The notes under the pieces: model-generated
Databases searched by the model: none
What the model was told of the DNA's origin: nothing
What the model saw: the letters and a program-made list of their open reading frames with translations, nothing else
Part shown: one piece after another, positions 1 through 64,000 of the stretch
How the letters are laid out: every line of letters starts with the position of its first letter
How positions within the stretch are numbered: the stretch's first letter is position 1
Made by a program: the position numbers and the translations under genes
DNA from: Naegleria gruberi
Taxonomy: Eukaryota
Assembly (NCBI GenBank): GCA_000004985.1
Contig: GG738860.1
DNA: 64,000 nt
Strand: one strand, 5' to 3'

Positions 1-161
1 TACGGTTTTTTTAAAAGATTTTCTTAAACAATCCAGCTATTAATAAGAAGATTTTTATTAACAGGTTGCTTCGCCAAGTTGATATTTGTGGTTCCACATG
101 TTTTAATACAGAGCTAGAGAAAATGCAATAATTTAAGTTTTAATAATAAATATATAAATAA

Positions 162-2941
162 TTAATAAGTTCCTTGATACATTTCATCAATATATGTTCT
201 GTACTTTTGAACAATATTGTTACGTTTAAGCTTGAAAGCAGCTGTTAAGAGATCGTTTTCAGGTGACCAAACATCATCAAAGACACGAATGGCCTTAATT
301 TCTTCATATCTCTTAAGCTTGTAGGTCTTAGCCAATTCTTCCAATGATTTCAAGATGTGTTGTTGGACCTTTGGATGTTTACAAATTTCAGAGAAGGTAC
401 CAGTAATGCCATTTTCTTCAGCAAATCTCTTGGTTGGACCTGGTTGAGCGATGACAATGGCAACAGGGAATGAACCGAAGCTGTCTCCATAGACCATGAT
501 ACCATTTGGTGCAACGTATGGACAACCGTTATAGATACTCTCCAATCTTTCCAAAGCAATATATTCACCATGGGATAACTTGACTAAATTCTTAACACGA
601 TCAATAATTGAAATTGTACCATCCTCATTCCTAAAAAGTTGAATTGTTGAAAAGTAAAAGGTCAAATTAGTATTCAAAAAGAAATGTAAACCTACAATTG
701 ACCAACATCTCCTGTCAAGAAGTATCCATCTTCCATGAATGCTTCCTTTGTCTTTTCAGGTTGCTTATAGTAACCTAGGGCGACAGAGTTACCTCTGATG
801 GCAATCTCTCCTCTTGGTACTGGGCTATCTGCCAAATAATTCAAGTGTGGAACTGAGATTAATTTGATTTCAACACATGGAACAACAACACCAGCAACAT
901 TGGTTTGGAATTTAGCTTCTGGCATTAAAATGACCTAAAGAAATGTTAAATCTTCTCTCCACGATAAATCTTCTACTTACACCTGCAGCACTAGTCTCAG
1001 TAAGACCATATCCTTGGAAGGTACTGGCTCCAAAGCAAACTCTGAAGAATTCTTGACTTTGTTTTGAAAGTGGAGCACCTCCAGAAAGGCATCCTACCAA
1101 TCTTCCACCAGCCATACTCTTAATCTTTCTGAAAATCAAAAAGTTGAACAATGGTGTATCTCTTCCATTCTTAAGAGCATTAAGTTTACAATCATAAGCA
1201 GTCTTGAAAAGCCATTGAATGATTGGTGAACCTGCCTTAATCTTTTCAGAAACACCCTTCTTAATGGTGTCGTATCTGTATGAAAGATATAATAATAAGG
1301 ACATTAGTCGCATATAAAATCATTTCGCACAAACAATCGCAGATTTAAATTAACCAAAAAAAAGCTTGAAAACTTACACTCTTGGTACACCACAAAATAT
1401 TCTTCCGTAATAAATTGAAAAAAATGTACGAAAGATAGTTAAGCACAAATTGACAATATCAGCCACTACTTACTGAGGTGCTACAGCTTCAAGATCACCA
1501 ACAGGTCTGGCAGTCTAATTATTTGAAGTGAATTATGAAACATTGAAATGTTAATAATTATCAAAAAACACTACTTGCCTTAGTTGTAAGAGTTTTGGAG
1601 TTTCCGTATCCGATTTTTCCTGTTTTATGAATGTTGTGAAGTAAACGTGATTTGGTGTGGAATTTGGTAAATAATGATATTGTTGTAACATTTTACATTC
1701 TTTTGAATACTACTACTTACCTCCAAGACCCAAGATGTAATGTTCAGCAGCCATTTCCAAAATGTGAGAAAGTGGAAGATATCCCAAATAAGTCTAGTAT
1801 TACTGTAATGAGCAATCAATTTTAAAATGAGATACTTACTCTATTGTCACATTATTAATAATGGTGAAAAACTGAAATACTTACGGATTCTTGACGTGTG
1901 GCAAACCAAATTGCTCACGTGCACCCACGGAAATCGAAAGTATATTTTTTGCTGTTAGCATTACACCTTTTGGCTAATGATTAGAATACAAATAGATTAG
2001 ATCTGTAAATAATAATTCATAATTACCTTTGAAGTAGTTCCGGAAGTGTACATGACAACAGTCAAACTATCACCTCTTTGTTCTTCCTTAACTGGAATTG
2101 GATTTGTTTCTTGTTTTCCTAATTCTTCAACTTCTTCAAAGGACAAAACAGAAACACCATTCTTTTCCAATTCAGCAATATGCTTTTGAGTTTCTTCCTT
2201 CTTACCTTCCCAAGATGATGCATAGATGAGGTACTTTAAAGTTGGAGTATTTGGAGTAATTTGATAGGCAAGCTTTTTCAATGATGCTTCATTAACTAAC
2301 ATGGCTGGAAGTTCACATTCATTAACAGCCTCAATGAGTGATTCATCACCCAAAGTAGAGTAAACTGTCATTACAGTAATGTTGTATCTCATGCAAGCGT
2401 GGAGAGTCATTAACCATTCCTTACGAGTTTCTTCAAAGATACCAAAAAAGTCCTTAGAGTTCAAGCCAGTGAAACGTGCAATACCACGTGAAAGATTAAT
2501 AATTCTACTATAGATTTGATTGTAGGTTTCATACTTGACATCGTCAAAGTGGAAAACTTCCCAGTCCTTACCATCAAGCTTTTCAACAGACTTATTCTTG
2601 AAAGTACGACTACCAAGCATTGGCAAATCACCAAATTGTTTAACAACATGATCCAACAGTCCGTTGAGTGTAGTTACACCAGGAACTGGAGTGCTAATTA
2701 ATTCCTTTTCATAGCCAACTCTTCTGATTGGCTTTGTTTCTTCACCAGGTTTATAGTTTGGATCATCGACTTGAACAGTATAGGATTTCAAGTGATCAAA
2801 TCTTCCTCTCAAGTCAGCAGGTAAGAAATCCTTACCAAACAAGATTCTAAAGATGATGTAGCAGAAGCGATCCACCAAAGACAAGATGAAGGCGATAATT
2901 TTCAACAGAAGTGATTTTATCATTTTTTTTTGAAAGTTCAT
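162..2941 (-). CDS. Long-chain acyl-CoA synthetase (AMP-binding), multi-exon (about 8-9 exons)
   Basis: Minus-strand ORF fragments 1997-2941, 912-1313, 692-925 and 162-677 join into a typical ACSL. The AMP-binding motif is 'YTSGTTS|KPKGVML', split by an intron (GTAATT donor near 1998). Other ACSL motifs are 'GYGLTETSAAG', 'TGDVGQ..NEDGTISIIDRVKNLVKLSHGEY' and a C-terminus at 162. Introns are flanked by GTAAGT/GTAGGT and ...ag. Exact exon borders are not all resolved. Confidence 0.8.
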
Positions 2942-3616
2942 TTACTCAATTTTCCTGTTACCCCTATGTGAAAGCAAACAAGATTTGAAAGAGAGACAAG
3001 ATTTGTCAAGTCATTGTAAAGCCTCGTCCAATGATCCTCGCCATTGATTATCCAATAAATTAGCAGCAAAGGAAAAACCTTTTTGAAAACAGATAATCCC
3101 ATGTCCAGCATGGTTCAAAAATGGTGGTACTGGAAAGATGAAAAATGCATTGGTTCAATGATTACAAACGTATTATTGAAACATCTTCATGGTTGAGAGG
3201 TTCCATCCGCAATCTTCTCTAAAACCAAATTAAGATTGGACAGGCATTTCACCAACTACAGTTTTCCCTCGATCACCAAGTTTATTAAACGACCTTAGAT
3301 TCTGTCTTGATAGTGATTGATTTCTTTTAATGAATAGATCATGAAAAATGGTTTTTCACGATTACAAATTGATTCCCACAAAAGAAAATATCATGATGCA
3401 TTTAAATAATGTACAACCCAACAATCACTACAGCATTTGAAATCCTATCACTTGTTACAACTTTCAACTCTTATTGAGAAAAGTGACAAACATTCCGATT
3501 TGGCAATATTGAATGAACACAACATTGCAAGTGATAAATTATTCAGATAGCCTTTTTTTCATCAAGGCTTGTTAAAAAGAGGCAATCTTTCATTGACTGA
3601 TTAGGACAACTCAGAG
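2942..3616. promoter_or_regulatory. Divergent intergenic/promoter region between the acyl-CoA synthetase (-) and a downstream (+) gene
   Basis: Non-coding and AT-rich, lying between two divergently oriented start codons. No specific motif was verified. Confidence 0.3.
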
Positions 3617-4345
3617 TTGAATAATCTCGAATCAAAAAAACAACACAACACACAACATAAGATGAAAGAGAAAGGGAGAAGTGATGATCAGTCTATTGAA
3701 TCGGAATCAAGCCTTACTTTGAGTGATCGTTTTCATCCCTACAAGAAGAAACAACAGATGACCACCTCTCCTCCTATTCCTTCAAGGCAACTGAACACAA
3801 GTAACAATAGGAGAGTGGAACGATCTCTGATGAATACTCAGAGGATATTTGCATCAACAAGTGATGAGTCAACAGCCTCTTCTTCTCTTCATTTGGAGAA
3901 TTTCAAAAAGGCTATTCACACCACCTACTCTTCATCATCGAGTCAAGAAGAAGTTGTAGAAGCAAAGAATAGATGTATCGAGTTAGACATTTCAAAGGAT
4001 ATCAACCTAGTTAGAGAAGAGGATTTTGAATTTTTGGATAATATTGATTTTTCAGATTGTTTAGAATTAGAAATATTCGATTTTGACCAAAGCAGCTTTA
4101 GTATCAACAAGGCTACATCATTGGATGGTGTAAGCACGAGTTGTCAATCTTCACCAGATATCTTTCTAAAGCCTCGATGTAAAGAACCATCAATTGAGTG
4201 GGATAATCATGATGATGATGACTTGTTTCAAATCATCACACCAACTAGTACTAGTCCTTCCAATAGGGAAATAAGCACATTAGAACTCTTACTTGAAACA
4301 CCTTTGGAAAATCTATTGTATCATAATATAGATAATAACGAATGA
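3617..4345 (+). CDS. Hypothetical Ser/Asp/Glu-rich protein
   Basis: 729-nt ORF with coding-like codon usage. The composition is low-complexity acidic and Ser-rich, and I recognise no domain. The 5' end may lie in an upstream exon. Confidence 0.35.
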   Translation: MNNLESKKQHNTQHKMKEKGRSDDQSIESESSLTLSDRFHPYKKKQQMTTSPPIPSRQLNTSNNRRVERSLMNTQRIFASTSDESTASSSLHLENFKKAIHTTYSSSSSQEEVVEAKNRCIELDISKDINLVREEDFEFLDNIDFSDCLELEIFDFDQSSFSINKATSLDGVSTSCQSSPDIFLKPRCKEPSIEWDNHDDDDLFQIITPTSTSPSNREISTLELLLETPLENLLYHNIDNNE

Positions 4346-4439
4346 AAATAAAGCAATTCTCTTCAATTAAATATTTTAAATAATATATTAATTCAAATTA
4401 TTTTAGAAATTAAAATTGAAAATAATTCAATCAAAAAAA

Positions 4440-4664
4440 ATGGTCACAAAAAGAGATATCCTCTCCCTCTACCGAAGGATTTTAAAAACCGGAAATGAAA
4501 CAATCAGATTTACCAACAAGGAATACTTCAAAAGAAGAGTAAGAGAAGAATTTGAAATGGCTGAAGAAATTGTCGGAGATAAGAAACAAAGAGATTTAAT
4601 TAGAGACAAAATGTATGGCAAAGGAGTTGAATTTTTGGAAAAGAAAATTGGTGGAATTATTTAA
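4440..4664 (+). CDS. LYR-motif (Complex1_LYR family) small mitochondrial protein
   Basis: ATG at about 4440 gives 'MVTKRDILSLYRRILKTGNE..F..KEYFKRRVREEFE'. This has the L-Y-R tripeptide and downstream F typical of LYRM proteins. The protein is about 75 aa. Confidence 0.6.
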   Translation: MVTKRDILSLYRRILKTGNETIRFTNKEYFKRRVREEFEMAEEIVGDKKQRDLIRDKMYGKGVEFLEKKIGGII

Positions 4665-4722
4665 ATTATATTTGTGATGATGAGAAAATGGTTAAAACAT
4701 GTTTTACAAGTGTTTTAGATTT

Positions 4723-6489
4723 TTACTTTCTCTTTTTTGAAGATCTTTGAGAGTTATCTGAAGAATCGGAACTTCTCTTCTTGTCTTGTTTCGTTTTCAA
4801 TAAACCTTTGGTTGGTGAAAATGTTAAATCGACTGGTAAACTTGGAACAATATCCTTCTTATTGAAAGTTTTAACTTGATTCTTTTCGAGGTCAATTATA
4901 ACCTTCTTCTTTTCTTGTTTTTCTTCAGAAGAGGTAGCAGTACTTGTGATTGGCTTCTTGTCCTTGAGCAGCTTTTTCACGGATTTCACCTTACTTAACA
5001 ATTGATTACGTTTCTTTTCTTCAGCAGCAGCTTCTTCTCTTTCCTTTTGTTCCTTTTCTAATTGAACTTTCTTTTCTTGTTCCAATCTTTCTTGTTCTAA
5101 TTTTTCTTGCTTTTTCTTTTCCTCTTCTTCCTTCTTCTTTTGTTCGGTTGCCTTACTATTATCCTTCTTTTGTTTCTTTTCTTGTGGCGTTGTTTCTACT
5201 TTCTTTTCAGTTTGTTTCTTTTCAGGTTGTTGCTTCTTTTCTTGTGGTTTCTTATTTTCATTAACTTGTTGAGCTTTCTTTTCTTGTTGTTTCTTCTTCC
5301 TTTCAATCTTAGCTTGTTCTTTTTGAGATACAGTAGTTTCAACTTCTTCCAATTCAGAATATAAATCATCGAGAGTAATAATTCTAGTCTTGAATTTTTC
5401 ATAGTATTCAACACAGACATCCGAGTTTTCATATCCAGTCTTGTATTTTTCGAATTCCTTGACAATACGTTCGATATTGACAGGTAAAGGTCTATCTTTA
5501 ACAATTTGTCTGACATTACCAAATTCATCAAGTGGTAAATCTTCATCATCATCTTCATCATCTTCCATAGCATCTCCATTTTCTTCGGTTTCTTCCTCCT
5601 CTTCCTCTTCTTCAGGTTTACTTTCACCTTCAACTGATTGATATTGAGCAAGTAAATCGAACATTTCTTCCTTGTATGTCTTTTTGATACTGTTATTTTC
5701 TGTAGAGGCAAAATCTTTGATGAAGAATTGGACGAATTTCATCAATGCATCTTCATTGAGATGATAGTCAGAATCATTTTCAACTTGAGGACCACCATAT
5801 TGAACCAATTCCAAGAAGAATAATTCTGCAATGTGAATTTGCAAAGATGCTAATAATTTACGTTCCTCATTATTGAAAATACCATCTTCTAAAATGAATT
5901 CAATAAATTCCTCAACTGCTTCTAGTTTGTATTGAGCTGTCTTGTTCAAAAACACGAATGCTTGTTGCATTACTTTTCTCACTAACATTAAATATTTGTC
6001 CATTCTGTGTTTGTCAAGTCTTGGCCATGTTTCAAAGAGTTCATCAAAGAAAGCTCTCAAAAAGGCAATAGGTAATTCGTGTGGAGATGATTCGCCTCCC
6101 TTCACGTGGTGAATACATTCTGCCAAGAGTTGAGCCATTTCGTGTTGTTTAAATTCACCATCACACAGCCAAAATCCGTACAATGCACCTTTCCACAATT
6201 TTCTAAAATCAATAAAATTAGTATCAAGATCCAACTTGTTGAATTTAGTTTCCTTCAAAAATGTTGGGAATCTTTCGGCAGCTCTTGTTCTAAAACCTTC
6301 ATCGGTAGCAGCAAGATCCTTGGTGAGTTTTACTACATTTTCTCTATGGATTTTTAATTGTTCCTCTGTGAATGTATTTTCCTCAACTTTGGATTCCGAT
6401 TTGCTTATCTTCTTTTGTTTGTTGTTACCATTAGTGTTATTATTGGCTTGTTTATTGTTGTTGTTATTAGCTTTTGACTTTTTACCCAT
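4723..6489 (-). CDS. RRP1: Ribosomal RNA processing protein 1 / nucleolar protein NOP52 homolog
   Basis: The N-terminal region contains 'FRKLWKGALYGFWLCD' (compare 'KVWKGLFYCMWMQD' of RRP1) and 'LDKHRMDKYLMLVRKVM' (compare 'LRLDKFYMLMRMVL'). It has an acidic Glu/Asp stretch and a long Lys/Glu-rich C-terminal tail. It is a single exon. Confidence 0.75.
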   Translation of the reverse strand: MGKKSKANNNNNKQANNNTNGNNKQKKISKSESKVEENTFTEEQLKIHRENVVKLTKDLAATDEGFRTRAAERFPTFLKETKFNKLDLDTNFIDFRKLWKGALYGFWLCDGEFKQHEMAQLLAECIHHVKGGESSPHELPIAFLRAFFDELFETWPRLDKHRMDKYLMLVRKVMQQAFVFLNKTAQYKLEAVEEFIEFILEDGIFNNEERKLLASLQIHIAELFFLELVQYGGPQVENDSDYHLNEDALMKFVQFFIKDFASTENNSIKKTYKEEMFDLLAQYQSVEGESKPEEEEEEEETEENGDAMEDDEDDDEDLPLDEFGNVRQIVKDRPLPVNIERIVKEFEKYKTGYENSDVCVEYYEKFKTRIITLDDLYSELEEVETTVSQKEQAKIERKKKQQEKKAQQVNENKKPQEKKQQPEKKQTEKKVETTPQEKKQKKDNSKATEQKKKEEEEKKKQEKLEQERLEQEKKVQLEKEQKEREEAAAEEKKRNQLLSKVKSVKKLLKDKKPITSTATSSEEKQEKKKVIIDLEKNQVKTFNKKDIVPSLPVDLTFSPTKGLLKTKQDKKRSSDSSDNSQRSSKKRK

Positions 6490-6855
6490 TTTTTATGCTC
6501 GAACATCATCAACAAATTATTGCAATAATTTTACTTCCTCATTTTTATCAAATTACTTCATCACAATAATTCTGTATCGGAATTTGTGTACTTCAACATT
6601 CACCAAAGGAAATTAGTTGAGTCTATTTGTTATTTCAATGAAACAAAATAGTAATAATAAATACATTTGTTTTCTTGTGATTGGTAGAAGCTATTAATAT
6701 CAACCAATTAAATGTTAAAGAATTCTATTCCAAAGAACACCGCATTCAATAAGAGCTGGCAATTTGCTTGAGCGGCAAACTTTGAAAATTAGCGCCAAAA
6801 AAATTGCAAAAAAAAAATAACACAACAAATAACTTTATAACCCACGAGTAAAAAG

Positions 6856-9597
6856 ATGAACATTCAGGATTTCAGAAACTTGATGGATGTGCTCTCGTCC
6901 AACGATAATCAAGTTCGTCAAAACGCTGAAACCCATCTTGCCAATCTTAAGAATAATGACTTGGTATGTTTTTCATTTAATTGTTTTTATTAATCATTTT
7001 AACGTATTTTATTCTCCTCATCACCAACAATAATTTTTCTAGCCTAAATTTATGATTCTGTTAGTAACAGAACTTGCTGATGAAGCTAGACCAAACCATC
7101 TCAGACAATTGGCCGGTCTCCAACTTAAGAACCTTTTAGAATCCAAAGACTCACAAACAAAACATGCTTTAGAACAACAATGGTCCAGACAAGACGAAGA
7201 AACCAAAAATCAAATTAGAAATCAAGTTTTAGTAACACTCCACTCCACATCACAAGAAGCTAGAAAGACTGCTGCTCAAGTCCTCGCCGAATTTGCTTCT
7301 GTAGACTTGGTGCACAATCAATGGCTGAATGTTATTGAAACTGTCCTTAAAAACATTACCGAACCTTCTACACCTTTTGGTATTCAATCTAGCTTGATGG
7401 CCATTGGTTATCTGTGTGATATGTGTAGAGCCCCAGTTTTAAAGCACCAAACAAACCAAATTCTTACAGCTGTTATTCAAGGTATGAGAGAATCAGCAAA
7501 CAACGATATCAAATTTGCTGCCACACAAGCCTTGTTGAATTGTCTTGTTTTTGTTGAAGAAAACTTTTCAAGAGATGTAAGTATTATTATTATTTGAATC
7601 TTATTAATTCTAACTTTATATAGTCTGAAAGAGATTATATTATGCAAACCGTATGTGCATCAACCCAACTTCCAGACCCAAGAATTAGAGAAGTCGCTTT
7701 TGAATGTTTAGTTAAAATCGGATATTTGTACTATGATAAATTGTCACCATACATGGAAGCCATTTTTGGTGTAAGTAGTAATACTATTTTAACAAATTGA
7801 TATTAATTTATTAAAATATAGATCACAACCAAGGCTTTAACTGACCCTAATGAACAACAAGAAGTCCAATTACAAGCTATTGAATTCTGGACATCATTGG
7901 CTGAAACTGAAGCAATTATTCGTGAAGAAATTGATACTGCAATGGAAAATGATACCGAACCAATTAGACAAAGTTTCAATATTATTCTCCAAGCTCTTGC
8001 ACCATTAGTTGAACTTATGACTAAATGTCTTACAAGACAAGAAGAATATCAAGAAGATGGTGATATGTGTGTCAGTAATTATGCTTCAAATTGTATTGCT
8101 GCTATGGCCACTGTTGCTCAAGAAACAATTGTTGACCAAATTATGCCATTCGTTTCATCAAATATTAATAATCCAGATTGGCACTTTAAGGAAGCTGCTA
8201 CTTTGGCATTTTCTGCAATTTTGGATGGTCCAAGAAGAGGTGAAAGAATGAATGAACTTATCAACTCTGCCCTTCCATTCATTATGAGTCATGTTAATGA
8301 TGCAAACACTCTTGTCAAAGATACTTCAGTTTTTGCTCTTGGTAGAATTGCTGAATTCCATCCAGATCCATTGGTTGAAAATCATTTGGAAAATGTCCTC
8401 AAGACTCTTACAATTGCCTTCCAAGATGAAGCTCGTATTTGTAGTAAGGCTTGTTGGACTATTTTGCACATTGCAGAAGCTTTCTCAACTGATGATGATA
8501 GAGCTTCTTATCCACTTTCACAATACTTTAAGATTTTGGCTGAAATGCTCTTACAAGCTACTCTTAGACAAGATGCTTCTGAAAGCAATTTGAGAATCAA
8601 TGCTTATGAAGCTTTATCTGCTCTTGTTCACAGTGCTGCTAGAGATACCTATGAAATTTTGTCACACATTGTTGTTGAATTGTTGAATAGACTTGAACAA
8701 ACTCTTAACCACAGCCAAACTGAAGAAATCTGCTTGATTCAAGGTTTGATGTGTGGTGCTCTTCAAGTTTCTGCTAGAAAGCTCGAATTTAGAATTGTTC
8801 CAACTGCTGATAGAATCATGACCTTCTTGTTGAGAATCTTTGAATCTAAAAGCGCTAATGTTCATGAAGAAGCCTTCCTTGCTGTTGGTGCTGTCGCTGC
8901 TGCCCTTTCTAATGAATTCGACAGATATATGCCTCACTTTTTACCATTCTTATTGACTGGTTTGCAAACATTCCAATACGAACAAATCTGTCTTATCTGT
9001 GTCAACGTTATTGGTGATTTATGTATTGCTTTGAGAGACAAGCTTGCTTCTTATACTGATGCAATCATGGAAGTTCTTTTGAAGAATTTGCAAAACTCTG
9101 AATTGCAAAGAGATGTCAAACCAAACATTATTGCCTCTTTTGGTGATATTGCTCTTGCCATTGGTGTCAGATTTGAAAAATACATGAATTATGTTGGTAC
9201 TGTTTTGAGACAAGCTTGTGAAGCTCATGTTGATGCCACCAACGATGAAATGATTGATTATCTTAATCTTTTGAGAGAAAATATTTTCGAAGCCTATGTT
9301 GGTATTTTACTTGGCTTCAAGAAGGAAAATCCACAACTCTTTATTCCATATGTTGAATCAGTGTTAACCTTTGTCAAGATTGTCTATGAAGATCAAAATA
9401 CTGACCAACCTGTTTTCAATGCTGCTGTTTCTATCGTTAGTGACTTGGCTAATGTTTACGGTGTTGCCATCAAAGGTCCTATGCAACAAGAATTTATTAG
9501 AAATCTTGTCGAAGATGCAGTCAATTCAGCTGAATCAGAGACAAGAAAGATTGGTAATAAGGCTAAGAAGAACTTGAAGAAGATTACTCTCCTCTAA
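6856..9597 (+). CDS. KPNB1: Importin subunit beta-1 (karyopherin beta), 4 exons
   Basis: The exons are about 6856-6963, 7043-7576, 7624-7770 and 7822-9597, with GTATGT/GTAAGT donors and tag/atag acceptors. Exon 1 encodes 'MNIQDFRNLMDVLSSNDNQVRQNAETHLANL'. The protein aligns along its full length with importin-beta HEAT repeats and ends '...ATWATKEL..-like KKNLKKITLL'. Confidence 0.9.
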
Positions 9598-9599
9598 AC

Positions 9600-9900
9600 T
9601 AGTCCATAACAGTGTTTCCACTCCACCCAAATAAGGAGGCACAACAACCTCCAAACCACTCCACCACACTTAACACAAACACATCCACAATCAAAATGGC
9701 ATACTCAATTCGGTCAGATGATGCCTCTAATCCCCCCTCGCCTTTGAATAATTTATAAGTTATACCACCATCCATGTCCCAATCCATTCCATCCACTAAA
9801 CTATCACCACCAAATAATAGTCAAATTATTAAAATAATAACTTGACAGAGCACTCAAATAAACACCACATCCACACATTAAATCATACATCAAAACCATA
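9600..9900. repeat. Strand-asymmetric C/A-rich low-complexity tract in a convergent 3' intergenic region
   Basis: This stretch is dominated by CCA/CAC/ACA-type words on the + strand (for example 'ccactccaccacacttaacacaaacacatccacaatc'). It lies between the importin-beta stop and the stop of the downstream minus-strand gene. Confidence 0.4.
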
Positions 9901-9912
9901 CTATTTACACAA

Positions 9913-10485
9913 TTATAATTTATTGACCACACAGTCAATCAATTGAGCCATAACAAGTCTCCCTACTTTGGGCTCTTTCAGTCTTGACAGAAACTCCTTG
10001 GAAAATGCAATACACAATACTAGAGGTTTTTCCAAAACTTGTGTTGGCATTGGAGGTTCCATCATTCCAAATGCTGGTTTGACTGGTTTTGGTTGATACA
10101 AATCTTCAATTAATTTTCTAGCAAATATTGTTTCAATATCAAGGTAAGTCTCTCCCATTGGATGATCCAAAGAAGGAGCTCTTTTTCCAAATAATGTTCT
10201 AATTGAATAGGTAGGTTCAGGTATGTGATCATAATCATCCAGTGGCTCTTCCATAGTGTTGGAAATTGTCATTGTTAGTGCTGATGCATCCTTTTCAGCT
10301 TTAATTACAGTTCCGATCAAGGAATCTAATTGCGAAATTAAAAATACAATTTTATCAGCAAAGACCATTCTTACTACTTCTGTTTTATAGTTAGAATCAA
10401 TACTAAAAGCCTTGTTGATCACATGAATCGGAAATAATCTTTGATCTTGTGCTGATGATATTTCGTGAAGATAATCTGTTGACAT
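9913..10485 (-). CDS. Hypothetical conserved protein (190 aa)
   Basis: Intact ORF with coding-like composition. It has only a weak 'KTEVV...V..I' resemblance to a PAC3-like proteasome assembly chaperone N-terminus. Function is not assigned. Confidence 0.4.
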   Translation of the reverse strand: MSTDYLHEISSAQDQRLFPIHVINKAFSIDSNYKTEVVRMVFADKIVFLISQLDSLIGTVIKAEKDASALTMTISNTMEEPLDDYDHIPEPTYSIRTLFGKRAPSLDHPMGETYLDIETIFARKLIEDLYQPKPVKPAFGMMEPPMPTQVLEKPLVLCIAFSKEFLSRLKEPKVGRLVMAQLIDCVVNKL

Positions 10486-10870
10486 TTTTTCAAAATAATA
10501 TTTAATTTCAAAAAAATGATTAAAAGTAAAAGTTTAATTTCTAGTGTTCGGAACTTTAACCATCAATTTAGAGTGAAGGGATTAATTAATTCATGTTTGA
10601 AAATTAATGCAAATTTTAATAGTCAACACGAATCAACCTTCCGATTTTTTTCTTCATCATCAATGAATAGAAATCGAAATGATGATTTTCTTTACATATT
10701 GAAAATTAGAGGACAAGAACAACCAAATAATTGTGATTCTTTGAGAAAGTTTCCAACTCTTTATTTGGTGGTTGCCCTTTTGGTAGCTGGCTATTCCTAT
10801 TCAATTATTTCATCCCTTCTTTCGTGTAAGTAAATCACCCATATTCTCTGAAAATTCACACAACAAATAA

Positions 10871-12107
10871 GCTGATATGGTTTTGGATAAGATGATTCAG
10901 GAAGAGAATGGAGAAATTAATTTACAAAAGGCCTCTATCATGCCACTCAGTTGTAAGTTATTACTTGTAATATTTTGTAATCATTTAATGGAATTTTATA
11001 GTATTTGCCCTGTTGAAAATTAAAGAAAAGTATATGGGCAATATTGAGAAAGATCTCGAGTCAAACGATGCAATTAAGAGAAGGAATGCCATTCAAATGA
11101 TTTATCAAATGTGTTTGGATAGATCATTGGCTAAATCAATAATTTTGGAAACTAATTGTCTTGAACGTTTGGTAAATCTGGTACCATACGATAAACAATC
11201 AAACGTATCAAGAGATGAGAGTGACCTAATTATTGGAGTTTTGAAAATGATGAGCTCTATTGAAAATACTCACGAATTCTTATTGGATAATCTTAGTAAA
11301 TGGGTTAAACCATATAGAATACGAAAGGAGTTGCACTCTATAGAGGCATTGGATAATAATTATATTACAATTATATACAATATTCTATCTACACAAAAAT
11401 CCAGACAATTATTAACTGACGAAAGGATTGAGAAACTAATTCAATTGACATTTGAAATATCCAAGGCAAGCACAGATAAGAGAGTGATAAACTTGGCAAA
11501 TTATTCCACTGAAATGCTTGTTAGACAATCTAAGGGAGAACCAGATGATGGTCAAGCAGATTCACTCATGAAAGATTATACTGAAAAGTATGAAATTTTC
11601 AAATTCCTTTCAAACAACATCTCACTTCCATTGCTAGCCTTTGGTTATGCCTTTTTGAGATATAAATGGAGAATTAATAGACAAGGATACAATCATTTTG
11701 GATTCAAGGCTCAAAATCTCAATACACTGTCAATTTACAACTCGTTGAAGAGTGCAGTGGTTGTAAGTGCAATGGCATGGTCTGTAACTTCTTTGGATTT
11801 TTTCGAGTATAGACAGGGGTTGAAAGATCACTCTAATTGCTCAACCAATGAGGAGCTATTTAACAGACTCAAGACTAGGGCATATAGACAGGAAGTTGAA
11901 AAGGTAGCTCAAAACTTCTTGTTCCCATTATTCTTGGCATGGGTTTTGGGTAGAGTGGAATTTATCATACTACCATACATTTTACTTCAGGCAAGCAGTT
12001 CATCTAAACCAAGTAGTTTATTAGAAAATTTAATAGATCTTCCCCCTCAGTATGTAGAATCTCAATTGAATTATATTCAAACAAGCATTGAGACTGAAAA
12101 GAAATAA
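10871..12107 (+). CDS. Armadillo-like helical protein with a C-terminal hydrophobic region, 2 exons
   Basis: Exon 1 is about 10871-10950 ('MVLDKMIQEENGEINLQKASIMPLS', GTAAGT donor). Exon 2 runs from about 11009 (ttttatag acceptor) to the stop at 12107 and is in frame with ORF 11013-12107. The N-terminal portion is ARM/HEAT-like ('AIQMIYQMCLDRSLAKSIILETNCLERLVNLV'). The family is uncertain. Confidence 0.45.
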
Positions 12108-12112
12108 ACCCT

Positions 12113-13696
12113 TTACCATTCATCATCTGAATCAGTATCAGAATCCTCTTCGTCATGGATACCAGTGTTAGAGAACTTTTTCATGAGATATGACTTGAAA
12201 CCTTCCTTTTCATTTTCTGTAAAATCAGTTACAGGTGGAGGTGTTGGATTCTTCAAATTGTCCTTAGAGAAAGTCTTGATTTCAGAAAGGAAGTCAGCAG
12301 GCTTTGATGGAAGAGGTGGCTTTGAGACTGGAGGGGAGGTTGGAGTGGCCTTTGGTTTGACCTCAACCTTAATTGGACCTCCTCCCATTGGTGGTGGTGG
12401 TGGAATAGCTCCAACAGGAGGTGGTGGTGGAATAGATCCTCCCATTGGGGGTGGTGGTGGTACAGCAAAACTTCCTCCTCCCATAGGTGGTGGTGGTGGT
12501 GGAATAGATCCCATTGAAACTGGTGGTGGAGGTGGAATACTACCTGCTCCTCCATCATAGTCATCTGAAACATATGAAGTCATTGGTGGAGGTGGTGGAA
12601 CTGATCCTCCCATTGGTGGAGGTGGAGGAACAGATCCCATAGATACAGGCATAGGTGGAGGTGGAGGAACACCACTGGATGGTGAAGAAACTCCAAAAGG
12701 TGGTGGAGGAGGTGGAACTCTTCCTGAAGATGCATCACTAGAGACTGTTCTAATCTCATCAACAATTTGATTGTCATCTTCATGTGCCTTTTGTCTTTGT
12801 TTGGCAACTTTCTTTTCATACTTGTGCATGAGTTTTTGGAGACGTTCTTGAGTCTTTGGATCATTAGCTTCAACACCCATACCTCCCAAAACGTCCAAGT
12901 ATTCAGTTGGAAGACCGCTAGCTTCAAATTGGCCAGTTTCATGATTGATACCAACGTGAGCAGTGTTTTGGAAATTCTTTACAGAGCCCATTCTAAAGTT
13001 TGATCTTGAAGGTCTATTGTCAACTGGTTCTTCGACTGGTTTGACTTCTTCCTTCTTCAAGAACTTATCCTTGACACCTCTAAAGAAACCAAAGACACCA
13101 CCTGCTGCCTTTTCTTCCTTCTTTGGTACAGGACTACTTGGAGAAGATGTTTGAGGGAGTGGATTCTTTGGCTTGTCATTGGATGGCTTACTGATTGATT
13201 CAGGAAGTGGTGGTGGATTACTTGTTGCATTTGATGATACACTAGTTGGTGGAGAAGCAGAGACAACATTAGAGAGACGGTTGTTAACAAAGCTGCTAAA
13301 CTTTGAAGCAGCAGTCTTACTATTCAAGGCAACATTGATACCAACAATTCTATCATCGCTTTCAAAGGAAATAAAATTGTCATTCAATTGTTCAAATTGG
13401 AATTGTTCATAACATTCATGAGACCAAGTAACTTGATTGGTTTCAACATTGATTAGTTTCAAACAAAAGACATTGTTCATCAAATCCTTTCCGAAATAAA
13501 GGGCTCCCCAAATACCAGTATAAGACCATTCTTCTTCACCTTGCATACTTTCATAGATTGAAACAACAGCGCTTTGTTCAACACTCTTTTAAAAATATTA
13601 AGCGAATGATAATTTTATAAATCAACCTACCAAACCCTTAGTGGCAGTGAGAACAACACTAACGTCCAAAGGATCATATAATTCCTTATTGCTCAT
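12113..13696 (-). CDS. WASP-family actin nucleation-promoting factor (WH1-CRIB-polyPro-WH2-acidic), 2 exons
   Basis: Exon 1 is about 13631-13696 ('[22 protein letters not shown]'), followed by a GTAGGT donor and a 45-nt intron. Exon 2 is 12113-13585. It has a WH1/EVH1 N-terminus. It has a CRIB motif ('[25 protein letters not shown]'). There are repeated 'GGGG[S/I]IPPPPP' poly-proline units. There is a WH2-like '[16 protein letters not shown]'. The acidic tail ends '...DSDDEW', the conserved Arp2/3-binding Trp. Confidence 0.85.
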
Positions 13697-14085
13697 TTTT
13701 CTATTTTTTTTAAAATTTGATATTTTTAATAACCTTGATCATCTTGGAACATGCTGATGATGACTATTAAGATATTAAACTTCGTAAGGGCATGGAACCT
13801 TGTTCACTTTTCAATCACGTCTCTTTCAATGCCAGGCAAAACTATTGTTGCACAAATAAATCTTAATATCTTTCACAACTTCCACTAGCATTTATTTTGC
13901 TGCCTGACAGACAACCTATCAACACTTTAATGATTGCCCTGACATTCATATAGCCTTAAAAAAATGAGCAACAGCCAACGAAAAAGTAAGCAATCAACAG
14001 CAGCAGCAGCTCCTCATCAGAAGCTTCTTCATCACAACAGCAACGGGATGAAAGTCTACTATTGTTAGCCTACGAGGGTGAGAAT

Positions 14086-15549
14086 ATGAAACGATATCCA
14101 ACAAGAAGAGCATCACAATTAGCAAATGAAGCCTTGGAAATTGATAAGACAGATGATGAAGGTTTGTTTTTTCATCAATTAGGAAATTAAATTGAAACTC
14201 TAATAGATTATATTGACGAGGAAGCAGCTTCATCTAGTGATTCCTTTGATGATGAGGAAACTCTTGAAGCTGACTATGAAAGTGATTCAGATTCACAGAA
14301 AGAAAAACCATCATCTAAACGTAAGTCACTCTGTCAAAATATCAATCAATATTAATTTCATTCGTTTACCTTATTAACAACAGGTTCTCAAATATCAAAA
14401 CCTGCTAGACATGTATTAATGTCATGGTTGGAGGAACACTTTGAGCATCCCTATCCTGATGATAACCAAAAAGAAGAATTGATGAAAAAGACCGGTCTCA
14501 CCATTAATCAAATTAATATTTGGTTTGTAAATTCAAGAATGAGAGTGTGGAAGCCTAGGCATCACGATTCACAAATTACCAAGACTGAACCAAATTCACC
14601 AAATGGAAATTCTGATGGTTCAGGAAGTAAGCCAAGACAAGAGAAGAAAATAGACATGTTGAATGATGAATTGAAATCATCACTTGCAGCTCGAATTAAT
14701 CCAAACAATGCCAATGTTACCAGGACAAATATTGTGGGAAGTTTGCCTAATGGTCTACCAACTCCATCCACAGTCATCTGTAGAGGAAACTTACCTAAAG
14801 AAGCTGTTGATTCATTGCTCAAGTGGTTATTCGATAACTTTAGTCATCCATATCCTTCAGATGCAGAGAAAGATGTATTGGCTGAAGAAACAAATCTTAC
14901 CTTAACACAAGTCAACAATTGGTTCATCAATGCAAGAAGGAGAATATGGAAACCAATTCTCCAAAAAATCAAATCAAAGGGAATGGATAAAGATGAACTC
15001 CTTTCTCAAGGAAAACTATCAGAAGTTGCCAAATCATTCTATAAGGACCAGAAAATTGGGGAAGAGGAACCAACAAAGAGGAAATCTAAAAGCTCCAAAG
15101 GAGGTTACAGCTCAGATCATGAAGAATCCACACCTAAAAAGCAAAAGAGGGACAACTCTCTCCTCATACCTCAAGACCTGATGACCCATACAGAGCCAAC
15201 CATTACAAGAGAATCAACGATCAAAACTAGACCAAAAATTGAAAATAACAAATTAACTCATAGAGAGCTATTCATTGATCAATACAGACTCTCAATGGAG
15301 AATCAAAAGCTTGAGGAAGATATTCATCAAGTCTATGACAGGTATGCCTCAGTTTTGGAAAATATCAGTGAAAAGAATGTGAAACTTCTCTCCCACATTA
15401 CCCTCCTCGAACAAAAGCAACAACAAATAAGATTGAATAATGAACTCTTGAAGAAAGAGGTTGATTTATTGAGAAGTAGTAAGGTGGTGAATTCTAATCC
15501 TTTCAACGTGGGTTCATTCCTCGTGGAAGAATTAGGATCTTCAATGTAA
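14086..15549 (+). CDS. TALE-class homeobox transcription factor with two homeodomains, 3 exons
   Basis: The exons are about 14086-14161, 14207-14320 and 14384-15549. The donors are GTTTGT and GTAAGT, and the boundaries are consistent with phase 1. Homeodomain 1 is '...HFEHPYPDDNQKEELMKKTGLTINQINIWFVNSRMRVWKP'. Homeodomain 2 is '...FSHPYPSDAEKDVLAEETNLTLTQVNNWFINARRRIWKP'. Both carry the three-residue TALE insertion (PYP) and the WF.N.R recognition helix. The C-terminus is coiled-coil-like. Confidence 0.85.
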
Positions 15550-15554
15550 ATTAT

Positions 15555-16268
15555 TTACAAATTTCTGCATGCAGTGACAACATCAGGATGATGCTCAAGG
15601 TAGTACTTTGAAGCAAAATCAATAAACTCACTTGTTGAACCAATTTCTTGATAGTTGTCACCATTTTCTAGAATGATATATGGTGACAAGAATTGTTGTG
15701 ACCATTTACTCCACACAGATTTAAATGGTTTGACAATCCACGAGCTATCAGTATCAATTTTACTCTTCAAATCTAAGACAGCATTGTAGAATTGTTCATG
15801 GTTTGGGTGTGATTGATAATTATTGGTTACTTTTGGTGAATAGTTTGGTAACTTTTCAGCAATACACTTGGCAATATTAAAGCTCTTGAAGCTATCTTGG
15901 TTTTCTGTATTTACATCTGCAATAATGTGAAAGATAGATTTACTGTTTGCCAATCTATCAGTCAGATATTTATCTTTTCCGAGATGACTATAAAATTCCT
16001 TTCTCTTGTAGAGGATAGATGGATTACTAAGTGATCGTTTGATGATGAGTTGATAAAAGATTATTTGAATAACAACGATCGCCAGAATAATCGATAGTTT
16101 AAATGTTCTGGATGAATTCCACAAATTATCCAATAAGCGGCTGAGAGGAGGAAGTGGTTTTTCCTTGTTGCTATTTGATAATGTTGCTGATTTTGAATAT
16201 GACGATTCCGAGAGGGGAATATCAGCAGAGTGAAGATGTGATCGTGAGTGTGTTTGTGGCAGAGTCAT
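15555..16268 (-). CDS. Hypothetical type II membrane protein (237 aa)
   Basis: Intact ORF with a Ser-rich N-terminus and a single TM segment ('LSIILAIVVIQIIFYQLII') followed by a luminal domain. Possibly a glycosyltransferase-like domain, but no family is assigned. Confidence 0.4.
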   Translation of the reverse strand: MTLPQTHSRSHLHSADIPLSESSYSKSATLSNSNKEKPLPPLSRLLDNLWNSSRTFKLSIILAIVVIQIIFYQLIIKRSLSNPSILYKRKEFYSHLGKDKYLTDRLANSKSIFHIIADVNTENQDSFKSFNIAKCIAEKLPNYSPKVTNNYQSHPNHEQFYNAVLDLKSKIDTDSSWIVKPFKSVWSKWSQQFLSPYIILENGDNYQEIGSTSEFIDFASKYYLEHHPDVVTACRNL

Positions 16269-16428
16269 TTTATTTATTTGTTTTATTTGTCTTTCTTATT
16301 AGGAGGTCACAACTTCAGTTTACAACATCTTTTTGGAAGCCAACTTGGAGTGATGCTGCAGTTTTTCAATCAACGTTTTCAATCCAGTTCCCATTTGCTG
16401 TTCGTATTGTTGCAAAATTAAGTTGTTG

Positions 16429-18015
16429 TTAACAAATATTTAATATAAATATGTGGTTAATATAAAAGAGGTAAAAGTTATTGAAAGTATGCTTAAAAAA
16501 ACTTACAACTTGATTTTGCAAACTGGAGAGGGCTGCAGGATCACAGTAAATAGCATCATGCTTAATGAGAGAATCTATTGAGACTATGGTTGGTTCATCT
16601 ATCTTTCCAGTTGTTGAAATATTTTCGATATTTCCTACACTGGTTGGGAAAATATCCTTAATGATCTTTTTGAATGAAGGATAAATGATTGTTTCAATGT
16701 AAATTTCTGTTGGTTGCCTAACACAAACACCGGTACACATTTCAAAAAGCAAATATCCAAAAGATTCCAAAATAGTTCTTGCATTATTGTTAAATGAATT
16801 TCTAGCAAAGAGTAAAAATTGATCTTCCAATGAAGTTAGTTTGCAGTGGTAGTGAACTCCATTTTCATTGTTTGATTTTTCAATTAGAATATTCTTGGAT
16901 GAGATGTGAGTGTATTCAAATCCAATTTGTGAAAGAGACTTTAAAGCACAAAGTATTTGTCCACTAAATTGACTAATAATGTCAGGATCCATAGTATTTT
17001 CTCTCCTTAATGTTTCAATAAGTTGAGATAGGGTTCCAACTGTATTATGCGAAAGATTGAAAAGAGAGTAGCACCTTCCTTGTCCCAATGAAAAATCGAT
17101 ATGAGAAACTGGCATAATGTATGGAGATAAATTTCCAATATTTGACATCAATTGAATAAAAGACCTTCTCATTGTGGCGTCATTAATCATTACTACTGAT
17201 TGACTGGAACAATTTGTATAAACCATCAGTCCAAAGTTGACTCCCACTGCTGTATTTGATTGTGATGAATTTGATTGTGGTAATGTCACAAAATTAGTAG
17301 AACTGTTAGCACTGTTTGAGCTTGAATTATCATCAAAATGTATATTCTTTGATCCTCTATTCTTAATAGTTTGACAATAAGCTAAGGTTTTGTAAGATGA
17401 AGCATTTAAGGTAAGCAATAATTGAAAGTAACTTGTAACAAAATCTTTCAGAGATTCCTTCTTCTCAATGAGTTCATAATCTGTTGGACGTAAGACGGTT
17501 CTAACTTGATACATTAAATCAATATGACCCAGCACTTTCTTTTGATATAAGCTCACATAATCGGTAATTTGTCTATTCAAATTATTATTCTTATACTTTT
17601 GAATGAGATTTGAAAAACCTTCCTTCAAAATATTTCCACTCGAATCATCTGTTGAAGATTTGTGATGATAATAAGAATTGGACAAGGGAATTGTCTCCTC
17701 ATCATCTGCTTCATTATTAATATTTGATGATTTCACTTTTCTAGTTGAAGAAATTCCAAAAACTTGTAAAACCGATTCCGAATTAATACCCGATTCATAA
17801 TATGAAGCCTCTCTTCTTCTCCTAGTTATTATTCTATAAAGAACCAATCCAACACAGGCAAAAAACACCAACACGACCACAATCATCGAGATGATAAATT
17901 CGGGCTTTAAAATAAATAAAACTTCATCTGTTTCCGCATTAGAAGTTGCCATCGTTGAAGTGGAGTCCACCATTAAGTTATTACTGTTCATTACTTTTAG
18001 AATTTGATCTAACAT
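16429..18015 (-). CDS. Single-pass membrane protein with a degenerate protein-kinase-like (pseudokinase) domain
   Basis: There is an N-terminal TM segment ('FIISMIVVVLVFFACVGLVLYRII' + RRRR). The C-terminal region has a kinase-like layout ('GQGRCY', 'HISSKNILI' in place of HRDLKPENIL, 'LTSLED' in place of DFG). The catalytic Asp is replaced, so it is probably inactive. The 3' end may instead splice at a GTAAGT near 16512 to a short terminal exon ending about 16380. Confidence 0.45.
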   Translation of the reverse strand: MLDQILKVMNSNNLMVDSTSTMATSNAETDEVLFILKPEFIISMIVVVLVFFACVGLVLYRIITRRRREASYYESGINSESVLQVFGISSTRKVKSSNINNEADDEETIPLSNSYYHHKSSTDDSSGNILKEGFSNLIQKYKNNNLNRQITDYVSLYQKKVLGHIDLMYQVRTVLRPTDYELIEKKESLKDFVTSYFQLLLTLNASSYKTLAYCQTIKNRGSKNIHFDDNSSSNSANSSTNFVTLPQSNSSQSNTAVGVNFGLMVYTNCSSQSVVMINDATMRRSFIQLMSNIGNLSPYIMPVSHIDFSLGQGRCYSLFNLSHNTVGTLSQLIETLRRENTMDPDIISQFSGQILCALKSLSQIGFEYTHISSKNILIEKSNNENGVHYHCKLTSLEDQFLLFARNSFNNNARTILESFGYLLFEMCTGVCVRQPTEIYIETIIYPSFKKIIKDIFPTSVGNIENISTTGKIDEPTIVSIDSLIKHDAIYCDPAALSSLQNQVVSFFKHTFNNFYLFYINHIFILNIC

Positions 18016-18324
18016 GATGATGAATTAAATGTGTAGATTTTTTTGTTGAGTTTTTTCGTAAGGTTTGATGGGGAATGTGGCTGAAAGAACCTTGGGAGTG
18101 AATTTTGGAAAGTACTCTTGGAATGGAAAGAATAATTTTCCAATAAAATTTAATATCTCGGAGTGTATTGTAATATGCAATAATCAGATGAAAAGAAGTG
18201 GCGGAAGCAGGTTGGATCTCTCTTTCAAATAATAGTAAGTGGTAGTAGAATAATTAAATTTGTTTTCATTTTGGCGGTAAAAGAAGATTGGCGCCAATAT
18301 TACGTACAAATAATATTCAAAAAA

Positions 18325-19794
18325 ATGTCTCAAATAGAATTGAACATGTCTGCAACACCTTCATTCTCGGGCAACTCTCAGGTGCCACAATCCGAGTTTG
18401 ATCTGGTCAACATGACGGATGAACAACAGAGAGAGTTGGCTGTAGAATTGATTAGAAACACGCCAGAATATAAGGCAGCTTGGGAGCTGGAATTATGGAA
18501 AAAACGAGAAAAAACTGTCTACAAAAAACAACTTGAAGAGAAGGAAAAACAACACTTGAAGAATGTGGAAGCAAAATTAAGAGAGGAATTTAGTAAATAT
18601 GAAAAACAAATCTTGGAACAAAAAGAAATTCTTAAAAGTAAGGAACAACAATACAATCAAGTGTTGGAAGAGATGAATGCAAGAGAGAAACAATTGGTAG
18701 GAGTTGAACTAGAGCTGAGGAGAAGAAAAACAGAGCTAGAAACTGATTATCAAAGAAAAATCGAGCATATGGAACATGTGATTAAAATGGAGAAGGAATC
18801 TTTTCAACAGCGACTGCAATTGGAAACCATTAAAAATCAAGAGCTTCAGAAGAGAATAGACCAACAATTATCTCACGATGTGATGGAACTCAATGAGAGA
18901 ATAACAAAGCTTCAAGTAGAAAATGAATCCCTTGAATCAAAACTTCATCAAGCCACTAATTCCAAACAAAATTACAAAATCCAATGGAAAAAAGTATCTG
19001 AAGAACTGATTAGAACAAAGAAGAAACAAGAATCAGAATTGAGAAAATTACAGCAAAAGATAATTGCTCTCCAAACTTTACAGACCTCTCCATTGACTCC
19101 TTCACAACCACCTCCAATGAATCCATTCTATCCTCACCCAAATATGCCTCAAAATTACCAGTATCCAAATCAAATGAATCCTCACTCTCCATTCTATCCA
19201 TATCCTCCAATGCAATCCCCATTCGATCCGAATAATATGCAACAAAATCCTCAGAATTTCATTCCTCCAAATCAGCAGCAACAAAAGCAAGATGCCGATG
19301 AAATTGGTTCTCTCAAAAAGATGCTTGCCGATCTGATTAAGAAAGAAACAGAAGACAAGAAGGAAGATAGCAAACTCAATACTTCGACATCGAGTTCAGG
19401 ATCTACCTCTTCAACATCCTCAGGAGAGAGCAATCGTAAGGGTAGTAAGAGAACTTCTCCATCGTCTTCCCCTCCCACTGTAAAAACAGCAAACTCCACC
19501 ACAAAGAAAACCTCACCTCCTCGTCAACAACAAACTAAACAGGAAGTTTTTGCCTATCCATCGCCTCATCTCGATAACAGTAGATACGAAGAAGAACCAT
19601 CCTTAAACGAAACCCAAAACGATATTTCTGTTGAGGCTCACAATTTTGCAAATCATGACCAGAACGAGAATGATGAAAGAAGCAGAGAGTTTAAACGATT
19701 ACTCCGAGAGAAATCCAGACTTTTGAAATCTGGAATTTACGATTCAAAGAGTGATATTATTCTAGAAATTGAAAAGAAACTTCAATCTTTGTAA
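18325..19794 (+). CDS. Coiled-coil protein with a Pro/Gln/Tyr-rich and Ser-rich C-terminal region
   Basis: ATG at about 18325 ('MSQIELNMS'). It has about 250 aa of heptad-like charged coiled coil. This is followed by 'PPMNPFYPHPNMPQNYQYPNQMNPHSPFYPYPPMQSPF' and Ser/Thr-rich stretches. No family is assigned. Confidence 0.55.
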   Translation: MSQIELNMSATPSFSGNSQVPQSEFDLVNMTDEQQRELAVELIRNTPEYKAAWELELWKKREKTVYKKQLEEKEKQHLKNVEAKLREEFSKYEKQILEQKEILKSKEQQYNQVLEEMNAREKQLVGVELELRRRKTELETDYQRKIEHMEHVIKMEKESFQQRLQLETIKNQELQKRIDQQLSHDVMELNERITKLQVENESLESKLHQATNSKQNYKIQWKKVSEELIRTKKKQESELRKLQQKIIALQTLQTSPLTPSQPPPMNPFYPHPNMPQNYQYPNQMNPHSPFYPYPPMQSPFDPNNMQQNPQNFIPPNQQQQKQDADEIGSLKKMLADLIKKETEDKKEDSKLNTSTSSSGSTSSTSSGESNRKGSKRTSPSSSPPTVKTANSTTKKTSPPRQQQTKQEVFAYPSPHLDNSRYEEEPSLNETQNDISVEAHNFANHDQNENDERSREFKRLLREKSRLLKSGIYDSKSDIILEIEKKLQSL

Positions 19795-19983
19795 ATACTT
19801 ACGAATAATATTCTATCTATTAAGCGAAATAAACTCCAGGAAGTACTTGAAGAGATCATCTGCTTTACACTGTAAAGAAACTATTCATTTCTATTGGATG
19901 CGTGTTTCTCTTAATTCCATCGCTCATTGGAATAACAAGCTTCTTTAAATAAAAAGAAACCGCCAAAATTCACAAGTAAAAAA

Positions 19984-21318
19984 ATGACCCAAAACTCATC
20001 AACACCAACATCACCAATTCTCGGTTCGTCATCGTTTGATGACAACAAATCGGAGGCAAGTTCCACACCTTATGAACCATCCCCAGAGTTATTTAAAAAG
20101 CCAACAAAAACAATCATACAAACATCTGATGATGATTATGACTTTGAAGAAGAGAACGATAATAATAAGAAAGAAGAATCTTCTGATGACGATTCAGCTA
20201 ACAAATACGAAGAAGAAAGAAAAAAGAAAATAGAAAGAAACAAAATGTTACTTGCTAATTTAGGCCTTGGTAATGGTTTATTACCAAAGAATAATAACTC
20301 TACCACAACAAAGAAATCAAGAAGGTCAACCGGAAGTGAAAGTGGTGAACCAACAGAAGTCAGAAGATCTTCCAGACTTTCGTCTAAACCAAAACCAGTC
20401 TACAACTATAGAGAACTTGAAAAGGTAGAAAAAGAATCTAGAAGAGTCATTGCACAAGAGAAAAAGCTAAAGAAGGAAGAACAAAGATTAAAATACTTTT
20501 CAAAGAGAACACTGAGGAAACATCGTGGTGAAGAGGAAGAAAGTGCTGAAGAAACTGATGAAGACACTTACGTTTCCGAATATAATGAAAATAATAAGAG
20601 AAGAAGCTCAAGAAATAAGAAGAAGATTGATTATGCAGGTTTGGAACATGGAGACTCAGAAAGTGAAGGTGAATTTGAAGAATTTGACCAGGTGACAGTA
20701 GTAGTGGAAGAATCTCCAAAAAAGAAAAAGAAAGTCACCAAAAAGAGTACGATTGCTTCTCCAGTATGCTCTTTTTCAAATTTTACAATATCAGATGAAC
20801 ATGCTGTTAGCTACACTGAAATTGGTGGAACAGTTGCTGAGACACCAAGCGATGAGAATATCACTCATGTCGTTACAAAGGTCTACAAGAGAACTCTCAA
20901 ACTCATGTGTGGAATAATTAGAGGAGCTTACATAGTGTCGGAAGATTGGCTCCTGGATTCTTTAGAAAATGGATATTTTGTTGATGAGAAACCATATCTC
21001 ATTAAGGCTGATGGTGTGAGTCTATTACAAGCAAGAAAACGTGCCTTAGCCCAACCAATATTTGCAGATCTCAAATTCTTTATTTGTGATGATGTACAAG
21101 CTCGTGATATTGTAACACAAATCATTGAAACAGGTTCAGGGTCGATTATCACTGCCATTGATGAAATGTTGGAAGAGGACTATGATTTTGAGAATTGCTA
21201 TATTATATACGAAGAGGAAGAGACAAAAGACAAGTATCCAACACTACCAAACGAAGTTTTCAGGACAAAGGAATTTATCTTCACAGCTGCTGTGTCCCAA
21301 AAAATAGAAGATGTGTAG
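19984..21318 (+). CDS. BRCT-domain protein (Lys/Glu/Ser-rich N-terminus, C-terminal BRCT)
   Basis: The C-terminal 110 aa ('ITHVVTKVYKRTLKLMCGIIRGAYIVSEDWLLDSLENGYFVDEKPY...FFICD') fit the BRCT fold signature, including the conserved Trp. The upstream part is a charged low-complexity region. Confidence 0.6.
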   Translation: MTQNSSTPTSPILGSSSFDDNKSEASSTPYEPSPELFKKPTKTIIQTSDDDYDFEEENDNNKKEESSDDDSANKYEEERKKKIERNKMLLANLGLGNGLLPKNNNSTTTKKSRRSTGSESGEPTEVRRSSRLSSKPKPVYNYRELEKVEKESRRVIAQEKKLKKEEQRLKYFSKRTLRKHRGEEEESAEETDEDTYVSEYNENNKRRSSRNKKKIDYAGLEHGDSESEGEFEEFDQVTVVVEESPKKKKKVTKKSTIASPVCSFSNFTISDEHAVSYTEIGGTVAETPSDENITHVVTKVYKRTLKLMCGIIRGAYIVSEDWLLDSLENGYFVDEKPYLIKADGVSLLQARKRALAQPIFADLKFFICDDVQARDIVTQIIETGSGSIITAIDEMLEEDYDFENCYIIYEEEETKDKYPTLPNEVFRTKEFIFTAAVSQKIEDV

Positions 21319-21354
21319 ACAAGAGATGACATTTGACGACATCAAAATTAAAAA

Positions 21355-23484
21355 ATGTCTCGTTTATTTCCTCTGGTTTTGTTATTGGTTTTAGCCATTC
21401 AGCAGATTTATTGCTTTAGAATCATACCTCTCACCACTACATCACCATGTACTGAAATGCAAAAGGAAAGAGTCATTCTCTCCACAGATAGCATGATAGC
21501 ATTTTGTGTTAACAAACAAGGCTCTGAGTGTTCCACTATTAAATACCTGAATGGAAGAAAAGTGATGGTACACAGAGACCTCTCCGATTTGTTTCAATTT
21601 CAACTCGATAGGTACAATGAAATTCATCAGGAAACAATTATACCAATAGTGACACTTGTAACCTCAATCTATGTTGATGCCTTCTTTGGTCATCCAGCAC
21701 TTAATTTTGACAGTTTTGTTGTTCCTTTAAGTACACTCCAAGATGTTCTTCTTCGAATGCCCTCTTTGGAGAATAGTGAAAGACTACTTTTGTGGAGTGA
21801 CCTTAATTTCATTGATGAAATGAGCATGCCTATTCAAGTGGGCACTCTCAATGAAACTAGCAAGTTTGCACTAATTGAAGACACAATTTCTACTGAGTAT
21901 TTTGGGCCTCTTCTTGAAAAATCAAAAAGAAAAACCACAATTGGATATAGAACCTTCAATGAGTTGATACTTTCCAATAGATTTGGACTTGGAAAATTAG
22001 ATTTACTGAAACAAACATTTATCAAAAGATTATTCAATGGTTGTGATTTGAAAATTGAGGAAGTGGAAACGAGCAATTTCACAATTATCAAACAATTTGA
22101 ATCTGTGAAGAATCTCAGTATGAACAATTTAATTGACTTGAATGTATTGTATTGCTTTGAAAAGTCAACTCTTTCATTCTATTCATGCAATGACGGTGTA
22201 CCAGGTACAGTGATTGCCTATGAAATTGAGAAACTTCTCCAGATTACATTTGGATGTCTTCAGCTGTTACTATTGGCAGCAACATTTAACACCAAGTCAA
22301 TCAAGCGCAGACTTTTAGTACCTTATTTGATTCCTCTTTGTTTGATTGTGGCTAGTATATTCTTCTCGATTTTCATGCAACAAGTTTCCAATACATTGAG
22401 GTCTATAGTAACCATTGGAATTACTGCTTTTGTAATTGGGATTTATGGTTCCACTCTTGTTAGATTCTACTATTTAAGGTATTTGTATCGATTTCTTAGC
22501 AATTCAACTGATAAGCAAGTGAAAATTCACAGAATTTTGAGTTCTGAATGGTTTGGGGTTTTGGCAACATTAGTATGCGCCATTCTTCATGTACTCTTTT
22601 GGTTGGCAATCCTCATACCCTATGCAGTTGTTAATGTCTACGAAAGCAATGTATTATTTGGAGTGAATGTCATTTACCTACTGCAAGGAATCATTGGATG
22701 CATTTTGGGTATTGTTTTCATGAGTATTGATATTTTTAACAATCGAAAACTAATTAAGGAAAAGGGACTATTACACTTTTTCACATTTGAAGATCCTTAC
22801 TTCTTGAGATTGGACATCATTAGTTTTTTCATTATCCTTACAAGCCTAATTTTGATTATAATTTTCAACTTGATAGGTCAGGAATGGGCAGATTATTGTT
22901 TGGGCATATGTTCATTCATATCTTTTATTTTCATTTACTGTCTTGGAGGAATGACAGCCATCCTGATTGAATGCTGGAAATTCCTCAAAAGAAAGAGGCG
23001 GCCAATAGAATCTACCTCTCAAAAAATTCAAACAGATATTGAACTACATTTAAAGGATCAACACTTTGTTGAACTATTTAAAAGTTTCTGTGAAAAGGAA
23101 TTTTCACTGGAGAACTTTCTCCTTTACGAACACATTTCTCAACTAAGGACGAGTACTCTCTCTTCTTCAGATAATAGAAGCACCAATTCCATGAACTCAT
23201 CCTCACTAGATCGTTACATCTCAGCGGAGCAATTCTATCAGTTGTGGACTTTATTCTTCAAGCCATTAGCCAAGTATGAAGTTAATCTTCCAGGAAAAGT
23301 CAAGAAACAAATCGAAATAATTTACCACTCAAGAGATGGAACCCCACTAGAAACATTTGAGAATATCGTCCTGACCGAATTGTTATTCAATCTCAAAGAT
23401 ACCTATAGTCGACTTGTAGAGACGAGTGAATTTTCGAGATGGCAATTGGTAAATACCATTCAAACTCAACAGAATATCAAATAA
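21355..23484 (+). CDS. Seven-transmembrane receptor-like protein with a C-terminal RGS domain (7TM-RGS)
   Basis: Signal peptide 'MSRLFPLVLLLVLAIQQIYC', then an ectodomain of about 280 aa. Seven hydrophobic helices follow (for example 'LIPLCLIVASIFFSIFM', 'FGVLATLVCAILHVLFWLAILIPY', 'CLGICSFISFIFIYCLGGMTAILIECW'). The C-terminal RGS-box signature is 'FVELFKSFCEKEFSLENFLLYEHISQL'. Confidence 0.7.
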   Translation: MSRLFPLVLLLVLAIQQIYCFRIIPLTTTSPCTEMQKERVILSTDSMIAFCVNKQGSECSTIKYLNGRKVMVHRDLSDLFQFQLDRYNEIHQETIIPIVTLVTSIYVDAFFGHPALNFDSFVVPLSTLQDVLLRMPSLENSERLLLWSDLNFIDEMSMPIQVGTLNETSKFALIEDTISTEYFGPLLEKSKRKTTIGYRTFNELILSNRFGLGKLDLLKQTFIKRLFNGCDLKIEEVETSNFTIIKQFESVKNLSMNNLIDLNVLYCFEKSTLSFYSCNDGVPGTVIAYEIEKLLQITFGCLQLLLLAATFNTKSIKRRLLVPYLIPLCLIVASIFFSIFMQQVSNTLRSIVTIGITAFVIGIYGSTLVRFYYLRYLYRFLSNSTDKQVKIHRILSSEWFGVLATLVCAILHVLFWLAILIPYAVVNVYESNVLFGVNVIYLLQGIIGCILGIVFMSIDIFNNRKLIKEKGLLHFFTFEDPYFLRLDIISFFIILTSLILIIIFNLIGQEWADYCLGICSFISFIFIYCLGGMTAILIECWKFLKRKRRPIESTSQKIQTDIELHLKDQHFVELFKSFCEKEFSLENFLLYEHISQLRTSTLSSSDNRSTNSMNSSSLDRYISAEQFYQLWTLFFKPLAKYEVNLPGKVKKQIEIIYHSRDGTPLETFENIVLTELLFNLKDTYSRLVETSEFSRWQLVNTIQTQQNIK

Positions 23485-23572
23485 AATGTCCTTATTACTC
23501 CTATCCCAACACTCCATCATGAATTTTCACACAAACTTTCACACTGTTAAATAAAATTCCATTACAAAAAAA

Positions 23573-24700
23573 ATGAGCGATAAAGAATCCACACCAAGTC
23601 CATCACCATTATCATCAAATAATTCTCCACCTGTTGCCACAACAACTACCACAACAACAACATTACCAAGTGGTCCTAAACAAGATAATACCAAGAGTTT
23701 TCTTGTCCAATCATCACCACTTGTTTCCTTCATATCGGGAGCAGTTTATGGATGTACCTCCATTGCTGTAGGACAACCTCTCGATACAATTAAAACACTC
23801 ATGCAATCTAGTGCTACTATTAATCAAAATAATGCAACAACATTGGGTGTGATTAAATCAATTTATAAGAAGAATGGTTTTATGGGATTTTATCGTGGAT
23901 CTCTTCCACCTTTGTTTACTGCTTCAGTGTTGAGAAGTTTGCAATTTGGTGGATATGCAATGGCATTACAATATATTATGGAAAATAATGTGTTTTCTGA
24001 TAAGGATTTCAGAAAGGAAAATTTACATGTTTTGGAGGAGAAACCATTTAGTTTGCATCCTGAAATGTTTGCTGCTGGCTGTTTTGGAGGTGCTGCTAGA
24101 GCCATTGTTGGTATGTTTCAATTTTCATGGTCATGTGTTTATTAATAATATTCGAATTATTTCCAAAACATTTTAATAGAAACCCCTGTCGAATATATGA
24201 AAGTCAGATTCCAAACTGAACAACCTTGGAAATTTACTGAATTATATCGTGGATTTACTGCAACACTGTTACGTAACATGTTCCTTTTGGGCAGTTTCTT
24301 TGTTTTTGTTGACTTTTTCACTCAAGAATATAGAAATTTACAAGTGAGACAACATTTGAAATCTCTTGCATCTGATGAAGAAAGAGAAAAGAGCAGAGGT
24401 CAATATTTCGATTTTGCAAAATTGAGTCCATTCTTTACAGGTGGTGTTTGTGCAACTTTGGCTTGGTGGTTAGTTTTCCCATTGGATGTTATTAAGAGTC
24501 AAATTCAAGCTATGAAACCTGATGAACAATTGGGCCTTATGCAAAGAATGAAACATGTTTCAAACACTTTGGGCTTCAGAGGATTTTTCAGAGGAATTGT
24601 ACCTGCTAGTGCTAGATCCATGTTGGCAAATGGTGTTTCAATGATTGCCTTTGCTTATGTTTCATCTCATCTCATTCAAAAATTGGAAAAGAAGGAATAA
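23573..24700 (+). CDS. Mitochondrial carrier family (SLC25) protein, 2 exons
   Basis: The exons are about 23573-24110 and 24180-24700, with a GTATGT donor, a ttttaatag acceptor and consistent phase 1. It contains carrier motifs 'GQPLDTIKTLMQ' and 'FPLDVIKSQIQ'. The exon junction falls in 'AIVG|ETPVEYMKVRFQ'. Confidence 0.8.
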
Positions 24701-24737
24701 ATTTATTCCCAATAAGTCATAAAAGAATGAATTGAAA

Positions 24738-27700
24738 TTACTGTTTGAGTTTCTTTTGAGCTGGCTGTTGTTCAAGTGTTTGCTGACAAGTACTGGAAGA
24801 ACGTTTTGTAATCTTTTGCCATTTTCTTGAAACATGATCCATGCAAAAGTATATTGTTACAATTTCATCATTGAGCTCTTCTGAGTGAATTACATATTGT
24901 TCCTGGCAGTTTCGATTTTCTCCCATGAAAAATGTAAATATCTGTTTTCTTGTTTCCTGTGTGATTTGATTGCATCCCCTTAATAAATTATCCAGATAGT
25001 TGTTGACACGAGAATAATTTTCAGTATAATCATTTGTTAATACCAATTGAGGAGGTTGATAGGTTGAAAGTGAGGCTTGTTGTAAAGTTATTTGTTGCTG
25101 AAGTGAGTTAAGATATTTCAATACCTTTTGAACGTGAGATAAATTCTTCTTTAGTTCATTTTGAGGAGAGCTAATCTTGGTGATGGTTATTTTTCTATAT
25201 TCCTTTCTAATATCAAGGAAAGAAGGGTTACAGAGCTTTTCAATATTCGAAATAACATGATCTCTCTGACCTTGTGTGTTTCTCATTTCAAAAGTTACTC
25301 TATTGGGATCTAACAAGTAGGTTCTCACAGACTCACAGGTGCTACACGGACTAGAACCGACAAACATTCCAGAATTCCTACAATTTGATTTTAAAGGTTC
25401 TATTTTCCAACTCCATGGCAACTGTTGGATATTTTGAATGTGAGTCGATACTATTCCTAATGCACCAGTTATGAGTAATGATAAAGAAGACCCATTCAAT
25501 AGAGAAGCTCTAAAATTACTAGTTTCCAACCATTTAAGTAGTGGAATGAGCACAGATTCCACTCTATCAAATGTGTCGCATCTATTCAATATACTTGAGA
25601 CTATTATGTTAAAATTATCAGGAATACACTCTCTACAAAACATGTATATAAATGAAATGCACATATTTGATGTTAGCTGTGGTTGAGAGGTAAATTCCAT
25701 CCAAATTGAATTTCTCAAAATATCATATGCATATTTGCATTCCTCATTTGTGAAATTGTTTTCACAATAGGTTGCAATGACCATAGCTTGCTCATAAAAC
25801 TTGTTGGTGAGCTCAGGAAGGCACACTTGCATCTTTTCTTGTAATAATTGCTTATTCACTTTTGAGGAGTTCTCAAAGAATATTCCATAACAATTAGTAA
25901 AACACGAAATATTATCCAATAATGATAGTAAAACATCTTCCAAATGTAGAGTATTGTGCAGTGAACAATAAGGAAGTAATAATTGAAAAACTGTCGCATC
26001 TGCCCTTTTCAAAATTGCTGAAATGGCATTTTCTGTGAATGGCATTTGTCTTTCAATCATGTATCTCAAAATGGTGTGAAGATAAGTATTAGGGAGGTGT
26101 TGAGTGGCCAATCTTTCAAAAATCTTATCAAAGAACTCTTTGATAAAAACATTTCCATTAACATCCTTGGAGAATTCATTGATAACAAACTGAACGTGGT
26201 CTATTCTGTCCTGTATTGTAGACTGGAACGCTTTTTGGACGAACTTTTCAATAAATTGATCCTTCAATTGGTTCATTGGGAAGATTCCAACAATGGCACT
26301 CCAACCAAAATCAGATAAACTTGGATGAGCATCAAGATAACATTTCAAAACCTCATAATTTCGAAGTTGAATTATATTCCTAACCATTAAATCTTCTGAA
26401 AGCTTATTTGCACATTTAGGTATAAATTGCAAAAGTTGAGTGAGTGCATTAGGTTTCAGACTTGTTGCTTCCATAAATAATTGTTGGCAAATGTAATCCA
26501 CATCCTGGGTGTGAGCGTAATTGTTGAAGAGGGATGTAGCAAACCTCCTAGAAACAATAACTATGCATCCGTTTCTATACCACTTATCTAAATTGGTTCC
26601 CTCATTACCTGTGTGCTCAATTCGAGAATTTGCAAAGTGTTGATCCTCGAGTCTTTCGTATGGAATTATATTAGAAAGCATCATATTTGATGGCAAACTG
26701 GAAAATGAAGACCCACTAGTTGTTTTCACATTTTTCAAGTTATATCGAACAGTTGGTTCACATATTAGATCACTTCTGACCTCTATTTCTGTCTCAGAAT
26801 CAGAACCACAATCATCACCATCTCCATAATAATCATAGTGATCTCCATCCAATTGTCCACTAACTTCTTTTTCAAATATTCCAATAAATAAATGGAATAA
26901 TAAATGTTCTTGATTGAGTTCAGATAAGAATGTGTACAGCATTTGATCTTTCCCTTTCAGATTCGAAGCTGATAAACCTTCCATAGTATATTTGTGTTCT
27001 AGTAACCAAACAATGAAGGGAGGTTCGGTTTTTTCCCATCTTTCAGATAGGTTTATGAATGATTTCTCCAATTTACTCCTCATATTAAATGAGGGGATGG
27101 AATCCAAAGCCCCATTATAACAAACATTATAAATTAGACATAATCTGTATCCACTCGAAACTCTATTCACCTTATGTTCACAATCACAGAAAAATCCAGT
27201 GTATGAAACCTTATAACTTGAATTCTTTGAAAAATCATAGATTTTTTCATTCCCAGAATGTTTTACAATTAGCTCTCCACCAGAATACACTGAAGGAAGA
27301 TGAATTACCAAAGTTGCAAACATACCACTCTCCTTCTCTGTATCTCTGTGATAATCAAAGTGTCCATCAGTTTCATAGAGAAGCAGTTTGTAAAGACTAT
27401 GAGTAATTCGTTTGTGTTTTGGAATACCAAGTCCATTTCGTAACTCATTTTCAACAATATTTCCCACAAAACCATTCCATTTAGGATTAGAAATAATGAA
27501 TTGGGATGGCTCAAGTTGCCAACTTTTTCTCACAGTTTCATCAATAAGTGTCAGCTCTCCCTTCCCATAAGGTGCCTTTGATGCCACTGAAATGATGTCT
27601 TGAGCTTGATTTAAATTAGTAATAGGGAGAGAGCAATGTTTCAATTCAACAGTTGCTCCACTTTCATTGGATGGTACACAAATTTGTAATCCAGGAAGTC

Positions 27701-28154
27701 CTGGAATATTCTCAACTTCGCCTCCACATGAAAATTCTCCAACACATACATCTGTTTCTGAGCTAGTCAATAAATCAGCCATTTCCTTTGTTGTTTCTGA
27801 ATATCCAATAACCAACTCATCAGGAAGTATCAATGAGTGGCGTTGATATGGTATCGTGAACATAATTGGACTTGTGGGTTTAGGCCTATGAGAATTATCA
27901 AACACAAATGATGACTCAAAAGATTCAGACATTATATTCGGAAGAGGAAATTCCATTGGTTTGAGGGTAATCAGGTTGAAGGTGTTCGTAGATGATGACC
28001 CCTGACTATTATGACTAATTAAATTGTTCAATAATTGTGATGTTGAGAGAATGTCATTGGTACTACTACCAATAGTACTACTAATACCATCACCAGAATT
28101 AATGGTAGTTATATTAGGAGTAGTGGTATTTCCGAGTAGGTTATTAAATTGCAT
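24738..28154 (-). CDS. Large (1138 aa) protein with a 2OG-Fe(II) oxygenase-like core and an unknown helical C-terminal region
   Basis: Residues around 250-300 are 'LLLYETDGHFDYHRDTEKESGMFATLVIHLPSVYSGGELIV'. This fits the H-x-D...H plus 'GGEL' pattern of prolyl-hydroxylase-type dioxygenases. The remaining roughly 750 aa have no recognisable domain. It is a single exon. Confidence 0.5.
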   Translation of the reverse strand: MQFNNLLGNTTTPNITTINSGDGISSTIGSSTNDILSTSQLLNNLISHNSQGSSSTNTFNLITLKPMEFPLPNIMSESFESSFVFDNSHRPKPTSPIMFTIPYQRHSLILPDELVIGYSETTKEMADLLTSSETDVCVGEFSCGGEVENIPGLPGLQICVPSNESGATVELKHCSLPITNLNQAQDIISVASKAPYGKGELTLIDETVRKSWQLEPSQFIISNPKWNGFVGNIVENELRNGLGIPKHKRITHSLYKLLLYETDGHFDYHRDTEKESGMFATLVIHLPSVYSGGELIVKHSGNEKIYDFSKNSSYKVSYTGFFCDCEHKVNRVSSGYRLCLIYNVCYNGALDSIPSFNMRSKLEKSFINLSERWEKTEPPFIVWLLEHKYTMEGLSASNLKGKDQMLYTFLSELNQEHLLFHLFIGIFEKEVSGQLDGDHYDYYGDGDDCGSDSETEIEVRSDLICEPTVRYNLKNVKTTSGSSFSSLPSNMMLSNIIPYERLEDQHFANSRIEHTGNEGTNLDKWYRNGCIVIVSRRFATSLFNNYAHTQDVDYICQQLFMEATSLKPNALTQLLQFIPKCANKLSEDLMVRNIIQLRNYEVLKCYLDAHPSLSDFGWSAIVGIFPMNQLKDQFIEKFVQKAFQSTIQDRIDHVQFVINEFSKDVNGNVFIKEFFDKIFERLATQHLPNTYLHTILRYMIERQMPFTENAISAILKRADATVFQLLLPYCSLHNTLHLEDVLLSLLDNISCFTNCYGIFFENSSKVNKQLLQEKMQVCLPELTNKFYEQAMVIATYCENNFTNEECKYAYDILRNSIWMEFTSQPQLTSNMCISFIYMFCRECIPDNFNIIVSSILNRCDTFDRVESVLIPLLKWLETSNFRASLLNGSSLSLLITGALGIVSTHIQNIQQLPWSWKIEPLKSNCRNSGMFVGSSPCSTCESVRTYLLDPNRVTFEMRNTQGQRDHVISNIEKLCNPSFLDIRKEYRKITITKISSPQNELKKNLSHVQKVLKYLNSLQQQITLQQASLSTYQPPQLVLTNDYTENYSRVNNYLDNLLRGCNQITQETRKQIFTFFMGENRNCQEQYVIHSEELNDEIVTIYFCMDHVSRKWQKITKRSSSTCQQTLEQQPAQKKLKQ

Positions 28155-28537
28155 AATTAATAATTAAATTATTAAATAATATTAAATCATTGGATTATGT
28201 TCTAATTTCGGAACAGTTTTTCAAATTAATTGTGTTTATAAATCATCCAATTATAATTTATTCCTCAAGAGTTTTGCTCACACCAAGAGAGAGTGCAAAC
28301 AAGAGCTATTAGTTGAATTTTTTTTGTCAAAACTATTCCACCAAATATTCGAATTTGCAAATGAAAGCCCATTTACTTCTAAAACGAGAAAAATTATGTG
28401 TGCTATCTCATCATCCCATACAGTACTTTCCCAAAATAACAACTTTCCAAATTTAATCAATTTTTAAAAAATCAAAAAAAAACTCCTCAATATAAATTCA
28501 AATCATCTCACACACAAGTGAAAAACTCTAAAGAAAA

Positions 28538-29290
28538 ATGGCCTGGAGATGTTCTGGACAAAGTAATGCCGAACTGATTGCCAATCTGTTTAAATCCAAT
28601 ATCATTTCAAGTAATAGTGTCTCGAGGGCAATGTCTCGTACCGATCGTGCACTGTTTTGCAGGAGTGATCATCGAGATTATGCCTACTTGGATCAACCTC
28701 TTCCGATCGGAAATGATGTGACAATATCTGCTCCTCATATGCATGCCTATTGTTTGGAATTGTTGGAAGATCATTTGAAACCAGGAAATAGAGCAATGGA
28801 TGTTGGAAGTGGTAGTGGCTATCTTGTTGCTACTATGGCTGAAATGATGGCTCCACAAGTTGAACATGTGGTTGAAGGAACTAAAATTGTTGGCATTGAA
28901 TATTTGCAATCAATCTATTTATTTGGAAAGGAAAATATTGAAAAGGTTTGTTTGGTAATTATTTTGAATTTTGTAAATTAATTTTGAAAACAGTATCAAA
29001 AAACAAAGGATTTAATGAATCAAGGTATTATTGAAATGATTAAAGGAGATGGATGGAAAGGCTATGCTCAAGGAGGTCCATATCATGCTATTCATGTTGG
29101 AGCAGCTGCATCCACACTTCCTCATGCACTTGTTGAGCAATTGGCAAATGGTGGCAGATTGATCATTCCTGTTGGTGATATAGATCAACACTTGATGGTA
29201 ATTGATAAGGATATCAATGGCAAAGTCACCCAAAAGAAAGTAATGGGAGTGAGATATGTTCCTCTTGTCAACCCAACAAATTGTAAATAA
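28538..29290 (+). CDS. PCMT1: Protein-L-isoaspartate(D-aspartate) O-methyltransferase, 2 exons
   Basis: The exons are about 28538-28945 and 28994-29290 (GTTTGT donor, aacag acceptor). Motifs include 'ISAPHMHAYCLELL', 'RAMDVGSGSGYLVATMA', 'GDGWKGYAQGGPYHAIHVGAAA' and 'LANGGRLIIPVG'. Confidence 0.85.
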
Positions 29291-29339
29291 TTGTAAAATA
29301 TTTGTACAAAATTAAAATAATTTATAATAAATTAAAGTG

Positions 29340-31556
29340 TTATCTTCTTGGTGTTAAATCACTTAGAGCACGAGCAACAAGTGAATTTCTATTTTTACCA
29401 TAAAGAGGATGGTTTTTCATGAGTAGTAATTGTTCCAAACGTTTCACTATCGTTTCAGCCTCTATGGTTGTCCTAGCTTCATAAAATAGGTTCTCATCAT
29501 CGAATGACAAAACAAAACACTTTGGATTAGTTGAATCACATTCAATTGAACGTAAAGTGGTAATTGGTCTTGTTGGGTGTTTTGTTTTAGATGAATTCAT
29601 CCAACGAGAAGTATTGGCTGGCTTTGAATTATAAATAAATTCTGAATCAAAACTGAGAATTCTCTCTTGTCTGACTCCAAACTTATTTGTCTTGGTAACA
29701 TGGAAAACGTTATCAGTATTATCATAAGTCATGAATGGAAGGGCGTATATTTGTTTTGAAGGTGACCCAATCATATTGGGAGCGGTTGGAGATCCAGATA
29801 TTTCACCTTTAGGTGTTGATTGATCTGTATCAGACTCGTATGCTGCTGTTCTTACAAGAACAACTCTTTCAATCATTGATCCTAAAGAATAAAGTGTCTT
29901 GTCTTTGTAATTTTTGCTAATTTCTTTCAGATTCTTGTCTTTTCCAATAGTATTGATCATGTATTTTTTAGGATCCAAAGAAAAACGTTGACAAAGTACT
30001 TTCTGTAAATCTTTGAGTAATAATTCTGGAGATACTGGAACAAGTTTGAAATAAGTGAGTTGGTAATTTCTGGAATTAATTGGGGATGTGAATGAATTGG
30101 TATTTGGAATGATGGTTGGTGTAGAACATGAATTTTTTGGTGGTGGAAGGAAAACTTGAAGTCTAATATCTTCTAAATTGAATTTTGTAAAAACTTCATC
30201 TCCTCCAAACTTGATATTTAACTCTCTCCTATTTTTAAGATTGGAAGATGAATCATCTTCAGCTCCACTATTTCCACTGGACATTGGTTGAAAATTCCTA
30301 TCAAGTACAAGTGTTAATTTTACATTACCCAACTGTTCAATCATTGTCTTTTCCTTGTTGAGTGGAGGCCAACTTGTATCAGGTTGACCATCTTCTTCTG
30401 CAACTCGTAATTGATAAGCTCTATCGTCAATAGCAATAGGTTCTAGATCAGTTTCTCTTTTATACAGTTCCAGTGCTTTACGAATCAAATCTGTGGCAGT
30501 AAAGTTTAGAGATGTCATTGAACTCACAGTTGGAATGGGCACATTAACTTTGTGAACACCTCCTCGTTTGTGTGGCACAAATGTAGCAATATATCGAACA
30601 GATTGATTTGCTTGTTTAAAATTACTTGAATTATCATGTAAAAGACTACCTCCAATAGCAGGATTTCTTCTTGGTCTCAAATCCATCGACAAGGATGAAT
30701 CTACTGTCGTTTTTGTTGGTATCATCTTGTTAACACCACCAAGTGTAACTTTTTGAAAGATGGAATCTTGTACAGGTGGGTTGACTGGTTGTTGATTTGA
30801 AGAAGTATTTGATTGTTCTACCTGTCTTGTATCTTGCTCGGGTGTTATTGGATTATTTTCCTCTTCACTAACACCATCATCACCTTGATCTCCATTATTT
30901 CTTCTTGGTGTTGTTGTGCCATTGCGAGGAGTTGTTGCTCCTCTTGGTGTTGTTACATTGCCTCGAGGAGTTGTGTTACTTGATGAATTCATTGCTGGCA
31001 TGTTTTGAAGAGGAAGTTGGAGATTAAATTTACCAGGTGATGCAACACCATTCTGTTTTTGTTGTTGTTCTACATGTCTTTTGTGTTCAATAAATAATAA
31101 TTCATAATCTTTTAGATCAAAAGTATCGGGTGGTGTAAATGATGTTGATAATCCTGTATTTCTATTATATCCTCCTTGTTGTTGGGCGCCATATGGATCA
31201 TGATCTGCTCCTGTTGTTGTACTGGAGAAACTTCTTGTTCGAAAGTGTCCAGGATTATTTGAAGATGCTGATCGTTGAATGAGAGGTTGATTGGCTCCAT
31301 TTGTATTGGTTCTTACGAGAGGAAATTGTGCTCCATTTCTTGGTGGTGGTTGAGGAGGTTGAAAAGATGGATTTGTTGTTGTTGATGTAGATTGTATTTT
31401 GAAGGAAGAACTCGTTGATTTTAAAGTACTATTCATCAAACTGTTACCATTACTCACTCCACCCGAAGAGTTATTGTTCAGTAACATTTGATCGTGTATT
31501 CGAGGAAGTGTTGTCCTCTTTGTCTCCTTGAAGTTTGGCTTTTTAAAGTGGAGCAT
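29340..31556 (-). CDS. SIN1/Avo1 homolog (TORC2 subunit) with CRIM, Ras-binding-like and PH-like regions
   Basis: 'YQLRVAEEDGQPDTSWPPLNKEKTMIEQLGNVKLTLVLD' matches the SIN1 CRIM core ('[36 protein letters not shown]'). Downstream there is a ubiquitin-like RBD-type segment. The C-terminal PH-like fold is 'PKCFVLSF..ENLFYEARTTIEAETIVKRLEQLL'. The N-terminus is long and Ser/Thr/Pro-rich. Confidence 0.65.
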   Translation of the reverse strand: MLHFKKPNFKETKRTTLPRIHDQMLLNNNSSGGVSNGNSLMNSTLKSTSSSFKIQSTSTTTNPSFQPPQPPPRNGAQFPLVRTNTNGANQPLIQRSASSNNPGHFRTRSFSSTTTGADHDPYGAQQQGGYNRNTGLSTSFTPPDTFDLKDYELLFIEHKRHVEQQQKQNGVASPGKFNLQLPLQNMPAMNSSSNTTPRGNVTTPRGATTPRNGTTTPRRNNGDQGDDGVSEEENNPITPEQDTRQVEQSNTSSNQQPVNPPVQDSIFQKVTLGGVNKMIPTKTTVDSSLSMDLRPRRNPAIGGSLLHDNSSNFKQANQSVRYIATFVPHKRGGVHKVNVPIPTVSSMTSLNFTATDLIRKALELYKRETDLEPIAIDDRAYQLRVAEEDGQPDTSWPPLNKEKTMIEQLGNVKLTLVLDRNFQPMSSGNSGAEDDSSSNLKNRRELNIKFGGDEVFTKFNLEDIRLQVFLPPPKNSCSTPTIIPNTNSFTSPINSRNYQLTYFKLVPVSPELLLKDLQKVLCQRFSLDPKKYMINTIGKDKNLKEISKNYKDKTLYSLGSMIERVVLVRTAAYESDTDQSTPKGEISGSPTAPNMIGSPSKQIYALPFMTYDNTDNVFHVTKTNKFGVRQERILSFDSEFIYNSKPANTSRWMNSSKTKHPTRPITTLRSIECDSTNPKCFVLSFDDENLFYEARTTIEAETIVKRLEQLLLMKNHPLYGKNRNSLVARALSDLTPRR

Positions 31557-32231
31557 TTTATTCAGAATGTTGCTGTGATGGGATGAGAAGATTGAAGTAG
31601 TTTATTGCTGATGGAGGAAATGTTCGTCTCCTCTTGTTCTTTGCAATGATGAAGGAAATAAAATGGAAAGGTTGTAGACGTTGTTGTTGTGGCGAGAAGA
31701 TGTTATTATTATCTCTCTACAGAGTCTATTTTTTAATTATTAATAATTGTTTTAAATAATACTTTTCAATTGTCTGGAACTTGTGATTGATTTTTCTAAA
31801 TTGAAGACAACGACTAGTTACATGTCGATACTACTTTTGATGAAGAGATGCTTATTCTTTGAGTTTGGAACTTTGTTTCTTTTGTAGATTAGTTGACAAA
31901 TAGGGGAGTAGAGATACTTGATAATAGGTAAGGAAAGTTAATAGGTAAATTCAATACAATAATCGACCAAAACGAAAGCAATGCTTGATATTCCAAATTA
32001 AAATATTTTGATAAGGTGCTCAACTTAATGAACTACTTCATTCAATAAAACTCAACTGTGCAAGCAAAATTCAAATAATGACTTTTAGGTGTGCACTTTA
32101 TTCAAAAGTACAATTTCTATTCAATAATATAGTATTTGTAATGGTATTACAAAATATAAATCAAATTGAATCAAATTGGAGTTATTGCATAATGTTAATT
32201 TACAAATTCTTAGAATTATTTACAAGGAAAA

Positions 32232-32766
32232 TTAGAGAATGACACATCTGTGGTCATTCACACTCAACACTTCTATTTTACAAACAATACCAGATCTTGC
32301 AGGTACATATGGAGGAGCTCCTTTTTCATAATCTTTGAATAAATTGTATTTCTAATTTCCAATACTTTATAATAAACTTACAAGCTTCTTGATAGGGAAT
32401 AACCAGTTCGGCTGTTGTTCCTTCTTTGAGTTTTCCAGATAAAAAGGCTTTCTCCCAACCGTCTATCACTTTACGAGCTCCTGGATCAAGTTTAAATGTA
32501 TATGGCTTTTTAATTAGCCAAGTATCATCAAAATCGTGATGTTGTCCTTGTACTCGCTATTGTAGTATGAAATATCATGATCATCACACCATTCCGAAAT
32601 TAACAAAAATGTTTAATCATCTTCTTACCATTTTATAGTGTAGGGTGATATAATCGCCCTGCTTTGGTGTCTTTCCACGACCCTCCTTCATGATATTGAT
32701 TTGGGTCTCGTTATTTGGATCGGCAGCATCACTCAAAAATAGTGCCATTTTTTTATCTTTGAACAT
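32232..32766 (-). CDS. FKBP-type peptidyl-prolyl cis-trans isomerase, 3 short exons (absent from the ORF track)
   Basis: The exons are about 32630-32766, 32381-32556 and 32232-32332 (GTAAGA and GTAAGT donors). The joined protein is '...KQGDYITLHYKM|RVQGQHHDFDDTWLIKKPYTFKLDPGARKVIDGWEKAFLSGKLKEGTTAELVIPYQEA|YEKGAPPYVPARSGIVCKIEVLSVN...'. This matches FKBP12-type signatures (HYxG, PF.F.LG..VI.GWE, IPP.A.L.F.VELL). Confidence 0.7.
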
Positions 32767-32896
32767 GAAATTTAAAAGAACCAAGTTCATAGTGCATTAA
32801 TAAAATAATTAACATTATTCAAGCAAGAACAAAGTCATACAATAATTATAGTAAATTTCCTTGTTATATAAAACTAGTTTTCATCAATAAATGTAA

Positions 32897-32977
32897 GTTG
32901 AGGTGGCCGAGTGGTTAAGGCGCCAGCCTGCTAAGTTGGTGGAGTAATCCGCGTGGGTTCGAATCCCATCCTCAACG
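32897..32977 (+). tRNA. tRNA-Ser (anticodon GCU)
   Basis: 81 nt. The acceptor stem is GTTGAGG/CCTCAAC with discriminator G. The D-arm is 'GCCGAGTGGTTAAGGC'. The anticodon stem-loop is CCAGC-CTGCTAA-GTTGG. There is a long class-II variable arm and a T-arm 'GTGGGTTCGAATCCCAT'. Confidence 0.85.
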
Positions 32978-32986
32978 TTTTTTTAC
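32978..32986 (+). terminator. RNA polymerase III T-run terminator after the tRNA
   Basis: 'tttttttac' directly follows the tRNA 3' end. Confidence 0.5.
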
Positions 32987-33070
32987 CAATCCATTTTTTG
33001 TTTGTCACAGCAAAATTTTGCTTTTCCTTTAGTTCACAACCAGAGAGTTACAAAGAATGATACAATTTAT

Positions 33071-33394
33071 TTAATCATCAAAATCATTATTTACACTACT
33101 CAAGCTTCTACTAGTATTGATTGCATTATCCACTTTAGTACTATTTGAAGAATTGAGTTTTTCTTGTAGATATTCATCGTAGGTGAGTGAGGCTTTGGAT
33201 GATTGATATCTTTCAGAATCGATTATCTCAAGTAATGAATCAGTTATTTTACCTCTATAGCCAGTTTTTCTGATGAGTGAGTGAATAGTCTCTTCTTGAT
33301 TCCATTCTTGCTCCTTGGAAACTTCAGGAAGATAGGTCTAAAATCAAAATTAGGTTGACCAAAAAATCAGTTAAACTTACACCACTATAACTCA
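33071..33394 (-). CDS. AMMECR1-domain protein, 3' exons only (5' part lost in the assembly gap)
   Basis: The terminal exon of about 33071-33317 encodes 'TYLPEVSKEQEWNQEETIHSLIRKTGYRGKITDSLLEIIDSERYQS'. This closely matches the AMMECR1 C-terminus ('[34 protein letters not shown]'). It is preceded by a short intron and an exon fragment '..SYSG' that abuts the N-run. Confidence 0.6.
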
Positions 33395-33444
33395 NNNNNN
33401 NNNNNNNNNNNNNNNNNNNNNNNNNNNNNNNNNNNNNNNNNNNN
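33395..33444. other. Assembly gap (50 N)
   Basis: Run of n characters. Confidence 0.99.
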
Positions 33445-33753
33445 TCAAAACAATGCTCACACATATCAGTGGAGGCTCTATTTTGTTCTGCCATTCTCTA
33501 TATTCCTGTTCTGTACTAGTATTATCAGCAATATATACTACAATTCTACAATCCAATCTTTGGAAAAACAATTCAAACCCTTCACTATGAAACAAAAGCC
33601 TGAAAATTTGCAATAATTAAATTCTCTCCTTGTTTTTCTAACTTGTTCTATTTTTGTTTTTTTGAAAACGTTGAGGAATTTGAAAAAGGGATGATAAACT
33701 GTTTCGGTACTAAATTCAATCAACGTATTGTTGTTTTATTCAGTTTATTGAGT

Positions 33754-34771
33754 TTATTGTTCTGTGGTGGTGGTGGTAGTAGAGGCAGACGCGTTGTTGT
33801 CATTATTCTTATTGTAAAGTTGATAATAATTGGTGTAGGATGGATAATTCATTTCAATTCTCTTTTGACAACCTTTAGCTGTTGTTTGGTGGAATTCTTT
33901 AGGGAGGAAGGTGAGTGCCCAATCATAAATAACATTGGGAATGAGGCCTCCAGGTGTAACCTGTGTGACACACCAAAATTCACATCTCTTTTTTATAATG
34001 ATTATTGTAAAATATTGTAAATTATTGTCAGCTTACATTTTCATCTATTGGGCTAACTTTCATACCCAAAAATAAAACAGTGGTTCTAACATATTCTGAT
34101 TTAGTTTCCTTTGGGAATGAATCTGCACTCTTACCAATCATCAAGTAGGTATTAGTTTTTTCATCGTATTTCTCTGCATTGACTGTCATTAAATCACGTG
34201 AGCTCACAATTAAATTCCCCTTCTTGACTAAATATTCCAAAACTTGATTTTGTGGCTAAATTATTTCCAATTATTATTATTATTAATATTATTTCACAAA
34301 ATAATTACCTTTCCAGGAATGTTAAAAATTTGTACAATTTCTCTTCCAGCTTCTCTGTTGTCCCACAAATAACGAAAATCATACGCTCTCAAAACATCAT
34401 AAAACACTTGAATTGGATAATTAACAATCATCTTGTACTTGTGTCTGACTGTTAAATGAGAATGTTCTTCACTAATGGTTTTAGATCCTCCTTCACCATT
34501 TAATTTCTTCCACATGATTCTATCCTCTTCCTCGAATAATAATTTATAGTCACCATCCTTATCCTCAATTTCACTCTCTAATTTATCAAAATCCGAAAAT
34601 TCCTATTTCCACAATTTTTCCTTGGTCAAGCATTAATTTCCATCACACAAAACATACCACAAGAGGAAATTTATATTGTTCAAATTTTTCAAAGCTATCG
34701 GAAACTATCTCTTCAAGCTTTGGTTTGATGAAGAGTGATTGTGCAGGTGTCGACGAGAACCATCCAGCCAT
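33754..34771 (-). CDS. START (StAR-related lipid-transfer, PCTP-like) domain protein, 4 exons (absent as a gene from the ORF track)
   Basis: The exons are about 34657-34771 ('MAGWFSSTPAQSLFIKPKLEE...'), 34308-34602, 34037-34254 and 33754-33960. The donors are GTATGT, GTAATT and GTAAGC, and all boundaries are phase 0. The sequence contains 'WKKLNGEGGSKTISEEH..TVRHKYKMIVNYPIQVFYDVLRAYDFRYLWD' and 'VTPGGLIPNVIYDWALTFLPKEF', which are typical of START/Bet v1-like lipid-binding folds. Confidence 0.65.
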
Positions 34772-34895
34772 TTTTTATTGTTGTGTGTTGCAATAATTTG
34801 GAAGGTGTTGGAGGCATAGGCGGAATACTGAACTCCGCTGTACTTACTGATTTCTCGTCCCCAAGCAGGGCAAGACAATTAGTAATAGAGAGAGC

Positions 34896-36228
34896 TTATA
34901 AATTCCACATTGGACGATGATTTGGTTCTTTGAGGGATGGTACTGCTACGAGTTCATTATTGTTTTCCTTCACTTCAACAATTACATTGGACATTTCATC
35001 CATTTCATCAAAGATTAAATGTTCGAGTGATCTGAATGGTTTAACCCAGCCCTTTATCTGGGAAGCTCTCATTCTCTCATCTTTGCATCTGTAGGTGACA
35101 ATATTGAAATTGGATCTTTTCCAATAGGGAGCTAATTTAGCTTCCTCTTCATTGTCATTCTCAAAGAACGTTTCATTAATTCTCGAGAGGAAACCCTCAT
35201 GGGAGTCATGTTGACTTGCTGATGGTGGGGGTGTAATTAATTCTCTACCAACTGTTTGATTAATCATATCAGTACTCTTCTTTTTGAAATCAGTCCACTT
35301 TTCCCATAATTCTTGCTTGTTAAGAATAACTTTGGTGTATAATTTGATGCTCGCGTATTTAGGCCACATTGTTGAGCTATTTAAAATATGAGCTATTTTC
35401 AAACCATTTGATGTCCAATAGGCACAATTTCCTCTTTCTGCAATTCCAGAAAACCATGAAAAGCCCTTAAATAAGTTATAAATTGGTCCATTAACCATAC
35501 TATATTTGGCCATATTCAAATCACCCAATTTTTGAGTTTCCACAAAATATTCATGCATTTGTTTAATGTATTCTTCTGGCCATTCCTCAAATCTGAAAGA
35601 AATCATTGTTCTCGAATAAATTCCACCTTGTTCATTACCATCATCCACTGTACATTTACTGCATGTTTAATTCACAACATGTCAACCAATATATAATTAT
35701 TCCATTAAACATACCTCGGATGTCCAAACAAATAATCATCAGCAGGTATAAAATTCACCATTCTATGACCTGGTTTTCCAACAACTATTACAAAGATGAC
35801 AAAATATTCAGAATAATATTTCAACAATTAAAATACCTACTATTCATCACTATTGATTTTCCATCTTCTGGATTAGTATATCGAATAGCAGAGTGACCAT
35901 ACGGATTCACTGATGAATCCGAACTAAATATCCTCGTCGTTAACAATGAAGGAGTCACATAAATATATTCAAAAGCAGGAGCCTTCTTCTTCCCCAGCAG
36001 AGAATCAATCTCTGTTAATGCTGTTTCTTTATTAATCACCTCCCTCATATCTTGATGCTGAATTGCTTTAGAAAAACATTGTTTCTTCATCATTGCTCTT
36101 GAAAAAGGATAATCATTATTCTTGTTGATTAATAATTTCCGAGATAAAGTAAAAGCTGTAGTAGTTGTACTAAAACGCGATAATGATCTCAACATTTTTT
36201 TGATTGAATTTCTTTCAGTAAAAGGCAA
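34896..36228 (-). CDS. Hypothetical mitochondrially targeted protein, 3 exons
   Basis: Exon 1 is about 35841-36228, with a presequence-like 'MLRSLSRFSTTTTAFTL' and a GTAGGT donor after '...SIVMN'. Exon 2 is about 35709-35787 ('IVGKPGHRMVNFIPADDYLFGHP'). Exon 3 is about 34896-35677 ('SKCTVDDGNEQGG...'). The frames are consistent across junctions. No family is assigned. Confidence 0.5.
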
Positions 36229-36359
36229 GGAATAGATTCAATCAAATTCATGTAGTTGCTACTGTGAACTTTCTATGCCATCAGATTGTTAATTGTCAGT
36301 AATTGGTGGAAATAAGTGATTACAAAATATTTTAAACCAATTCGAATATTAGAAAAAAC

Positions 36360-38042
36360 ATGTCAAAGAGACCAGCCGAATCTTCTTCCGAAGATGAAGA
36401 AGAAGATTACTCATCAGAGGAGGAGAATGTACAAGAATCGTCATCAATTAAAACTAAACCAATTCAAGTAAATCCACTCCATGCCGATAAGATTGTTCGA
36501 CAAATATTGATTAAACCCAAATGGCATGCCAAGATTGACAATAAGAGAATTATTAAAAAGTGGAGAGACGAATGTACCAAACAAGGTATATCAAACTCTA
36601 GTTTTGATGTTGGAATTGATATCTTACGTGATATCAAAGCAATTTCCCACTCTGTTCACTATTGTTGTGGATATTGTGGTGCTCAACCAAAGAAGAAACT
36701 ATTCTCTGATCCCGATAGTGATGCAGAAGAATTGAATGAAGATGAAGAACTTTTCGATGGAACTCTTGAAGATAAGAAACCGAGTAAAAAGAAGAAAAAA
36801 GTAATGAGGATTTCATATTCGGACGATGAGGAGTATAATGATGATGATGGTGAAAGAAGATCATATAGGAGGTCAACCAAGTTTTGTCTTTGTCCATGTG
36901 CTCATTGTGCATTTAAGGAACAGAAAGTTGGACCAGATGTATGTGTTGAGAAGGAAGATTGGATTCCAGAAGAGTTGACTGAAAGATTGAAGAAACATTT
37001 GAATTCTTTGGTGGAGAGTACACCTAAGGAGGAATGGGATTGGCATCCTGGTTCAAATCAACAAGTTCTCGATATTATCCATCCTTCATTGTATTGCTAT
37101 TCGAAAGAGCATAGTATTTTGAAAGGGGATACGAAAAAAAAGTTGGTAAAGAATATGAAACAGATTAACACTCAATGGCTACCAACAGATTTTGAAGTTG
37201 ACAAACAAGGAAATGTCAAACCACTTTCCTATATCAATAACATTAATCCAACATCACAGAAAGAATTACAAGATACTATTTGTGAGGTCTTGTCACATTT
37301 AACTCAACCAGTCAAGAAATTTGTCAAGTTCAAAAAGAAGGTTCAAGTAATTGTCAAGGCAGCAAATGTAATTGTCACTCCAGAACAAGGTTTCTATCCA
37401 GGTGGTACTTGGCACTCAGAAGGGGATACTGAGAATATTGTAGCTACTGCCATCTTTTATTATGAATGTCAAAATGTGAAGGAAAGTGTTTTGGAATTTA
37501 GATCTTCATTGGATGAGGAAAGTTTTTTTGGTATTGAGCAAGATAATGTAAAACAAGCTTGGGACAGATGTAATGTAAGTTACCTTAATTCAATATTCAT
37601 CAATTAATTTCTCAAATTTCTTTGAAAGATTCATGATCGTGATAAATTATTCACAATTTTGGGAAATGTCAAAACCACAGAAGGAAAATGCATCTTCTTC
37701 CCAAATACCCATCAACACAGAGTTAGACATTTCTTCCCAAAGGATCCAACTGAGGTTGCCACCAGAAAAATTCTTGTCTTTTTCTTTGTTGATCCAGAAA
37801 AGCCAATTGTTTCAACTTCAAACATTGATAATCAGAGGAGAGATGCTGCCATTTCGAATGCATTCCCTCTCGTTAAAAAGTTACCTTATCCAATTCTTAT
37901 TAAGGAGATTATTCCATTCCTTCCTTTGATGAGTAAGGCACAAGCCGAAGAGGTTCGTGAGCAATTGATGGAGAGTAGAAAGTACAAAAGGGATGAACAA
38001 AATGAATTATACGAAAGAGAATTCTCATTATGTGAACATTAA
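36360..38042 (+). CDS. DUF4246-family protein, 2 exons
   Basis: The exons are about 36360-37574 and 37629-38042 (GTAAGT donor, 54-nt intron, phase 0). The conserved blocks are 'EWDWHPGSNQQVLDIIHPSLY', 'GGTWHSEGDTENIVATAIFYYE', 'HQHRVRHFFPKDPTEVATRKILVFFFVDPEKPIVSTSNI'. These are typical of the fungal/protist DUF4246 family. The N-terminus is acidic with a CxxC cluster. Confidence 0.65.
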
Positions 38043-38159
38043 ATTCTACCAAATTATTGAAATTTATTCCTGGTTATTATTAATATTAATATTAAAAATT
38101 ACTAGAATGAAGTTGATGAACTCAACGCAATCACAATATTAATAAAACAATTAAAAAAA

Positions 38160-39539
38160 ATGATTAGAAGAAGAGTTTCGGATCAATCTTCATCATCTTC
38201 GGGTGCTTCTCCTTCATCATCAAAAACAAGACAACACCAACTATTAAATAATATAACTCTACCAAATACTAATACTAGCAATAGTGTACTACCATCAACA
38301 TCAGCATCTGTTGGATCGACTGCGGAATCGACTGCTAAAATTAATGAAAAAACAAAATATGAATTGAGTACATTGCTACATAAACATTGCTCAAAGGATG
38401 CTGATGCCTATGTTGAGGATGCAATTTTACATAAATTTAAATCAATACTAAAGCAAGGAGATGTCTATGTTGAGACTGCTTATCATCAATTGATAAAATC
38501 GATATTGACAAAGAAGAATTCCACCATTCGATATTTTGCATTGACTTTTATTCATGAAGCAATGAGAAGTAAACGATTTAGAACACTTCTGGCTCAGGAT
38601 TTTAAGGAATTTATTATATTGACAGTGGCAGGTAGTCCAGCAAGTAGGACGGATGCTGCCACTTCGAACGTTAGTAGTGGTAAAGATAATGCATTCCTAA
38701 CGAGGAAAAATTCAAAATATAGTGCTATTTGTGTGCCTGATGTGTTGCCTCCACCTGAGAAATCTGCAATGAAATTGAGAGCAAAGGCATTGGAATATAT
38801 TGAAAATTGGAGTGAAACATATGGTCAATTGTATCCATCTTTTCAAAAAGGATATGAGTATATTGAAAAGAAATTGAGATTTCAATTTCCTAAACTGAGA
38901 GAACATCATCTCAATCAAGTTCAAATTCGAAATGAAAGACAAAGACATAGACAAACTATTTTATTGGGAAAATTTAAGAATATTAAGGATAATGATTTTG
39001 AAAAGATGGCCCACATTGAAGTGTGTCTGAGACAACTCGAGGTTTGTCTCGAACAGATTATTCCATCATTTGAAGAAATGATGAAAATTGCAATTAGAGA
39101 GGACGAATCAGTCAATCCACCTGTCACTATTGATCCAAACTTTAATTATATTGAAACTATAAATTCAACCTCTGATGAGAATATAACCGAGCAAAATAAT
39201 GTACAAAACGATAATTATAATGTAAATATGGATAACTATGAAATAACTGCGGAGGAAAATGAAGAGGATGAATGGGAAGAGGTAACAGGTTATCAAGAGG
39301 AAGAGGATGAAAACTCTGTGCCTCTAGACATTGATGACATGATGAAAGATGTTGGTATCTTCTCGAATGATTATGAGATTACAATTGATTTGAAAGATAT
39401 TTTCCAAGACCAGGAAACTATTGACAATACCACACTCTTTGAAATTTGTAAGGAAAATTTACGTACACTGAGGAAGACATACTTTCCTCAAATTAAGGAA
39501 TGGATGAGAATAATGACTGCTATTAAAAGAACCAGGTGA
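38160..39539 (+). CDS. UVSSA: UV-stimulated scaffold protein A (UVSSA) homolog, transcription-coupled NER factor
   Basis: 'QLIKSILTKKNSTIRYFALTFIHEAMRSKRFRTLLAQDFKEFIILTVAGSPA' aligns with the human UVSSA VHS-like region ('[52 protein letters not shown]'). 'LRAKALEYIENWSETYGQLYPSFQKGYEYIEKKLRFQFPKL' aligns with the following block. The C-terminus is acidic. Confidence 0.7.
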   Translation: MIRRRVSDQSSSSSGASPSSSKTRQHQLLNNITLPNTNTSNSVLPSTSASVGSTAESTAKINEKTKYELSTLLHKHCSKDADAYVEDAILHKFKSILKQGDVYVETAYHQLIKSILTKKNSTIRYFALTFIHEAMRSKRFRTLLAQDFKEFIILTVAGSPASRTDAATSNVSSGKDNAFLTRKNSKYSAICVPDVLPPPEKSAMKLRAKALEYIENWSETYGQLYPSFQKGYEYIEKKLRFQFPKLREHHLNQVQIRNERQRHRQTILLGKFKNIKDNDFEKMAHIEVCLRQLEVCLEQIIPSFEEMMKIAIREDESVNPPVTIDPNFNYIETINSTSDENITEQNNVQNDNYNVNMDNYEITAEENEEDEWEEVTGYQEEEDENSVPLDIDDMMKDVGIFSNDYEITIDLKDIFQDQETIDNTTLFEICKENLRTLRKTYFPQIKEWMRIMTAIKRTR

Positions 39540-39763
39540 TATTTTCTCAATGTATTGACATGAAAACAAGATTACTACTGTATTTGACAAGTGTGAAAAA
39601 CTCAAAATTGAAAACTTTGAGGCAATAGAAAAGACCAAATCAATGGAAAAGCAAATTGAAGCAGCAAGGAAAATTGAAGAGGAAATTATTGAGGATTTGA
39701 TTCTTAAAAGAAAACGAAACAATACTGACTCTAGTAAAAATAAAAAGCAAAAGATGAAATAAT

Positions 39764-40936
39764 TTATGATTGTTGGGTAGTTGTTTGTTGTTCAGTTGTT
39801 GTGGATGGAGTTGAAGAAACAAAGAATGATTTGATAAGGGCAGCAAAATTGTTGGCCATGTCATCACTTGGGAATTGAGCAAAACCGTGGACAACCTTTG
39901 GAGTTCTGAAATGTTTGAGTGTAGATGTACCATTAGAAGCTTCAGTAACAACACGAGCAAATTCAGCAGCTTCATCTCTCAAAATGTCATATTCAGCAGT
40001 AATGACGAAACCTCCAGGAAGCTTTGAGTAAACCTTAGCTCTAGCATCAGGATCACGAGTATCCAATGCACTCATAACTGAAAAGTATGGATTGGCAGCA
40101 GCTTCTTCATCTGAAACTTGGGTTCCAAGAAGATATCTCCAAAACTTCTCAAGAACTGGACTATCCAAAACAAATCCAAAATCTCCAAATAATTTGTAAG
40201 ATTCAAACTTGGTTCTATTAGCAGGATAATAGTGAAGAGCTGGATAGAAGAGAGCTTGTTGATGAATTTTTGGAATTTGTTCCTTCTTGACAATTTCCTG
40301 ATCTGCCATCAATAACCTAACAAGGGCATGTGAAGTAATATGACCACCAGCAGAGTCACCAGAAACAGTGAGTTGATTAAGATTGGCATTATACTTTTCA
40401 TCCCTCAAATTCTTTCCAACCCAAGTCAATGCATTCAATAAATCATTCAAACAAGCTGGGAAAACATTTTCTGGAGCTTTTCTATATCCAACACTGACAA
40501 CTACAAATCCCTTCTCTGACATTTTTCTACAGAATGAATCATAAACGTCAATATGATTTAAAACCCATCCACCACCATGAGTATAAACTAATACTGGATA
40601 TCCACCTGGACGATGTTGTTTTGGTGTGTAAATTCTCAATAAATATTGTGCCATATCACTTGTTGAATCCATCTCTTTCAAATACAATTCCGATGATGAA
40701 ATATTATATTGAATTTGATGAGTAGTTTTTTGCAATAAACTAGATTCCATAGTAGTATTTCTAACCTTGTACAATTCCTGTCTGAATTTTACAATATCTG
40801 CAAATCTAACAGATAATTTAAATACCATACTCTTATAATATAATTGGAATGATAAATCAGGAAATAAAATCAACGGATACAATGCATAGGCAACAAGCAC
40901 CAACAAGAGTGCCAAAATTCCGAATGCCACCTTCAT
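39764..40936 (-). CDS. Alpha/beta-hydrolase esterase/lipase of the AADAC / hormone-sensitive-lipase family
   Basis: It has the 'HGGGW' oxyanion-hole motif and a 'GDSAGG' nucleophile elbow. There is an N-terminal signal-anchor ('MKVAFGILALLLVLVAYALY'). The ORF-track start at 41167 is an upstream read-through; the ATG at about 40936 is preferred. Confidence 0.75.
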   Translation of the reverse strand: MKVAFGILALLLVLVAYALYPLILFPDLSFQLYYKSMVFKLSVRFADIVKFRQELYKVRNTTMESSLLQKTTHQIQYNISSSELYLKEMDSTSDMAQYLLRIYTPKQHRPGGYPVLVYTHGGGWVLNHIDVYDSFCRKMSEKGFVVVSVGYRKAPENVFPACLNDLLNALTWVGKNLRDEKYNANLNQLTVSGDSAGGHITSHALVRLLMADQEIVKKEQIPKIHQQALFYPALHYYPANRTKFESYKLFGDFGFVLDSPVLEKFWRYLLGTQVSDEEAAANPYFSVMSALDTRDPDARAKVYSKLPGGFVITAEYDILRDEAAEFARVVTEASNGTSTLKHFRTPKVVHGFAQFPSDDMANNFAALIKSFFVSSTPSTTTEQQTTTQQS

Positions 40937-41627
40937 GATAATTCTAATGCTGCTGACCACTAAAACAAAAACACAAACTCCTGGTGTGCAAAGCTGCTGA
41001 TCTTTATATTTTTTTTTTAAAGCGAAAGAGCGAAAACCAAGCGAAAATTTATTATTATTCCCTTGCTCAATGCTCAATAAGAATTTCAATGGTTCAATTA
41101 TTTGGAAATAGAAGGTCAGATTTACATATTGAGGTGATTTTTGTGGAGTAAGGTGGGTGGTGTTCAATATTTTTTGAAGGTTAATTGGCGAAGTATCATC
41201 ATGATGTTGGGACTTGAGATTTTCTTGGTGGAAATTTAGTACATTAAGCGAGTTATCATTGTATCGAGATTGTTTGCAGCCTCTGTGAAATCTATCTCTT
41301 CCATTCCTTGCTGAGTGTATTGCCAGAGGTGAATCTTTCTTTTGAAATTGGAGGTGAAGATAGAATGAAAATCTTGTAATGTCTTAGTGATTGAAGCAGA
41401 GTTGACGAGGTGAGACATTTTCAAAGTGTCAGATTAGAATACTATTTGAGGGAATTGTAATTTTGTTACTATAATCGCCTCCTTTCAACTGAAGAGTTGG
41501 TCCCAATGCAGAAAGAGATCCATATGAATGAACTGACGTAAAGCATGCCTTTGGCTTCTGAATACTATCTAGAGTAGAAATTGTTTGGTTTAAATATTTC
41601 ACTTGGCAAATCATTCATCAGAGGATA

Positions 41628-41940
41628 GTCAAACTCTGAACATCCCATTTGAATAATGCACATCATCTGGAACTAGATTATTCCACATTTTCCTCAAATT
41701 TCCACGTGCAAATTCACCAGGAAATCGTAAAAAGCTGTTATTTTGTTCCCTAAGCCTTTTCACCAAGTTTTCATTACCAATACACCAATCTACCATCACA
41801 CTCCTCGACTTGAAACTCTGTGAATTGTCTTGATAAAAGTAAACATTCGGATCACCTTTTGGCTCATCCTCGGAGAGGGTTTGTTCTTCATAAATATTCT
41901 CGATAAAATCTCTTCCAATTCTTGTTCCTCCAATTCCATT
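41628..41940 (-). CDS. Small unassigned coding-like ORF (>=55 aa; the frame is open for about 100 codons with no in-frame upstream ATG)
   Basis: The open frame is '...DPNVYFYQDNSQSFKSRSVMVDWCIGNENLVKRLREQNNSFLRFPGEFARGNLRKMWNNLVPDDVHYSNGMFRV*'. It is squeezed between the PTH2 stop (41968) and the downstream intergenic region. The start and exon structure are unresolved, and a frameshift or missed intron is possible. Confidence 0.25.
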
Positions 41941-41967
41941 TTGTTTTTGAAATATTTATTAATATTT

Positions 41968-43029
41968 TTACAATAATTTCAAATGTTTTGTAACAGTATC
42001 AATTAATTCTACAGGAGCTGGACCAATTCCAAGTACTGTTTTCGATCCAGCTTCAATTTGAGTTCTTCCAGCATCAACAACAAGATAACAATTCAAACGT
42101 TGTTGTAAACATTTTTGAAATAAATTATCCAATTCCTTATCACTATCTGCTTTAAGACAAATCTTAGCTTCAGCTGTTACTTCCCAGTCATGTAAATATT
42201 GTTTCCATTGTTGCATATCTTGGTTGGTGATTTGTGTTGGCTCTGAATTTGATGATGAAAATAATAATTGAGTTTGAGCAAAATAGGAGGTGTTTTCATA
42301 GAGAATATTTCTATAGAGACCGACAGCTGCATGACAACATTGAGCAGCAATCTTTCCTTTACCCATATTCAAATCATTTCTAACAACAAATACCATCTTG
42401 TAAGCCTTTGATGTCGGGAATGATTTCATCAAATATTCTTGATATTTTTGATNNNNNNNNNNNNNNNNNNNNNNNNNNNNNNNNNNNNNNNNNNNNNNNN
42501 NNNNNNNNNNNNNNNNNNNNNNNNNNNNNNNNNNNNNNNNNNNNNNNNNNNNNNNNNNNNNNNNNNNNNNNNNNNNNNNNNNNNNNNNNNNNNNNNNNNN
42601 NNNNNNNNNNNNNNNNNNNNNNNNNNNNNNNNNNNNNNNNNNNNNNNNNNNNNNNNNNNNNNNNNNNNNNNNNNNNNNNNNNNNNNNNNNNNNNNNNNNN
42701 NNNNNNNNNNNNNNNNNNNNNNNNNNNNNNNNNNNNNNNNNNNNNNNNNNNNNNNNNNNNNNNNNNNNNNNNNNNNNNNNNNNNNNNNNNNNNNNNNNNN
42801 NNNNNNNNNNNNNNNNNNNNNNNNNNNNNNNNNNNNNNNNNNNNNNNNNNNNNNNNNNNNNNNNNNNNNNNNNNNNNNNNNNNNNNNNNNNNNNNNNNNN
42901 NNNNNNNNNNNNNNNNNNNNNNNNNNNNNNNNNNNNNNNNNNNTGTGTTCTTGTGATGACATTTTTTAATGAGTTGGAATTATTTTGAAAATAATCACAT
43001 GAGGAATAAATTGCAGAATTGAACATCAA
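41968..43029 (-). CDS. PTRH2: Peptidyl-tRNA hydrolase 2 (PTH2/PTRH2), interrupted by an assembly gap
   Basis: The C-terminal 150 aa are 'KMVFVVRNDLNMGKGKIAAQCCHAAVGLY...GRTQIEAGSKTVLGIGPAPVELIDTVTKHLKLL*', the canonical PTH2 fold and C-terminus. The N-terminal 27 aa are upstream of the gap. The middle is poly-N. Confidence 0.75.
   Translation of the reverse strand: MMFNSAIYSSCDYFQNNSNSLKNVITRTXXXXXXXXXXXXXXXXXXXXXXXXXXXXXXXXXXXXXXXXXXXXXXXXXXXXXXXXXXXXXXXXXXXXXXXXXXXXXXXXXXXXXXXXXXXXXXXXXXXXXXXXXXXXXXXXXXXXXXXXXXXXXXXXXXXXXXXXXXXXXXXXXXXXXXXXXXXXXXXXXXXXXQKYQEYLMKSFPTSKAYKMVFVVRNDLNMGKGKIAAQCCHAAVGLYRNILYENTSYFAQTQLLFSSSNSEPTQITNQDMQQWKQYLHDWEVTAEAKICLKADSDKELDNLFQKCLQQRLNCYLVVDAGRTQIEAGSKTVLGIGPAPVELIDTVTKHLKLL
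42453..42943. other. Assembly gap (about 490 N) inside the PTH2 gene
   Basis: Run of n characters. Confidence 0.99.
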
Positions 43030-43296
43030 TCTCGAGCCAATAAATTCACAAACAATTAAGAACTCTCCAATTAGACTTTAGATAGTTAAGGGATTGTTGA
43101 CGGAAGAGAATTTCATGTTTTATAGTTAGTATTTATAGAAATTAATAACAATAATAATTTGTACTTCACAACAGGAAAGTTGAAGAAACAATAATTTTCA
43201 AGTGGAAACTTTACAATTTCTTTCATCAAGAGGATTATCCAATCAATCAATTATTGAAATAAAAAAAAATTCAAATCACCCAGATCTTCTTTGAAC

Positions 43297-45741
43297 ATGG
43301 CCAGAACCAAGCAAACAGCGAGAAAATCGACGGGTGGCAAAGCTCCAAGAAAACAATTGGCTTACAAAGCTAGAAAAGCAAACAGACCTTTCCCTTCCCG
43401 TTCGTTGGCAGGTCCTTTTTCTGATGAGGAAAAAGCAATTTTTGTGAATGGTTTGAAAAGAGCCTTCGATGGAAGTGAAGAATCATCAAAATTTGATGTA
43501 AATACCTATGAAGGAGCTTCACAATTAGTCAAATTTTGGATTTTCCAAGATCAAAAAAGAAGAAAATTGAAACCAATGGTAGAGGAAGCTAAATGGAATG
43601 GCAGCTTTGAATTGCTTCACAATCTTCCTATGGATATCAAGTATGAAATTATTGATTTTATTCCAACCTTTTCCTTGAGAGATTTTTACAAAATCAAGTT
43701 AGACGAATTCACTGAACAGATGAAGCTGGCACAAGTTGAAGATATTTCTAAAATTGTATGCAAAGGACTGAATTTGTTTGAAACCTTTACAAAGAGATCT
43801 TTTCAAAATTTGTACTATTCAGATCCTCTCTATAGAAACTATTACAAGAAGAGACTAATTAACAGAGAATATGCATTAAGAATGAAACAAAGGATATTGA
43901 AGTTGGATGAGTTTGATATTACAGATATTGATTATGATATTGGTTCTGTAAAGAAAGACAAACTATTGCACTTCTTTTCGTTGGTTAAGGAGATGAATGA
44001 AATTGACACTGTTGACTTTAATGATGTGGTCATTCACAGAAATATTGAAAAAATCAAGTCATTGGTAAATGGAACCACCACAAAAAGAAATGAAGATGAT
44101 TACGAGTCACCTTGTGAAGAACCAATGGATGATACTGATTCAATTAGTAATGAGCCTAATGTAACTGTATCATTTGATGAAATGGAGCTACTTTCTGAGG
44201 AAGAAATGAAAAAGTTAGAATCAAAATCTATTGCCATACTGCAGGAATCAGAAAGAGGATATTATAATACTCGTAATTACAATAAGTTTAACAAGCAAGA
44301 TAGTAAATCTTTTAGAAAGCAAGCGATGTATTCGTATGCTATACCATTGGAACTAATAGGAACTGGTGCTATTCCACAAGAACAAAATTTTACTCGTGCC
44401 TTTTCTCACGAAGAGATTATGGAAAGGCTTAAGGAGTTTATTGGAATTAATTCATCCATTAAGAAACTTTCTGTCAGAGGTCTAGATGTCGGCTTTACAA
44501 ACACTGCCATGGACATCTGTAAAGGAATAACAGATCTTTCAATACTTTTATGTGAGTACGTGGATTATTTTGAGTGCTTTAAAGAAGTCCTACCAAATCT
44601 CAACAAGCTGACTATTAATGGAGTTTCTTCTCATTACTCAATTAGTTTTATGGAAAGCTTTATGATTGAGGAATATATTCAACCTAACTGTGTTGTTGAT
44701 TTAGGGTTTGCTACAGGCACTGACACATATTTCTCGGATTTTTTAAATCGTTATGTTGAAGATCAAAACGGTAACAAGACTCCATTGAAAATTACCTCAA
44801 AACTACTCTCAACTGAAAACGTAACCGAATATGCCGACTTTTTATTGAGGTTTATAGAAGGAGTATCTTTCGGCCAATTGTTTTCTGATTTTGATATGAA
44901 AAAGAAATTGGTAGATTACTTGGTAATTGAAGTTGGCATTCCAATTGAATGGCTTACGCTTACCACAAGTGGAGATACTATAATTACAGAATACTTAGCT
45001 TATCTTTCAAATGTTTATCAAAATGGGGCAATTAATTGTCCAAGCTCTATTATGTTACGAGCAGGCTTGATTCCAAATAATATAGCCAATGAATTGGTTT
45101 TTTCTAAATATGAATGGGATGTTGTTGAGTTATGTTTAGATTATTTAAAAAAGAGAGATGATATTGATGACTTTGTTTTGACCCTTAGAAATTTGCTCGT
45201 TTTCTATGTGTGTGATAGAAGTGATTCTCCACTCTTTGAACTATATTGTTACATTAAGAAGAATATTCCAGAAAGTCAATTCAAAGAAATTTTAAAGCCT
45301 ATCAAATGTATCATTCCAGAAGGCTACAAAGAAAAGAACAATGAAACCTTGCATACAGTTTCTATTCCCATCATTTGCTTCCCATTCTCAAATTACCAAT
45401 TCGCTAAAGCTATCGTGGATGATATGACAGACGAAGATTTGAAATTTGTTAATGAGCTTGGTGACTCATGTCTGCACATTTATTCTAGACATGACCATAG
45501 TATTTGGAGTAGAATAGTTGAAAGAGTACCAGAGGTAGTCAAACTCAGCAACCCTGAGGGAGTAACACCTTTACATATTCATACTACCAATATCCAGTCA
45601 TACATATTTGTATTAGACTTGTTGACAAGATTTGGTGCTGACCCAAATGCAAAAGATATTGAAGGAAGAAAAGCTATTGGTGAATTTTTTATATTTGAGA
45701 ATGGTATTTTGAAAGTTAACAACAGATCAATGGAATATTAG
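43297..45741 (+). CDS. Histone-H3-tail-bearing F-box-like / LRR-like / ankyrin-repeat protein (814 aa)
   Basis: One uninterrupted ORF. Residues 1-22 'MARTKQTARKSTGGKAPRKQLA' are identical to the canonical histone H3 N-terminus, followed by 'YKARKAN' (compare 'TKAARKS'). An F-box-like segment follows ('LHNLPMDIKYEIIDFIPTFSLRDFYKIKL'), then LRR-like middle sequence. The C-terminus has ankyrin repeats ('GVTPLHIHTTNIQSYIFVLDLLTRFGADPNAKDIEGRKAI'). Confidence 0.6.
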   Translation: MARTKQTARKSTGGKAPRKQLAYKARKANRPFPSRSLAGPFSDEEKAIFVNGLKRAFDGSEESSKFDVNTYEGASQLVKFWIFQDQKRRKLKPMVEEAKWNGSFELLHNLPMDIKYEIIDFIPTFSLRDFYKIKLDEFTEQMKLAQVEDISKIVCKGLNLFETFTKRSFQNLYYSDPLYRNYYKKRLINREYALRMKQRILKLDEFDITDIDYDIGSVKKDKLLHFFSLVKEMNEIDTVDFNDVVIHRNIEKIKSLVNGTTTKRNEDDYESPCEEPMDDTDSISNEPNVTVSFDEMELLSEEEMKKLESKSIAILQESERGYYNTRNYNKFNKQDSKSFRKQAMYSYAIPLELIGTGAIPQEQNFTRAFSHEEIMERLKEFIGINSSIKKLSVRGLDVGFTNTAMDICKGITDLSILLCEYVDYFECFKEVLPNLNKLTINGVSSHYSISFMESFMIEEYIQPNCVVDLGFATGTDTYFSDFLNRYVEDQNGNKTPLKITSKLLSTENVTEYADFLLRFIEGVSFGQLFSDFDMKKKLVDYLVIEVGIPIEWLTLTTSGDTIITEYLAYLSNVYQNGAINCPSSIMLRAGLIPNNIANELVFSKYEWDVVELCLDYLKKRDDIDDFVLTLRNLLVFYVCDRSDSPLFELYCYIKKNIPESQFKEILKPIKCIIPEGYKEKNNETLHTVSIPIICFPFSNYQFAKAIVDDMTDEDLKFVNELGDSCLHIYSRHDHSIWSRIVERVPEVVKLSNPEGVTPLHIHTTNIQSYIFVLDLLTRFGADPNAKDIEGRKAIGEFFIFENGILKVNNRSMEY

Positions 45742-45834
45742 TAATTTTTCAACCCAAAAAGAAGCTTCTTATAATAAACTTACCGTAACAATTCTCACGT
45801 TGAATTGGAAAGATTACAAAGTGATAACAATTTA

Positions 45835-48800
45835 TTATACAATAACAGGAGGAAGTCTCTCTCTTGAAATTGGACGAGACAGAGCTCGCTTCTCTGCCTC
45901 ATATTCTTCTATTTTCTCTCTAAGGGATTGAATCTTGTGTCGTTGCATTTCGATTTCCTTCAAAGCTTGTTCTAATGATGTAATACCACCAAGGTCCTTT
46001 AGTTCCAAAGATGATGAAGTTATATCGGTGCTCTTCTTTCCAATCTTGGACTCGAGCTCCTTGTCTTTAAGTTTTTGCTTTAGAGATCTAACTTCCTTTC
46101 TCAGGTCATTAATTTCCTTGATGAGGACAACATTTTCATTCATGATTCTCTTATTATCTGACTTGGAGGTTTCTGTTGCTTTAACAAGCTTCTTCTTGAG
46201 TGATTCGACTGTTTTTTCGAGGTAGGATCTTTGTCTTTCATATTCCTTTTGAATGTCAAAGTCCATTTCTTGAGTAGTAATCTTTTCAGAGACGTAGGTT
46301 TGGTAAAGCTTGGTAACCTCTTCTTTAAGCTCCTTTGGCTCTTGAATTAATTGTGCAACCTTGTAAATATCTGCACGAATTCTCTTCAATAGAGTGTCAT
46401 TATCTTTGACTTTAAAGTTCAGTCTTTGAATTTCCTTGACTCTTCCATCAATCTTGAGTTCGAGATCCTTGATTGAGAGAATTAATCTATCATTCTTCTC
46501 CTTAGCCTTTTCCAATTCTTTTCTCATCTTCTTGGATTGCTTTCTTAAACTGGTAATTTCTTCCTTACTTGGTTTGATTTGTTCTTGGAGAGTTGAAATC
46601 TTGTATTCTAAAACAAATCTGAATTTTTCAAGTTCTTGGTTTTGTCTCTTCAACTTGAAAATTCTCTTTTCCTTGTCAATAATGGTTTCTTCTCTTTCCT
46701 TATTTTCCTCACTCATCTTTTGAATATCCTCTTGATATTGCTTATTGAGATTTTCTGCTCTTTGCTTCTTTTCTTCCAACTTTTCAATAAGTTCTAGTTT
46801 TTGTTTCAAAGTCTTTTGTAAGGCAATAAATCTGTCATTCCACTTGTTAGCTTCACTCTTGGCTTCATTGTAGCTGTCGTTCATCTTTAACAACTTCTTT
46901 TCATACATTTCTTTCAAGATCTTGATTTCCTTATCTTGATCCTCTTCCATTTGATTTTTAATTTCGGAAAATTTCTTGTCCAACTCGACCTTCTCATCTT
47001 GTAATGTAACAATAGATCCATCTTTTCTCTTAATTTCATCTTCATATTCTTCCGTAATATCTGTGAGCTCTCTCATGTGCATTTCCTCCTTATTCTTGGA
47101 ATCATCTAGGATTTGCTTCTTCTCCTTCTCTCTGTCTCTGTTGAGTTCGGAAATTTGTTCAAGAGAATTGTGCAATCTCTCGTTAAAGTCTTGTTCCAGA
47201 GCTTTGATTTTTTCTCTGTGTTTTTCTATCAACTCATCGATTTTCTTCTCGTACTCATCTGTTACACTTTTCTTCTCTTGCAAAATACTTTGAATTTCCT
47301 CTTGTTTCTTTGTAAGTTCAAGATTGAAGCTTTTTGCTTGTTCTCTGAGAGCATTATTGAATTCAATTTCCTTTTTCTTTTGCTCGTATTCATTGTCTGA
47401 CTTTAATTCTGCAACTTTTGCTTGAAGCTCAGCAATTGTGGTATTCTTTTCTTCCCATTCTGCTCCTGAAATCAAAATTTCTTCCGAATATTTTGTTTCC
47501 TTCTTAGTTTTACCTCCATCTCTGTCTCTTATTTCCACAATACCCAGCATACCATCTTCACCTGAACTGAATAAGAAAGAATCATCCCAAGCTTTAGAAA
47601 TTCTTGTCACAGGACCTGAGTGCAAGTATAGTTTGTCTTCTATATACTCCAGATTTGGAAATGAATGCACAGTAATAGCACCAGTCTCTAGACCACCAAA
47701 TATCATCTTTAATCCTTCAGAGTACTCCATACAAACCAATGTATTATCTCCCAAATCATATTCTGTTTGTGGATTACCTTCACTGAAGCCCTTAATCTTG
47801 TTATCTGATCCAGTAACAAAAATACTCTTTCCGTCTGTGGCGACAGATGTGTATCCAACATTCTTATTAGTATGGTGAATGGTTCTCTTCTCAGTTTTTA
47901 CAACATATTCGTACACAGCACCATCCATACCAACACTCAGTACTCTAGTATCATCATCAGTCCATTGAAGAGCTCTGATTTTACCATTGTGGCCCCTGAG
48001 GGCAGATATTAATTGGAGAGTGTAGGTATTGTAAACGTTGATTACGTTACCGTGAGCTGCTGCAAAGTAATGACCACCATTACTGAACTTTACCTCACCA
48101 CAATTTCTTACCAAGAAAGATTTCTGCTCTCTAATATCATCTCCCAAAATATCCATAAATCTCAGTTTATCTTGGAAACCAACAACCAAGTGCAAACCAC
48201 TAGGGTGAATTGCTATTGAGTAGGCCTCGGCTGGGAATTGTTTTACAATATTCAGTGTATTATCCAAGTAGTTCCATACTCTGACAGTCTTATCTGTACT
48301 GCAGGTCGCAATAATTGGCTTTCTAATAGCAGTATCCATTCCCGTTATGGCCTTTGAGTGGAATGGAATTGTGAGATATTCAAATTTAATGTCATCTTCC
48401 TTTTGTAAAATATCAGAACTACTGATATTCAAAGTAAATATTTGAGCTGAACTTGTTGAAAGGACCAAGTTTTCATTTGAAGGACTCAAATTAAAATTGA
48501 GAATTTTGTGATCGAGATAGGTTTCGCTCAGTTCCTTATATTGAGTGCTATTCATAACTCGTAAAGTCTTTGATCTTGAATACATTTCCTTTTCATCGGC
48601 CGATTTTTCAAATATTGAAACAACTCCATTCTCACCTCCACATACAAACCCAGTTCCATAAGGAATGAGTGCTGTTATACTAAGTCCATCTGATGGAGAT
48701 GAGGGTAAAATAAATTTAAATTCATTCTTTTCAACGAAAAATAAATCTCCGTTAGCATTTGAAACAACTAACTTCTCTTCATCTAACCAGGTATGAGACA

Positions 48801-49467
48801 GATAAGGCTCATGATCTCTTTTGCCAATACCGTCTGTCACAACTTTGAGTTTTTCTCTATCATCTAGGGTTAATAATTTAAATACACCATTACCAGTAAC
48901 ACAAATAGTTTTGCTATCTGGACTAATTGAACATTGAAAGACTGGATCTCCATCCACTGAAGATGTACAAATCGTATCAACTATCCTAGTTTTACCTTCC
49001 ATAGACCACAAAACTAAATTATATTCTGGACCTCCTCCTTGGGCTACCAAATATTTACCATCCAATGAGAAAGCCATACAAACAAATTCATGAGATCCAA
49101 CACCTGGATGAGAAATCGTCTTTTTGACTGTGTATGTTGTTGTTTCATAGAGTTTAATAAGAGGTGGGTTTTTTTTGAGGTCAGTGATCTTTACAGTTGA
49201 TGAAAGTGGTTTTGTTTTTTCTGCAACAGCCAAATATTTTCTATTAGGTGCTAGACAAAGAGCTGATATTCCTTCCGTATTATCGGACCCTGTTTTAATC
49301 TTCCTCACTCCATTTGTTTGATGAAAAACTAGGCATCTACCTGAAGGGTAAACGACACATGTATCGTTGACATTATCTCTAATGTACCAGATATTATTTT
49401 TTACCTTTGCATTAAGACCAAACACATTTTTAAGTGAGAGGATGTGGTTTTGAAATGGTTCAGTCAT
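45835..49467 (-). CDS. CFAP57: Cilia- and flagella-associated protein 57 (CFAP57/WDR65) homolog
   Basis: 1210 aa, single exon. The N-terminal WD40 beta-propeller region includes 'NVFGLNAKVKNNIWY' (compare 'HVFGLRSHVANNVFY'). The long C-terminal coiled coil includes 'KRIFKLKRQNQELEKFRFVLEYKISTLQEQIKP' (compare '[33 protein letters not shown]'). Confidence 0.85.
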   Translation of the reverse strand: MTEPFQNHILSLKNVFGLNAKVKNNIWYIRDNVNDTCVVYPSGRCLVFHQTNGVRKIKTGSDNTEGISALCLAPNRKYLAVAEKTKPLSSTVKITDLKKNPPLIKLYETTTYTVKKTISHPGVGSHEFVCMAFSLDGKYLVAQGGGPEYNLVLWSMEGKTRIVDTICTSSVDGDPVFQCSISPDSKTICVTGNGVFKLLTLDDREKLKVVTDGIGKRDHEPYLSHTWLDEEKLVVSNANGDLFFVEKNEFKFILPSSPSDGLSITALIPYGTGFVCGGENGVVSIFEKSADEKEMYSRSKTLRVMNSTQYKELSETYLDHKILNFNLSPSNENLVLSTSSAQIFTLNISSSDILQKEDDIKFEYLTIPFHSKAITGMDTAIRKPIIATCSTDKTVRVWNYLDNTLNIVKQFPAEAYSIAIHPSGLHLVVGFQDKLRFMDILGDDIREQKSFLVRNCGEVKFSNGGHYFAAAHGNVINVYNTYTLQLISALRGHNGKIRALQWTDDDTRVLSVGMDGAVYEYVVKTEKRTIHHTNKNVGYTSVATDGKSIFVTGSDNKIKGFSEGNPQTEYDLGDNTLVCMEYSEGLKMIFGGLETGAITVHSFPNLEYIEDKLYLHSGPVTRISKAWDDSFLFSSGEDGMLGIVEIRDRDGGKTKKETKYSEEILISGAEWEEKNTTIAELQAKVAELKSDNEYEQKKKEIEFNNALREQAKSFNLELTKKQEEIQSILQEKKSVTDEYEKKIDELIEKHREKIKALEQDFNERLHNSLEQISELNRDREKEKKQILDDSKNKEEMHMRELTDITEEYEDEIKRKDGSIVTLQDEKVELDKKFSEIKNQMEEDQDKEIKILKEMYEKKLLKMNDSYNEAKSEANKWNDRFIALQKTLKQKLELIEKLEEKKQRAENLNKQYQEDIQKMSEENKEREETIIDKEKRIFKLKRQNQELEKFRFVLEYKISTLQEQIKPSKEEITSLRKQSKKMRKELEKAKEKNDRLILSIKDLELKIDGRVKEIQRLNFKVKDNDTLLKRIRADIYKVAQLIQEPKELKEEVTKLYQTYVSEKITTQEMDFDIQKEYERQRSYLEKTVESLKKKLVKATETSKSDNKRIMNENVVLIKEINDLRKEVRSLKQKLKDKELESKIGKKSTDITSSSLELKDLGGITSLEQALKEIEMQRHKIQSLREKIEEYEAEKRALSRPISRERLPPVIV

Positions 49468-50049
49468 TTTTTTTGTAGATTATTAGAGAAAAGTTTTGGC
49501 GGGAGTTCTTTAACGGTTGATGGTTTGAGGTTGAAAGATTGTAAGTTGTATCAGTTTCTGATATCACTAAAAAACAAGAAAGTGTTGAATATTACAATGA
49601 AAGTATTTAAATATACTAAAACTGAATATCAAAGTGAACTCGTTACTAACAAAAGTGGTAATGTAGTACCTCAATAGTGATTACAGTTAACTAAGAATTG
49701 GAAATACGTAAACTTGTTTTGATACTTCATCACATTGTTATTATATATAATATAATAAATAGGGATTGAAGTATCGCTCGTTTATGGAAATGTGAAATGG
49801 CACATTTATGTATTTAAACAATGATGCATTCAATTTAGAACGAGCTGCTTGTCAATGCAAATAGAAACCTGAAGCGTTGGTCACTGAATCATCTTCCTTA
49901 TTTCTTGCCAACTCCGTTTTCAGTCTGTTCTGACGCCACCTTCTAAAAGAGCTTGTTAAAAGCAGCTATTCAGGTAGTCACTATTGCAACTTTCAAGAAC
50001 CTTCACCACAGAACTGTGGGCGAAAAAAAACAATATTTAACGTTAAAAA

Positions 50050-52470
50050 ATGGATGCCCGTGTTGCAGTAACGAAAGGTACGTTAAGAGAGAGATGAATT
50101 TAAGAATATTAAGGCCTCTGTTCATACATCATCAATATAATACCATTTTAATATCGGACTTGAATAAATAGATGATTTTGAGTATGGACAAATATTGGGT
50201 GAAGGTGCTTTTGGCCAAGTTCGTTTGTGTGTCCATAAAGCAACAGAACTTCAATACGCAGCTAAAGTATTGAAGAAGGAAAAACTTATTAAGGCCAAAC
50301 AAACGAAATATGTCAAATCAGAGAAGGAAATATTATTGGAGATGGATCATCCTAACATTTCAAAATTGTGTTATACCTTCACTGATGAAAAGAAGTTGTA
50401 CTTTGTGTTGGAACTTATTTCTGGAGGAGAATTATTTGAGTGTATTATAAAGAGCAATGTAGCAAATGATAATAAGGAATTGAAAAAAGTTGCTCAATTT
50501 TACATGGCTCAAATGTTGGAAGCACTGATCTATATTCACAGTCTTAATATTTGTCACAGAGATCTTAAACCCGAAAATCTAATGCTTACAGGATCTGGTA
50601 ATTTAAAATTGGTGGATTTTGGTATTGCAAAGAAAATTGATAGACCAGGTCCGAATACATTCTGGTAAGTTAAAATATGAAAATCTTGAAAATCTTAATT
50701 TCCAATAGTGGTACTGCTGAATATTTGGCGTAAGTTTTCTTATCAACTTGATTATATTGATGATTTCTCAATAGACCCGAAGTTGTCAGTAATAATGAAT
50801 ATGGTATTATGGTAGATTGGTGGTCTTATGGTTGTATTATTTACGAATTATTTTGTGGAAAGAGTCCTTTTTACAGCTCTAGTATGGCTGTAACTTGTCA
50901 AAAGATTGTTGATAGAGACATCTATTGGCCAAAGACAATGCCACCAGATGCCAAGGATTTAATTAATGGACTTCTCACTACAGACCCAGAAAAGAGAATT
51001 GGAGGTCCTGAATTAAGAAAGCATCCATTTTTCAAAGGAATTGATTGGAAGAATTTAAACAAGGCTGACCCACCTCTGGTTCCAGATCTTTTGTTCAATG
51101 ATGAAGATAGAGGTGTTGGTATTAAAATGTCCATGTTTGAACCTAGAGTGGATCAGGAAGACGTCATGATAAATGCTCACGTTTTCAAATCGAGATCAAG
51201 CAGTAAAGGATCAACGCAAGATGCAATCAAGAGAAGCAACTTGCTCAGAAAAATGTACCCTCAATTGTGTGCTCTCCCAGAGAGACCAAGACCAATCAAT
51301 TCAAGAATTATTCAAAACTCTGAAAATGTTCCAAAATCCAATGATAAGGTAGAAGAGGAGGAGGTAGATGATAGGGGTGATACTCAATCGGAATGTACTA
51401 GTGTCAATGAGGTCAGTAAGAAGGTCGTTATGATTCAAAATGCTGTCGGTTTGAAAACTCCTGTTATCAGGATTGCATTTGGAGAAGGTGACAAGATGGC
51501 TTGTAGTAGTAGTTTCCAAGCAAAAACATTTGGAATTGGAATTGACAGTGAATCTAATGTCATTTTCAATGAATATAAGAATTTATCAACTGTATCCACA
51601 TGTAATTACTTGGAATATTCTCCAAATGGTGAAACACTTGCCTTCGACATGCAAAGACATATTGGTTTGTTGGACTTGAAGAATCCAAAGAAAAAACCAA
51701 GACAATTGGTGGGGCATTCCCTTCCAATTACAAAGGTTTCTTGGCATCCAAAGAGCCACATGTTGGCTGCCGGAGGAAGAGATAACCTGGTGTACTTGTG
51801 GAATGTTGACAGCTCCAAACCAAAGCTTGAGGCTCAAATGGATTCACACAAATCATATATTTCAGATCTTCAATTCCATGCAAAAGATCATCTACTTGCC
51901 AGTGGAAGTGGAGATTTCAAAGTTGTATTCTACGACATTCAAAGTCAGAGAATTGTACAAAAGTACAGTTACCATGAAGATGCAATTCTTGGTGTGAGGT
52001 GGAATCCTAAATTCCCTGACATTTTTGTTTCCTGGTCTTTGGATAGAAGACTAATCTTCTCCGACCGCAGAACTTTCAAACCTATTAAGGTTCTAGCTCA
52101 TAATAGACCTGTGATTCATGCTCAATGGTCACCTGATGGATCAATGCTTGCCACCTGCAGCAAAGATTCCATTAGAATTTGGTCCTATCCATCAATTACC
52201 TCCTCTTTCGTCTACACCAATTCTGAAAGTCTTCCTGGTGAACATCTCTCTTTCGAATGTAATAGCAATTATTTGGCAGTATTGAAATGCAGAGATGATA
52301 CCTCTCCTTCAGTCATTGATACCTCTTCCTTTTCTTTTGTTTCTCCAAATCCACATCCTCAAAACTCACACAAACTCCCAATTACTAGTCTGCAATGGAG
52401 TAATAACAGACCATTCCTTGCCACTGGTTCCTATGATAAGTCTGTTATTTTGTGGGGTGTTGATGAATAA
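50050..52470 (+). CDS. AGC-family Ser/Thr protein kinase fused to C-terminal WD40 repeats, 4 exons including a 21-nt micro-exon
   Basis: The exons are about 50050-50077 ('MDARVAVTK', GTACGT donor), 50172-50664, 50709-50729 and 50775-52470. Phases 1, 2 and 2 are all consistent. The splices reconstruct the kinase subdomain VIII 'DFGIAKK...NTF|CGTAEYLA|PEVV'. The kinase core is 'GEGAFGQVRLCVHK...HRDLKPENLML...DFG'. The AGC C-tail is 'HPFFKGIDWKNL..PPLVP'. The last roughly 300 aa are WD40 repeats ('LAAGGRDNLVYLWNV', 'LASGSGDFKVVFYDI', 'LATCSKDSIRIWSY', 'LATGSYDKSVILWGV'). Confidence 0.8.
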
Positions 52471-52587
52471 ATTTTAAATAATTCAGTGACTTGTTGAATG
52501 GTTTCGGAAGAAGATCCTGTGTATTAAGTTTAGACTTATTTTTTCTAATAATTTACAATGAAATATTTAGTTATTCGAATAGATACC

Positions 52588-53853
52588 TTAGAATACACCA
52601 AATTTATATTGAGGAGGTATTGGAATGTCGTAACCCAATTCCTTCGCAGCTCTGATTGGCCAATATGGATCACCCAAATCCTTTCTTCCAATAAATACTA
52701 AATCAGCTTTTCCTTCTGTCAATATTTGATTGGCTTGTACTGGTTCAGTAATTTTACCAACAGCTGCCACAGGCATTACTTGTCTAACCCTTTCTGCATA
52801 TTTCACTTGATACATTGGAAATGCCATGAGAGCTTGGGATAGTAATCTTGATGAATTACCTCCTGATGAACAGTCAATTATATCAACTCCCAAATCTTTC
52901 AAAATTTCAGCTAACCTCACACTATCCTCAATATCCCAACCATCACTCACATACTCATCACATGATATTCTTACAAATAGAGGCATTGTCTCTGGAATGC
53001 AACTTCTTACTCGACTAACAATTTCAGTTAGAATTCTTATACGATTCTCAAAAGAACCACCAAATTTGTCTTTTCTCTTATTAGATGTTGGTGATAAGAA
53101 GGAATTAATCATATAACCATGAGCTGCATGTATCTCAATCACATCAAAACCAGCCAAGACAGCTCTCTTAGCAGCAGCTACAAAGTCTTCAATCAATTCT
53201 TCCACCTCATCTTCAGTCAACTCTCTCGGAACTCTATGTGATTCATCAAATGCAATTGGAGAAGGTCCAACCACTTCCCATCCTCCTTCTTCATCACTTA
53301 ATGCAGTTCTTCCTAGGGCTTCCCACAATGCACGTGTTGAACCTTTTCTCCCAGAATGAGCCAACTGAATACCAATATGTCCACCTTGTTCATGAGCTAA
53401 ATCCGTAATCTGTTTCAACATTTCCACATGTTCGTCCTTGTAAATTCCCAAACAATGAGGAGTAATTCTTCCAATTTCAGAAACAGCAGATGCCTCCACT
53501 ATAAACAAGCCAGCACCACCTACCACTCTACTGCCAATATGTTGCACATGCCACAGATTAGCAAAACCATCCTTGCTAGAATAGGTACACATTGGAGAAA
53601 CTACAATTCTATTCTTCAAAGTCAATCCTCTAATTGTGTAAGGTTGAAATAACATTGGAGTGTCTGAGGAGGGCATGATTGCCTTTTTGGCTTCTGCCAA
53701 TCCTGTTAGAGCTTGAATAATAACACCAACCCAGTTGACCATGATGACGAAGATGTGAAGAGAATTTTTTCTAATAGTTTTTTCATGCTTGCTGAATATT
53801 TGTTGGACTTGAACAAAAGTGGTGCGAATTAATGCGAAGAACACCCCGTCCAA
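52588..53853 (-). CDS. NADH:flavin oxidoreductase of the old-yellow-enzyme family (YqjM/thermophilic-like class)
   Basis: 'LFQPYTIRGLTLKNRIVVSPMCTYSS', 'GLFIVEASAVSEIGRIT', 'IGIQLAHSGRK', 'IEIHAAHGYMINSFLSP' and a C-terminal 'IPIPPQYKFG' closely match bacterial YqjM-type OYEs. It is intronless. The true start is probably an internal Met (for example the ATG at about 53676, 'MPSSDTPMLF'). The upstream 60 codons may be a targeting extension or read-through. Confidence 0.75.
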   Translation of the reverse strand: MDGVFFALIRTTFVQVQQIFSKHEKTIRKNSLHIFVIMVNWVGVIIQALTGLAEAKKAIMPSSDTPMLFQPYTIRGLTLKNRIVVSPMCTYSSKDGFANLWHVQHIGSRVVGGAGLFIVEASAVSEIGRITPHCLGIYKDEHVEMLKQITDLAHEQGGHIGIQLAHSGRKGSTRALWEALGRTALSDEEGGWEVVGPSPIAFDESHRVPRELTEDEVEELIEDFVAAAKRAVLAGFDVIEIHAAHGYMINSFLSPTSNKRKDKFGGSFENRIRILTEIVSRVRSCIPETMPLFVRISCDEYVSDGWDIEDSVRLAEILKDLGVDIIDCSSGGNSSRLLSQALMAFPMYQVKYAERVRQVMPVAAVGKITEPVQANQILTEGKADLVFIGRKDLGDPYWPIRAAKELGYDIPIPPQYKFGVF

Positions 53854-54015
53854 TGAATCCGATCCTTAAATTGACAATTTTGTGCATTCTTCAAGCTCAA
53901 TATTTCGTATTTTGTGTTTTACAAATCCTCAAGATGCTAAACAAAGATAATAATATTTGCATTCACCTCTACTTAATAATATGGTGTTGTTGCGATCCTT
54001 TTTTAATAGAAAAAA
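53854..54015. promoter_or_regulatory. Short (about 160 bp) bidirectional promoter region between OYE (-) and MetRS (+)
   Basis: Two divergent start codons about 160 bp apart. The interval is AT-rich and non-coding. Confidence 0.35.
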
Positions 54016-55926
54016 ATGTTTAGACAAGCTTGTTCTTCATTGCTCTCATCATCTTTGCCAACAAAAACAACAAGAGCAAATTATTATTACAATAGGAGAT
54101 TGAATAATTCCTCTCTATTGAAATCCATCATTCAATACAATACCTTCTCTACATGTCTCTCACAAAATAATGCCTCGGAGAAGAAAACCAAATCATCAGC
54201 AGCAGCAACAACAACAGGAGGATTAATTACAACACCAATTTATTATGTAAATGGACCACCACATATTGGACATTTATTTACAACTATCCTCTCCGATTCC
54301 ATCTATTTGTACCATAAACAATTGAAGAATCGTCATGATATGATCTTTTCCACTGGTACTGATGAGCATGGTAGTAAAGTGCAAAGAACAGCCATTAAAA
54401 ATCTTCCCAATCAAAATACTTTGGATGATGAAACTATTAACAAGTCGTGTGTTGAATTTTGTGAGAAAATTTCTGAAACATTCAAGACCATGATGAAGGA
54501 TTTTAATATTCAATATACTCACTATTTAAGAACAAGTGCCACAAGGGAACATAGAGAAACAGTGGAAAGAGTTTGGAAGGAATTGGAAAAACGAGGAGAT
54601 ATTTATTTGGGAGAATATCAGGGATGGTATTGTACTACTGATGAAGCTTTCACAACAGATATTGAACAAGTTAAAATTACCAATGAAAAGGGAGAGGAAG
54701 AATTAGTGACATTGAGTAAAGCTTCAGGAAATAGATGTGAATTCGTGACTGAAAAGAATTATAAATTCAGATTGAGCAAATATATGGATAGAATTCAACA
54801 ATGGTTGGAAGAAAATCCAAATACAGTCAAACCAAAGGAAAGATACAATGAATTGATGGAATTAATTAAGAAGGAGAAGGAAAGAAGTCCAGAATCTCTC
54901 GATTTAAGTATTTCTAGAACAAGAGATCGTGTACAGTGGGGTATTCCAGTTCCAGATGATTCGGAACATACAATTTATGTTTGGCTTGATGCTTTGACAA
55001 ATTATCTTACTGCTGGTTCCACTCTCGCTAATGAATCACTCAATTGGCCACCAACTGTCCAAATTATTGGAAAAGACATTCTCAAATTCCATGGTATTTA
55101 CTGGCCTGCTTTTTTGATGGCTCTTGGAAAGGAACTTCCTGAAACCATTCTTGTTCACTCATATTGGCTTGTCAATGATGTAAAAATGTCCAAGTCTTTA
55201 GGCAATGTTGTATCACCATATGATTTGTTGAATCAAACTGGTGTTGAACATGACTTGTTACGTTACTATTTATTGAGTGAAGCTGTACTCAGTAATGATA
55301 GTAGTTTCAGTATGGTTAGATTCCCTGTTAAGGTGAATGAATTGGCTGATATTTTCGGAAATTTATTGACCAGAGCTTTTAATAAGAAATTCCATGCTGA
55401 AGAGGGAGAAATTCAATACAGAAATCTTCAATTTGATTGCCCTAATGCCGAACAAAATCCAAATCAAACTGCTCAAGAACTTATTGAATTACTCAATGAT
55501 TTACAAGAACAAGTTAGAAATGCCTATGAAGAAAGATGTGAAGTGAGATTTGCCAATCTTGCAGCCACAAAGATTTTAAAGAAGTGTAATCAATTATTTG
55601 ATGAAGTTAAACCATGGATTCTTGTTAAGGATGCAGTGGCTAATGCTCAACAAATTGAGGAGTTAATGTTTCTTGTTGCTGAAACTTTGAGAAACTGTTC
55701 TATTGCCCTTTACCCAGTTTTACCTCACAAGATGAATCAATCATTGAGCTTTTTCAATCAGTCCACACCATTGTTGGAAGATATTGGTTTCTGTAAGAAG
55801 GGTACTTCTATTCGCGTCAAATCCAATCCAGAAATCCTTTTCAAAAAGATAGAGGAAGTAAAACAACAAGAACATTCATCAAGAGGAAGAGGAAAGAACA
55901 AGGAAAAGAATGCTGAAAAGAAATAA
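54016..55926 (+). CDS. Methionyl-tRNA synthetase, mitochondrial type
   Basis: Class I signatures 'PHIGHL' (HIGH) and 'KMSKSLGN' (KMSKS). There is an N-terminal presequence-like Ser/Arg-rich extension ('MFRQACSSLLSSSLPTKTTRANYYYNRRL'). It is a single exon of 636 aa. Confidence 0.9.
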   Translation: MFRQACSSLLSSSLPTKTTRANYYYNRRLNNSSLLKSIIQYNTFSTCLSQNNASEKKTKSSAAATTTGGLITTPIYYVNGPPHIGHLFTTILSDSIYLYHKQLKNRHDMIFSTGTDEHGSKVQRTAIKNLPNQNTLDDETINKSCVEFCEKISETFKTMMKDFNIQYTHYLRTSATREHRETVERVWKELEKRGDIYLGEYQGWYCTTDEAFTTDIEQVKITNEKGEEELVTLSKASGNRCEFVTEKNYKFRLSKYMDRIQQWLEENPNTVKPKERYNELMELIKKEKERSPESLDLSISRTRDRVQWGIPVPDDSEHTIYVWLDALTNYLTAGSTLANESLNWPPTVQIIGKDILKFHGIYWPAFLMALGKELPETILVHSYWLVNDVKMSKSLGNVVSPYDLLNQTGVEHDLLRYYLLSEAVLSNDSSFSMVRFPVKVNELADIFGNLLTRAFNKKFHAEEGEIQYRNLQFDCPNAEQNPNQTAQELIELLNDLQEQVRNAYEERCEVRFANLAATKILKKCNQLFDEVKPWILVKDAVANAQQIEELMFLVAETLRNCSIALYPVLPHKMNQSLSFFNQSTPLLEDIGFCKKGTSIRVKSNPEILFKKIEEVKQQEHSSRGRGKNKEKNAEKK

Positions 55927-55945
55927 TATATCAGATTCAGTAAAT

Positions 55946-58900
55946 TTATTGGTTGTTTGAAAGAACAAAGTAGCTGTTTCTGCACTTGACAGCAGCCTTT
56001 CTGACCTTTCTCTTCTTATCGTCCAAGCATGCTTCTAAACCTTTAATAATGTCCTTCTTTAAAGGATAAATTTCATAATACTTGTATCCGTTAGTGAGCT
56101 CCAATAATGCCTCAACTGAGAGTATTCTTACTGCTTGGGATTTTTTGAATTTACAGGTATCAAGAAGGATTGGAACAATTGATGACAAGTGGACAGACAT
56201 TTCTTCCTTGGCATCTGATAATAAAGTTAAAGTAGTCTTGATTGCTGCATACAATAAATCTTCCGAATTATTGTCTTGCTCTATCAGAATTTGCCTCATT
56301 TCCAAAAACTTTAAAACAATAGGGAAAATATTCTTAACCTCACTGAGAATAACCTTTGTTGGCACATTATGAATTAAATTAGATAATGCTAAAAGAATGG
56401 AGCCAATGATATGTGGTTGGGTTACTGTGTTAATAGAGTCCATCAACTTTCTCACATTGGTGGCAAAGAAACGTTGTTTGTACAAGACTTGAATAATGGC
56501 ATGATTTTCCTTGTGGATGGATGTTTCATCCTCTCCAATAGCAATCAGAAAACCTTCAGCAACCTTCTTATTAACCTTTGAACTATTATATTCAAAGACG
56601 AGAGAACCACACAACAATGAAGAGTACCTGTCTGCGTGAGGAACATAGGCTCCTCTCATGACCAATCCTTTCAAAATCCACGATACCATCTCAATGTATC
56701 TTTCAGCACTCTCACTATCTCCATTATATACGGTAAGCATTTGTGAAAAAGCATCAAACACTGTGGCATTACAAATTGTAATCAATTGTTGGAATTCAGT
56801 AGAATCCAAAGGCAACTTGTTTAATACTGAACCAACAAGTTGGGCAATACATTTGGTGACCTGGCTAGGTTGTTCTCCCTTCAATGCCATTTGTAATAAA
56901 GAATCCGTCATTGTTATCAAATTACCCATTCCAACAGTTGGTCTGCATGCTATTACAATAGCAGATAAAACTGAAATAAAGTTTTTAAGTCCAGTGCTAG
57001 GAACTGAATTGGCATATTGTAAAACACTATCCAGTACAACTTGTTGTAATTCATTTTCCAAAGATCTACCCAATAAAAGTGTCAAGAAGGAGAAATTTCC
57101 TTGATTGTGATGAACATGTGCACATTCTGAATCACTGCAATCCATTGTATCAGAATCGTCAACCATTTGTGAGGATGAATCAGTAACTGACATTTTAACA
57201 ATTCTTTGAATATAAGAAACCTTATCATGGGCTGGTATCAGTGATACGTCCAACGAGGTAATAGTCTCAAAAACTTTCACTCTCTCGTGCTCATAATGAG
57301 ATTCAGAAATTGGAATGCTTTCAATTCTCTCGAATAGTCTATGTGTAATGGAAGGTGTCATGGATGGACATACCTTTCCAACTGCTGAAATATTAGAAAG
57401 AATACGATTAATATGTTCAGACTTATTTTCACAACCATACAATGCACCGAAAAGTGGTACCAAAATATCTTCGCTAACAATATCTGGAGCATATTTGTAA
57501 ATCCAAGCAATATCCTTAATGACTCTTTCCTTATACTCTTCCAGTGAAGTGGCATGCAGTAAACTGAAAGATTTGTTTTCTTCACCGTACGATTTGAGGA
57601 GTATCCTTGAAACATAGATATCCCTCAACAATGTAGATGGTATTCTGAAAATGGCAATTCTTGAAATAGTTTCGACCATGACTAGGATCATTTCCTTGTC
57701 ATTCTTTGAAAATTCCTCTTCATAAATGGATAAAAATACTGTCTGTACTTGGCTAATAAGATTGAATACAACTTCTGGAAGTTGATTCTCACCTTTTTGT
57801 TCTGCAACAGCTTGCAAGAGTTGTGTTATCATGAGTAAACTTCCATATAACTTATCCTTGGTATCAGATTCACTCAGAGTAGCAACCAATTCAGGCATTA
57901 CTCTATTAAATACCATCATGGAAATTTCAAATGTTGGAACAGCGCAAGCATAAATCATTCTGGCATATTGAGCTGCAAACTTTGGTTCTTTTGACTTGAG
58001 TTCCAATAGGGCAGTACGTAAAATAGCTTCAATATTTGGAATGTCAAATGGTTTGTTACTTGGATCGTTTGGAATGATAACTATTCTTGCAATCTTGGTG
58101 ATGGATTCATAGCACTTCTTCATGACATCCATAGAGTTGGTTTTGACTGATTCAGCCTTGATGTATGACCAAATTTCTGTCAAATATTCTCTACTATTTA
58201 CTTCTCCAAATTTCTCAATGCAATAACACAAATAGTCCAATGTCTCTAACTTGGTATCGACGAGATCACTAGAAAGCTTTTCCAAAAGGAATGGAAATAG
58301 TGTAGGTGCAAAGAATTTGTTGCACCCAAAACAAAGTTTCAAACTCCTAGATAAATCCTCTCTGGTTATTCCTCTTGTATCATTTGCTGGTGGTGTATAG
58401 GTAATTGGGAAATAACAACTAGTAATGTCAAACAAGTCATCAGATACTGCTGATAATATTTTAGAGCTCAGTTCAGAGTCATCAAATATAGCAATAACTT
58501 TAGGAATCAAATTGAAACAGTATAATAAATTGCCAGGATCTCTTTCACCTTCCAATGATTGAATAAAACCATTCAAAAAGTCAATTGTTCGAACAATGGA
58601 AGGAAATCTGTCTGCCAATAGAGAAAACCATTCAAAGCACAAACTTCTAGTTTTTGTTGCATGAGCCACACCTGAAGTACTTCCAATTGATTGAATATTG
58701 ACATTTTCAAAGAATTGAAGAACTACATTAATAGCTTGCTCACTTGAAATGTATGAACTCCACTTTTTAAATAAAGAAAACAAGCATGGTAATAATGTAG
58801 CTAGACAATCAAAATCATAAAATCTATCACCAATAAATCTCAAAAGACTTGCTACCAGCTTGAGTTGTGTTGTTTGTTTTGTTTCATCAGTTTCACTTCC

Positions 58901-59158
58901 TACATTATTTGGTATATTTTCTAATATCAAATCCAAGACAGCATAAGCTGCTCCTCTAATTCGATCATCAGTAGCATGATTCAAGTATTCTCCCAATAAT
59001 TTAATTCCTTCATTGATCGTTAATGTTCCATTCACTACAAATTCTATTAATTTACTTTTAAGAGACTCCTTGTTGGTGTTCGGAAGAGTTGGATTGCACA
59101 AACTATCAATCAGTGAAATCAATTCTTGTTCTCCATTGCTGTTGGATGATGTTTGCAT
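55946..59158 (-). CDS. MMS19: MMS19 homolog (cytosolic Fe-S assembly targeting complex / NER-associated HEAT-repeat protein)
   Basis: 1070-aa all-helical HEAT-repeat protein. The C-terminal block 'KRKVRKAAVKCRNSYFVL' resembles the conserved MMS19 C-terminus ('VRKEAV.ARGEWFLL'). N-terminal MMS19-like repeats are also present. It is a single exon. Confidence 0.6.
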   Translation of the reverse strand: MQTSSNSNGEQELISLIDSLCNPTLPNTNKESLKSKLIEFVVNGTLTINEGIKLLGEYLNHATDDRIRGAAYAVLDLILENIPNNVGSETDETKQTTQLKLVASLLRFIGDRFYDFDCLATLLPCLFSLFKKWSSYISSEQAINVVLQFFENVNIQSIGSTSGVAHATKTRSLCFEWFSLLADRFPSIVRTIDFLNGFIQSLEGERDPGNLLYCFNLIPKVIAIFDDSELSSKILSAVSDDLFDITSCYFPITYTPPANDTRGITREDLSRSLKLCFGCNKFFAPTLFPFLLEKLSSDLVDTKLETLDYLCYCIEKFGEVNSREYLTEIWSYIKAESVKTNSMDVMKKCYESITKIARIVIIPNDPSNKPFDIPNIEAILRTALLELKSKEPKFAAQYARMIYACAVPTFEISMMVFNRVMPELVATLSESDTKDKLYGSLLMITQLLQAVAEQKGENQLPEVVFNLISQVQTVFLSIYEEEFSKNDKEMILVMVETISRIAIFRIPSTLLRDIYVSRILLKSYGEENKSFSLLHATSLEEYKERVIKDIAWIYKYAPDIVSEDILVPLFGALYGCENKSEHINRILSNISAVGKVCPSMTPSITHRLFERIESIPISESHYEHERVKVFETITSLDVSLIPAHDKVSYIQRIVKMSVTDSSSQMVDDSDTMDCSDSECAHVHHNQGNFSFLTLLLGRSLENELQQVVLDSVLQYANSVPSTGLKNFISVLSAIVIACRPTVGMGNLITMTDSLLQMALKGEQPSQVTKCIAQLVGSVLNKLPLDSTEFQQLITICNATVFDAFSQMLTVYNGDSESAERYIEMVSWILKGLVMRGAYVPHADRYSSLLCGSLVFEYNSSKVNKKVAEGFLIAIGEDETSIHKENHAIIQVLYKQRFFATNVRKLMDSINTVTQPHIIGSILLALSNLIHNVPTKVILSEVKNIFPIVLKFLEMRQILIEQDNNSEDLLYAAIKTTLTLLSDAKEEMSVHLSSIVPILLDTCKFKKSQAVRILSVEALLELTNGYKYYEIYPLKKDIIKGLEACLDDKKRKVRKAAVKCRNSYFVLSNNQ

Positions 59159-59286
59159 TTTTTTGATTTTGCAAACAATGGAAGTCCGTGTTATTCTTTC
59201 ATGATTGTGCTGTACACAAGGATTTGAACAACATTTAAAGGTTGAATATTTAGGAAGCTATTGAAATATAATGTATTGAATTTTAA

Positions 59287-60600
59287 TTAAAAGGTTTTTG
59301 GAGTTAATTCTTCATCATCTTCCTCAGCACTTGCTTTCTTCTTCTTTTTCTTGGAGGCTTTCTTCTTTTTGGTGCTTGTAGATGCTGGGGGTTGAATAGC
59401 AAGAGAAGACCATTCATCACCTTGCACTTCTACAGTTTCGTGAAGTTGCTCTTGAGGTGATGTTGGAGAATCTGTAGGTGCTACAACAGGTGTTGTTATG
59501 TCTGTAGTGATGATGGCTTCACTTTCAGTGGTTATTGATTGTTCTTCTGTTGTTGTTGGAAGGGTTGGAACACTATCTGTTGGATCCATACTTGGTGCTT
59601 CTTGTTGCTCTGGAATTGTTGTGGATGTTAATAATTCATTTGTTGTGCATTGAATAGTTGGAGATGATTCCTCTGTTTTAGCTTCTTCTTGTGGAGTGAC
59701 AGGTTGTTGTGTTTCTTCTTCTTCTTGAATTGCTACTGGTTGTTCTGCTTCTACTTGTTGTTTTGGTTCATCCAGGATGAGTGGAGTAGAATTGGCCACT
59801 GTCAGAATGGTATTGTTCTTACCACTGACACTTCCATTATTACTTGATTGTCCACTCTTATTAGAGACATTGGCAACACTAGCAGTGGTACTCTTATTTG
59901 AAGCAGTGGCAACTTGTGCTTCGGAAGTTGTTGATTTTGATGAAGAAATGGCAGCTACTGTTGAATCTGTTACATTTGAAGGAGGATTTGATGTTGGTTG
60001 TACTGGGGAGGAAACAGCTGGAGTTGTTGCAGTGTGGAGTGATGAAATTGGTTGTTGAGGTTGTGTGGTAATGTTTGAAGGACGTGGTTGTTTTCTTGCT
60101 CCTTGTTGTTGAGTGTTTAGTTGTTGTACAAGTGGCACACTCACAAAATGGTTTTTCAATATCCGAATACTGTCTGAGAATATCCAAGGTGTGTTTGTGT
60201 TTATAGATTTACAGGCTAAGATCGCATAGTCGGCATCATAGATCTTTTCATTTACTTTCTTTGTTTTTAACATGTTCTGTTATTGTACAATAATATTTCC
60301 AATATTTTAATATAATATATAATTATTATTATAAAATAGATTATTGTTCAATAAAAGATTAATCCACAACAAACTTCCTACCTTTTGTTCAACCATCATT
60401 GGTACCTTTGTTCTTACGTGCTCCACAATTCTATACATTCCTACACTCGGTTCATTCATGATGTGATGAATATTCGAACTCCAAATATCACATAAATTTA
60501 AAACTGATTGTTTGGTATCAAGATCAAGAAAACGATCCGTAGAATCAGCAAGGGTTGGCACTGATCCCTTGTAGATTTCTCCTCTTGGTTGTCCTCTCAT
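59287..60600 (-). CDS. Hypothetical protein with a conserved-looking N-terminal domain and a Thr/Ser/Pro/Gln-rich tail, probably 2 exons
   Basis: ORF 60307-60600 ('MRGQPRGEIYKGSVPTLADSTDRFLDLDTKQSVLNLCDIWSS..') ends at a GTAGGA donor. An in-frame continuation after 'aataacag' leads into ORF 59287-60273 ('NMLKTKKVNEKIYDADYAILACK...'). Mucin-like T/S/P tract and acidic end. No family is assigned. Confidence 0.4.
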
Positions 60601-60699
60601 TTTTTAATATGAAAGATTTTTTGAGTTTTCTTTTAAGGGTTGAAACAATAATGTGTAGTAATAATGTGTATTCATTAACTACATTTTGAATTCAGTTTA

Positions 60700-63399
60700 T
60701 TACAAGATAACACAACCACCTCCTCCACCTCCACTGCTACTGGGTCTTGGGATGTTATTAATTTGAGTTCGGAGGTCTTGATTTTGTCTGGTTAGTTCAT
60801 CGAATTTTCTTTGAAATAATTCCTCCTGATTAGAATATTTGGAATGTATTTGAGCAACTTGGGAAGAGTATTCTTTCTTAATTTCTGTTTCTTTTTTGTC
60901 CCATTCCAATTTGAAATGGTTGAGGTCTTGTTCATGAGCTTGTTGCTGCTCTATTAAGGTATGTAAATGTTTTTCATTTTGCAGTTTCATATCTTCTAGT
61001 TCTTGTAAACGAGTAAGTTGTTCTGATTCGAGTTTGGTAATTTCAAGCCTTTGTTGTTCTTGTTCTAACATTTGTATTACCTTTTCGGATTCGTAATCCT
61101 GTAATTTGGATAAATAGTTAGCACATTCGACAGTTAAATTCTCAATATCTTGCAAAAGGTAAGTTCTAACTTGCTCTCTACCTGGACCTTTGCATTGAGC
61201 TTCGAATTGTTTCATTTGTCTTTCAGCCTCTTTCTCTAAATCTTGAACTGTGGCATCGTGGGTTAAAGCTCTAATAAAGAGTGATATATTTTGTTTCATT
61301 TCGGATCGTACTTGCTCGCACAACCTAACAGATTTGTCCATATTGTTACTTTCTATTTGGGATCTCTCTTTTTTAATTAATTCAAACAACTTGTCAGAAT
61401 ATTCTCTCAATATCTTTTCATCTTTTTCAAACATGGAGTCTCTGTTGAATATGTCAAGAATTGTTGCCCATGTTTTTGTGTGTTGTTTACGGATTTCACA
61501 AATTTCATAAATACTGTTACTGTTCAAATGTTTCTTCATTTCCCTTTCGTATAAATTTACACATTTTTCAATTGTCTTATTGTAGGTATTTTCAATTACC
61601 ATTGTAAATTTGTCCTCAATATTAGGAATCATTCCATGTGTTTTAATGGTTTTCAAATATAATAATATTAAAGTAACATAGCGAGTTCCATCTAATAAAC
61701 CTCCATTCATATTTTGTTTTGGTTTAATATTGGATGGAACGAAACTGTTAACAAAAGTAGACATTTCCTTAATGAAGTTAGCATTCAGTAAATGTTCTAC
61801 GTATGGAATATCAGGAACACAACCTGTAGCAGGTGCTTCCATATGATATGTATCAAAAGTTTCAAAAGATTCAATTACTTTTTTTCTTGAATCATTGTTG
61901 CAAACCTTATTCAAAATAAAGGAGGTAAGAGTCTTAAATTCAGCTGGTATATTCAATTTGAAATCTCTGAACAACCAAATACATCTTGGTTTCATATAAC
62001 TATTGCACTCCGTATTGTTTTGATTGGATGATTTCAATTGAATGTTTTGAGTGAATCTGGTGGTAATTTCAAGTGTCTCCATACTACTTGCTGTAGGACA
62101 AGTTGTGGTATTATAAATAAACAGAGATGATAGTAATACACTTAGAATCATAATGTGATTATCATCAGAAGCGTTAGCAGATGCTGCATCAACACCTTCA
62201 GTGTCTATCAATAAAACTTTCAATTTCTGATTGCCGTAGACCATTTCAATTGGCTCTGACCATATCCAAATTCCAAATGTTTTAGCTTCTACTGTGTGTC
62301 CTAAATGAAAGCTATCTGCAGGAACATTATCACCAACTAATCTACTAAGAGAGTATGATTTACCTTCCCTTGTTCTTCCAGCAAGTACAATTGCTCCAAT
62401 AGGCTCCTTGATATTTTTGATTATGTCAAGAGCTTGTTTCTGGAAGATTAAACCCTCTCTACGTCCGTTCTCTGATAACAGAATGTATTGACCATTGGGA
62501 GTGACCACCATATTTTTAGGAAGTAAGAGAGGAATTGCTTTACCGTGGAGTTTAACAACTTGAAAAGCAGGGTTTTGGGATGAGTTGTCTCCAGCAAATA
62601 CTAAAAGACCCCAATCGCCAAAATAATCCACGTTAACAACAATATTGTTTTCCATACAGAGGTAAATACTTTGATTTGTTGTAATATTTTCTCCAACATG
62701 ACATTGTCCATAAATGGTAAAGGTAGCATAATTTTTTTGATAATAGCCATTCTCAACTTCAAATCTATTAACATTTGGTGAAAGTACTAACTTTCTATGG
62801 ACTCTTGAAGAATAGATAAATACTGTATCTCCAGATTTAACAATACCATCTTTTGATTGATCATTAGCATTTACAAAATACAGTAGATCGTTTTCAGCAG
62901 AAAAGTGAGGGAGAGCTACTAATACATTTTGCTCCTTCAATCCCACATATAGATTGGTATTTGAGTTCATGATGGCTACTGGCTCTTTGTAAAATAAATT
63001 AGTATCTTTACACTTTTCAACAAATGGATCAAATATGCTATCTGAAACTAAATCAGGGTCTGCTTCCATTTCTTTAAGAATATCCTTTGAAGAGTTTGGT
63101 ACTTTGGAATCATTATCTATGGGTTGATCAAAGTCCATGTCAAGATAACTGAATGATTCGGCCAAATCTTCGAGACTATCATTAATAGCTTTTCTTTCTG
63201 AAGTATGAATGAAAGTGTAATATTCAATGGCGTCTTCAAGATGACCCATGCTATTTTGGATGGCTTCAAACACTAAATTCAAATCCGACAAATCCATTTC
63301 TATCATTCTCCAGAATGTTGAGGTGGCTAAATCGCAAGCTTCTTTTCCATACTCCTCAAAGTGTTTCTCGATTTTATCCAATACTGTGTGGTGATCCAT
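60700..63399 (-). CDS. Guanylate-binding-protein-like large GTPase (dynamin superfamily) with an N-terminal extension and a C-terminal CaaX box (CVIL)
   Basis: The central GBP GTPase domain is 'IGAIVLAGRTREGKSYSLSRLVG...FHLGHTVEAKTFGIWIWSEP...KVLLIDTEGVDAASANASDDNHIMILSVLLSSLFIYNT'. A helical middle domain and a C-terminal coiled coil follow. The protein ends '...SSSGGGGGGCVIL*', a geranylgeranylation-type CaaX. The first roughly 330 aa are an unassigned N-terminal domain. Confidence 0.8.
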   Translation of the reverse strand: MDHHTVLDKIEKHFEEYGKEACDLATSTFWRMIEMDLSDLNLVFEAIQNSMGHLEDAIEYYTFIHTSERKAINDSLEDLAESFSYLDMDFDQPIDNDSKVPNSSKDILKEMEADPDLVSDSIFDPFVEKCKDTNLFYKEPVAIMNSNTNLYVGLKEQNVLVALPHFSAENDLLYFVNANDQSKDGIVKSGDTVFIYSSRVHRKLVLSPNVNRFEVENGYYQKNYATFTIYGQCHVGENITTNQSIYLCMENNIVVNVDYFGDWGLLVFAGDNSSQNPAFQVVKLHGKAIPLLLPKNMVVTPNGQYILLSENGRREGLIFQKQALDIIKNIKEPIGAIVLAGRTREGKSYSLSRLVGDNVPADSFHLGHTVEAKTFGIWIWSEPIEMVYGNQKLKVLLIDTEGVDAASANASDDNHIMILSVLLSSLFIYNTTTCPTASSMETLEITTRFTQNIQLKSSNQNNTECNSYMKPRCIWLFRDFKLNIPAEFKTLTSFILNKVCNNDSRKKVIESFETFDTYHMEAPATGCVPDIPYVEHLLNANFIKEMSTFVNSFVPSNIKPKQNMNGGLLDGTRYVTLILLYLKTIKTHGMIPNIEDKFTMVIENTYNKTIEKCVNLYEREMKKHLNSNSIYEICEIRKQHTKTWATILDIFNRDSMFEKDEKILREYSDKLFELIKKERSQIESNNMDKSVRLCEQVRSEMKQNISLFIRALTHDATVQDLEKEAERQMKQFEAQCKGPGREQVRTYLLQDIENLTVECANYLSKLQDYESEKVIQMLEQEQQRLEITKLESEQLTRLQELEDMKLQNEKHLHTLIEQQQAHEQDLNHFKLEWDKKETEIKKEYSSQVAQIHSKYSNQEELFQRKFDELTRQNQDLRTQINNIPRPSSSGGGGGGCVIL

Positions 63400-63625
63400 C
63401 TAAATAGTTTTTTGTTGTTGGGTTGAAAAATTCTAAATTGTTTTCTCTTTTAAATTGCAAGCACCATCCGTTTTAATCAACAAAACGTGATTGTAGACTC
63501 AAATAAGTAACACTCATCACGTTTTACTAAACGAACAATACAACAGGGCGATCACGTTTCAGCATTTTTTAATATTTTTATTATTTTCAATTTTAAATTA
63601 AATGTGTTTAAATAATTATATTTAT

Positions 63626-64000
63626 TTACAAAATATTACAAAAACCAGATGATCTATTATTCATATTTGCAAGACTACTGGTTAGATTAGAAATTTGTCT
63701 TGAACTATCAGCAGATTGTTGTTGTAAAACATTAATCATTTGAGTCATTCTTTGTTCGGATTGAGCTTGCTGTTGAGTAAACATTTGATTCATATTTTGG
63801 AGATTTTCCTTATGTTCAAAGAGGAGTCTTTCTTGGAGTTCTTGCATTTTCTTCTTTTCATCATTTGATGCAGCAAGCATTTCTTTTTGGAATTCTTTGA
63901 TTTTGTCCATTGTTTCCTTGTATAATTCTTCTTTGGCTTTTTCAGATTGTTCGAGGTTTTCTAATTGCTGTCTGACTTTTGCAGTTTCTTGTTGGATGGC
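63626..64000 (-). CDS. C-terminal part of a second, tandem GBP-like/coiled-coil gene ending in a CaaX box (CNIL); truncated by the window edge
   Basis: The frame is open from the window end through '..KAKEELYKETMDKIKEFQKE...QQQSADSSRQISNLTSSLANMNNRSSGFCNIL*'. The coiled-coil plus CaaX architecture parallels the C-terminus of the neighbouring GBP-like gene. The upstream exons lie outside the window. Confidence 0.45.
   Translation of the reverse strand, partial: AIQQETAKVRQQLENLEQSEKAKEELYKETMDKIKEFQKEMLAASNDEKKKMQELQERLLFEHKENLQNMNQMFTQQQAQSEQRMTQMINVLQQQSADSSRQISNLTSSLANMNNRSSGFCNIL

What the first reader, a model, noticed from the sequence alone, without database searches (positions are those of the whole stretch)
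14086..15549. TALE homeobox gene with two tandem TALE homeodomains in one polypeptide
Both homeodomains carry the three-residue loop insertion (HPYP) and the WF(V/I)N(S/A)R recognition helix. They are separated by about 80 aa and followed by a coiled-coil region. Most TALE proteins (MEIS/PBC/KNOX/BELL) have a single homeodomain. A double-TALE protein could bind composite sites by itself, which are normally recognised by TALE heterodimers.
Basis: seen in the sequence. Interest (0 to 1): 0.5.

Follow-up and report, generated by a model that had tools for sequence, protein, structure and literature searches.

The report
Naegleria-type gene with two TALE homeodomains
This is a real gene of a Naegleria-like amoeba encoding a DNA-binding regulator with two TALE homeodomains and a dimerising coiled coil; the design is conserved across its phylum (Heterolobosea), but similar multi-homeodomain TALE proteins are already known elsewhere, so it is a modest novelty.

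Summary
The three-exon model (14086-14161, 14207-14320, 14384-15549, + strand) reads through in frame to a 451-aa protein. Each half passes Pfam Homeobox_KN on its own (71 and 78 bits; cut-off 24).

- **Gene model:** both introns sit at the same positions as in the annotated Naegleria fowleri and Willaertia magna orthologues. The N. fowleri orthologue also has the same upstream neighbour, a WASP-like gene. The true start is probably upstream of 14086.
- **Conservation:** HD1 always reads WFVN(A/S)R(V/I/M)R and HD2 always WFINARRR. This holds in Naegleria, in two Willaertia paralogues, in a Pharyngomonas transcript and in several metagenomic proteins, so the design predates the basal split of Heterolobosea.
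- **Class:** both domains are MEIS-like. HD1 is not PBC-like, and no MEINOX, PBC, KNOX or BELL partner domain is present.
- **Other parts:** a 29-aa peptide before HD2 is invariant across genera. An ~80-residue leucine-zipper-like helix with an invariant core Asn lies near the C-terminus.

The most likely mechanism is a dimeric factor with several homeodomains that reads clustered TGACA-type sites. This is inferred, not shown.

Multi-homeodomain TALE proteins are already published for spiralian SPILE-B and Marchantia BELL2-4. I also found them in oomycete and ichthyosporean proteins. I rate this a new variant of a known kind, of moderate interest.

The parts
13964..13985 (+). Candidate true first exon (ATG AGC AAC AGC CAA CGA AAA A), uncertain
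   Evidence: It encodes MSNSQRK, which resembles the N. fowleri and N. lovaniensis N-termini MNKRKAEKRK and MNRRKAEKRK. It joins frame 0 only if a 35- or 38-nt GT..AG intron is removed.
13986..14020 (+). Candidate 35-nt mini-intron (GTAAGC...CATCAG; alternative acceptor at 14023), uncertain
Evidence: Removing it gives MSNSQRKKASSSQQQRDESLLLLAYEGENMKRYP..., a 480-aa protein. It is shorter than the six verified introns of this gene family, which are 45-63 nt.
14086..14161 (+).
   Evidence: In frame with exons 2 and 3.
14162..14206 (+). Intron 1, 45 nt, GT..AG
   Evidence: N. fowleri has a 54-nt intron at the homologous protein position.
14207..14320 (+). Exon 2: acidic, serine-rich region and the first residue of the HD1 arm
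14321..14383 (+). Intron 2, 63 nt, GT..AG; splits the KR of the HD1 N-terminal arm
   Evidence: There are introns at the same position in N. fowleri (59 nt) and Willaertia (51 nt).
14384..15549 (+). Exon 3: the rest of HD1 through to the stop codon (TAA at 15547-15549)
14317..14559 (+). HD1 (aa 63-122, interrupted by intron 2): TALE homeodomain with the recognition helix WFVNSRMRVWKP
   Evidence: Pfam Homeobox_KN 71.2 bits when scanned alone. Best solved relatives are MEIS1/2 at 58 bits, ahead of PBX1 at 48. AlphaFold2 pLDDT is 88-97.
14560..14691 (+). Variable spacer (aa 123-166), predicted disordered
   Evidence: Not conserved in sequence or length among orthologues. pLDDT below 50.
14692..14778 (+). 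Invariant 29-aa peptide RINPNNANVTRTNIVGSLPNGLPTPSTVI directly before HD2; function unknown
   Evidence: Identical in the window, N. fowleri, N. lovaniensis and Willaertia P0004, and all but two residues in P0005. Over 36 codons (the peptide plus the first seven codons of HD2), 17-20 third positions differ but only 0-1 second positions, so selection acts on the protein. pLDDT below 50.
14779..14958 (+). HD2 (aa 196-255): MEIS/PKNOX-like TALE homeodomain with the recognition helix NNWFINARRRIWKP
   Evidence: Pfam Homeobox_KN 78 bits when scanned alone. Matches PKNOX1 at E 3e-17 and MEIS2 at E 6e-17. Foldseek TM-score 0.93-0.95 and rmsd 0.7-1.2 Å to MEIS1.
14959..15054 (+). Helical extension of HD2 (aa 256-287), specific to this orthologue group
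   Evidence: AlphaFold2 extends helix 3 and adds two short helices at pLDDT about 95. Conserved in N. fowleri, N. lovaniensis, Willaertia and P0005.
15055..15246 (+). Disordered basic region with lysine-rich stretches that look like nuclear localisation signals (KRKSKSSK, PKKQKR)
   Evidence: pLDDT below 50. A K-rich block is aligned across the family. The nuclear-localisation role is inferred.
15247..15492 (+). Leucine-zipper-like coiled coil (aa 352-433) with core Asn370 (invariant), Asn395 and Asn416
   Evidence: A single 82-residue helix at pLDDT about 97. Hydrophobic periodicity peaks at 3.5 residues. N370 is invariant in 17 of 17 family members.
15514..15546 (+). Conserved C-terminal motif SFLVEELGSSM
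   Evidence: YFLIEDLCSSL in N. fowleri and N. lovaniensis, FLIQELG in P0005, HLIESLGA in P0008. Function unknown.

Best explanation
The locus is a genuine protein-coding gene of a Naegleria-type heterolobosean. It encodes a sequence-specific transcription factor of the TALE superclass.

**Layout.** An acidic N-terminus is followed by HD1 and a 73-aa spacer. The spacer's last 29 residues are an invariant peptide. Then come HD2 with a helical extension, a basic disordered region, a leucine-zipper-like coiled coil of about 80 residues, and a short C-terminal motif.

**Proposed mechanism (inferred).**
- HD2 has a recognition helix identical to MEIS/PKNOX (NNWFINARRRI). It is the main DNA reader and should recognise a TGACA-type core.
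- HD1 keeps R5, W48, F49, N51, R53 and R55, but has V50 and a hydrophobic residue 54. It would be a second, faster-evolving DNA reader with a related but shifted preference.
- The long flexible spacer would let the two domains occupy two half-sites with loose spacing.
- The zipper, with its conserved core Asn residues, would pair the protein with itself or with single-homeodomain paralogues that share the zipper. A complex would then carry two to four homeodomains and bind clustered sites by avidity.
- On this reading the zipper, not a MEINOX or PBC domain, provides partner choice.

**Origin (inferred).** An internal duplication of the homeodomain occurred in an ancestral heterolobosean TALE-zipper gene. 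HD1 later decayed or was lost in some paralogues.

**Shown versus inferred.** Shown: gene structure, the two TALE folds, conservation, the zipper periodicity, and the absence of the known partner domains. Inferred: DNA targets, dimerisation and biological role.
For: **Two TALE domains above threshold.**

**Solved relatives.** MEIS, PKNOX and TGIF are the closest solved structures for both domains.

**Structure prediction.**
- Both homeodomains have pLDDT above 90.
- The spacer is predicted disordered.
- The C-terminal helix has pLDDT about 97.

**One gene.**
- A single ORF covers both domains.
- Intron positions are conserved.
- The upstream WH1+PBD (WASP-like) gene is the same in N. fowleri.

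**Conserved architecture.**
- The two-domain layout, with HD1 = WFVN.. and HD2 = WFINARRR, is found in N. fowleri, N. lovaniensis, Willaertia (two paralogues), Pharyngomonas kirbyi and the metagenomic proteins P0005, P0008, P0125 and P0126.
- Pharyngomonada and Tetramitia are the two primary clades of Heterolobosea.

**Zipper.** Heptad periodicity and the invariant Asn370 are seen across 17 family members, including single-homeodomain ones.

**HD1 decay.** Degenerate HD1 relics occur in P0240 and P0223. Their HD2 groups with a single-homeodomain Acrasis protein at 76% bootstrap.

**No partner domain.** No MEINOX, PBC, KNOX or POX domain appears at E <= 1.
Against: - There are no expression, DNA-binding or oligomerisation data for any member of this family.
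- HD1 evolves faster than HD2 (mean identity 57% against 71%). Its position 47 varies (I, T or N) within Naegleriidae, which could mean relaxed or non-DNA function.
- The 61-column neighbour-joining tree does not resolve whether HD1 and HD2 are each other's closest relatives.
- The purpose of the invariant 29-aa peptide is not explained by this model.
- The TGACAG hexamer is not enriched in the window: 27 observed against 38 expected. With 64 kb, this says little either way.
Confidence: 0.62

Rival explanations
1. HD1 is not a DNA reader. It would be a diverged homeodomain fold used for protein contacts or for auto-regulating HD2. The protein would then behave as a single-homeodomain MEIS-like factor with an accessory module.
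For: - HD1 is less conserved than HD2 (57% against 71% mean identity).
- In the Naegleria lineage HD1 has unusual residues at positions 47, 52 and 54 (I/T47, S52, M/I54).
- In some relatives the HD1 position has decayed to a relic lacking W48, F49 and N51 (P0240, P0223).
- Many family members work with HD2 alone (P0009-P0019).
Against: - In every intact two-homeodomain member HD1 keeps W48, F49, N51, R53 and R55, and usually a basic residue at position 5. These are the canonical DNA-contact residues.
- HD1 scores 71 bits against the TALE profile.
- This conservation spans the deepest split of Heterolobosea.
Confidence: 0.22
2. The protein is a single-chain TALE dyad. HD1 would descend from the PBC/BELL-type partner and HD2 from the MEIS/KNOX-type partner of the ancestral TALE heterodimer, fused into one polypeptide. 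It would read composite sites without a partner, which is the reader's idea in its strongest form.
For: - Residue 54 is hydrophobic in HD1, as in PBX (I) and BELL (V). It is Arg in HD2, as in MEIS and TGIF.
- The protein lacks both the MEINOX and the PBC dimerisation domains.
- In the first structure-database search PBX appeared as the best match of HD1.
Against: - The PBX result was an effect of reporting only one stretch per chain. HD1 alone matches MEIS (58 bits) and PKNOX (56) better than PBX (48).
- Mean identity of HD1 to BELL, MEIS and PBX is 52%, 50% and 45%, against 54% to HD2, with no resolved grouping.
- According to Joo et al. 2018 (PMC6219170), N. gruberi has separate TALE genes with PBC-type and MEIS/KNOX-type homology domains. 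The ordinary dyad therefore exists alongside this family.
Confidence: 0.08
3. The two-domain protein is an artefact: two adjacent single-homeodomain genes wrongly merged, or a pseudogene.
For: - There is no transcript evidence for this organism.
- The 5' end is unsettled. A frame change between 13964 and 14086 needs either a very short intron or a frameshift.
Against: - One uninterrupted ORF (14419-15549) runs from helix 1 of HD1 through HD2 to the stop.
- The spacer contains a peptide under strong purifying selection.
- The same arrangement is seen in at least four genera and in a transcript assembly of Pharyngomonas.
- A 99%-identical copy in an environmental assembly keeps the same ORF.
Confidence: 0.03

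Closest known systems
MEIS/PKNOX (PREP) and TGIF homeodomains (animal TALE classes)
   Same: - HD2 is 53-58% identical to them, with an identical recognition helix NNWFINARRRI and the same loop length.
- The predicted fold superposes on MEIS1 at TM-score 0.93-0.95.
- HD1 is also closest to MEIS among solved structures.
   Different: - There is no MEINOX (Meis_PKNOX_N) domain.
- There are two homeodomains instead of one.
- There is a C-terminal zipper.
- The domains carry a WKP tail after helix 3, as in plant BELL and KNOX, rather than IVQP.
Spiralian SPILE clade-B TALE genes (two homeodomains; PMC8524836, PMC6118893)
   Same: A TALE-superclass protein with two homeodomains in one polypeptide, conserved within one lineage.
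   Different: - SPILE-B genes are restricted to animals (spiralians). They carry a modified PADRE domain and are described as blastomere-specification genes.
- There is no evidence of common descent with the heterolobosean family, which has its own zipper and spacer peptide.
- I did not compare sequences directly.
Marchantia polymorpha MpBELL2/3/4 (BELL-class genes with two or three homeodomains; PMC8476127)
   Same: - Several TALE homeodomains in one gene.
- The recognition helix and WKP tail are very similar to BELL (WFINARVRLWKP against HD1 WFVNARVRIWKP in Willaertia and Pharyngomonas). BELL proteins were also the best-scoring single-homeodomain hits of the profile search.
   Different: - No POX/SKY-BELL domain is detected here.
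- The lineage is different.
- The Marchantia proteins act with KNOX partners in the gamete-to-zygote transition, and nothing comparable is known here.
DUX4 double homeodomain (PRD class)
   Same: Two homeodomains in tandem on one chain that read two adjacent half-sites. DUX4 double-homeodomain structures were the top Foldseek matches spanning both domains.
   Different: - DUX4 homeodomains are PRD class, without the TALE loop.
- They are joined by a short linker that fixes the geometry.
- Here the spacer is 73 aa and disordered. The relative orientation is undefined (pTM 0.32 and rmsd 15-22 Å over both domains).
Plant HD-Zip proteins
   Same: A homeodomain combined with a leucine-zipper dimerisation helix, implying DNA binding as a dimer.
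   Different: - In HD-Zip proteins the zipper abuts helix 3, so the dimer reads a pseudopalindrome.
- Here the zipper lies about 97 residues downstream, across a disordered basic region.
- The homeodomains here are TALE type.
Multi-TALE proteins of other protists found here (Aphanomyces P0214, Sphaeroforma P0129, Chromosphaera P0131)
   Same: Two to four TALE homeodomains per predicted protein.
   Different: - The homeodomain subtypes differ. The oomycete ones, for example, have two extra residues before the HPYP loop (WMLSPEHVKHPYP).
- None has the heterolobosean spacer peptide.
- They are uncharacterised, and some database entries of this kind look like assembly or annotation duplications (P0124, P0215, P0244, P0256).

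Membership tests
TALE superclass homeodomain (Pfam Homeobox_KN, PF05920) | Profile match above the curated threshold, for each domain separately | tested here: met
   HD1 scores 71.2 bits and HD2 78.0 bits; the cut-off is 24.
TALE superclass homeodomain (Pfam Homeobox_KN, PF05920) | Three extra residues in the loop between helix 1 and helix 2 | tested here: met
   Both domains align without gaps through the loop to MEIS1/2 and PKNOX1. Matches to non-TALE homeodomains (yeast a1, Paired) cover three more residues in the query than in the target.
TALE superclass homeodomain (Pfam Homeobox_KN, PF05920) | Three-helix homeodomain fold with W48, F49, N51 and R53 | tested here: met
   AlphaFold2 pLDDT is above 90 for both domains. 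Foldseek TM-score to MEIS1 is 0.93-0.95. The residues are invariant in the alignment of eight two-homeodomain proteins.
MEIS/PKNOX (MEINOX) class | N-terminal MEINOX / Meis_PKNOX_N domain (PF16493) that binds PBC partners | tested here: not met
   No Pfam hit other than the homeodomain families at E <= 1 on the 451-aa protein. The animal MEIS and PKNOX hits all carry PF16493; the heterolobosean proteins do not.
MEIS/PKNOX (MEINOX) class | Recognition helix with I50 and R54 (WFINARRR) | tested here: met
   Met by HD2 only. HD1 has V50 and M54.
PBC class (PBX/Exd) | PBC-A/B domain and a G50 recognition helix (WFGNKRIRYKK) | tested here: not met
   No PBC domain is detected. HD1 has V50 and HD2 has I50. 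HD1 scores lower against PBX1 (48 bits) than against MEIS (58 bits).
BELL class (plants) | POX (SKY + BELL) domain upstream of the homeodomain | tested here: not met
   No PF07526 hit, whereas the plant BELL hit P0025 carries it. Only the homeodomain resembles BELL: 52-59% identity and the WKP tail.
KNOX class (plants) | KNOX1/KNOX2 (MEINOX) and ELK domains; helix WFINQRKRHWKP | tested here: not met
   No such Pfam hits. Identity to a KNOX homeodomain is 48-49%.
Spiralian SPILE-B double-homeodomain TALE | Two homeodomains plus a modified PADRE domain; spiralian orthology | not tested
   The two-homeodomain feature is shared. PADRE and orthology were not compared because no SPILE sequences were fetched. 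The taxonomic distance makes independent origin the default (inference).
Heterolobosean TALE-zipper family (defined here) | A MEIS-like homeodomain (WFINARRR.W[KR]P), then a basic region, then a C-terminal coiled coil containing the invariant EN..L motif | tested here: met
   Shared by 17 aligned proteins from Naegleria, Willaertia, Acrasis, Pharyngomonas and metagenomes. N370 is invariant.
Heterolobosean TALE-zipper family, two-homeodomain subgroup (defined here) | An additional N-terminal homeodomain with V50 (WFVN[AS]R[VIM]R), 120-144 residues upstream of the HD2 helix | tested here: met
   The distance between the two WF motifs is 133 residues in the window and 120-144 in P0002-P0008. Every HD1 has V50.

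The most novel reading that the evidence does not exclude
The heterolobosean two-homeodomain proteins could be a covalent version of the ancient TALE heterodimer. HD1 would be the descendant of the BELL/PBC-type partner (hydrophobic residue 54) and HD2 that of the MEIS/KNOX-type partner (Arg54). The invariant 29-aa peptide and the zipper would replace the lost MEINOX/PBC interface. If so, a deep-branching eukaryote lineage solved composite-site recognition by fusion. That would give a natural single-chain model for how TALE dyads read DNA, and a new data point on the ancestral TALE pair.
Probability: 0.08. Interest if true: 0.65.

Novelty: new variant of a known kind. Interest (0 to 1): 0.4.

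Why it matters
TALE homeodomain proteins are best known as obligate heterodimer partners: MEIS-PBX, KNOX-BELL and the yeast mating-type pairs. That heterodimer has been proposed as an ancestral eukaryotic device for sensing gamete fusion (PMC6219170, PMC8476127). Heterolobosea branch far from animals and plants, and all 12 homeobox genes reported for Naegleria gruberi are TALE.

A conserved family in this phylum puts two TALE domains on one chain and uses a zipper instead of the MEINOX/PBC interface. This shows a different way of building multivalent TALE complexes. It also offers a compact system for asking how tandem TALE domains choose sites. The invariant spacer peptide is a defined, testable element of unknown function.

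The practical importance is modest. The architecture has precedents, orthologues already sit in public databases as "hypothetical protein", and nothing is known about the biology.

Tried and rejected
1. **HD1 as a PBC-class domain.** This was suggested by the first structure-database search. I rejected it when HD1 searched alone matched MEIS and PKNOX better, and when the identity table showed no class preference.
2. **Homeodomain phylogeny.** A Biopython bootstrap run timed out. My own neighbour-joining run (500 bootstraps, 61 columns, 63 domains) left all deep nodes unresolved. The origin of HD1 by duplication versus fusion is therefore not settled.
3. **The 'stretches' column of the profile search.** It cannot be read as the number of homeodomains, because one homeodomain can match both halves of the profile. 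I recounted the domains with a dedicated HMM.
4. **Exact look-ups of window proteins.** None is in the 15-billion-protein collection, so the source genome could not be named that way.
5. **The 99%-identical environmental contig (L001).** It ends just inside exon 1, so it could not resolve the 5' end.
6. **Structure prediction of the spliced 451-aa protein.** The exon-3 translation (387 aa) was used instead.
7. **TGACAG sites.** They are not enriched in the window, and the single site at 13905 upstream of the gene is not significant.
8. **A missed HD1 exon upstream of the N. fowleri single-homeodomain paralogue P0011.** None is present.
9. **Literature.** I found no paper describing a two-homeodomain TALE in Naegleria or Heterolobosea. 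The N. fowleri transcriptome paper mentions only mouse homeobox genes.
Full report
**1. What is at the locus**

The window is AT-rich (about 34% G+C), densely packed with ORFs on both strands, and has short GT..AG introns. The introns are 45 and 63 nt.

Pfam finds two Homeobox_KN stretches. Scanned separately, HD1 scores 71.2 bits and HD2 78.0 bits against a cut-off of 24. Nothing else in the protein matches at E <= 1.

**2. Organism and orthology**

The best database relatives are heterolobosean proteins:

| Protein | Source | Length | Identity / coverage |
|---|---|---|---|
| P0002 | Naegleria fowleri | 549 aa | 45% over 94% |
| P0003 | N. lovaniensis | 519 aa | 46% over 88% |
| P0004, P0007 | Willaertia magna | 569 and 450 aa | 44% over 82%; 43% over 44% |
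| P0006 | Pharyngomonas kirbyi transcript assembly | 452 aa | 45% over 43% |
| several | Acrasis kona | various | one homeodomain only |

- In N. fowleri the gene has the same upstream neighbour on the opposite strand as in the window (12113-13546). This is a WH1+PBD, WASP-like gene.
- An environmental assembly holds a 99%-identical copy of the large ORF (P0001/L001).
- No exact window protein is in the 15-billion-protein collection.
- I conclude that the window comes from a Naegleria species other than N. fowleri or N. lovaniensis. That it is N. gruberi-like is inference only.

**3. Gene model**

- Exact mapping of the annotated N. fowleri and Willaertia proteins onto their loci shows introns at the protein positions homologous to the window's intron 2. 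N. fowleri also has one at intron 1.
- Intron 2 splits the Lys-Arg of the HD1 N-terminal arm. Without splicing, the ORF starts only at MSWLEEH inside helix 1.
- The start codon is doubtful. The BLASTP alignment to N. fowleri continues upstream of Met1 (QRDESLLLL against KRDESHLLL). That frame has no ATG before 14086.
- An ATG at 13964 (MSNSQRK.., compare MNKRKAEKRK in N. fowleri) can be joined by removing a 35- or 38-nt GT..AG segment, giving 480 or 479 aa. Such an intron would be shorter than the six verified ones (45-63 nt), so this remains a hypothesis. A lineage-specific frameshift with re-initiation at 14086 is the alternative.

**4. Anatomy of the protein (451-aa numbering)**

| Part | Residues | Notes |
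|---|---|---|
| Acidic, Ser-rich N-terminus | 1-62 | |
| HD1 | 63-122 | helix 3 reads WFVNSRMRVWKP |
| Variable spacer | 123-166 | predicted disordered |
| Invariant peptide | 167-195 | RINPNNANVTRTNIVGSLPNGLPTPSTVI |
| HD2 | 196-255 | helix 3 reads NNWFINARRRIWKP |
| Helical extension of HD2 | 256-287 | pLDDT about 95 |
| Basic disordered region | 288-351 | KRKSKSSK, PKKQKR |
| Long helix (coiled coil) | 352-433 | pLDDT about 97 |
| C-terminal motif | 441-451 | SFLVEELGSSM |

- AlphaFold2 on the exon-3 translation gave pLDDT above 90 for both homeodomains. pTM was 0.32, meaning there is no fixed arrangement between the domains.
- Foldseek superposes a homeodomain on MEIS1 at TM-score 0.93-0.95. 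It lists DUX4 double-homeodomain structures as the only solved chains covering both domains, but with large rmsd.
- Across 17 family members the C-terminal helix shows a clear 3.5-residue hydrophobic periodicity. Core-position Asn370 is invariant in 17 of 17, and Asn395 and Asn416 are frequent. From general knowledge of leucine zippers such as GCN4 Asn16, buried Asn residues favour in-register parallel dimers. Dimerisation here is inferred.
- The 29-aa peptide is identical in Naegleria and Willaertia, although 17-20 of 36 third codon positions differ and only 0-1 second positions do. Selection therefore acts on the peptide, not on the DNA. Its role is unexplained.

**5. Class of the two homeodomains**

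- In the full-length search PBX seemed to be HD1's best solved relative. That was because only one stretch is reported per chain.
- HD1 alone matches MEIS1/2 (58 bits) and PKNOX1 (56) better than PBX1 or Exd (48).
- HD1 and HD2 of the window are 47% identical.
- Mean identity of HD1 to HD2, BELL, MEIS, TGIF, KNOX and PBX is 54, 52, 50, 49, 49 and 45%.
- Mean identity of HD2 to the heterolobosean single-homeodomain proteins is 70%. Its identity to TGIF, BELL, MEIS, KNOX and PBX is 60, 59, 56, 48 and 45%. The neighbour-joining tree is unresolved at depth.
- Both domains keep R5, W48, F49, N51, R53 and R55.
- HD2's helix is identical to MEIS/PKNOX. From established knowledge of MEIS, PREP and TGIF, this predicts a TGACA-type core. 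HD1 differs at positions 50 (Val) and 54 (Met, Ile or Val).
- No MEINOX, PBC, KNOX/ELK or POX domain is present. The protein belongs to the TALE superclass but to none of the named classes.

**6. Conservation and history**

- Every two-homeodomain relative has HD1 = WFVN(A/S)R(V/I/M)R and HD2 = WFINARRR. The two helices lie 120-144 residues apart. P0125 is the exception, with only 13 residues between the domains.
- The arrangement occurs in Pharyngomonada and in Tetramitia, the two primary clades of Heterolobosea. It is therefore ancient in the phylum. The Pharyngomonas sequence comes from a transcript assembly, so the two domains are co-transcribed there.
- Many family members have only HD2 plus the zipper (P0009-P0019).
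- P0240 and P0223 carry a decayed HD1 relic. Their HD2 groups with a single-homeodomain Acrasis protein at 76% bootstrap.
- N. fowleri P0011 has one homeodomain and no hidden HD1 exon. Even so, it groups at 93% with the HD2 of the Willaertia two-homeodomain paralogue P0007.
- The simplest reading is an ancestral TALE-zipper gene that duplicated its homeodomain early, with repeated later loss of HD1. This is inference.

**7. How unusual is it?**

- A profile search of 1.84 billion representative proteins gave 13,657 TALE-like hits. Recounting domains with a dedicated HMM found 56 proteins with two to nine TALE-like homeodomains among the 260 proteins retrieved in the two searches.
- Named examples are Aphanomyces (two domains), Sphaeroforma (three) and Chromosphaera (four). 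A few entries are obviously duplicated-exon artefacts.
- The literature already describes two homeodomains in spiralian SPILE-B genes (PMC8524836, PMC6118893). It also describes two or three in Marchantia BELL2/3/4 (PMC8476127).
- Joo et al. 2018 counted 12 homeobox genes in N. gruberi, all TALE. They discussed one PBC-like and one MEIS-like gene but did not mention a two-homeodomain gene.
- I found no paper on this heterolobosean family. Its orthologues are public but annotated only as hypothetical or "homeobox domain-containing" proteins.

**8. Mechanism and verdict**

- *Most likely (confidence about 0.6):* a nuclear, sequence-specific regulator that dimerises through the zipper with itself or with single-homeodomain paralogues. 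It would present two to four TALE domains on flexible tethers, binding clustered TGACA-like sites by avidity. HD2 would be the main reader and HD1 an auxiliary reader.
- *Rivals:* HD1 as a non-DNA module (0.22); a fused PBC/BELL + MEIS/KNOX dyad (0.08); an annotation artefact (0.03).
The functional idea is plausible but untested and not specifically favoured. The claim of rarity is overstated.
- *Novelty and interest:* a new variant of a known kind; interest about 0.4.

Noticed in passing
They can be joined only by a 35/38-nt GT..AG segment (13986-14020/14023) or by assuming a frameshift.
   Followed up: partly
window 14692-14778: A 29-aa peptide (RINPNNANVTRTNIVGSLPNGLPTPSTVI) is absolutely conserved between Naegleria and Willaertia while synonymous sites are saturated. 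It is more conserved than the homeodomains themselves. It is predicted disordered and matches no known motif.
   Followed up: partly
window 15514-15546: The C-terminal motif SFLVEELGSSM (FLIEDLCSSL in N. fowleri) loosely resembles the eh1 Groucho-binding consensus FS[VI]xx[IL][LM]. Copley 2016 (PMC4943189) reported Tup- and Groucho-like proteins in N. gruberi but found no eh1 motifs in its transcription factors. The Phe is not conserved in more distant relatives (HLIESLG, LCIEALG), so the resemblance is weak.
   Followed up: no
window 12113-13546 (- strand): A WASP-like gene (WH1 + PBD/CRIB domains) with a long proline-rich region built from imperfect 27-36-nt tandem repeats (12380-12637). It lies in conserved divergent synteny with the TALE gene in N. 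fowleri.
   Followed up: partly
window 33395-33444 and 42453-42943: Runs of N (50 and 491 bases), i.e. assembly gaps. The second one explains the apparent low-G+C block at 42-44 kb and interrupts the ORF carrying a PTH2 peptidyl-tRNA hydrolase domain (41968-43029, - strand).
   Followed up: yes
window 32897-32977 (+): A single tRNA-Ser (GCT) gene, found by both ARAGORN and Rfam. It is the only RNA family hit in the window.
   Followed up: yes
L001 (ENA ERZ929261, contig k127_273339): An environmental metagenome assembly contains a 2.4-kb contig 99% identical to window ~14102-16500, including both introns. The same or a very closely related Naegleria was therefore present in that sample.
   Followed up: partly
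proteins P0121-P0123, P0161, P0189, P0193, P0198, P0207 (no loci): Unnamed predicted proteins from metagenome or run assemblies carry four to nine tandem TALE-like homeodomains of one repeated type (..LKKWYDEHESHPYPTKEEK..). The source organisms are unknown. These would be the most extreme multi-TALE arrays.
   Followed up: no
proteins P0125, P0240, P0223: Variants of the heterolobosean family. P0125 has only 13 residues between HD1 and HD2, which would force adjacent half-sites. P0240 and P0223 keep a decayed HD1 relic lacking the PYP loop, W48/F49 and N51.
   Followed up: partly
window, several single-exon ORFs (12113-13546, 15555-16268, 16429-18015): None of these exact protein sequences is in the 15-billion-protein collection, although N. 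fowleri, N. lovaniensis, Willaertia and Acrasis proteins are. No hit was labelled N. gruberi even among the paralogues. The source genome seems to be absent from the collection.
   Followed up: partly

Follow-up and report, generated by a model that had tools for sequence, protein, structure and literature searches.

The locus considered here lies in a 64,000-nucleotide stretch of Naegleria gruberi DNA (contig GG738860.1, assembly GCA_000004985.1), which we refer to as the window, and it raises the question of what kind of receptor carries an RGS domain on its own tail and what that domain might do there. Receptor-GAPs turn textbook GPCR logic around, and how an extracellular cue is linked to GAP output is a question shared by plant AtRGS1 and the Naegleria receptors. 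An earlier note on this DNA had proposed a signal peptide, an ectodomain, seven hydrophobic helices and an RGS box, and all four are found in their places, far beyond chance (Table 1). The best explanation of the protein as a whole is probably that it is a receptor of the 7TM RGS family acting as a ligand-modulated membrane GAP.

Table 1. Coordinates of the gene, its predicted domains and its conserved segments within the window
Feature	Residues	Position	Strand	Remarks
Coding sequence, Naegleria gruberi 7TM RGS receptor	709 aa + stop	21355..23484	+	Single exon; from the list of open reading frames
Signal peptide	1-22	21355..21420	+	Hydrophobic core LFPLVLLLVLAI; absent from the public model
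Ectodomain	23-282 (~260 aa)	21421..22200	+	Predicted divergent type II periplasmic-binding-protein (Venus-flytrap-like) fold; core modelled best at aa ~37-170
Seven-transmembrane domain	283-548	22201..22998	+	Predicted GPCR fold, N-out/C-in
RFYYLRYLY motif, cytoplasmic end of TM3		22462..22488	+	Family alignment; consensus RFxYLRNLY
Intracellular loop 3	459-487	22729..22815	+	Family consensus NRKxIxxKGxxxFLxFDDPFxxRxDL
RGS domain	566-705	23050..23469	+	Pfam, family profile and hhalign; G-alpha-contact residues intact
Ser/Asn-rich insertion between RGS helices 4 and 5	598-622 (25 aa)	23146..23220	+	Paralogue-specific

The gene and its public model

The open reading frame is uninterrupted from its ATG, with in-frame stop codons immediately 5' of that ATG at 21355 and no frameshift over 2.1 kb. 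An NCBI entry annotated as 'predicted protein [Naegleria gruberi]' is 100% identical to the translation from M47 onward; this public model of 663 aa begins at M47 (21493) and so is without the signal peptide. The AF2 model is confident over the whole length of the protein (pLDDT 88). Judged by its sequence, then, this is a genuine N. gruberi gene, predicted to encode a receptor of the seven-helix cell-surface type with a cytosolic RGS tail. Neither a second copy nor a tandem paralogue of it occurs within the 64 kb of the window, and no other gene for G-protein signalling is clustered near it among its neighbours there. These neighbours include genes for a BRCT protein, a mitochondrial carrier, a 2OG-oxygenase-like protein, Sin1, importin-beta and MetRS.

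The RGS domain

Recognition of the RGS domain depends on how the search is made. The Pfam RGS entry (PF00615) matches residues 566-655 with 28.5 bits, above its gathering cut-off of 23.9, which bears out the RGS box of the earlier note; a paralogue (P0002) scores 17.9 bits, under the cut-off, and of 59 full-length family sequences scanned 48 match the Pfam RGS entry at E<=10 and 42 at E<=0.01. A single-sequence search of PDB sequences with the full protein found nothing, and the RGS part alone, searched in the same way, gave marginal matches to RGS10 only. A profile built from the family matches 35 solved RGS domain sequences in the PDB, the best with an E-value of 7e-10.

The residues E87, N88, N128, D163, S164 and R167 of RGS4 correspond to E586, N587, N644, D682, T683 and R686, positions kept in 51-59 of 59 aligned sequences (E586 in 59, N587 in 57, N644 in 56, R686 in 55 and D682 in 51). 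The RGS4 numbering follows a sequence whose key positions agree with the published numbering, and alignment to RGS10 and RGS17 is consistent with this mapping. The domain thus retains every residue by which RGS4 grips the switch regions of G-alpha, and is predicted to be GAP-competent. The Ser/Asn-rich insertion is a gap in the alignments with P0002 and with RGS4 and RGS10, and pLDDT falls to 63-77 there.

The seven-helix bundle and its intracellular loops

The seven helices lie N-terminal to the RGS domain in an N-out/C-in orientation, so that the proposed architecture of a 7TM region with a cytosolic RGS domain stands. In the model the bundle is a GPCR fold with its C-terminus in the cytosol, while a Pfam scan of 59 family sequences at E<=10 matched no 7TM family. 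Its mean identity across the family is 25%, compared with 45% for intracellular loop 3, the most conserved segment of the protein, in which D480 is invariant and G471, F478, P481 and R485 are each kept in at least 90% of aligned sequences. Intracellular loop 2 is, like loop 3, very strongly conserved in the family alignment, and R370, in the motif at the end of TM3, is invariant in all 59 aligned sequences. A further family-invariant residue, G532, is kept in this protein together with R370, D480 and E586.

The signal peptide and the ectodomain

The N-terminus reads MSR, LFPLVLLLVLAI and QQIYC, with hydropathy peaking at 2.0 when averaged over 19 residues and at 3.24 over 10; a similar hydrophobic N-terminus is present in P0002 and in most full-length relatives. 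The ectodomain that follows carries three NxS/T sequons (N166, N241 and N253) and two stalk cysteines (C267 and C278). These cysteines and a DCxxGxxxExFD motif are kept across the ectodomain subfamily. The ectodomain is the fastest-evolving part of the protein, with 14-16% identity to relatives. Some N. fowleri members have a GPS motif, the cleavage site of adhesion GPCRs, ahead of TM1; such a motif was set aside here, since the protein has only the two stalk cysteines, and residues 268-274, which are poorly modelled, show nothing like an HL-T/S site.

The earlier note had found no recognisable family for this region. A fold can now be recognised, though Pfam matches no family, periplasmic-binding-protein or other, over the ectodomain of the N. 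gruberi protein itself. Among solved structures it is type II binding proteins that match the fold best and most consistently; only ~120-150 of 267 residues align, however, with Foldseek TM-scores of 0.22-0.32. The closest folds are bacterial type II (class F/NMT1-SsuA-like) binding proteins and the ligand-binding cores of ionotropic glutamate receptors. Compared with these, about half of the N. gruberi ectodomain aligns, its first lobe seems shortened, and its C-terminal half is helical and modelled less confidently; residues ~169-191 (full-length numbering) are poorly modelled. A profile of the ectodomain run against PDB sequences found no periplasmic-binding protein and no meaningful match. 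In one relative (P0007) the stretch homologous to the ectodomain matches Pfam NMT1 with 22.3 bits against a cut-off of 20.5 and carries motifs of the types L-x-G-[KR]-K-V-x-V and G-x(3)-E-x-F-D, and NMT1 was matched in two of 19 family ectodomains scanned with Pfam. We assign the ectodomain, with moderate confidence and on its modelled structure, to a divergent type II periplasmic-binding-protein fold. This flytrap-like ectodomain is the one new detail of this family member.

Family membership in Naegleria and Willaertia

A word-indexed protein search, made with the single sequence or with a 90-sequence profile, gave the protein itself and one paralogue among the matches listed. An exhaustive HMMER search of 1.84 billion representatives with a profile of the ectodomain and 7TM region only returned ~90 clusters, 66 of them at E<=1e-10, and a C-terminal RGS domain is present in ~70 of the 90 although the query profile had none. 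Thirty of the 90 clusters were looked up. The 21 that are named all come from N. gruberi, N. fowleri, N. lovaniensis or Willaertia magna, and the other nine are metagenome or transcriptome sequences. Proteins of N. fowleri and N. lovaniensis were retrieved by this non-RGS profile with E-values down to ~1e-42.

The N. fowleri 7TM RGS family has been described by Bosch, Jeck and Siderovski (J Biol Chem 2022, PMC9283941) and has 28 members. Like the protein described here, these consist of an ectodomain, seven TM helices and a C-terminal RGS domain; their 7TM and RGS parts are homologous in sequence to those of the N. gruberi protein, and the canonical G-alpha-contact residues are common to both. 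By sequence, the gene is thus assigned to this already described heterolobosean family as its N. gruberi member. The two differ in the ectodomain, since the ectodomains of the four highlighted N. fowleri members (7TM RGS1-4) are of the EGF, lectin or GPS kind and the N. gruberi subfamily has a putative periplasmic-binding-protein type II-like one, a type that goes unmentioned in PMC9283941.

Isolated RGS domains of the N. fowleri proteins are GAPs on G-alpha subunits: those of 7TM RGS2, 3 and 4 speed GTP hydrolysis on N. fowleri G-alpha 2, 3, 5 and 7, an effect that is lost when switch 1 carries a G-to-S mutation, as tried in G-alpha 2 and 3 (PMC9283941). These results on relatives support the reading of the N. 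gruberi protein as a 7TM receptor with a cytosolic RGS domain. N. gruberi itself has 229 RGS proteins (PMC3971589) and ~44 G-alpha subunits (PMC8584482).

Comparison with other 7TM-RGS proteins

The same order of a 7TM region and a C-terminal RGS domain is known from plant RGS1, in which the RGS domain is also cytosolic, and from fungal class VI GPCRs (GprK type) and Trichomonas 7TM-RGS proteins (PMC3971589, PMC9283941). The earlier note had likened the protein to AtRGS1 and the fungal receptors, and this holds for the arrangement; the closest relatives, however, are the Naegleria and Willaertia 7TM RGS proteins. The RGS domains of plant RGS1 and of the N. gruberi family are homologous (hhalign probability 95.4%, E 1.7e-8), whereas a 20-sequence profile of the plant 7TM region shows no detectable homology to the 7TM profile of the Naegleria family (hhalign probability 0.8%), which makes the comparison with AtRGS1 one of analogy and not of membership. 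Plant RGS1 also has almost no N-terminal ectodomain, a hydrophobic TM1 beginning within ~15 residues of the N-terminus in the alignment consensus, whereas in the N. gruberi protein a signal peptide precedes ~260 extracellular residues. The named clusters, 21 of the 30 examined out of 90 matches of the 7TM-containing profile, include no plant protein, no fungal one, class VI receptors included, and no Trichomonas 7TM-RGS protein.

Proposed working of the receptor

The signal peptide would send the ectodomain, some 260 aa, outside the cell or into a lumen. By analogy with the N. fowleri relatives, the RGS domain may be a GAP on one or more N. gruberi G-alpha subunits, some of which are probably GTP-loaded without a receptor (PMC9283941), and the protein would therefore hold G-alpha off at the membrane through the RGS domain that it carries. 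The logic proposed for AtRGS1 is alike, that of a receptor-GAP on a G-alpha able to self-activate. The anatomy of the protein suggests that a small soluble ligand could be bound by the flytrap-like ectodomain, and that the 7TM bundle, together with the highly conserved intracellular loops 2 and 3, could transmit the occupancy of that domain. The relay might alter either the access of the RGS domain to G-alpha or the location of the receptor, and G-protein signalling would be released or strengthened. A fast ectodomain (14-16% identity) combined with a conserved loop 3 (45%) is what one would expect of varied inputs that share a common cytosolic output. The coupling of ligand sensing to GTPase acceleration, which the earlier note had put forward as direct, is something that we infer.

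The conserved cytoplasmic face could also be read in another way, less probable in our view, in which the 7TM region acts as a GPCR, that is as an exchange factor on ligand binding, and the tethered RGS domain is not the primary output but an inbuilt off-switch making the response sharper or briefer. The placement of the invariant R370 at the cytoplasmic end of TM3 recalls the class A DRY arginine, loops 2 and 3 are very strongly conserved, and slow-exchanging, exchange-factor-dependent G-alpha subunits of N. fowleri also engage 7TM RGS domains (PMC9283941). The loops might just as well be a docking site for the RGS domain of the same protein, however; class-specific G-protein-coupling motifs are not recognisable, no GPCR family of Pfam is matched, and exchange-factor activity is not known from any 7TM-RGS protein.

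A constitutive membrane anchor, in which the 7TM region and ectodomain merely position the RGS domain at a particular membrane or contact site, seems unlikelier still. The ectodomain would then be structural or adhesive, a degenerate periplasmic-binding protein that has lost ligand binding, and the GAP would not be regulated by a ligand. Such a reading accords with the partial and divergent fold, its low TM-scores and its one poorly modelled stretch, with the very low identity of the ectodomain (14-16%) and with the adhesion-type ectodomains (EGF, lectin and GPS elements) of other family members (PMC9283941); yet the DCxxGxxxExFD motif and the stalk cysteines are retained throughout the ectodomain subfamily, and sensory diversification accounts better for so many different ectodomains on one constant 7TM-RGS chassis. 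That the gene is an annotation artefact or a decaying paralogue, a non-functional duplicate among the 229 RGS genes, is highly improbable, for although this is a very large, lineage-specific family and the Pfam RGS scores are modest in both this protein (28.5 bits) and P0002 (17.9 bits, under the cut-off), the 2.1-kb frame is intact, R370, D480, G532, E586 and the catalytic-interface residues are all kept, and the model is confident over its full length (pLDDT 88).

A possible class C-like design

Within the preferred reading of a ligand-modulated membrane GAP, the anatomy invites comparison with class C GPCRs (mGlu, GABA-B, TAS1R, CaSR and GPR156/158), whose TM domains can be superposed on the N. 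gruberi 7TM fold, class C being preferred over adhesion and class A folds by only ~3 Z units. No sequence match to Pfam 7tm_3 (PF00003) or ANF_receptor was found, including in the 59 sequences scanned at E<=10. Class C flytraps are of type I, whereas the N. gruberi ectodomain resembles type II (the amino-acid, sulfonate and NMT1 type), and unlike class C receptors the N. gruberi protein has its RGS domain fused in cis. It is a tentative suggestion, less likely than not to be right, that the subfamily is an independent protist version of the class C design, with a type II flytrap on a class C-like bundle and the fused RGS domain as output. If it were true, the receptor would be a sensor of a small molecule (a nutrient or metabolite) signalling through a GAP switched on or off, and the coupling of a flytrap to a 7TM bundle would be much older than animals or would have arisen more than once.

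Potential applications

A compact ectodomain of the solute-binding type would make this member among the more tractable for ligand finding, as it could be expressed alone and screened, and a ligand for it would open a test of how occupancy is transferred to the RGS domain. The pathogen N. fowleri has orthologues of the N. gruberi protein, and G-protein signalling in Naegleria is of further interest as a space for drug targets against it. The N. fowleri orthologue appears to be split into several gene models and the public N. gruberi model lacks the signal peptide, so that surveys based on such models will under-count or mis-describe the subfamily.

Gene model and predicted architecture

The receptor is encoded in N. 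gruberi nuclear DNA by a single, unbroken open reading frame of 709 codons in the ORF listing of the window, and from residue 47 to its end it is 100% identical to a 663 aa NCBI entry named 'predicted protein [Naegleria gruberi]'. This public model begins at M47, omits 46 in-frame upstream codons and is truncated, which we count among the new details presented here. The window ATG (M1) has in-frame stops upstream and lies 36 bp past the stop codon of a BRCT-domain gene, and the 46 additional residues have the form of a classical signal sequence, MSR-LFPLVLLLVLAI-QQIYC. Because of this predicted signal sequence, and because similar hydrophobic N-termini occur in the paralogue and in most full-length relatives, we take M1 as the probable true start. 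One paralogue lies elsewhere in the N. gruberi genome (734 aa, 31% identity), and no second copy was found within the 64 kb window.

In a Kyte–Doolittle analysis the receptor shows the signal peptide and, at residues 293–538, seven strongly hydrophobic segments. The loops at 313–320, 370–402 and 459–485 and the segment past 539 are rich in lysine and arginine and alternate with loops that contain neither, so the N-terminus is predicted to lie outside and the C-terminus inside. Three N-glycosylation sequons are present in the N-terminal domain. AlphaFold2, run on the 90-sequence family alignment, gave a confident model (mean pLDDT 88, pTM 0.86) of seven long helices at 283–548 followed by an all-helical C-terminal domain.

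The C-terminal region (residues 566–655) scores 28.5 bits against the Pfam RGS model, above the gathering score of 23.9, and the family profile matches 35 distinct solved RGS domain sequences (best E 7e-10). The earlier note's reading of this gene as a seven-transmembrane (7TM) receptor, with a signal peptide, an orientation that places the RGS domain in the cytosol, and that domain at its C-terminus, was thus essentially right, every anatomical element being confirmed.

The RGS domain

The receptor RGS domain was aligned to those of RGS10, RGS17 and RGS4, and the key positions of the RGS4 sequence used agree with published numbering. The RGS4–Gi-alpha1 complex described by Tesmer and colleagues in 1997 reportedly defined which RGS4 residues touch the G-alpha switch regions, and all of these have counterparts in the receptor (RGS4/receptor: E83/E582, S85/S584, E87/E586, N88/N587, N128/N644, D163/D682, S164/T683 and R167/R686). 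E586 occurs in all 59 of the full-length sequences aligned, N587, N644 and R686 are each kept in 55–57 of them, and D682 is kept in 51, a pattern that points to selection for G-alpha binding. A peculiarity of the receptor lies between helices 4 and 5, where a Ser/Asn-rich stretch of 25 residues is inserted (residues 598–622); this insertion is missing from the paralogue and is modelled by AlphaFold2 with lower confidence.

A known family of Naegleria proteins

An exhaustive search of 1.84 billion representative proteins was made with a profile of the receptor and its paralogue that covered the ectodomain and 7TM regions only and left out all RGS residues. The search returned 90 clusters at E<=1e-3, of which 66 reach E<=1e-10, most matches being 600–850 aa long. 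Although the query was RGS-free, about 70 of the 90 carry a C-terminal RGS domain detectable with the receptor RGS region, and the Pfam RGS model was found in 42–48 of the 59 full-length sequences scanned. Thirty clusters were looked up; 21 are named, all from N. gruberi, N. fowleri, N. lovaniensis or Willaertia magna, nine are unnamed metagenome or transcriptome sequences, and annotations are only hypothetical, predicted or 'RGS domain-containing'.

This is the '7TM RGS' family of Bosch, Jeck and Siderovski (J Biol Chem 2022, PMC9283941), who describe 28 such proteins in N. fowleri, putative cell-surface receptors whose GAP activity may be altered by cues. Isolated RGS domains from three of them act on Nf G-alpha 2, 3, 5 and 7, of which 5 and 7 are self-activating, to speed GTP hydrolysis, and a switch-1 Gly-to-Ser mutation, tested in Nf G-alpha 2 and 3, abolishes the RGS-driven hydrolysis (PMC9283941). 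Previous survey work put the number of N. gruberi RGS proteins at 229 and recorded 7TM-RGS architectures in many 'bikonts' (PMC3971589). Since the arrangement is already known in Naegleria, the present gene is a further member and its novelty is modest.

The closest N. fowleri relatives of the receptor appear as short gene models, P0041, P0014 and the P0006 cluster (FDP41_009581, 009582 and 008612/009565), at least two of them adjacent, which comprise a 209 aa ectodomain, a 140 aa TM piece and a TM5-to-RGS piece of about 300 aa. In N. gruberi a third paralogue is likewise divided between P0213 and P0068 (NAEGRDRAFT_74779/74780). Each set probably represents one gene that annotation has broken up, and in N. 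fowleri there appears to have been duplication as well.

Ectodomain and 7TM bundle

The earlier note saw no recognisable family in the ectodomain, and this holds for the receptor itself, which matches no Pfam model there, but not for its Willaertia relative P0007, in which residues 73–145 pass the threshold for NMT1/THI5-like (22.3 against 20.5 bits). NMT1/THI5-like proteins are a type II binding-protein family. The matching stretch aligns to receptor residues ~45–130, and the match occurs in two of 19 ectodomains. About 20 relatives share the ectodomain, with a conserved DCxxGxxxExFD motif and stalk cysteines. There is moderately good support for reading the ectodomain as a type II solute-binding (flytrap-like) module that has diverged and may be reduced.

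In a Pfam scan of the 59 sequences no 7TM family was matched even at E<=10, and assignment of the bundle to the GPCRs thus rests on structure. Taken together, the flytrap-type ectodomain, the cysteine-containing stalk and the class C-like bundle call class C GPCRs to mind. The resemblance is not membership, because class C flytraps are type I whereas this one is type II-like, the Pfam scan gave no 7tm_3 or ANF_receptor signal in the family, and the structural preference of the 7TM region for class C amounts to no more than about 3 Z units. Our literature search found no mention of a type II binding-protein-like ectodomain in Naegleria 7TM RGS proteins; this ectodomain and the class C-like bundle are new details.

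Across the family, 7TM conservation concentrates at the cytoplasmic face: KRRLxxPY in intracellular loop 1 and TM2, RFxYLRNLY where TM3 reaches the cytoplasm (R370 invariant), and the 27-residue NRKxIxxKGxxxFLxFDDPFxxRxDL of intracellular loop 3 (D480 invariant; G471, F478, P481 and R485 in at least 90%), with GG...E in TM7. Mean identity of the receptor to its relatives is 14–16% in the ectodomain, 25–27% in the 7TM region overall, 30–32% in the RGS domain and 45–46% in intracellular loop 3. A variable outside and a constant cytosolic face would be expected of a receptor family with diversified inputs and a common intracellular partner, which could be G-alpha or the receptor's own RGS domain.

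Comparison with AtRGS1

The plant RGS1 family was retrieved, 20 of its members were aligned, and profiles were compared domain against domain with hhalign. The RGS domains are homologous (probability 95.4%, E 1.7e-8), whereas no homology to these 20 members was found in the 7TM region (probability 0.8%), itself a new detail. Plant RGS1 also has neither the signal peptide nor the ectodomain of the receptor. The AtRGS1-like arrangement proposed in the earlier note therefore stands as a likeness of architecture, and probably of logic, not as membership of the AtRGS1 receptor family. The two fusions reflect either independent assembly or divergence past detection. Fungal GprK-type receptors were absent from the 21 named clusters among the 30 of 90 looked up.

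Several plant RGS1 proteins, P0111, P0114, P0131 and P0142 among them, carry precomputed Pfam 7tm_3 (class C GPCR) matches on the 7TM region; the plant bundle thus leans towards class C as the Naegleria one does, with no detectable sequence kinship between the two.

Proposed mechanism

The best-supported reading is of a putative ligand-modulated membrane GAP. The computed architecture and predicted topology place a flytrap-like domain outside and the RGS domain in the cytosol, where, judging from its conserved contact residues and the assays on N. fowleri relatives, it would act on at least one of N. gruberi's many G-alpha subunits to speed GTP hydrolysis. On the anatomy, and on the AtRGS1 analogy, ligand binding outside may alter GAP access or receptor location via the conserved cytosolic loops. 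A true GPCR with the RGS domain as a built-in terminator is a less likely alternative, to which the invariant TM3 arginine and the engagement of these RGS domains by slow-exchanging G-alpha subunits as well lend some weight. Another, also less likely, is a constitutive membrane anchor whose ectodomain does no sensing. That the gene is a decaying paralogue is very unlikely, since the invariant residues are intact.

Neighbouring genes

Positions of the receptor and other features in the window
Feature	Position	Strand	Remarks
WASP-like protein	12113–13546	-	
TALE homeobox protein	14419–15549	+	
BRCT-domain gene	19984–21318		
Receptor	21355–23484	+	
Codons omitted from public model	21355–21492	+	
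Mitochondrial carrier	23573–24700	+	ORFs 23573–24145 and 24197–24700
1138-aa ORF	24738–28154	-	
Sin1-like protein	29340–31556	-	
G+C-poor stretch	42001–44000		
GBP-like GTPase	60700–63399	-	899 aa

The receptor's neighbours are unrelated housekeeping or signalling genes (among them those for a BRCT protein, a mitochondrial carrier, Sin1, a WASP-like protein, a TALE homeobox protein, importin-beta, MetRS, MMS19 and a GBP-like GTPase), and the locus adds nothing to the interpretation. The carrier gene begins 88 bp downstream of the receptor, and its two ORFs probably join across a short intron of ~50 bp. The sole match of the 1138-aa ORF is a weak, sub-threshold one to 2OG-Fe(II) oxygenase (residues ~257–342; 21.8 bits against a cut-off of 27). 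The Sin1-like protein, whose CRIM and Sin1 PH domains score near the Pfam thresholds, is a candidate for a TORC2 subunit of Naegleria. In the G+C-poor stretch G+C falls to 24%, against ~34% elsewhere, and no tandem repeats were found there. The stretch overlaps a PTH2 peptidyl-tRNA hydrolase gene, whose product has a long N-terminal extension, in its 5' half, and an 816-aa ORF, for which Pfam gave no match, at its start. The TALE-class protein has two homeodomain matches (Homeobox_KN, 136.6 bits) and adjoins the WASP-like protein, which has WH1 and p21-Rho-binding domains. The guanylate-binding-protein-like large GTPase has both the N- and the C-terminal domain of GBPs and carries about 300 additional residues at its N-terminus.

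Follow-up and report, generated by a model that had tools for sequence, protein, structure and literature searches.

AGC kinases are normally controlled through a C-terminal tail together with lipid- or nucleotide-binding modules. In the myosin heavy-chain kinases (MHCKs) of Dictyostelium, a WD40 domain targets the kinase to its substrate. The use of WD40 repeats as an accessory domain of kinases has a precedent in Dictyostelium, where 14 kinase-WD40 fusions are found, none of them involving an AGC kinase (PMC1420674). An earlier note on the DNA analysed here held such fusions to be uncommon in eukaryotes, a view that the 14 Dictyostelium proteins contradict. Kinase-WD40 fusions in general are not rare, and it is the combination of an AGC kinase with WD40 repeats that is unusual.

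The window analysed is a stretch of 64,000 nucleotides from Naegleria gruberi (contig GG738860.1, assembly GCA_000004985.1). From its sequence, the locus is read as one four-exon gene with a predicted product of 745 aa, which combines an AGC-group kinase, a shortened tail with a conserved helix and a WD40 propeller (Table 1).

Table 1. Exons, introns and predicted protein features of the kinase-WD40 gene, in positions of the window.
Feature	Positions	Strand	Description or basis
Exon 1 (28 nt)	50050..50077	+	Start codon, MDARVAVTK and first base of the next codon (phase 1)
Intron 1 (94 nt)	50078..50171	+	GTACGT...AATAG, 29% GC
Exon 2 (493 nt)	50172..50664	+	Kinase N-lobe, catalytic loop, DFG, activation loop to NTF, and two bases of the Cys codon
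Intron 2 (44 nt)	50665..50708	+	GTAAGT...CAATAG, 20% GC
Exon 3, micro-exon (21 nt)	50709..50729	+	(C)GTAEYL(A), activation segment / P+1 loop
Intron 3 (45 nt)	50730..50774	+	GTAAGT...CAATAG, 24% GC
Exon 4 (1696 nt)	50775..52470	+	APE, kinase C-lobe, tail, linker, entire WD40 propeller and TAA stop; single frame
Protein kinase domain, residues 13-267 (split by introns 2 and 3)	50180..51033	+	Pfam Pkinase, PDB searches, motifs
AGC tail remnant, residues 268-329	51034..51219	+	Conserved PPxxP = PPLVP (280-284), then a poorly conserved stretch
Family-specific linker motif, residues 330-354, DAIKRSNLLRKMYPQLCALPERPRP	51220..51294	+	Consensus [RK]RSxxLRxMYPxLxxLPxRPxP
WD40 beta-propeller, residues ~397-745 (possible extra strand 375-377)	51421..52467	+	Pfam WD40, AF2, Foldseek

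Gene model and micro-exon

Joined together, the four exons amount to 2238 nt, or 745 codons and a stop. All three introns are bounded by GT..AG (GTACGT or GTAAGT at the donor, ATAG at the acceptor), and the coordinates and splice phases (1, 2, 2) given in the earlier note proved exact in the joined model. The junctions at 50077/50172, 50664/50709 and 50729/50775 are proposed on the basis of homology and comparative evidence. An upstream exon is needed because exon 2 has an in-frame TAA directly 5' of it and no usable ATG. The proposed exon 1 is preceded by an in-frame TAA two codons 5' of its start. Its end, A-V-[TS]-K, and the position of the intron before DDFE are common to N. lovaniensis and Willaertia magna, in which the exon is 43 nt and 31 nt long, respectively. 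Left unspliced, the frame of exon 2 terminates at ..NTFW and a stop; the listed open reading frame at 50809-52470 (553 aa) is in the same frame as exon 4.

As had been claimed, the catalytic domain becomes continuous only upon the joining of all four exons. The 21-nt exon is indispensable here: skipping it in N. gruberi produces a stop codon (TG/A). Enumeration of the splice combinations around the micro-exon gave seven GT-AG pairings that keep the frame, of which only the proposed one restores TFCGTAEYLAPEVV; each of the others deletes the APE segment. The restored segment and AKT1 TFCGTPEYLAPEV can be aligned position by position. In N. lovaniensis and W. magna, the annotated genes contain the same 21-nt exon with synonymous differences only, flanked by introns that differ in length and sequence. 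Being the sole frame-keeping solution that restores this segment, and having a homologous exon in two relatives, the exon at 50709-50729 can be taken as the source of CGTAEYL in the predicted activation segment, and on these comparisons it is no chance fit. The statement that the list of open reading frames misses the micro-exon was correct, but the exon was already contained in a public partial model, XP_002678752.1.

That model, of 267 aa, takes in the greater part of the kinase domain but not exon 1, the tail or the propeller, leaving only the kinase part in the public N. gruberi annotation. Over its residues 2-267 it matches residues 10-275 of the 745-aa product with 100% identity, and it should give way to the four-exon model. 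The orthologues in N. fowleri and W. magna are annotated full-length. The same is true of N. lovaniensis except that its gene model has a frameshifted C-terminus. On metagenome contigs, prokaryote-style gene callers have produced fragments that comprise the kinase C-lobe, linker and propeller and are named 'WD40 repeat protein'.

Kinase domain

A Pfam search, which had been suggested as a check, found both expected domains in the joined product: Pkinase at E = 1.7e-75 and WD40 (PF00400) at 111-118 bits against a cut-off of 27. The catalytic motifs named in the earlier note are all present, namely GEGAFG (residues 19-24), HRDLKPEN (138-145), DFG (158-160) and HPFF (264-267), along with TFCGT (172-176) and APE (181-183). 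With Lys41 (in AAKV) and Glu60 (in SEKEIL), the full set of catalytic residues is intact in the N. gruberi protein. Most of these residues are invariant in the eight members with a full kinase domain, including all of HRDLKPEN and DFG, and single members vary at the first G-loop glycine, at DFG+1 and at the alanine of APE. The activation-loop residue Thr172 (50657-50659) lies in the TFCGT context and is phosphorylatable. The alignment of NTFCGTAEYLAPE with AKT1 KTFCGTPEYLAPE places it in the T-F-C-G-T-x-x-Y-x-A-P-E context of the PDK1 site, which is encoded in part by the micro-exon.

The catalytic domain had been described as AGC-type, and its best solved relatives are indeed AKT, SGK, PKA and PDK1. 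A single-sequence search of the PDB gave 232 bits to AKT1 (7e-68), 216 to SGK1, 208 to Tpk1 and 202 to PDK1, and the family profile gave 305 bits to Tpk1, 288 to PDK1, 286 to AKT, 283 to SGK1 and 280 to PKA. Because the domain is about equally distant from PKA, PDK1, AKT and SGK, no subfamily can be assigned. With respect to the PDK1 subfamily, Pfam detected no PH domain and PDK1 was not the closest kinase in the PDB searches. In a profile alignment to PDK1, the family has K, L, I, V, K, T and L at the positions facing K115, I118, I119, V127, R131, T148 and L155 of the PIF pocket, residues whose roles are those given in the PDK1 literature. The position of PDK1 Q150 is not conserved in the family.

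Tail and linker

The tail leading from the kinase to the propeller is 130 residues long and contains one conserved helix motif. It has low pLDDT in the AF2 models, and the stretch after PPLVP is probably disordered. No Pfam family, Pkinase_C (PF00433) included, matched residues 264-405 even at E <= 10, and a pattern search found the hydrophobic motif F-x-x-F-[S/T/D/E]-[Y/F] to be absent from 13 of the 14 members. One environmental member has FEPYSY, where N. gruberi has FEPRVD. Of the AGC tail proposed earlier, the first part (HPFF..PPxxP) thus stands, and the remainder falls with the missing hydrophobic motif and the missing Pkinase_C match. PDK1, an accepted AGC kinase, is also without the hydrophobic motif, so its absence does not bar membership of the AGC group.

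The linker motif that follows the tail remnant is specific to the family. In an alignment of ten sequences L345, P349 and R351 are invariant, and D330, R334, S335, L338, R339, Y342, P343 and P352 nearly so; the motif is recognisable in four further environmental members as well. AF2 models predict it to be helical. Two members have Q in place of the serine of its RS motif, which weakens models based on phosphorylation of that residue.

WD40 propeller

The C-terminal WD40 repeats claimed in the earlier note were recovered by Pfam, AF2 and Foldseek, although they extend over about 350-370 residues and not the 300 aa first estimated. AF2 was applied to the W. magna orthologue for a full-length model and to the exon-4 frame of the window for the tail and propeller. 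The predicted fold has 31 strands with a pLDDT of ~90 over residues 397-745, and the modelled propeller is probably eight-bladed. The placement of kinase and propeller relative to each other was not confidently predicted (pTM 0.52), with pLDDT < 50 in the tail and much of the linker.

The best Foldseek matches were Rsa4/NLE1 (E = 5e-24 to Rsa4), ODA16 (target-normalised TM-score of 0.85 to the human protein), WDR5 and RACK1. Structural matches of this kind are shared by propellers of seven or eight blades in general, and a specific identity with THOC3, CDC20, WDR5, TBL1, Rsa4 or ODA16 was rejected. Every specific Pfam propeller family, WDR3 among them, scored below its cut-off: THOC3 at 141 bits (cut-off 305), CDC20/Fizzy at 122 (200), Prp19 at 95 (320) and WDR5 at 74-90 (250). 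The next best matches after the family itself are generic WD40 proteins, at no more than 156 bits, and the best named ones outside it, TBL1/HOS15, reach only ~100 bits at 28% identity. With specific Pfam families under their cut-offs and no propeller orthologue of known function, the domain gives no pointer to its ligand.

Distribution of the fusion

The claim that the kinase and propeller belong to one gene holds, as exon 4 is open in one frame all the way from the kinase C-lobe to its stop and orthologues share the architecture; since that one exon spans both parts, the fusion does not depend on splicing. A search of relatives for the same fusion, also proposed in the earlier note, found it in at least five named genera. 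Full-length orthologues are present in N. fowleri (FDP41_005049), N. lovaniensis, W. magna, Acrasis kona, Percolomonas sp. and Andalucia godoyi, as well as in environmental clusters. In a Percolomonas transcriptome contig the fusion is one uninterrupted open reading frame, and in Acrasis it is encoded in one exon of 2172 nt.

All named members belong to the Discoba (Heterolobosea and Jakobida), and our searches did not find the family in Euglenozoa or in other groups, animals included. Among the 150 best representatives in an exhaustive full-length profile search, seven (>= 428 bits) are true family members, the others listed being mostly giant multi-WD40 proteins or proteins that contain two kinase domains. 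Across ten members, 34 columns are invariant and more than 60 nearly invariant, in the kinase, the linker and the propeller alike, which points to conservation under selection, as do the purely synonymous differences in the micro-exon. In a rough distance tree the sequences fall into a heterolobosean-like and a jakobid-like clade. Judged by this distribution, the kinase-tail-propeller architecture predates the split between heteroloboseans and jakobids and has been retained in several lineages. No account of this small family came up when the literature was searched by accession number and topic.

Proposed function and alternative explanations

On balance, we favour the reading that this is one gene for an intact AGC kinase with a shortened tail and a propeller, an architecture that would be ancestral, and that its product is an active kinase which docks through the propeller; taken as a whole, this account is reasonably probable. 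With its catalytic residues all intact, the protein would be catalytically active, and the propeller could act as a built-in docking platform for substrates, partners or a cellular site. The analogy is with the PH domain in PDK1 and AKT and with the WD40 domain in the Dictyostelium MHCKs, and by it the proposal of a scaffolded kinase that binds its substrates or regulators through the propeller is plausible. Phosphorylation of Thr172 would have to come from a PDK1-type kinase or from the protein acting on itself. As the hydrophobic motif is lacking but the PIF-pocket residues look largely conserved, the N-lobe pocket would probably be filled in cis by the linker helix or in trans by a partner. 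Docking of the helix in cis is something that we purely infer, because the placement of the kinase relative to the propeller was predicted without confidence.

A more elaborate form of control can be put forward only tentatively. The canonical tail with its hydrophobic motif would have been replaced by the linker helix and an eight-bladed propeller in cis, ligand binding or phosphorylation of the RS site would set the occupancy of the PIF pocket and with it the activity of the kinase, and the whole would constitute an ancient module specific to the Discoba.

It is unlikely that the protein is a divergent PDK1-type 'master' kinase of the AGC group, with WD40 repeats in place of the PH domain and a PIF pocket that docks on the hydrophobic motifs of other AGC kinases, whose activation loops it would phosphorylate. 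It resembles PDK1 in lacking a hydrophobic motif and in having a non-catalytic C-terminal targeting domain. The family profile score to PDK1 is near the top, the PIF-pocket positions look conserved in the profile alignment, the activation loop reads GTAEY (GTAQY in PDK1, GTPEY in AKT) and the C-lobe has QKI where PDK1 has FQKI. However, the profile places the kinase no nearer to PDK1 than to yeast PKA, AKT or SGK, and the single sequence is nearer to AKT than to PDK1. PDK1 is reported to belong to the ancestral eukaryotic core (PMC3236823), so N. gruberi is likely to have a separate orthologue, which counts against this explanation. The family was also not found in Euglenozoa or any other group, whose AGC kinases still need PDK1.

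We consider it quite improbable that the protein, in the manner of Vps15-like assemblies, serves mainly as a scaffold, with its function resting on the propeller and linker and catalysis by the kinase contributing little or nothing. The strongest family-specific conservation does lie in the linker and the non-canonical first blades, and the AGC regulatory tail has degenerated. Pseudokinases, however, normally lose some catalytic residues, whereas the N. gruberi protein has the G-loop, Lys41, Glu60, HRD, Asn, DFG and APE all in place, most of them invariant in the eight members.

Very little probability attaches to the protein being a further component of the mitochondrial T2SS-associated (Gsp/Gcp) pathway. 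This pathway is confined to heteroloboseans, jakobids, malawimonads and hemimastigotes, and three of its Gcp proteins are WD40 proteins (PMC8134430). The named members of the family overlap that distribution, occurring in Heterolobosea and Jakobida and not in Euglenozoa. Descent from the Discoba ancestor and loss in Euglenozoa account for the pattern equally well, however, and no malawimonad or hemimastigote member was among the matches listed in either family search. Acrasis and Willaertia lie outside the published study, whose main text has no kinase and whose supplements use the word only in an N. gruberi proteomics table, for unrelated proteins (PMC8134430). A relationship to Gcp1-3 (sequences from the supplement of PMC8134430) was rejected, as the propeller, compared by BLASTP with Gcp1 of N. 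gruberi and with Gcp1-3 of A. godoyi, gave no more than 43 bits at 19-27% identity, a generic WD40 similarity below the ~85 bits reached by WDR5.

That the kinase and WD40 parts are separate genes or transcripts and fused only in appearance, a scenario named in the earlier note as one that would refute it and one that could be read from the partial public N. gruberi model, which extends no further than the kinase domain, and from the metagenome gene calls that lack most of the kinase and are named for their WD40 repeats, can practically be dismissed: the C-lobe (APE/VDWW onward) and the propeller lie in one exon and frame with no stop and no splice signal needed, no stop codon is available for a kinase that ended at WKNL, the motif in the linker is strongly conserved, and the fusion recurs in the single open reading frame of Percolomonas, the single exon of Acrasis and the full-length annotations of N. 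fowleri, W. magna and, its frameshifted C-terminus apart, N. lovaniensis.

Significance

The family, conserved since the ancestor of heteroloboseans and jakobids, appears to have given up the hydrophobic motif and to carry a propeller, predicted to bind proteins, instead. This would be an independent solution to the targeting and regulation of an AGC kinase. It is, all the same, one among the many domain combinations of protist kinases that are confined to particular lineages. If control through the linker helix and propeller were true, it would be a previously undescribed form of AGC regulation and an ancient signalling module specific to the Discoba (heteroloboseans and jakobids), the pathogen N. 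fowleri included. As the gene is present in this brain-eating amoeba (FDP41_005049) and was not found in animals, it could be considered for kinase-directed drug work.

Comparison with known systems

Like the AGC kinases yeast Tpk1, PDK1, AKT/PKB and SGK1, the protein has TFCGTxEYxAPE with the PDK1-site threonine, closes its kinase domain with HPFF..W and opens its AGC tail with PPxxP. It has neither a Pkinase_C match nor the hydrophobic motif. Where those kinases have PH, C1/C2 or cNMP-binding domains or a separate regulatory subunit, a WD40 propeller is found here; the earlier note was right in placing WD40 repeats where PH or C1/C2 modules are usual, as Pfam identified no PH domain and the C-terminal domain is WD40. 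PDK1 is similar in having no hydrophobic motif of its own, in PIF-pocket positions that look preserved in the profile alignment, and in a flexible linker followed by a C-terminal targeting domain. That domain is a PH domain in PDK1 and a WD40 propeller here, PDK1 is without the conserved linker helix motif that the family carries, and the kinase described here is not specifically PDK1-like.

Other eukaryotic kinases likewise have a WD40 propeller C-terminal to the kinase in the same polypeptide. In LRRK2/ROCO the kinase is of the TKL type and is accompanied by ROC-COR and repeat domains, which are absent here, and in Vps15 a HEAT region, also absent here, lies between the kinase and the WD40 repeats. 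Pfam found no ROC-COR or HEAT domain in the 745 residues, which consist of Pkinase (13-267), WD40 and, between them, a linker that matches no Pfam family. The bacterial Ser/Thr kinases of the PkwA type also consist of a kinase followed by a WD40 propeller, and the WD40 domain of PkwA and cyanobacterial STK-WD40 proteins were among the generic WD40 matches. Their kinase is of the bacterial Hanks type and not AGC, and the likeness is one of generic WD40 repeats (~80 bits). The best functional analogy is offered by MHCK A-D of Dictyostelium. These belong to the Amoebozoa, their atypical alpha-kinase is unrelated to AGC kinases and only the generic WD40 fold is common to both, but in them, too, a single chain carries a kinase with a WD40 propeller C-terminal to it.

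Gene structure and the micro-exon

Joining four segments of the window, which is AT-rich (34% GC), gives a reading frame of 2238 nt, equal to 745 codons and a stop. Its three introns measure 94, 44 and 45 nt, have a GC content of 20–29%, begin with GTACGT or GTAAGT and end in ATAG; their phases (1, 2, 2) and the exon coordinates reproduce exactly those proposed in the earlier note. Exon 2 contains no usable ATG and is immediately preceded by an in-frame TAA, so a short first exon is required; the ATG of exon 1 has an in-frame TAA two codons upstream. Unspliced, exon 2 reads ..NTFW and then stops, and the next long ORF begins within the kinase C-lobe (MVDWW...). The splice junctions are predicted from homology and comparison, and the gene structure and domain architecture, taken alone, are close to certain to be correct.

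Exons of the AGC kinase-WD40 gene in the window
Feature	Position	Strand	Basis
Exon 1	50050-50077	+	Joined reading frame
Exon 2	50172-50664	+	Joined reading frame
Exon 3, 21-nt micro-exon	50709-50729	+	Joined reading frame
Exon 4	50775-52470	+	Joined reading frame

Every GT..AG combination around the 21-nt exon was enumerated. Seven kept the frame open, and only the one originally proposed restored NTFCGTAEYLAPEVV; the remainder deleted the APE segment, which to our knowledge is needed by every active protein kinase. The activation segment of human AKT1, KTFCGTPEYLAPEV, can be aligned with the restored stretch residue by residue. The annotated orthologues of N. lovaniensis (exons of 43/487/21/1654 nt) and Willaertia magna (31/487/21/1720 nt) have the same four-exon structure, again with a third exon of 21 nt. 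Across N. gruberi, N. lovaniensis and W. magna the micro-exon DNA shows synonymous differences only, and the introns on either side have diverged in sequence as well as in length (44/88/41 and 45/78/38 nt). Skipping exon 3 in N. gruberi (50664/50775 junction) joins TG to A and creates an in-frame stop codon, whereas in the other two species it produces an in-frame deletion of seven residues (TGT and TGG); inclusion is therefore obligatory only in N. gruberi. The Acrasis kona orthologue (contig JAOPGA020001475.1, 3001-5504), the model of which is missing its start codon, contains only one intron, of 35 nt and located at residue 99; the region around the activation segment is uninterrupted. The micro-exon therefore arose by the gain of two introns on the Naegleria/Willaertia branch, and these introns are, judged from the sequences compared, specific to that lineage.

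A single gene for kinase and propeller

Exon 4 keeps one frame all the way from the APE segment and kinase C-lobe, via the linker and propeller, to its stop codon, and the fusion is thus independent of any splice. The Percolomonas orthologue (869 aa) is one uninterrupted ORF on a 4971-nt transcriptome contig (MMETSP0759), and in Acrasis a 2172-nt exon is common to the C-lobe and propeller. Kinase and propeller are one gene, and in view of this evidence it is very unlikely indeed that they belong to two separate genes or transcripts. The Percolomonas contig also carries a second, 678-aa gene on the opposite strand, 97 nt downstream of the fusion ORF, which may be due to read-through, to overlapping transcripts or to contaminating genomic DNA; in each case the fusion ORF itself is continuous.

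Public annotation and neighbouring loci

By exact look-up, residues 10-275 of the model match with 100% identity a public entry of 267 aa titled 'predicted protein, partial [Naegleria gruberi]' (EFC46008.1 / XP_002678752.1), which identifies the window as N. gruberi DNA. This entry spans 50172-51054 and includes the micro-exon, but exon 1, the tail and the entire propeller are missing from it; its first codon (I) is read through from immediately ahead of the exon-2 acceptor, and it ends in ..IDWKNL with no stop codon. The 745-aa product has no exact entry in a collection of 15 billion proteins. Elsewhere the full-length fusion is annotated as 'hypothetical protein' (N. fowleri FDP41_005049, 770 aa; W. 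magna), as 'TPK1, partial' (Acrasis kona) or as 'cAMP-dependent protein kinase type 3' (Andalucia godoyi). The N. lovaniensis entry is full-length except at the C-terminus, where the protein (PYSW02000015.1, about 8390-8560) terminates in ..SVIDTKPDLSSMLRYSRTMLTSSQ and the conserved last blade (..HKQPVTSLQWSNNRPFLATGSFDKTVNLWGVE, then a stop) lies just downstream in another frame, which points to a one-base assembly frameshift or a model error. Being unannotated or half-annotated in public databases, the fusion deserves a corrected gene model and perhaps a brief account of the family.

Upstream (45835-49467, - strand) a single ORF encodes 1210 aa, with two EML-type WD40 propellers and, after them, a lysine/glutamate-rich, coiled-coil-like region of roughly 550 residues, a predicted layout reminiscent of flagellar WD40/coiled-coil proteins. 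Its exact sequence is present in the protein collection from an ENA contig only, with none under the N. gruberi name. Downstream and convergent with the kinase gene (52588-53853, - strand) lies a gene for an NADH:flavin oxidoreductase of the Old Yellow Enzyme type (Oxidored_FMN, E = 1.1e-78, ORF residues 68-406); the listed ORF, which has a TTG start, probably opens with some 65 residues that do not form the true N-terminus. GC content falls to 0.24 at 42001-44000, against about 0.34 in the rest of the window.

Kinase domain, tail and linker

Pfam Pkinase covers residues 13-267 (E = 1.7e-75). All catalytic motifs are present in the N. gruberi protein, and most are invariant in the eight family members with a full kinase domain. 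The top solved relatives are AGC kinases without exception, in keeping with the AGC type named in the earlier note, the best single-sequence match being AKT (232 bits). The domain is intact, of AGC type, and its activation-loop threonine is phosphorylatable; that the protein is mainly a scaffold has a slim chance of being right. The family profile scored 305 bits against yeast Tpk1, 288 against PDK1, 286 against AKT, 283 against SGK1 and 280 against PKA, scores which place the domain in the AGC group with no assignable subfamily. That the protein is a PDK1-type master kinase in which WD40 has replaced PH is unlikely.

The AGC tail was borne out in part: HPFF and, beyond it, the PPxxP tether are present, the latter as the sole conserved element, but the canonical tail has been lost. 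Residues 264-405, covering tail and linker, match no Pfam family, Pkinase_C included, and a conserved hydrophobic motif was found in no family member. In one environmental Naegleria-like member (P0128/P0003) the sequence FEPYSY conforms to the AGC hydrophobic-motif pattern and may be a remnant or a chance match; the aligned position is FEPRVD in N. gruberi and FDPSNE in W. magna. Residues at the positions of the PDK1 PIF pocket look largely conserved in the profile alignment. Residues 330-354 of the linker form a conserved, family-specific motif, [RK]RSxxLRxMYPxLxxLPxRPxP, that is predicted to be helical.

WD40 propeller

The C-terminal WD40 repeats described earlier were confirmed by Pfam (111 bits, cut-off 27), with each specific propeller family under its curated cut-off. 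The tail and propeller encoded in the window itself, modelled with AlphaFold, gave a pLDDT of about 90 at residues 397-745, with 31 strands; the best structural matches were Rsa4/NLE1 and ODA16, with WDR5, RACK1 and LIS1 next. Rsa4/NLE1 and ODA16 propellers are eight-bladed, and the present one probably is too, this being the most consistent reading. For the W. magna orthologue, the full-length model had a pTM of 0.52, which is low, and its tail was disordered; it places the two domains relative to each other with low confidence. The propeller is conserved. A propeller-only search scored family members at about 600 bits, the next match at 156 and generic WD40 proteins at ≤125, and found no stand-alone orthologue.

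Family distribution

A word-indexed search returned nine fusion clusters above a background of RSK-type kinases. An exhaustive profile search of 1.84 billion representatives gave seven true family representatives among the best 150 listed, the other matches there being very large multi-WD40 proteins or ones that carry a pair of kinase domains. Four of the seven are new environmental sequences with the family linker motif and C-terminal blades. The named members carrying the same fusion are the heteroloboseans Naegleria, Willaertia, Acrasis and Percolomonas and the jakobid Andalucia, with no others. A rough neighbour-joining tree separates a heterolobosean-like from a jakobid-like clade, which fits vertical descent from a Discoba ancestor.

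Proposed function and comparison with known systems

The earlier note's finding holds, and the evidence supports its structural interpretation. We give a somewhat better than even chance to the reading of one intact AGC-WD40 gene encoding an active kinase, in which the propeller would dock the kinase on substrates, partners or a cellular site, much as the PH domain does in PDK1/AKT and the WD40 domain in the Dictyostelium myosin heavy-chain kinases. Either the linker helix (in cis) or a partner (in trans) would occupy the N-lobe pocket.

The patchy distribution of the family resembles that described by Horvathova et al. 2021 (PMC8134430) for the gene set associated with the mitochondrial T2SS, three members of which, Gcp1-3, are WD40 proteins. 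However, kinship of the propeller with Gcp1-3 was rejected, the similarity being generic (≤43 bits), and the main text of that paper mentions no kinase; an unrecognised component of a T2SS-associated pathway is therefore improbable.

The suggestion that kinase-WD40 fusions are uncommon holds only in a narrower form. WD40 is a common accessory domain in other kinase groups (PMC1420674, PMC3019232): of the 14 WD40 kinases of Dictyostelium none is AGC (PMC1420674), and the one in Phytophthora infestans belongs to the 'OTHER' group (PMC3019232). The AGC-WD40 family itself yielded no literature description by accession number or topic. It holds no mechanistic surprise, and is a lineage-restricted variant of the AGC kinase and the kinase-WD40 fusion, both already known.
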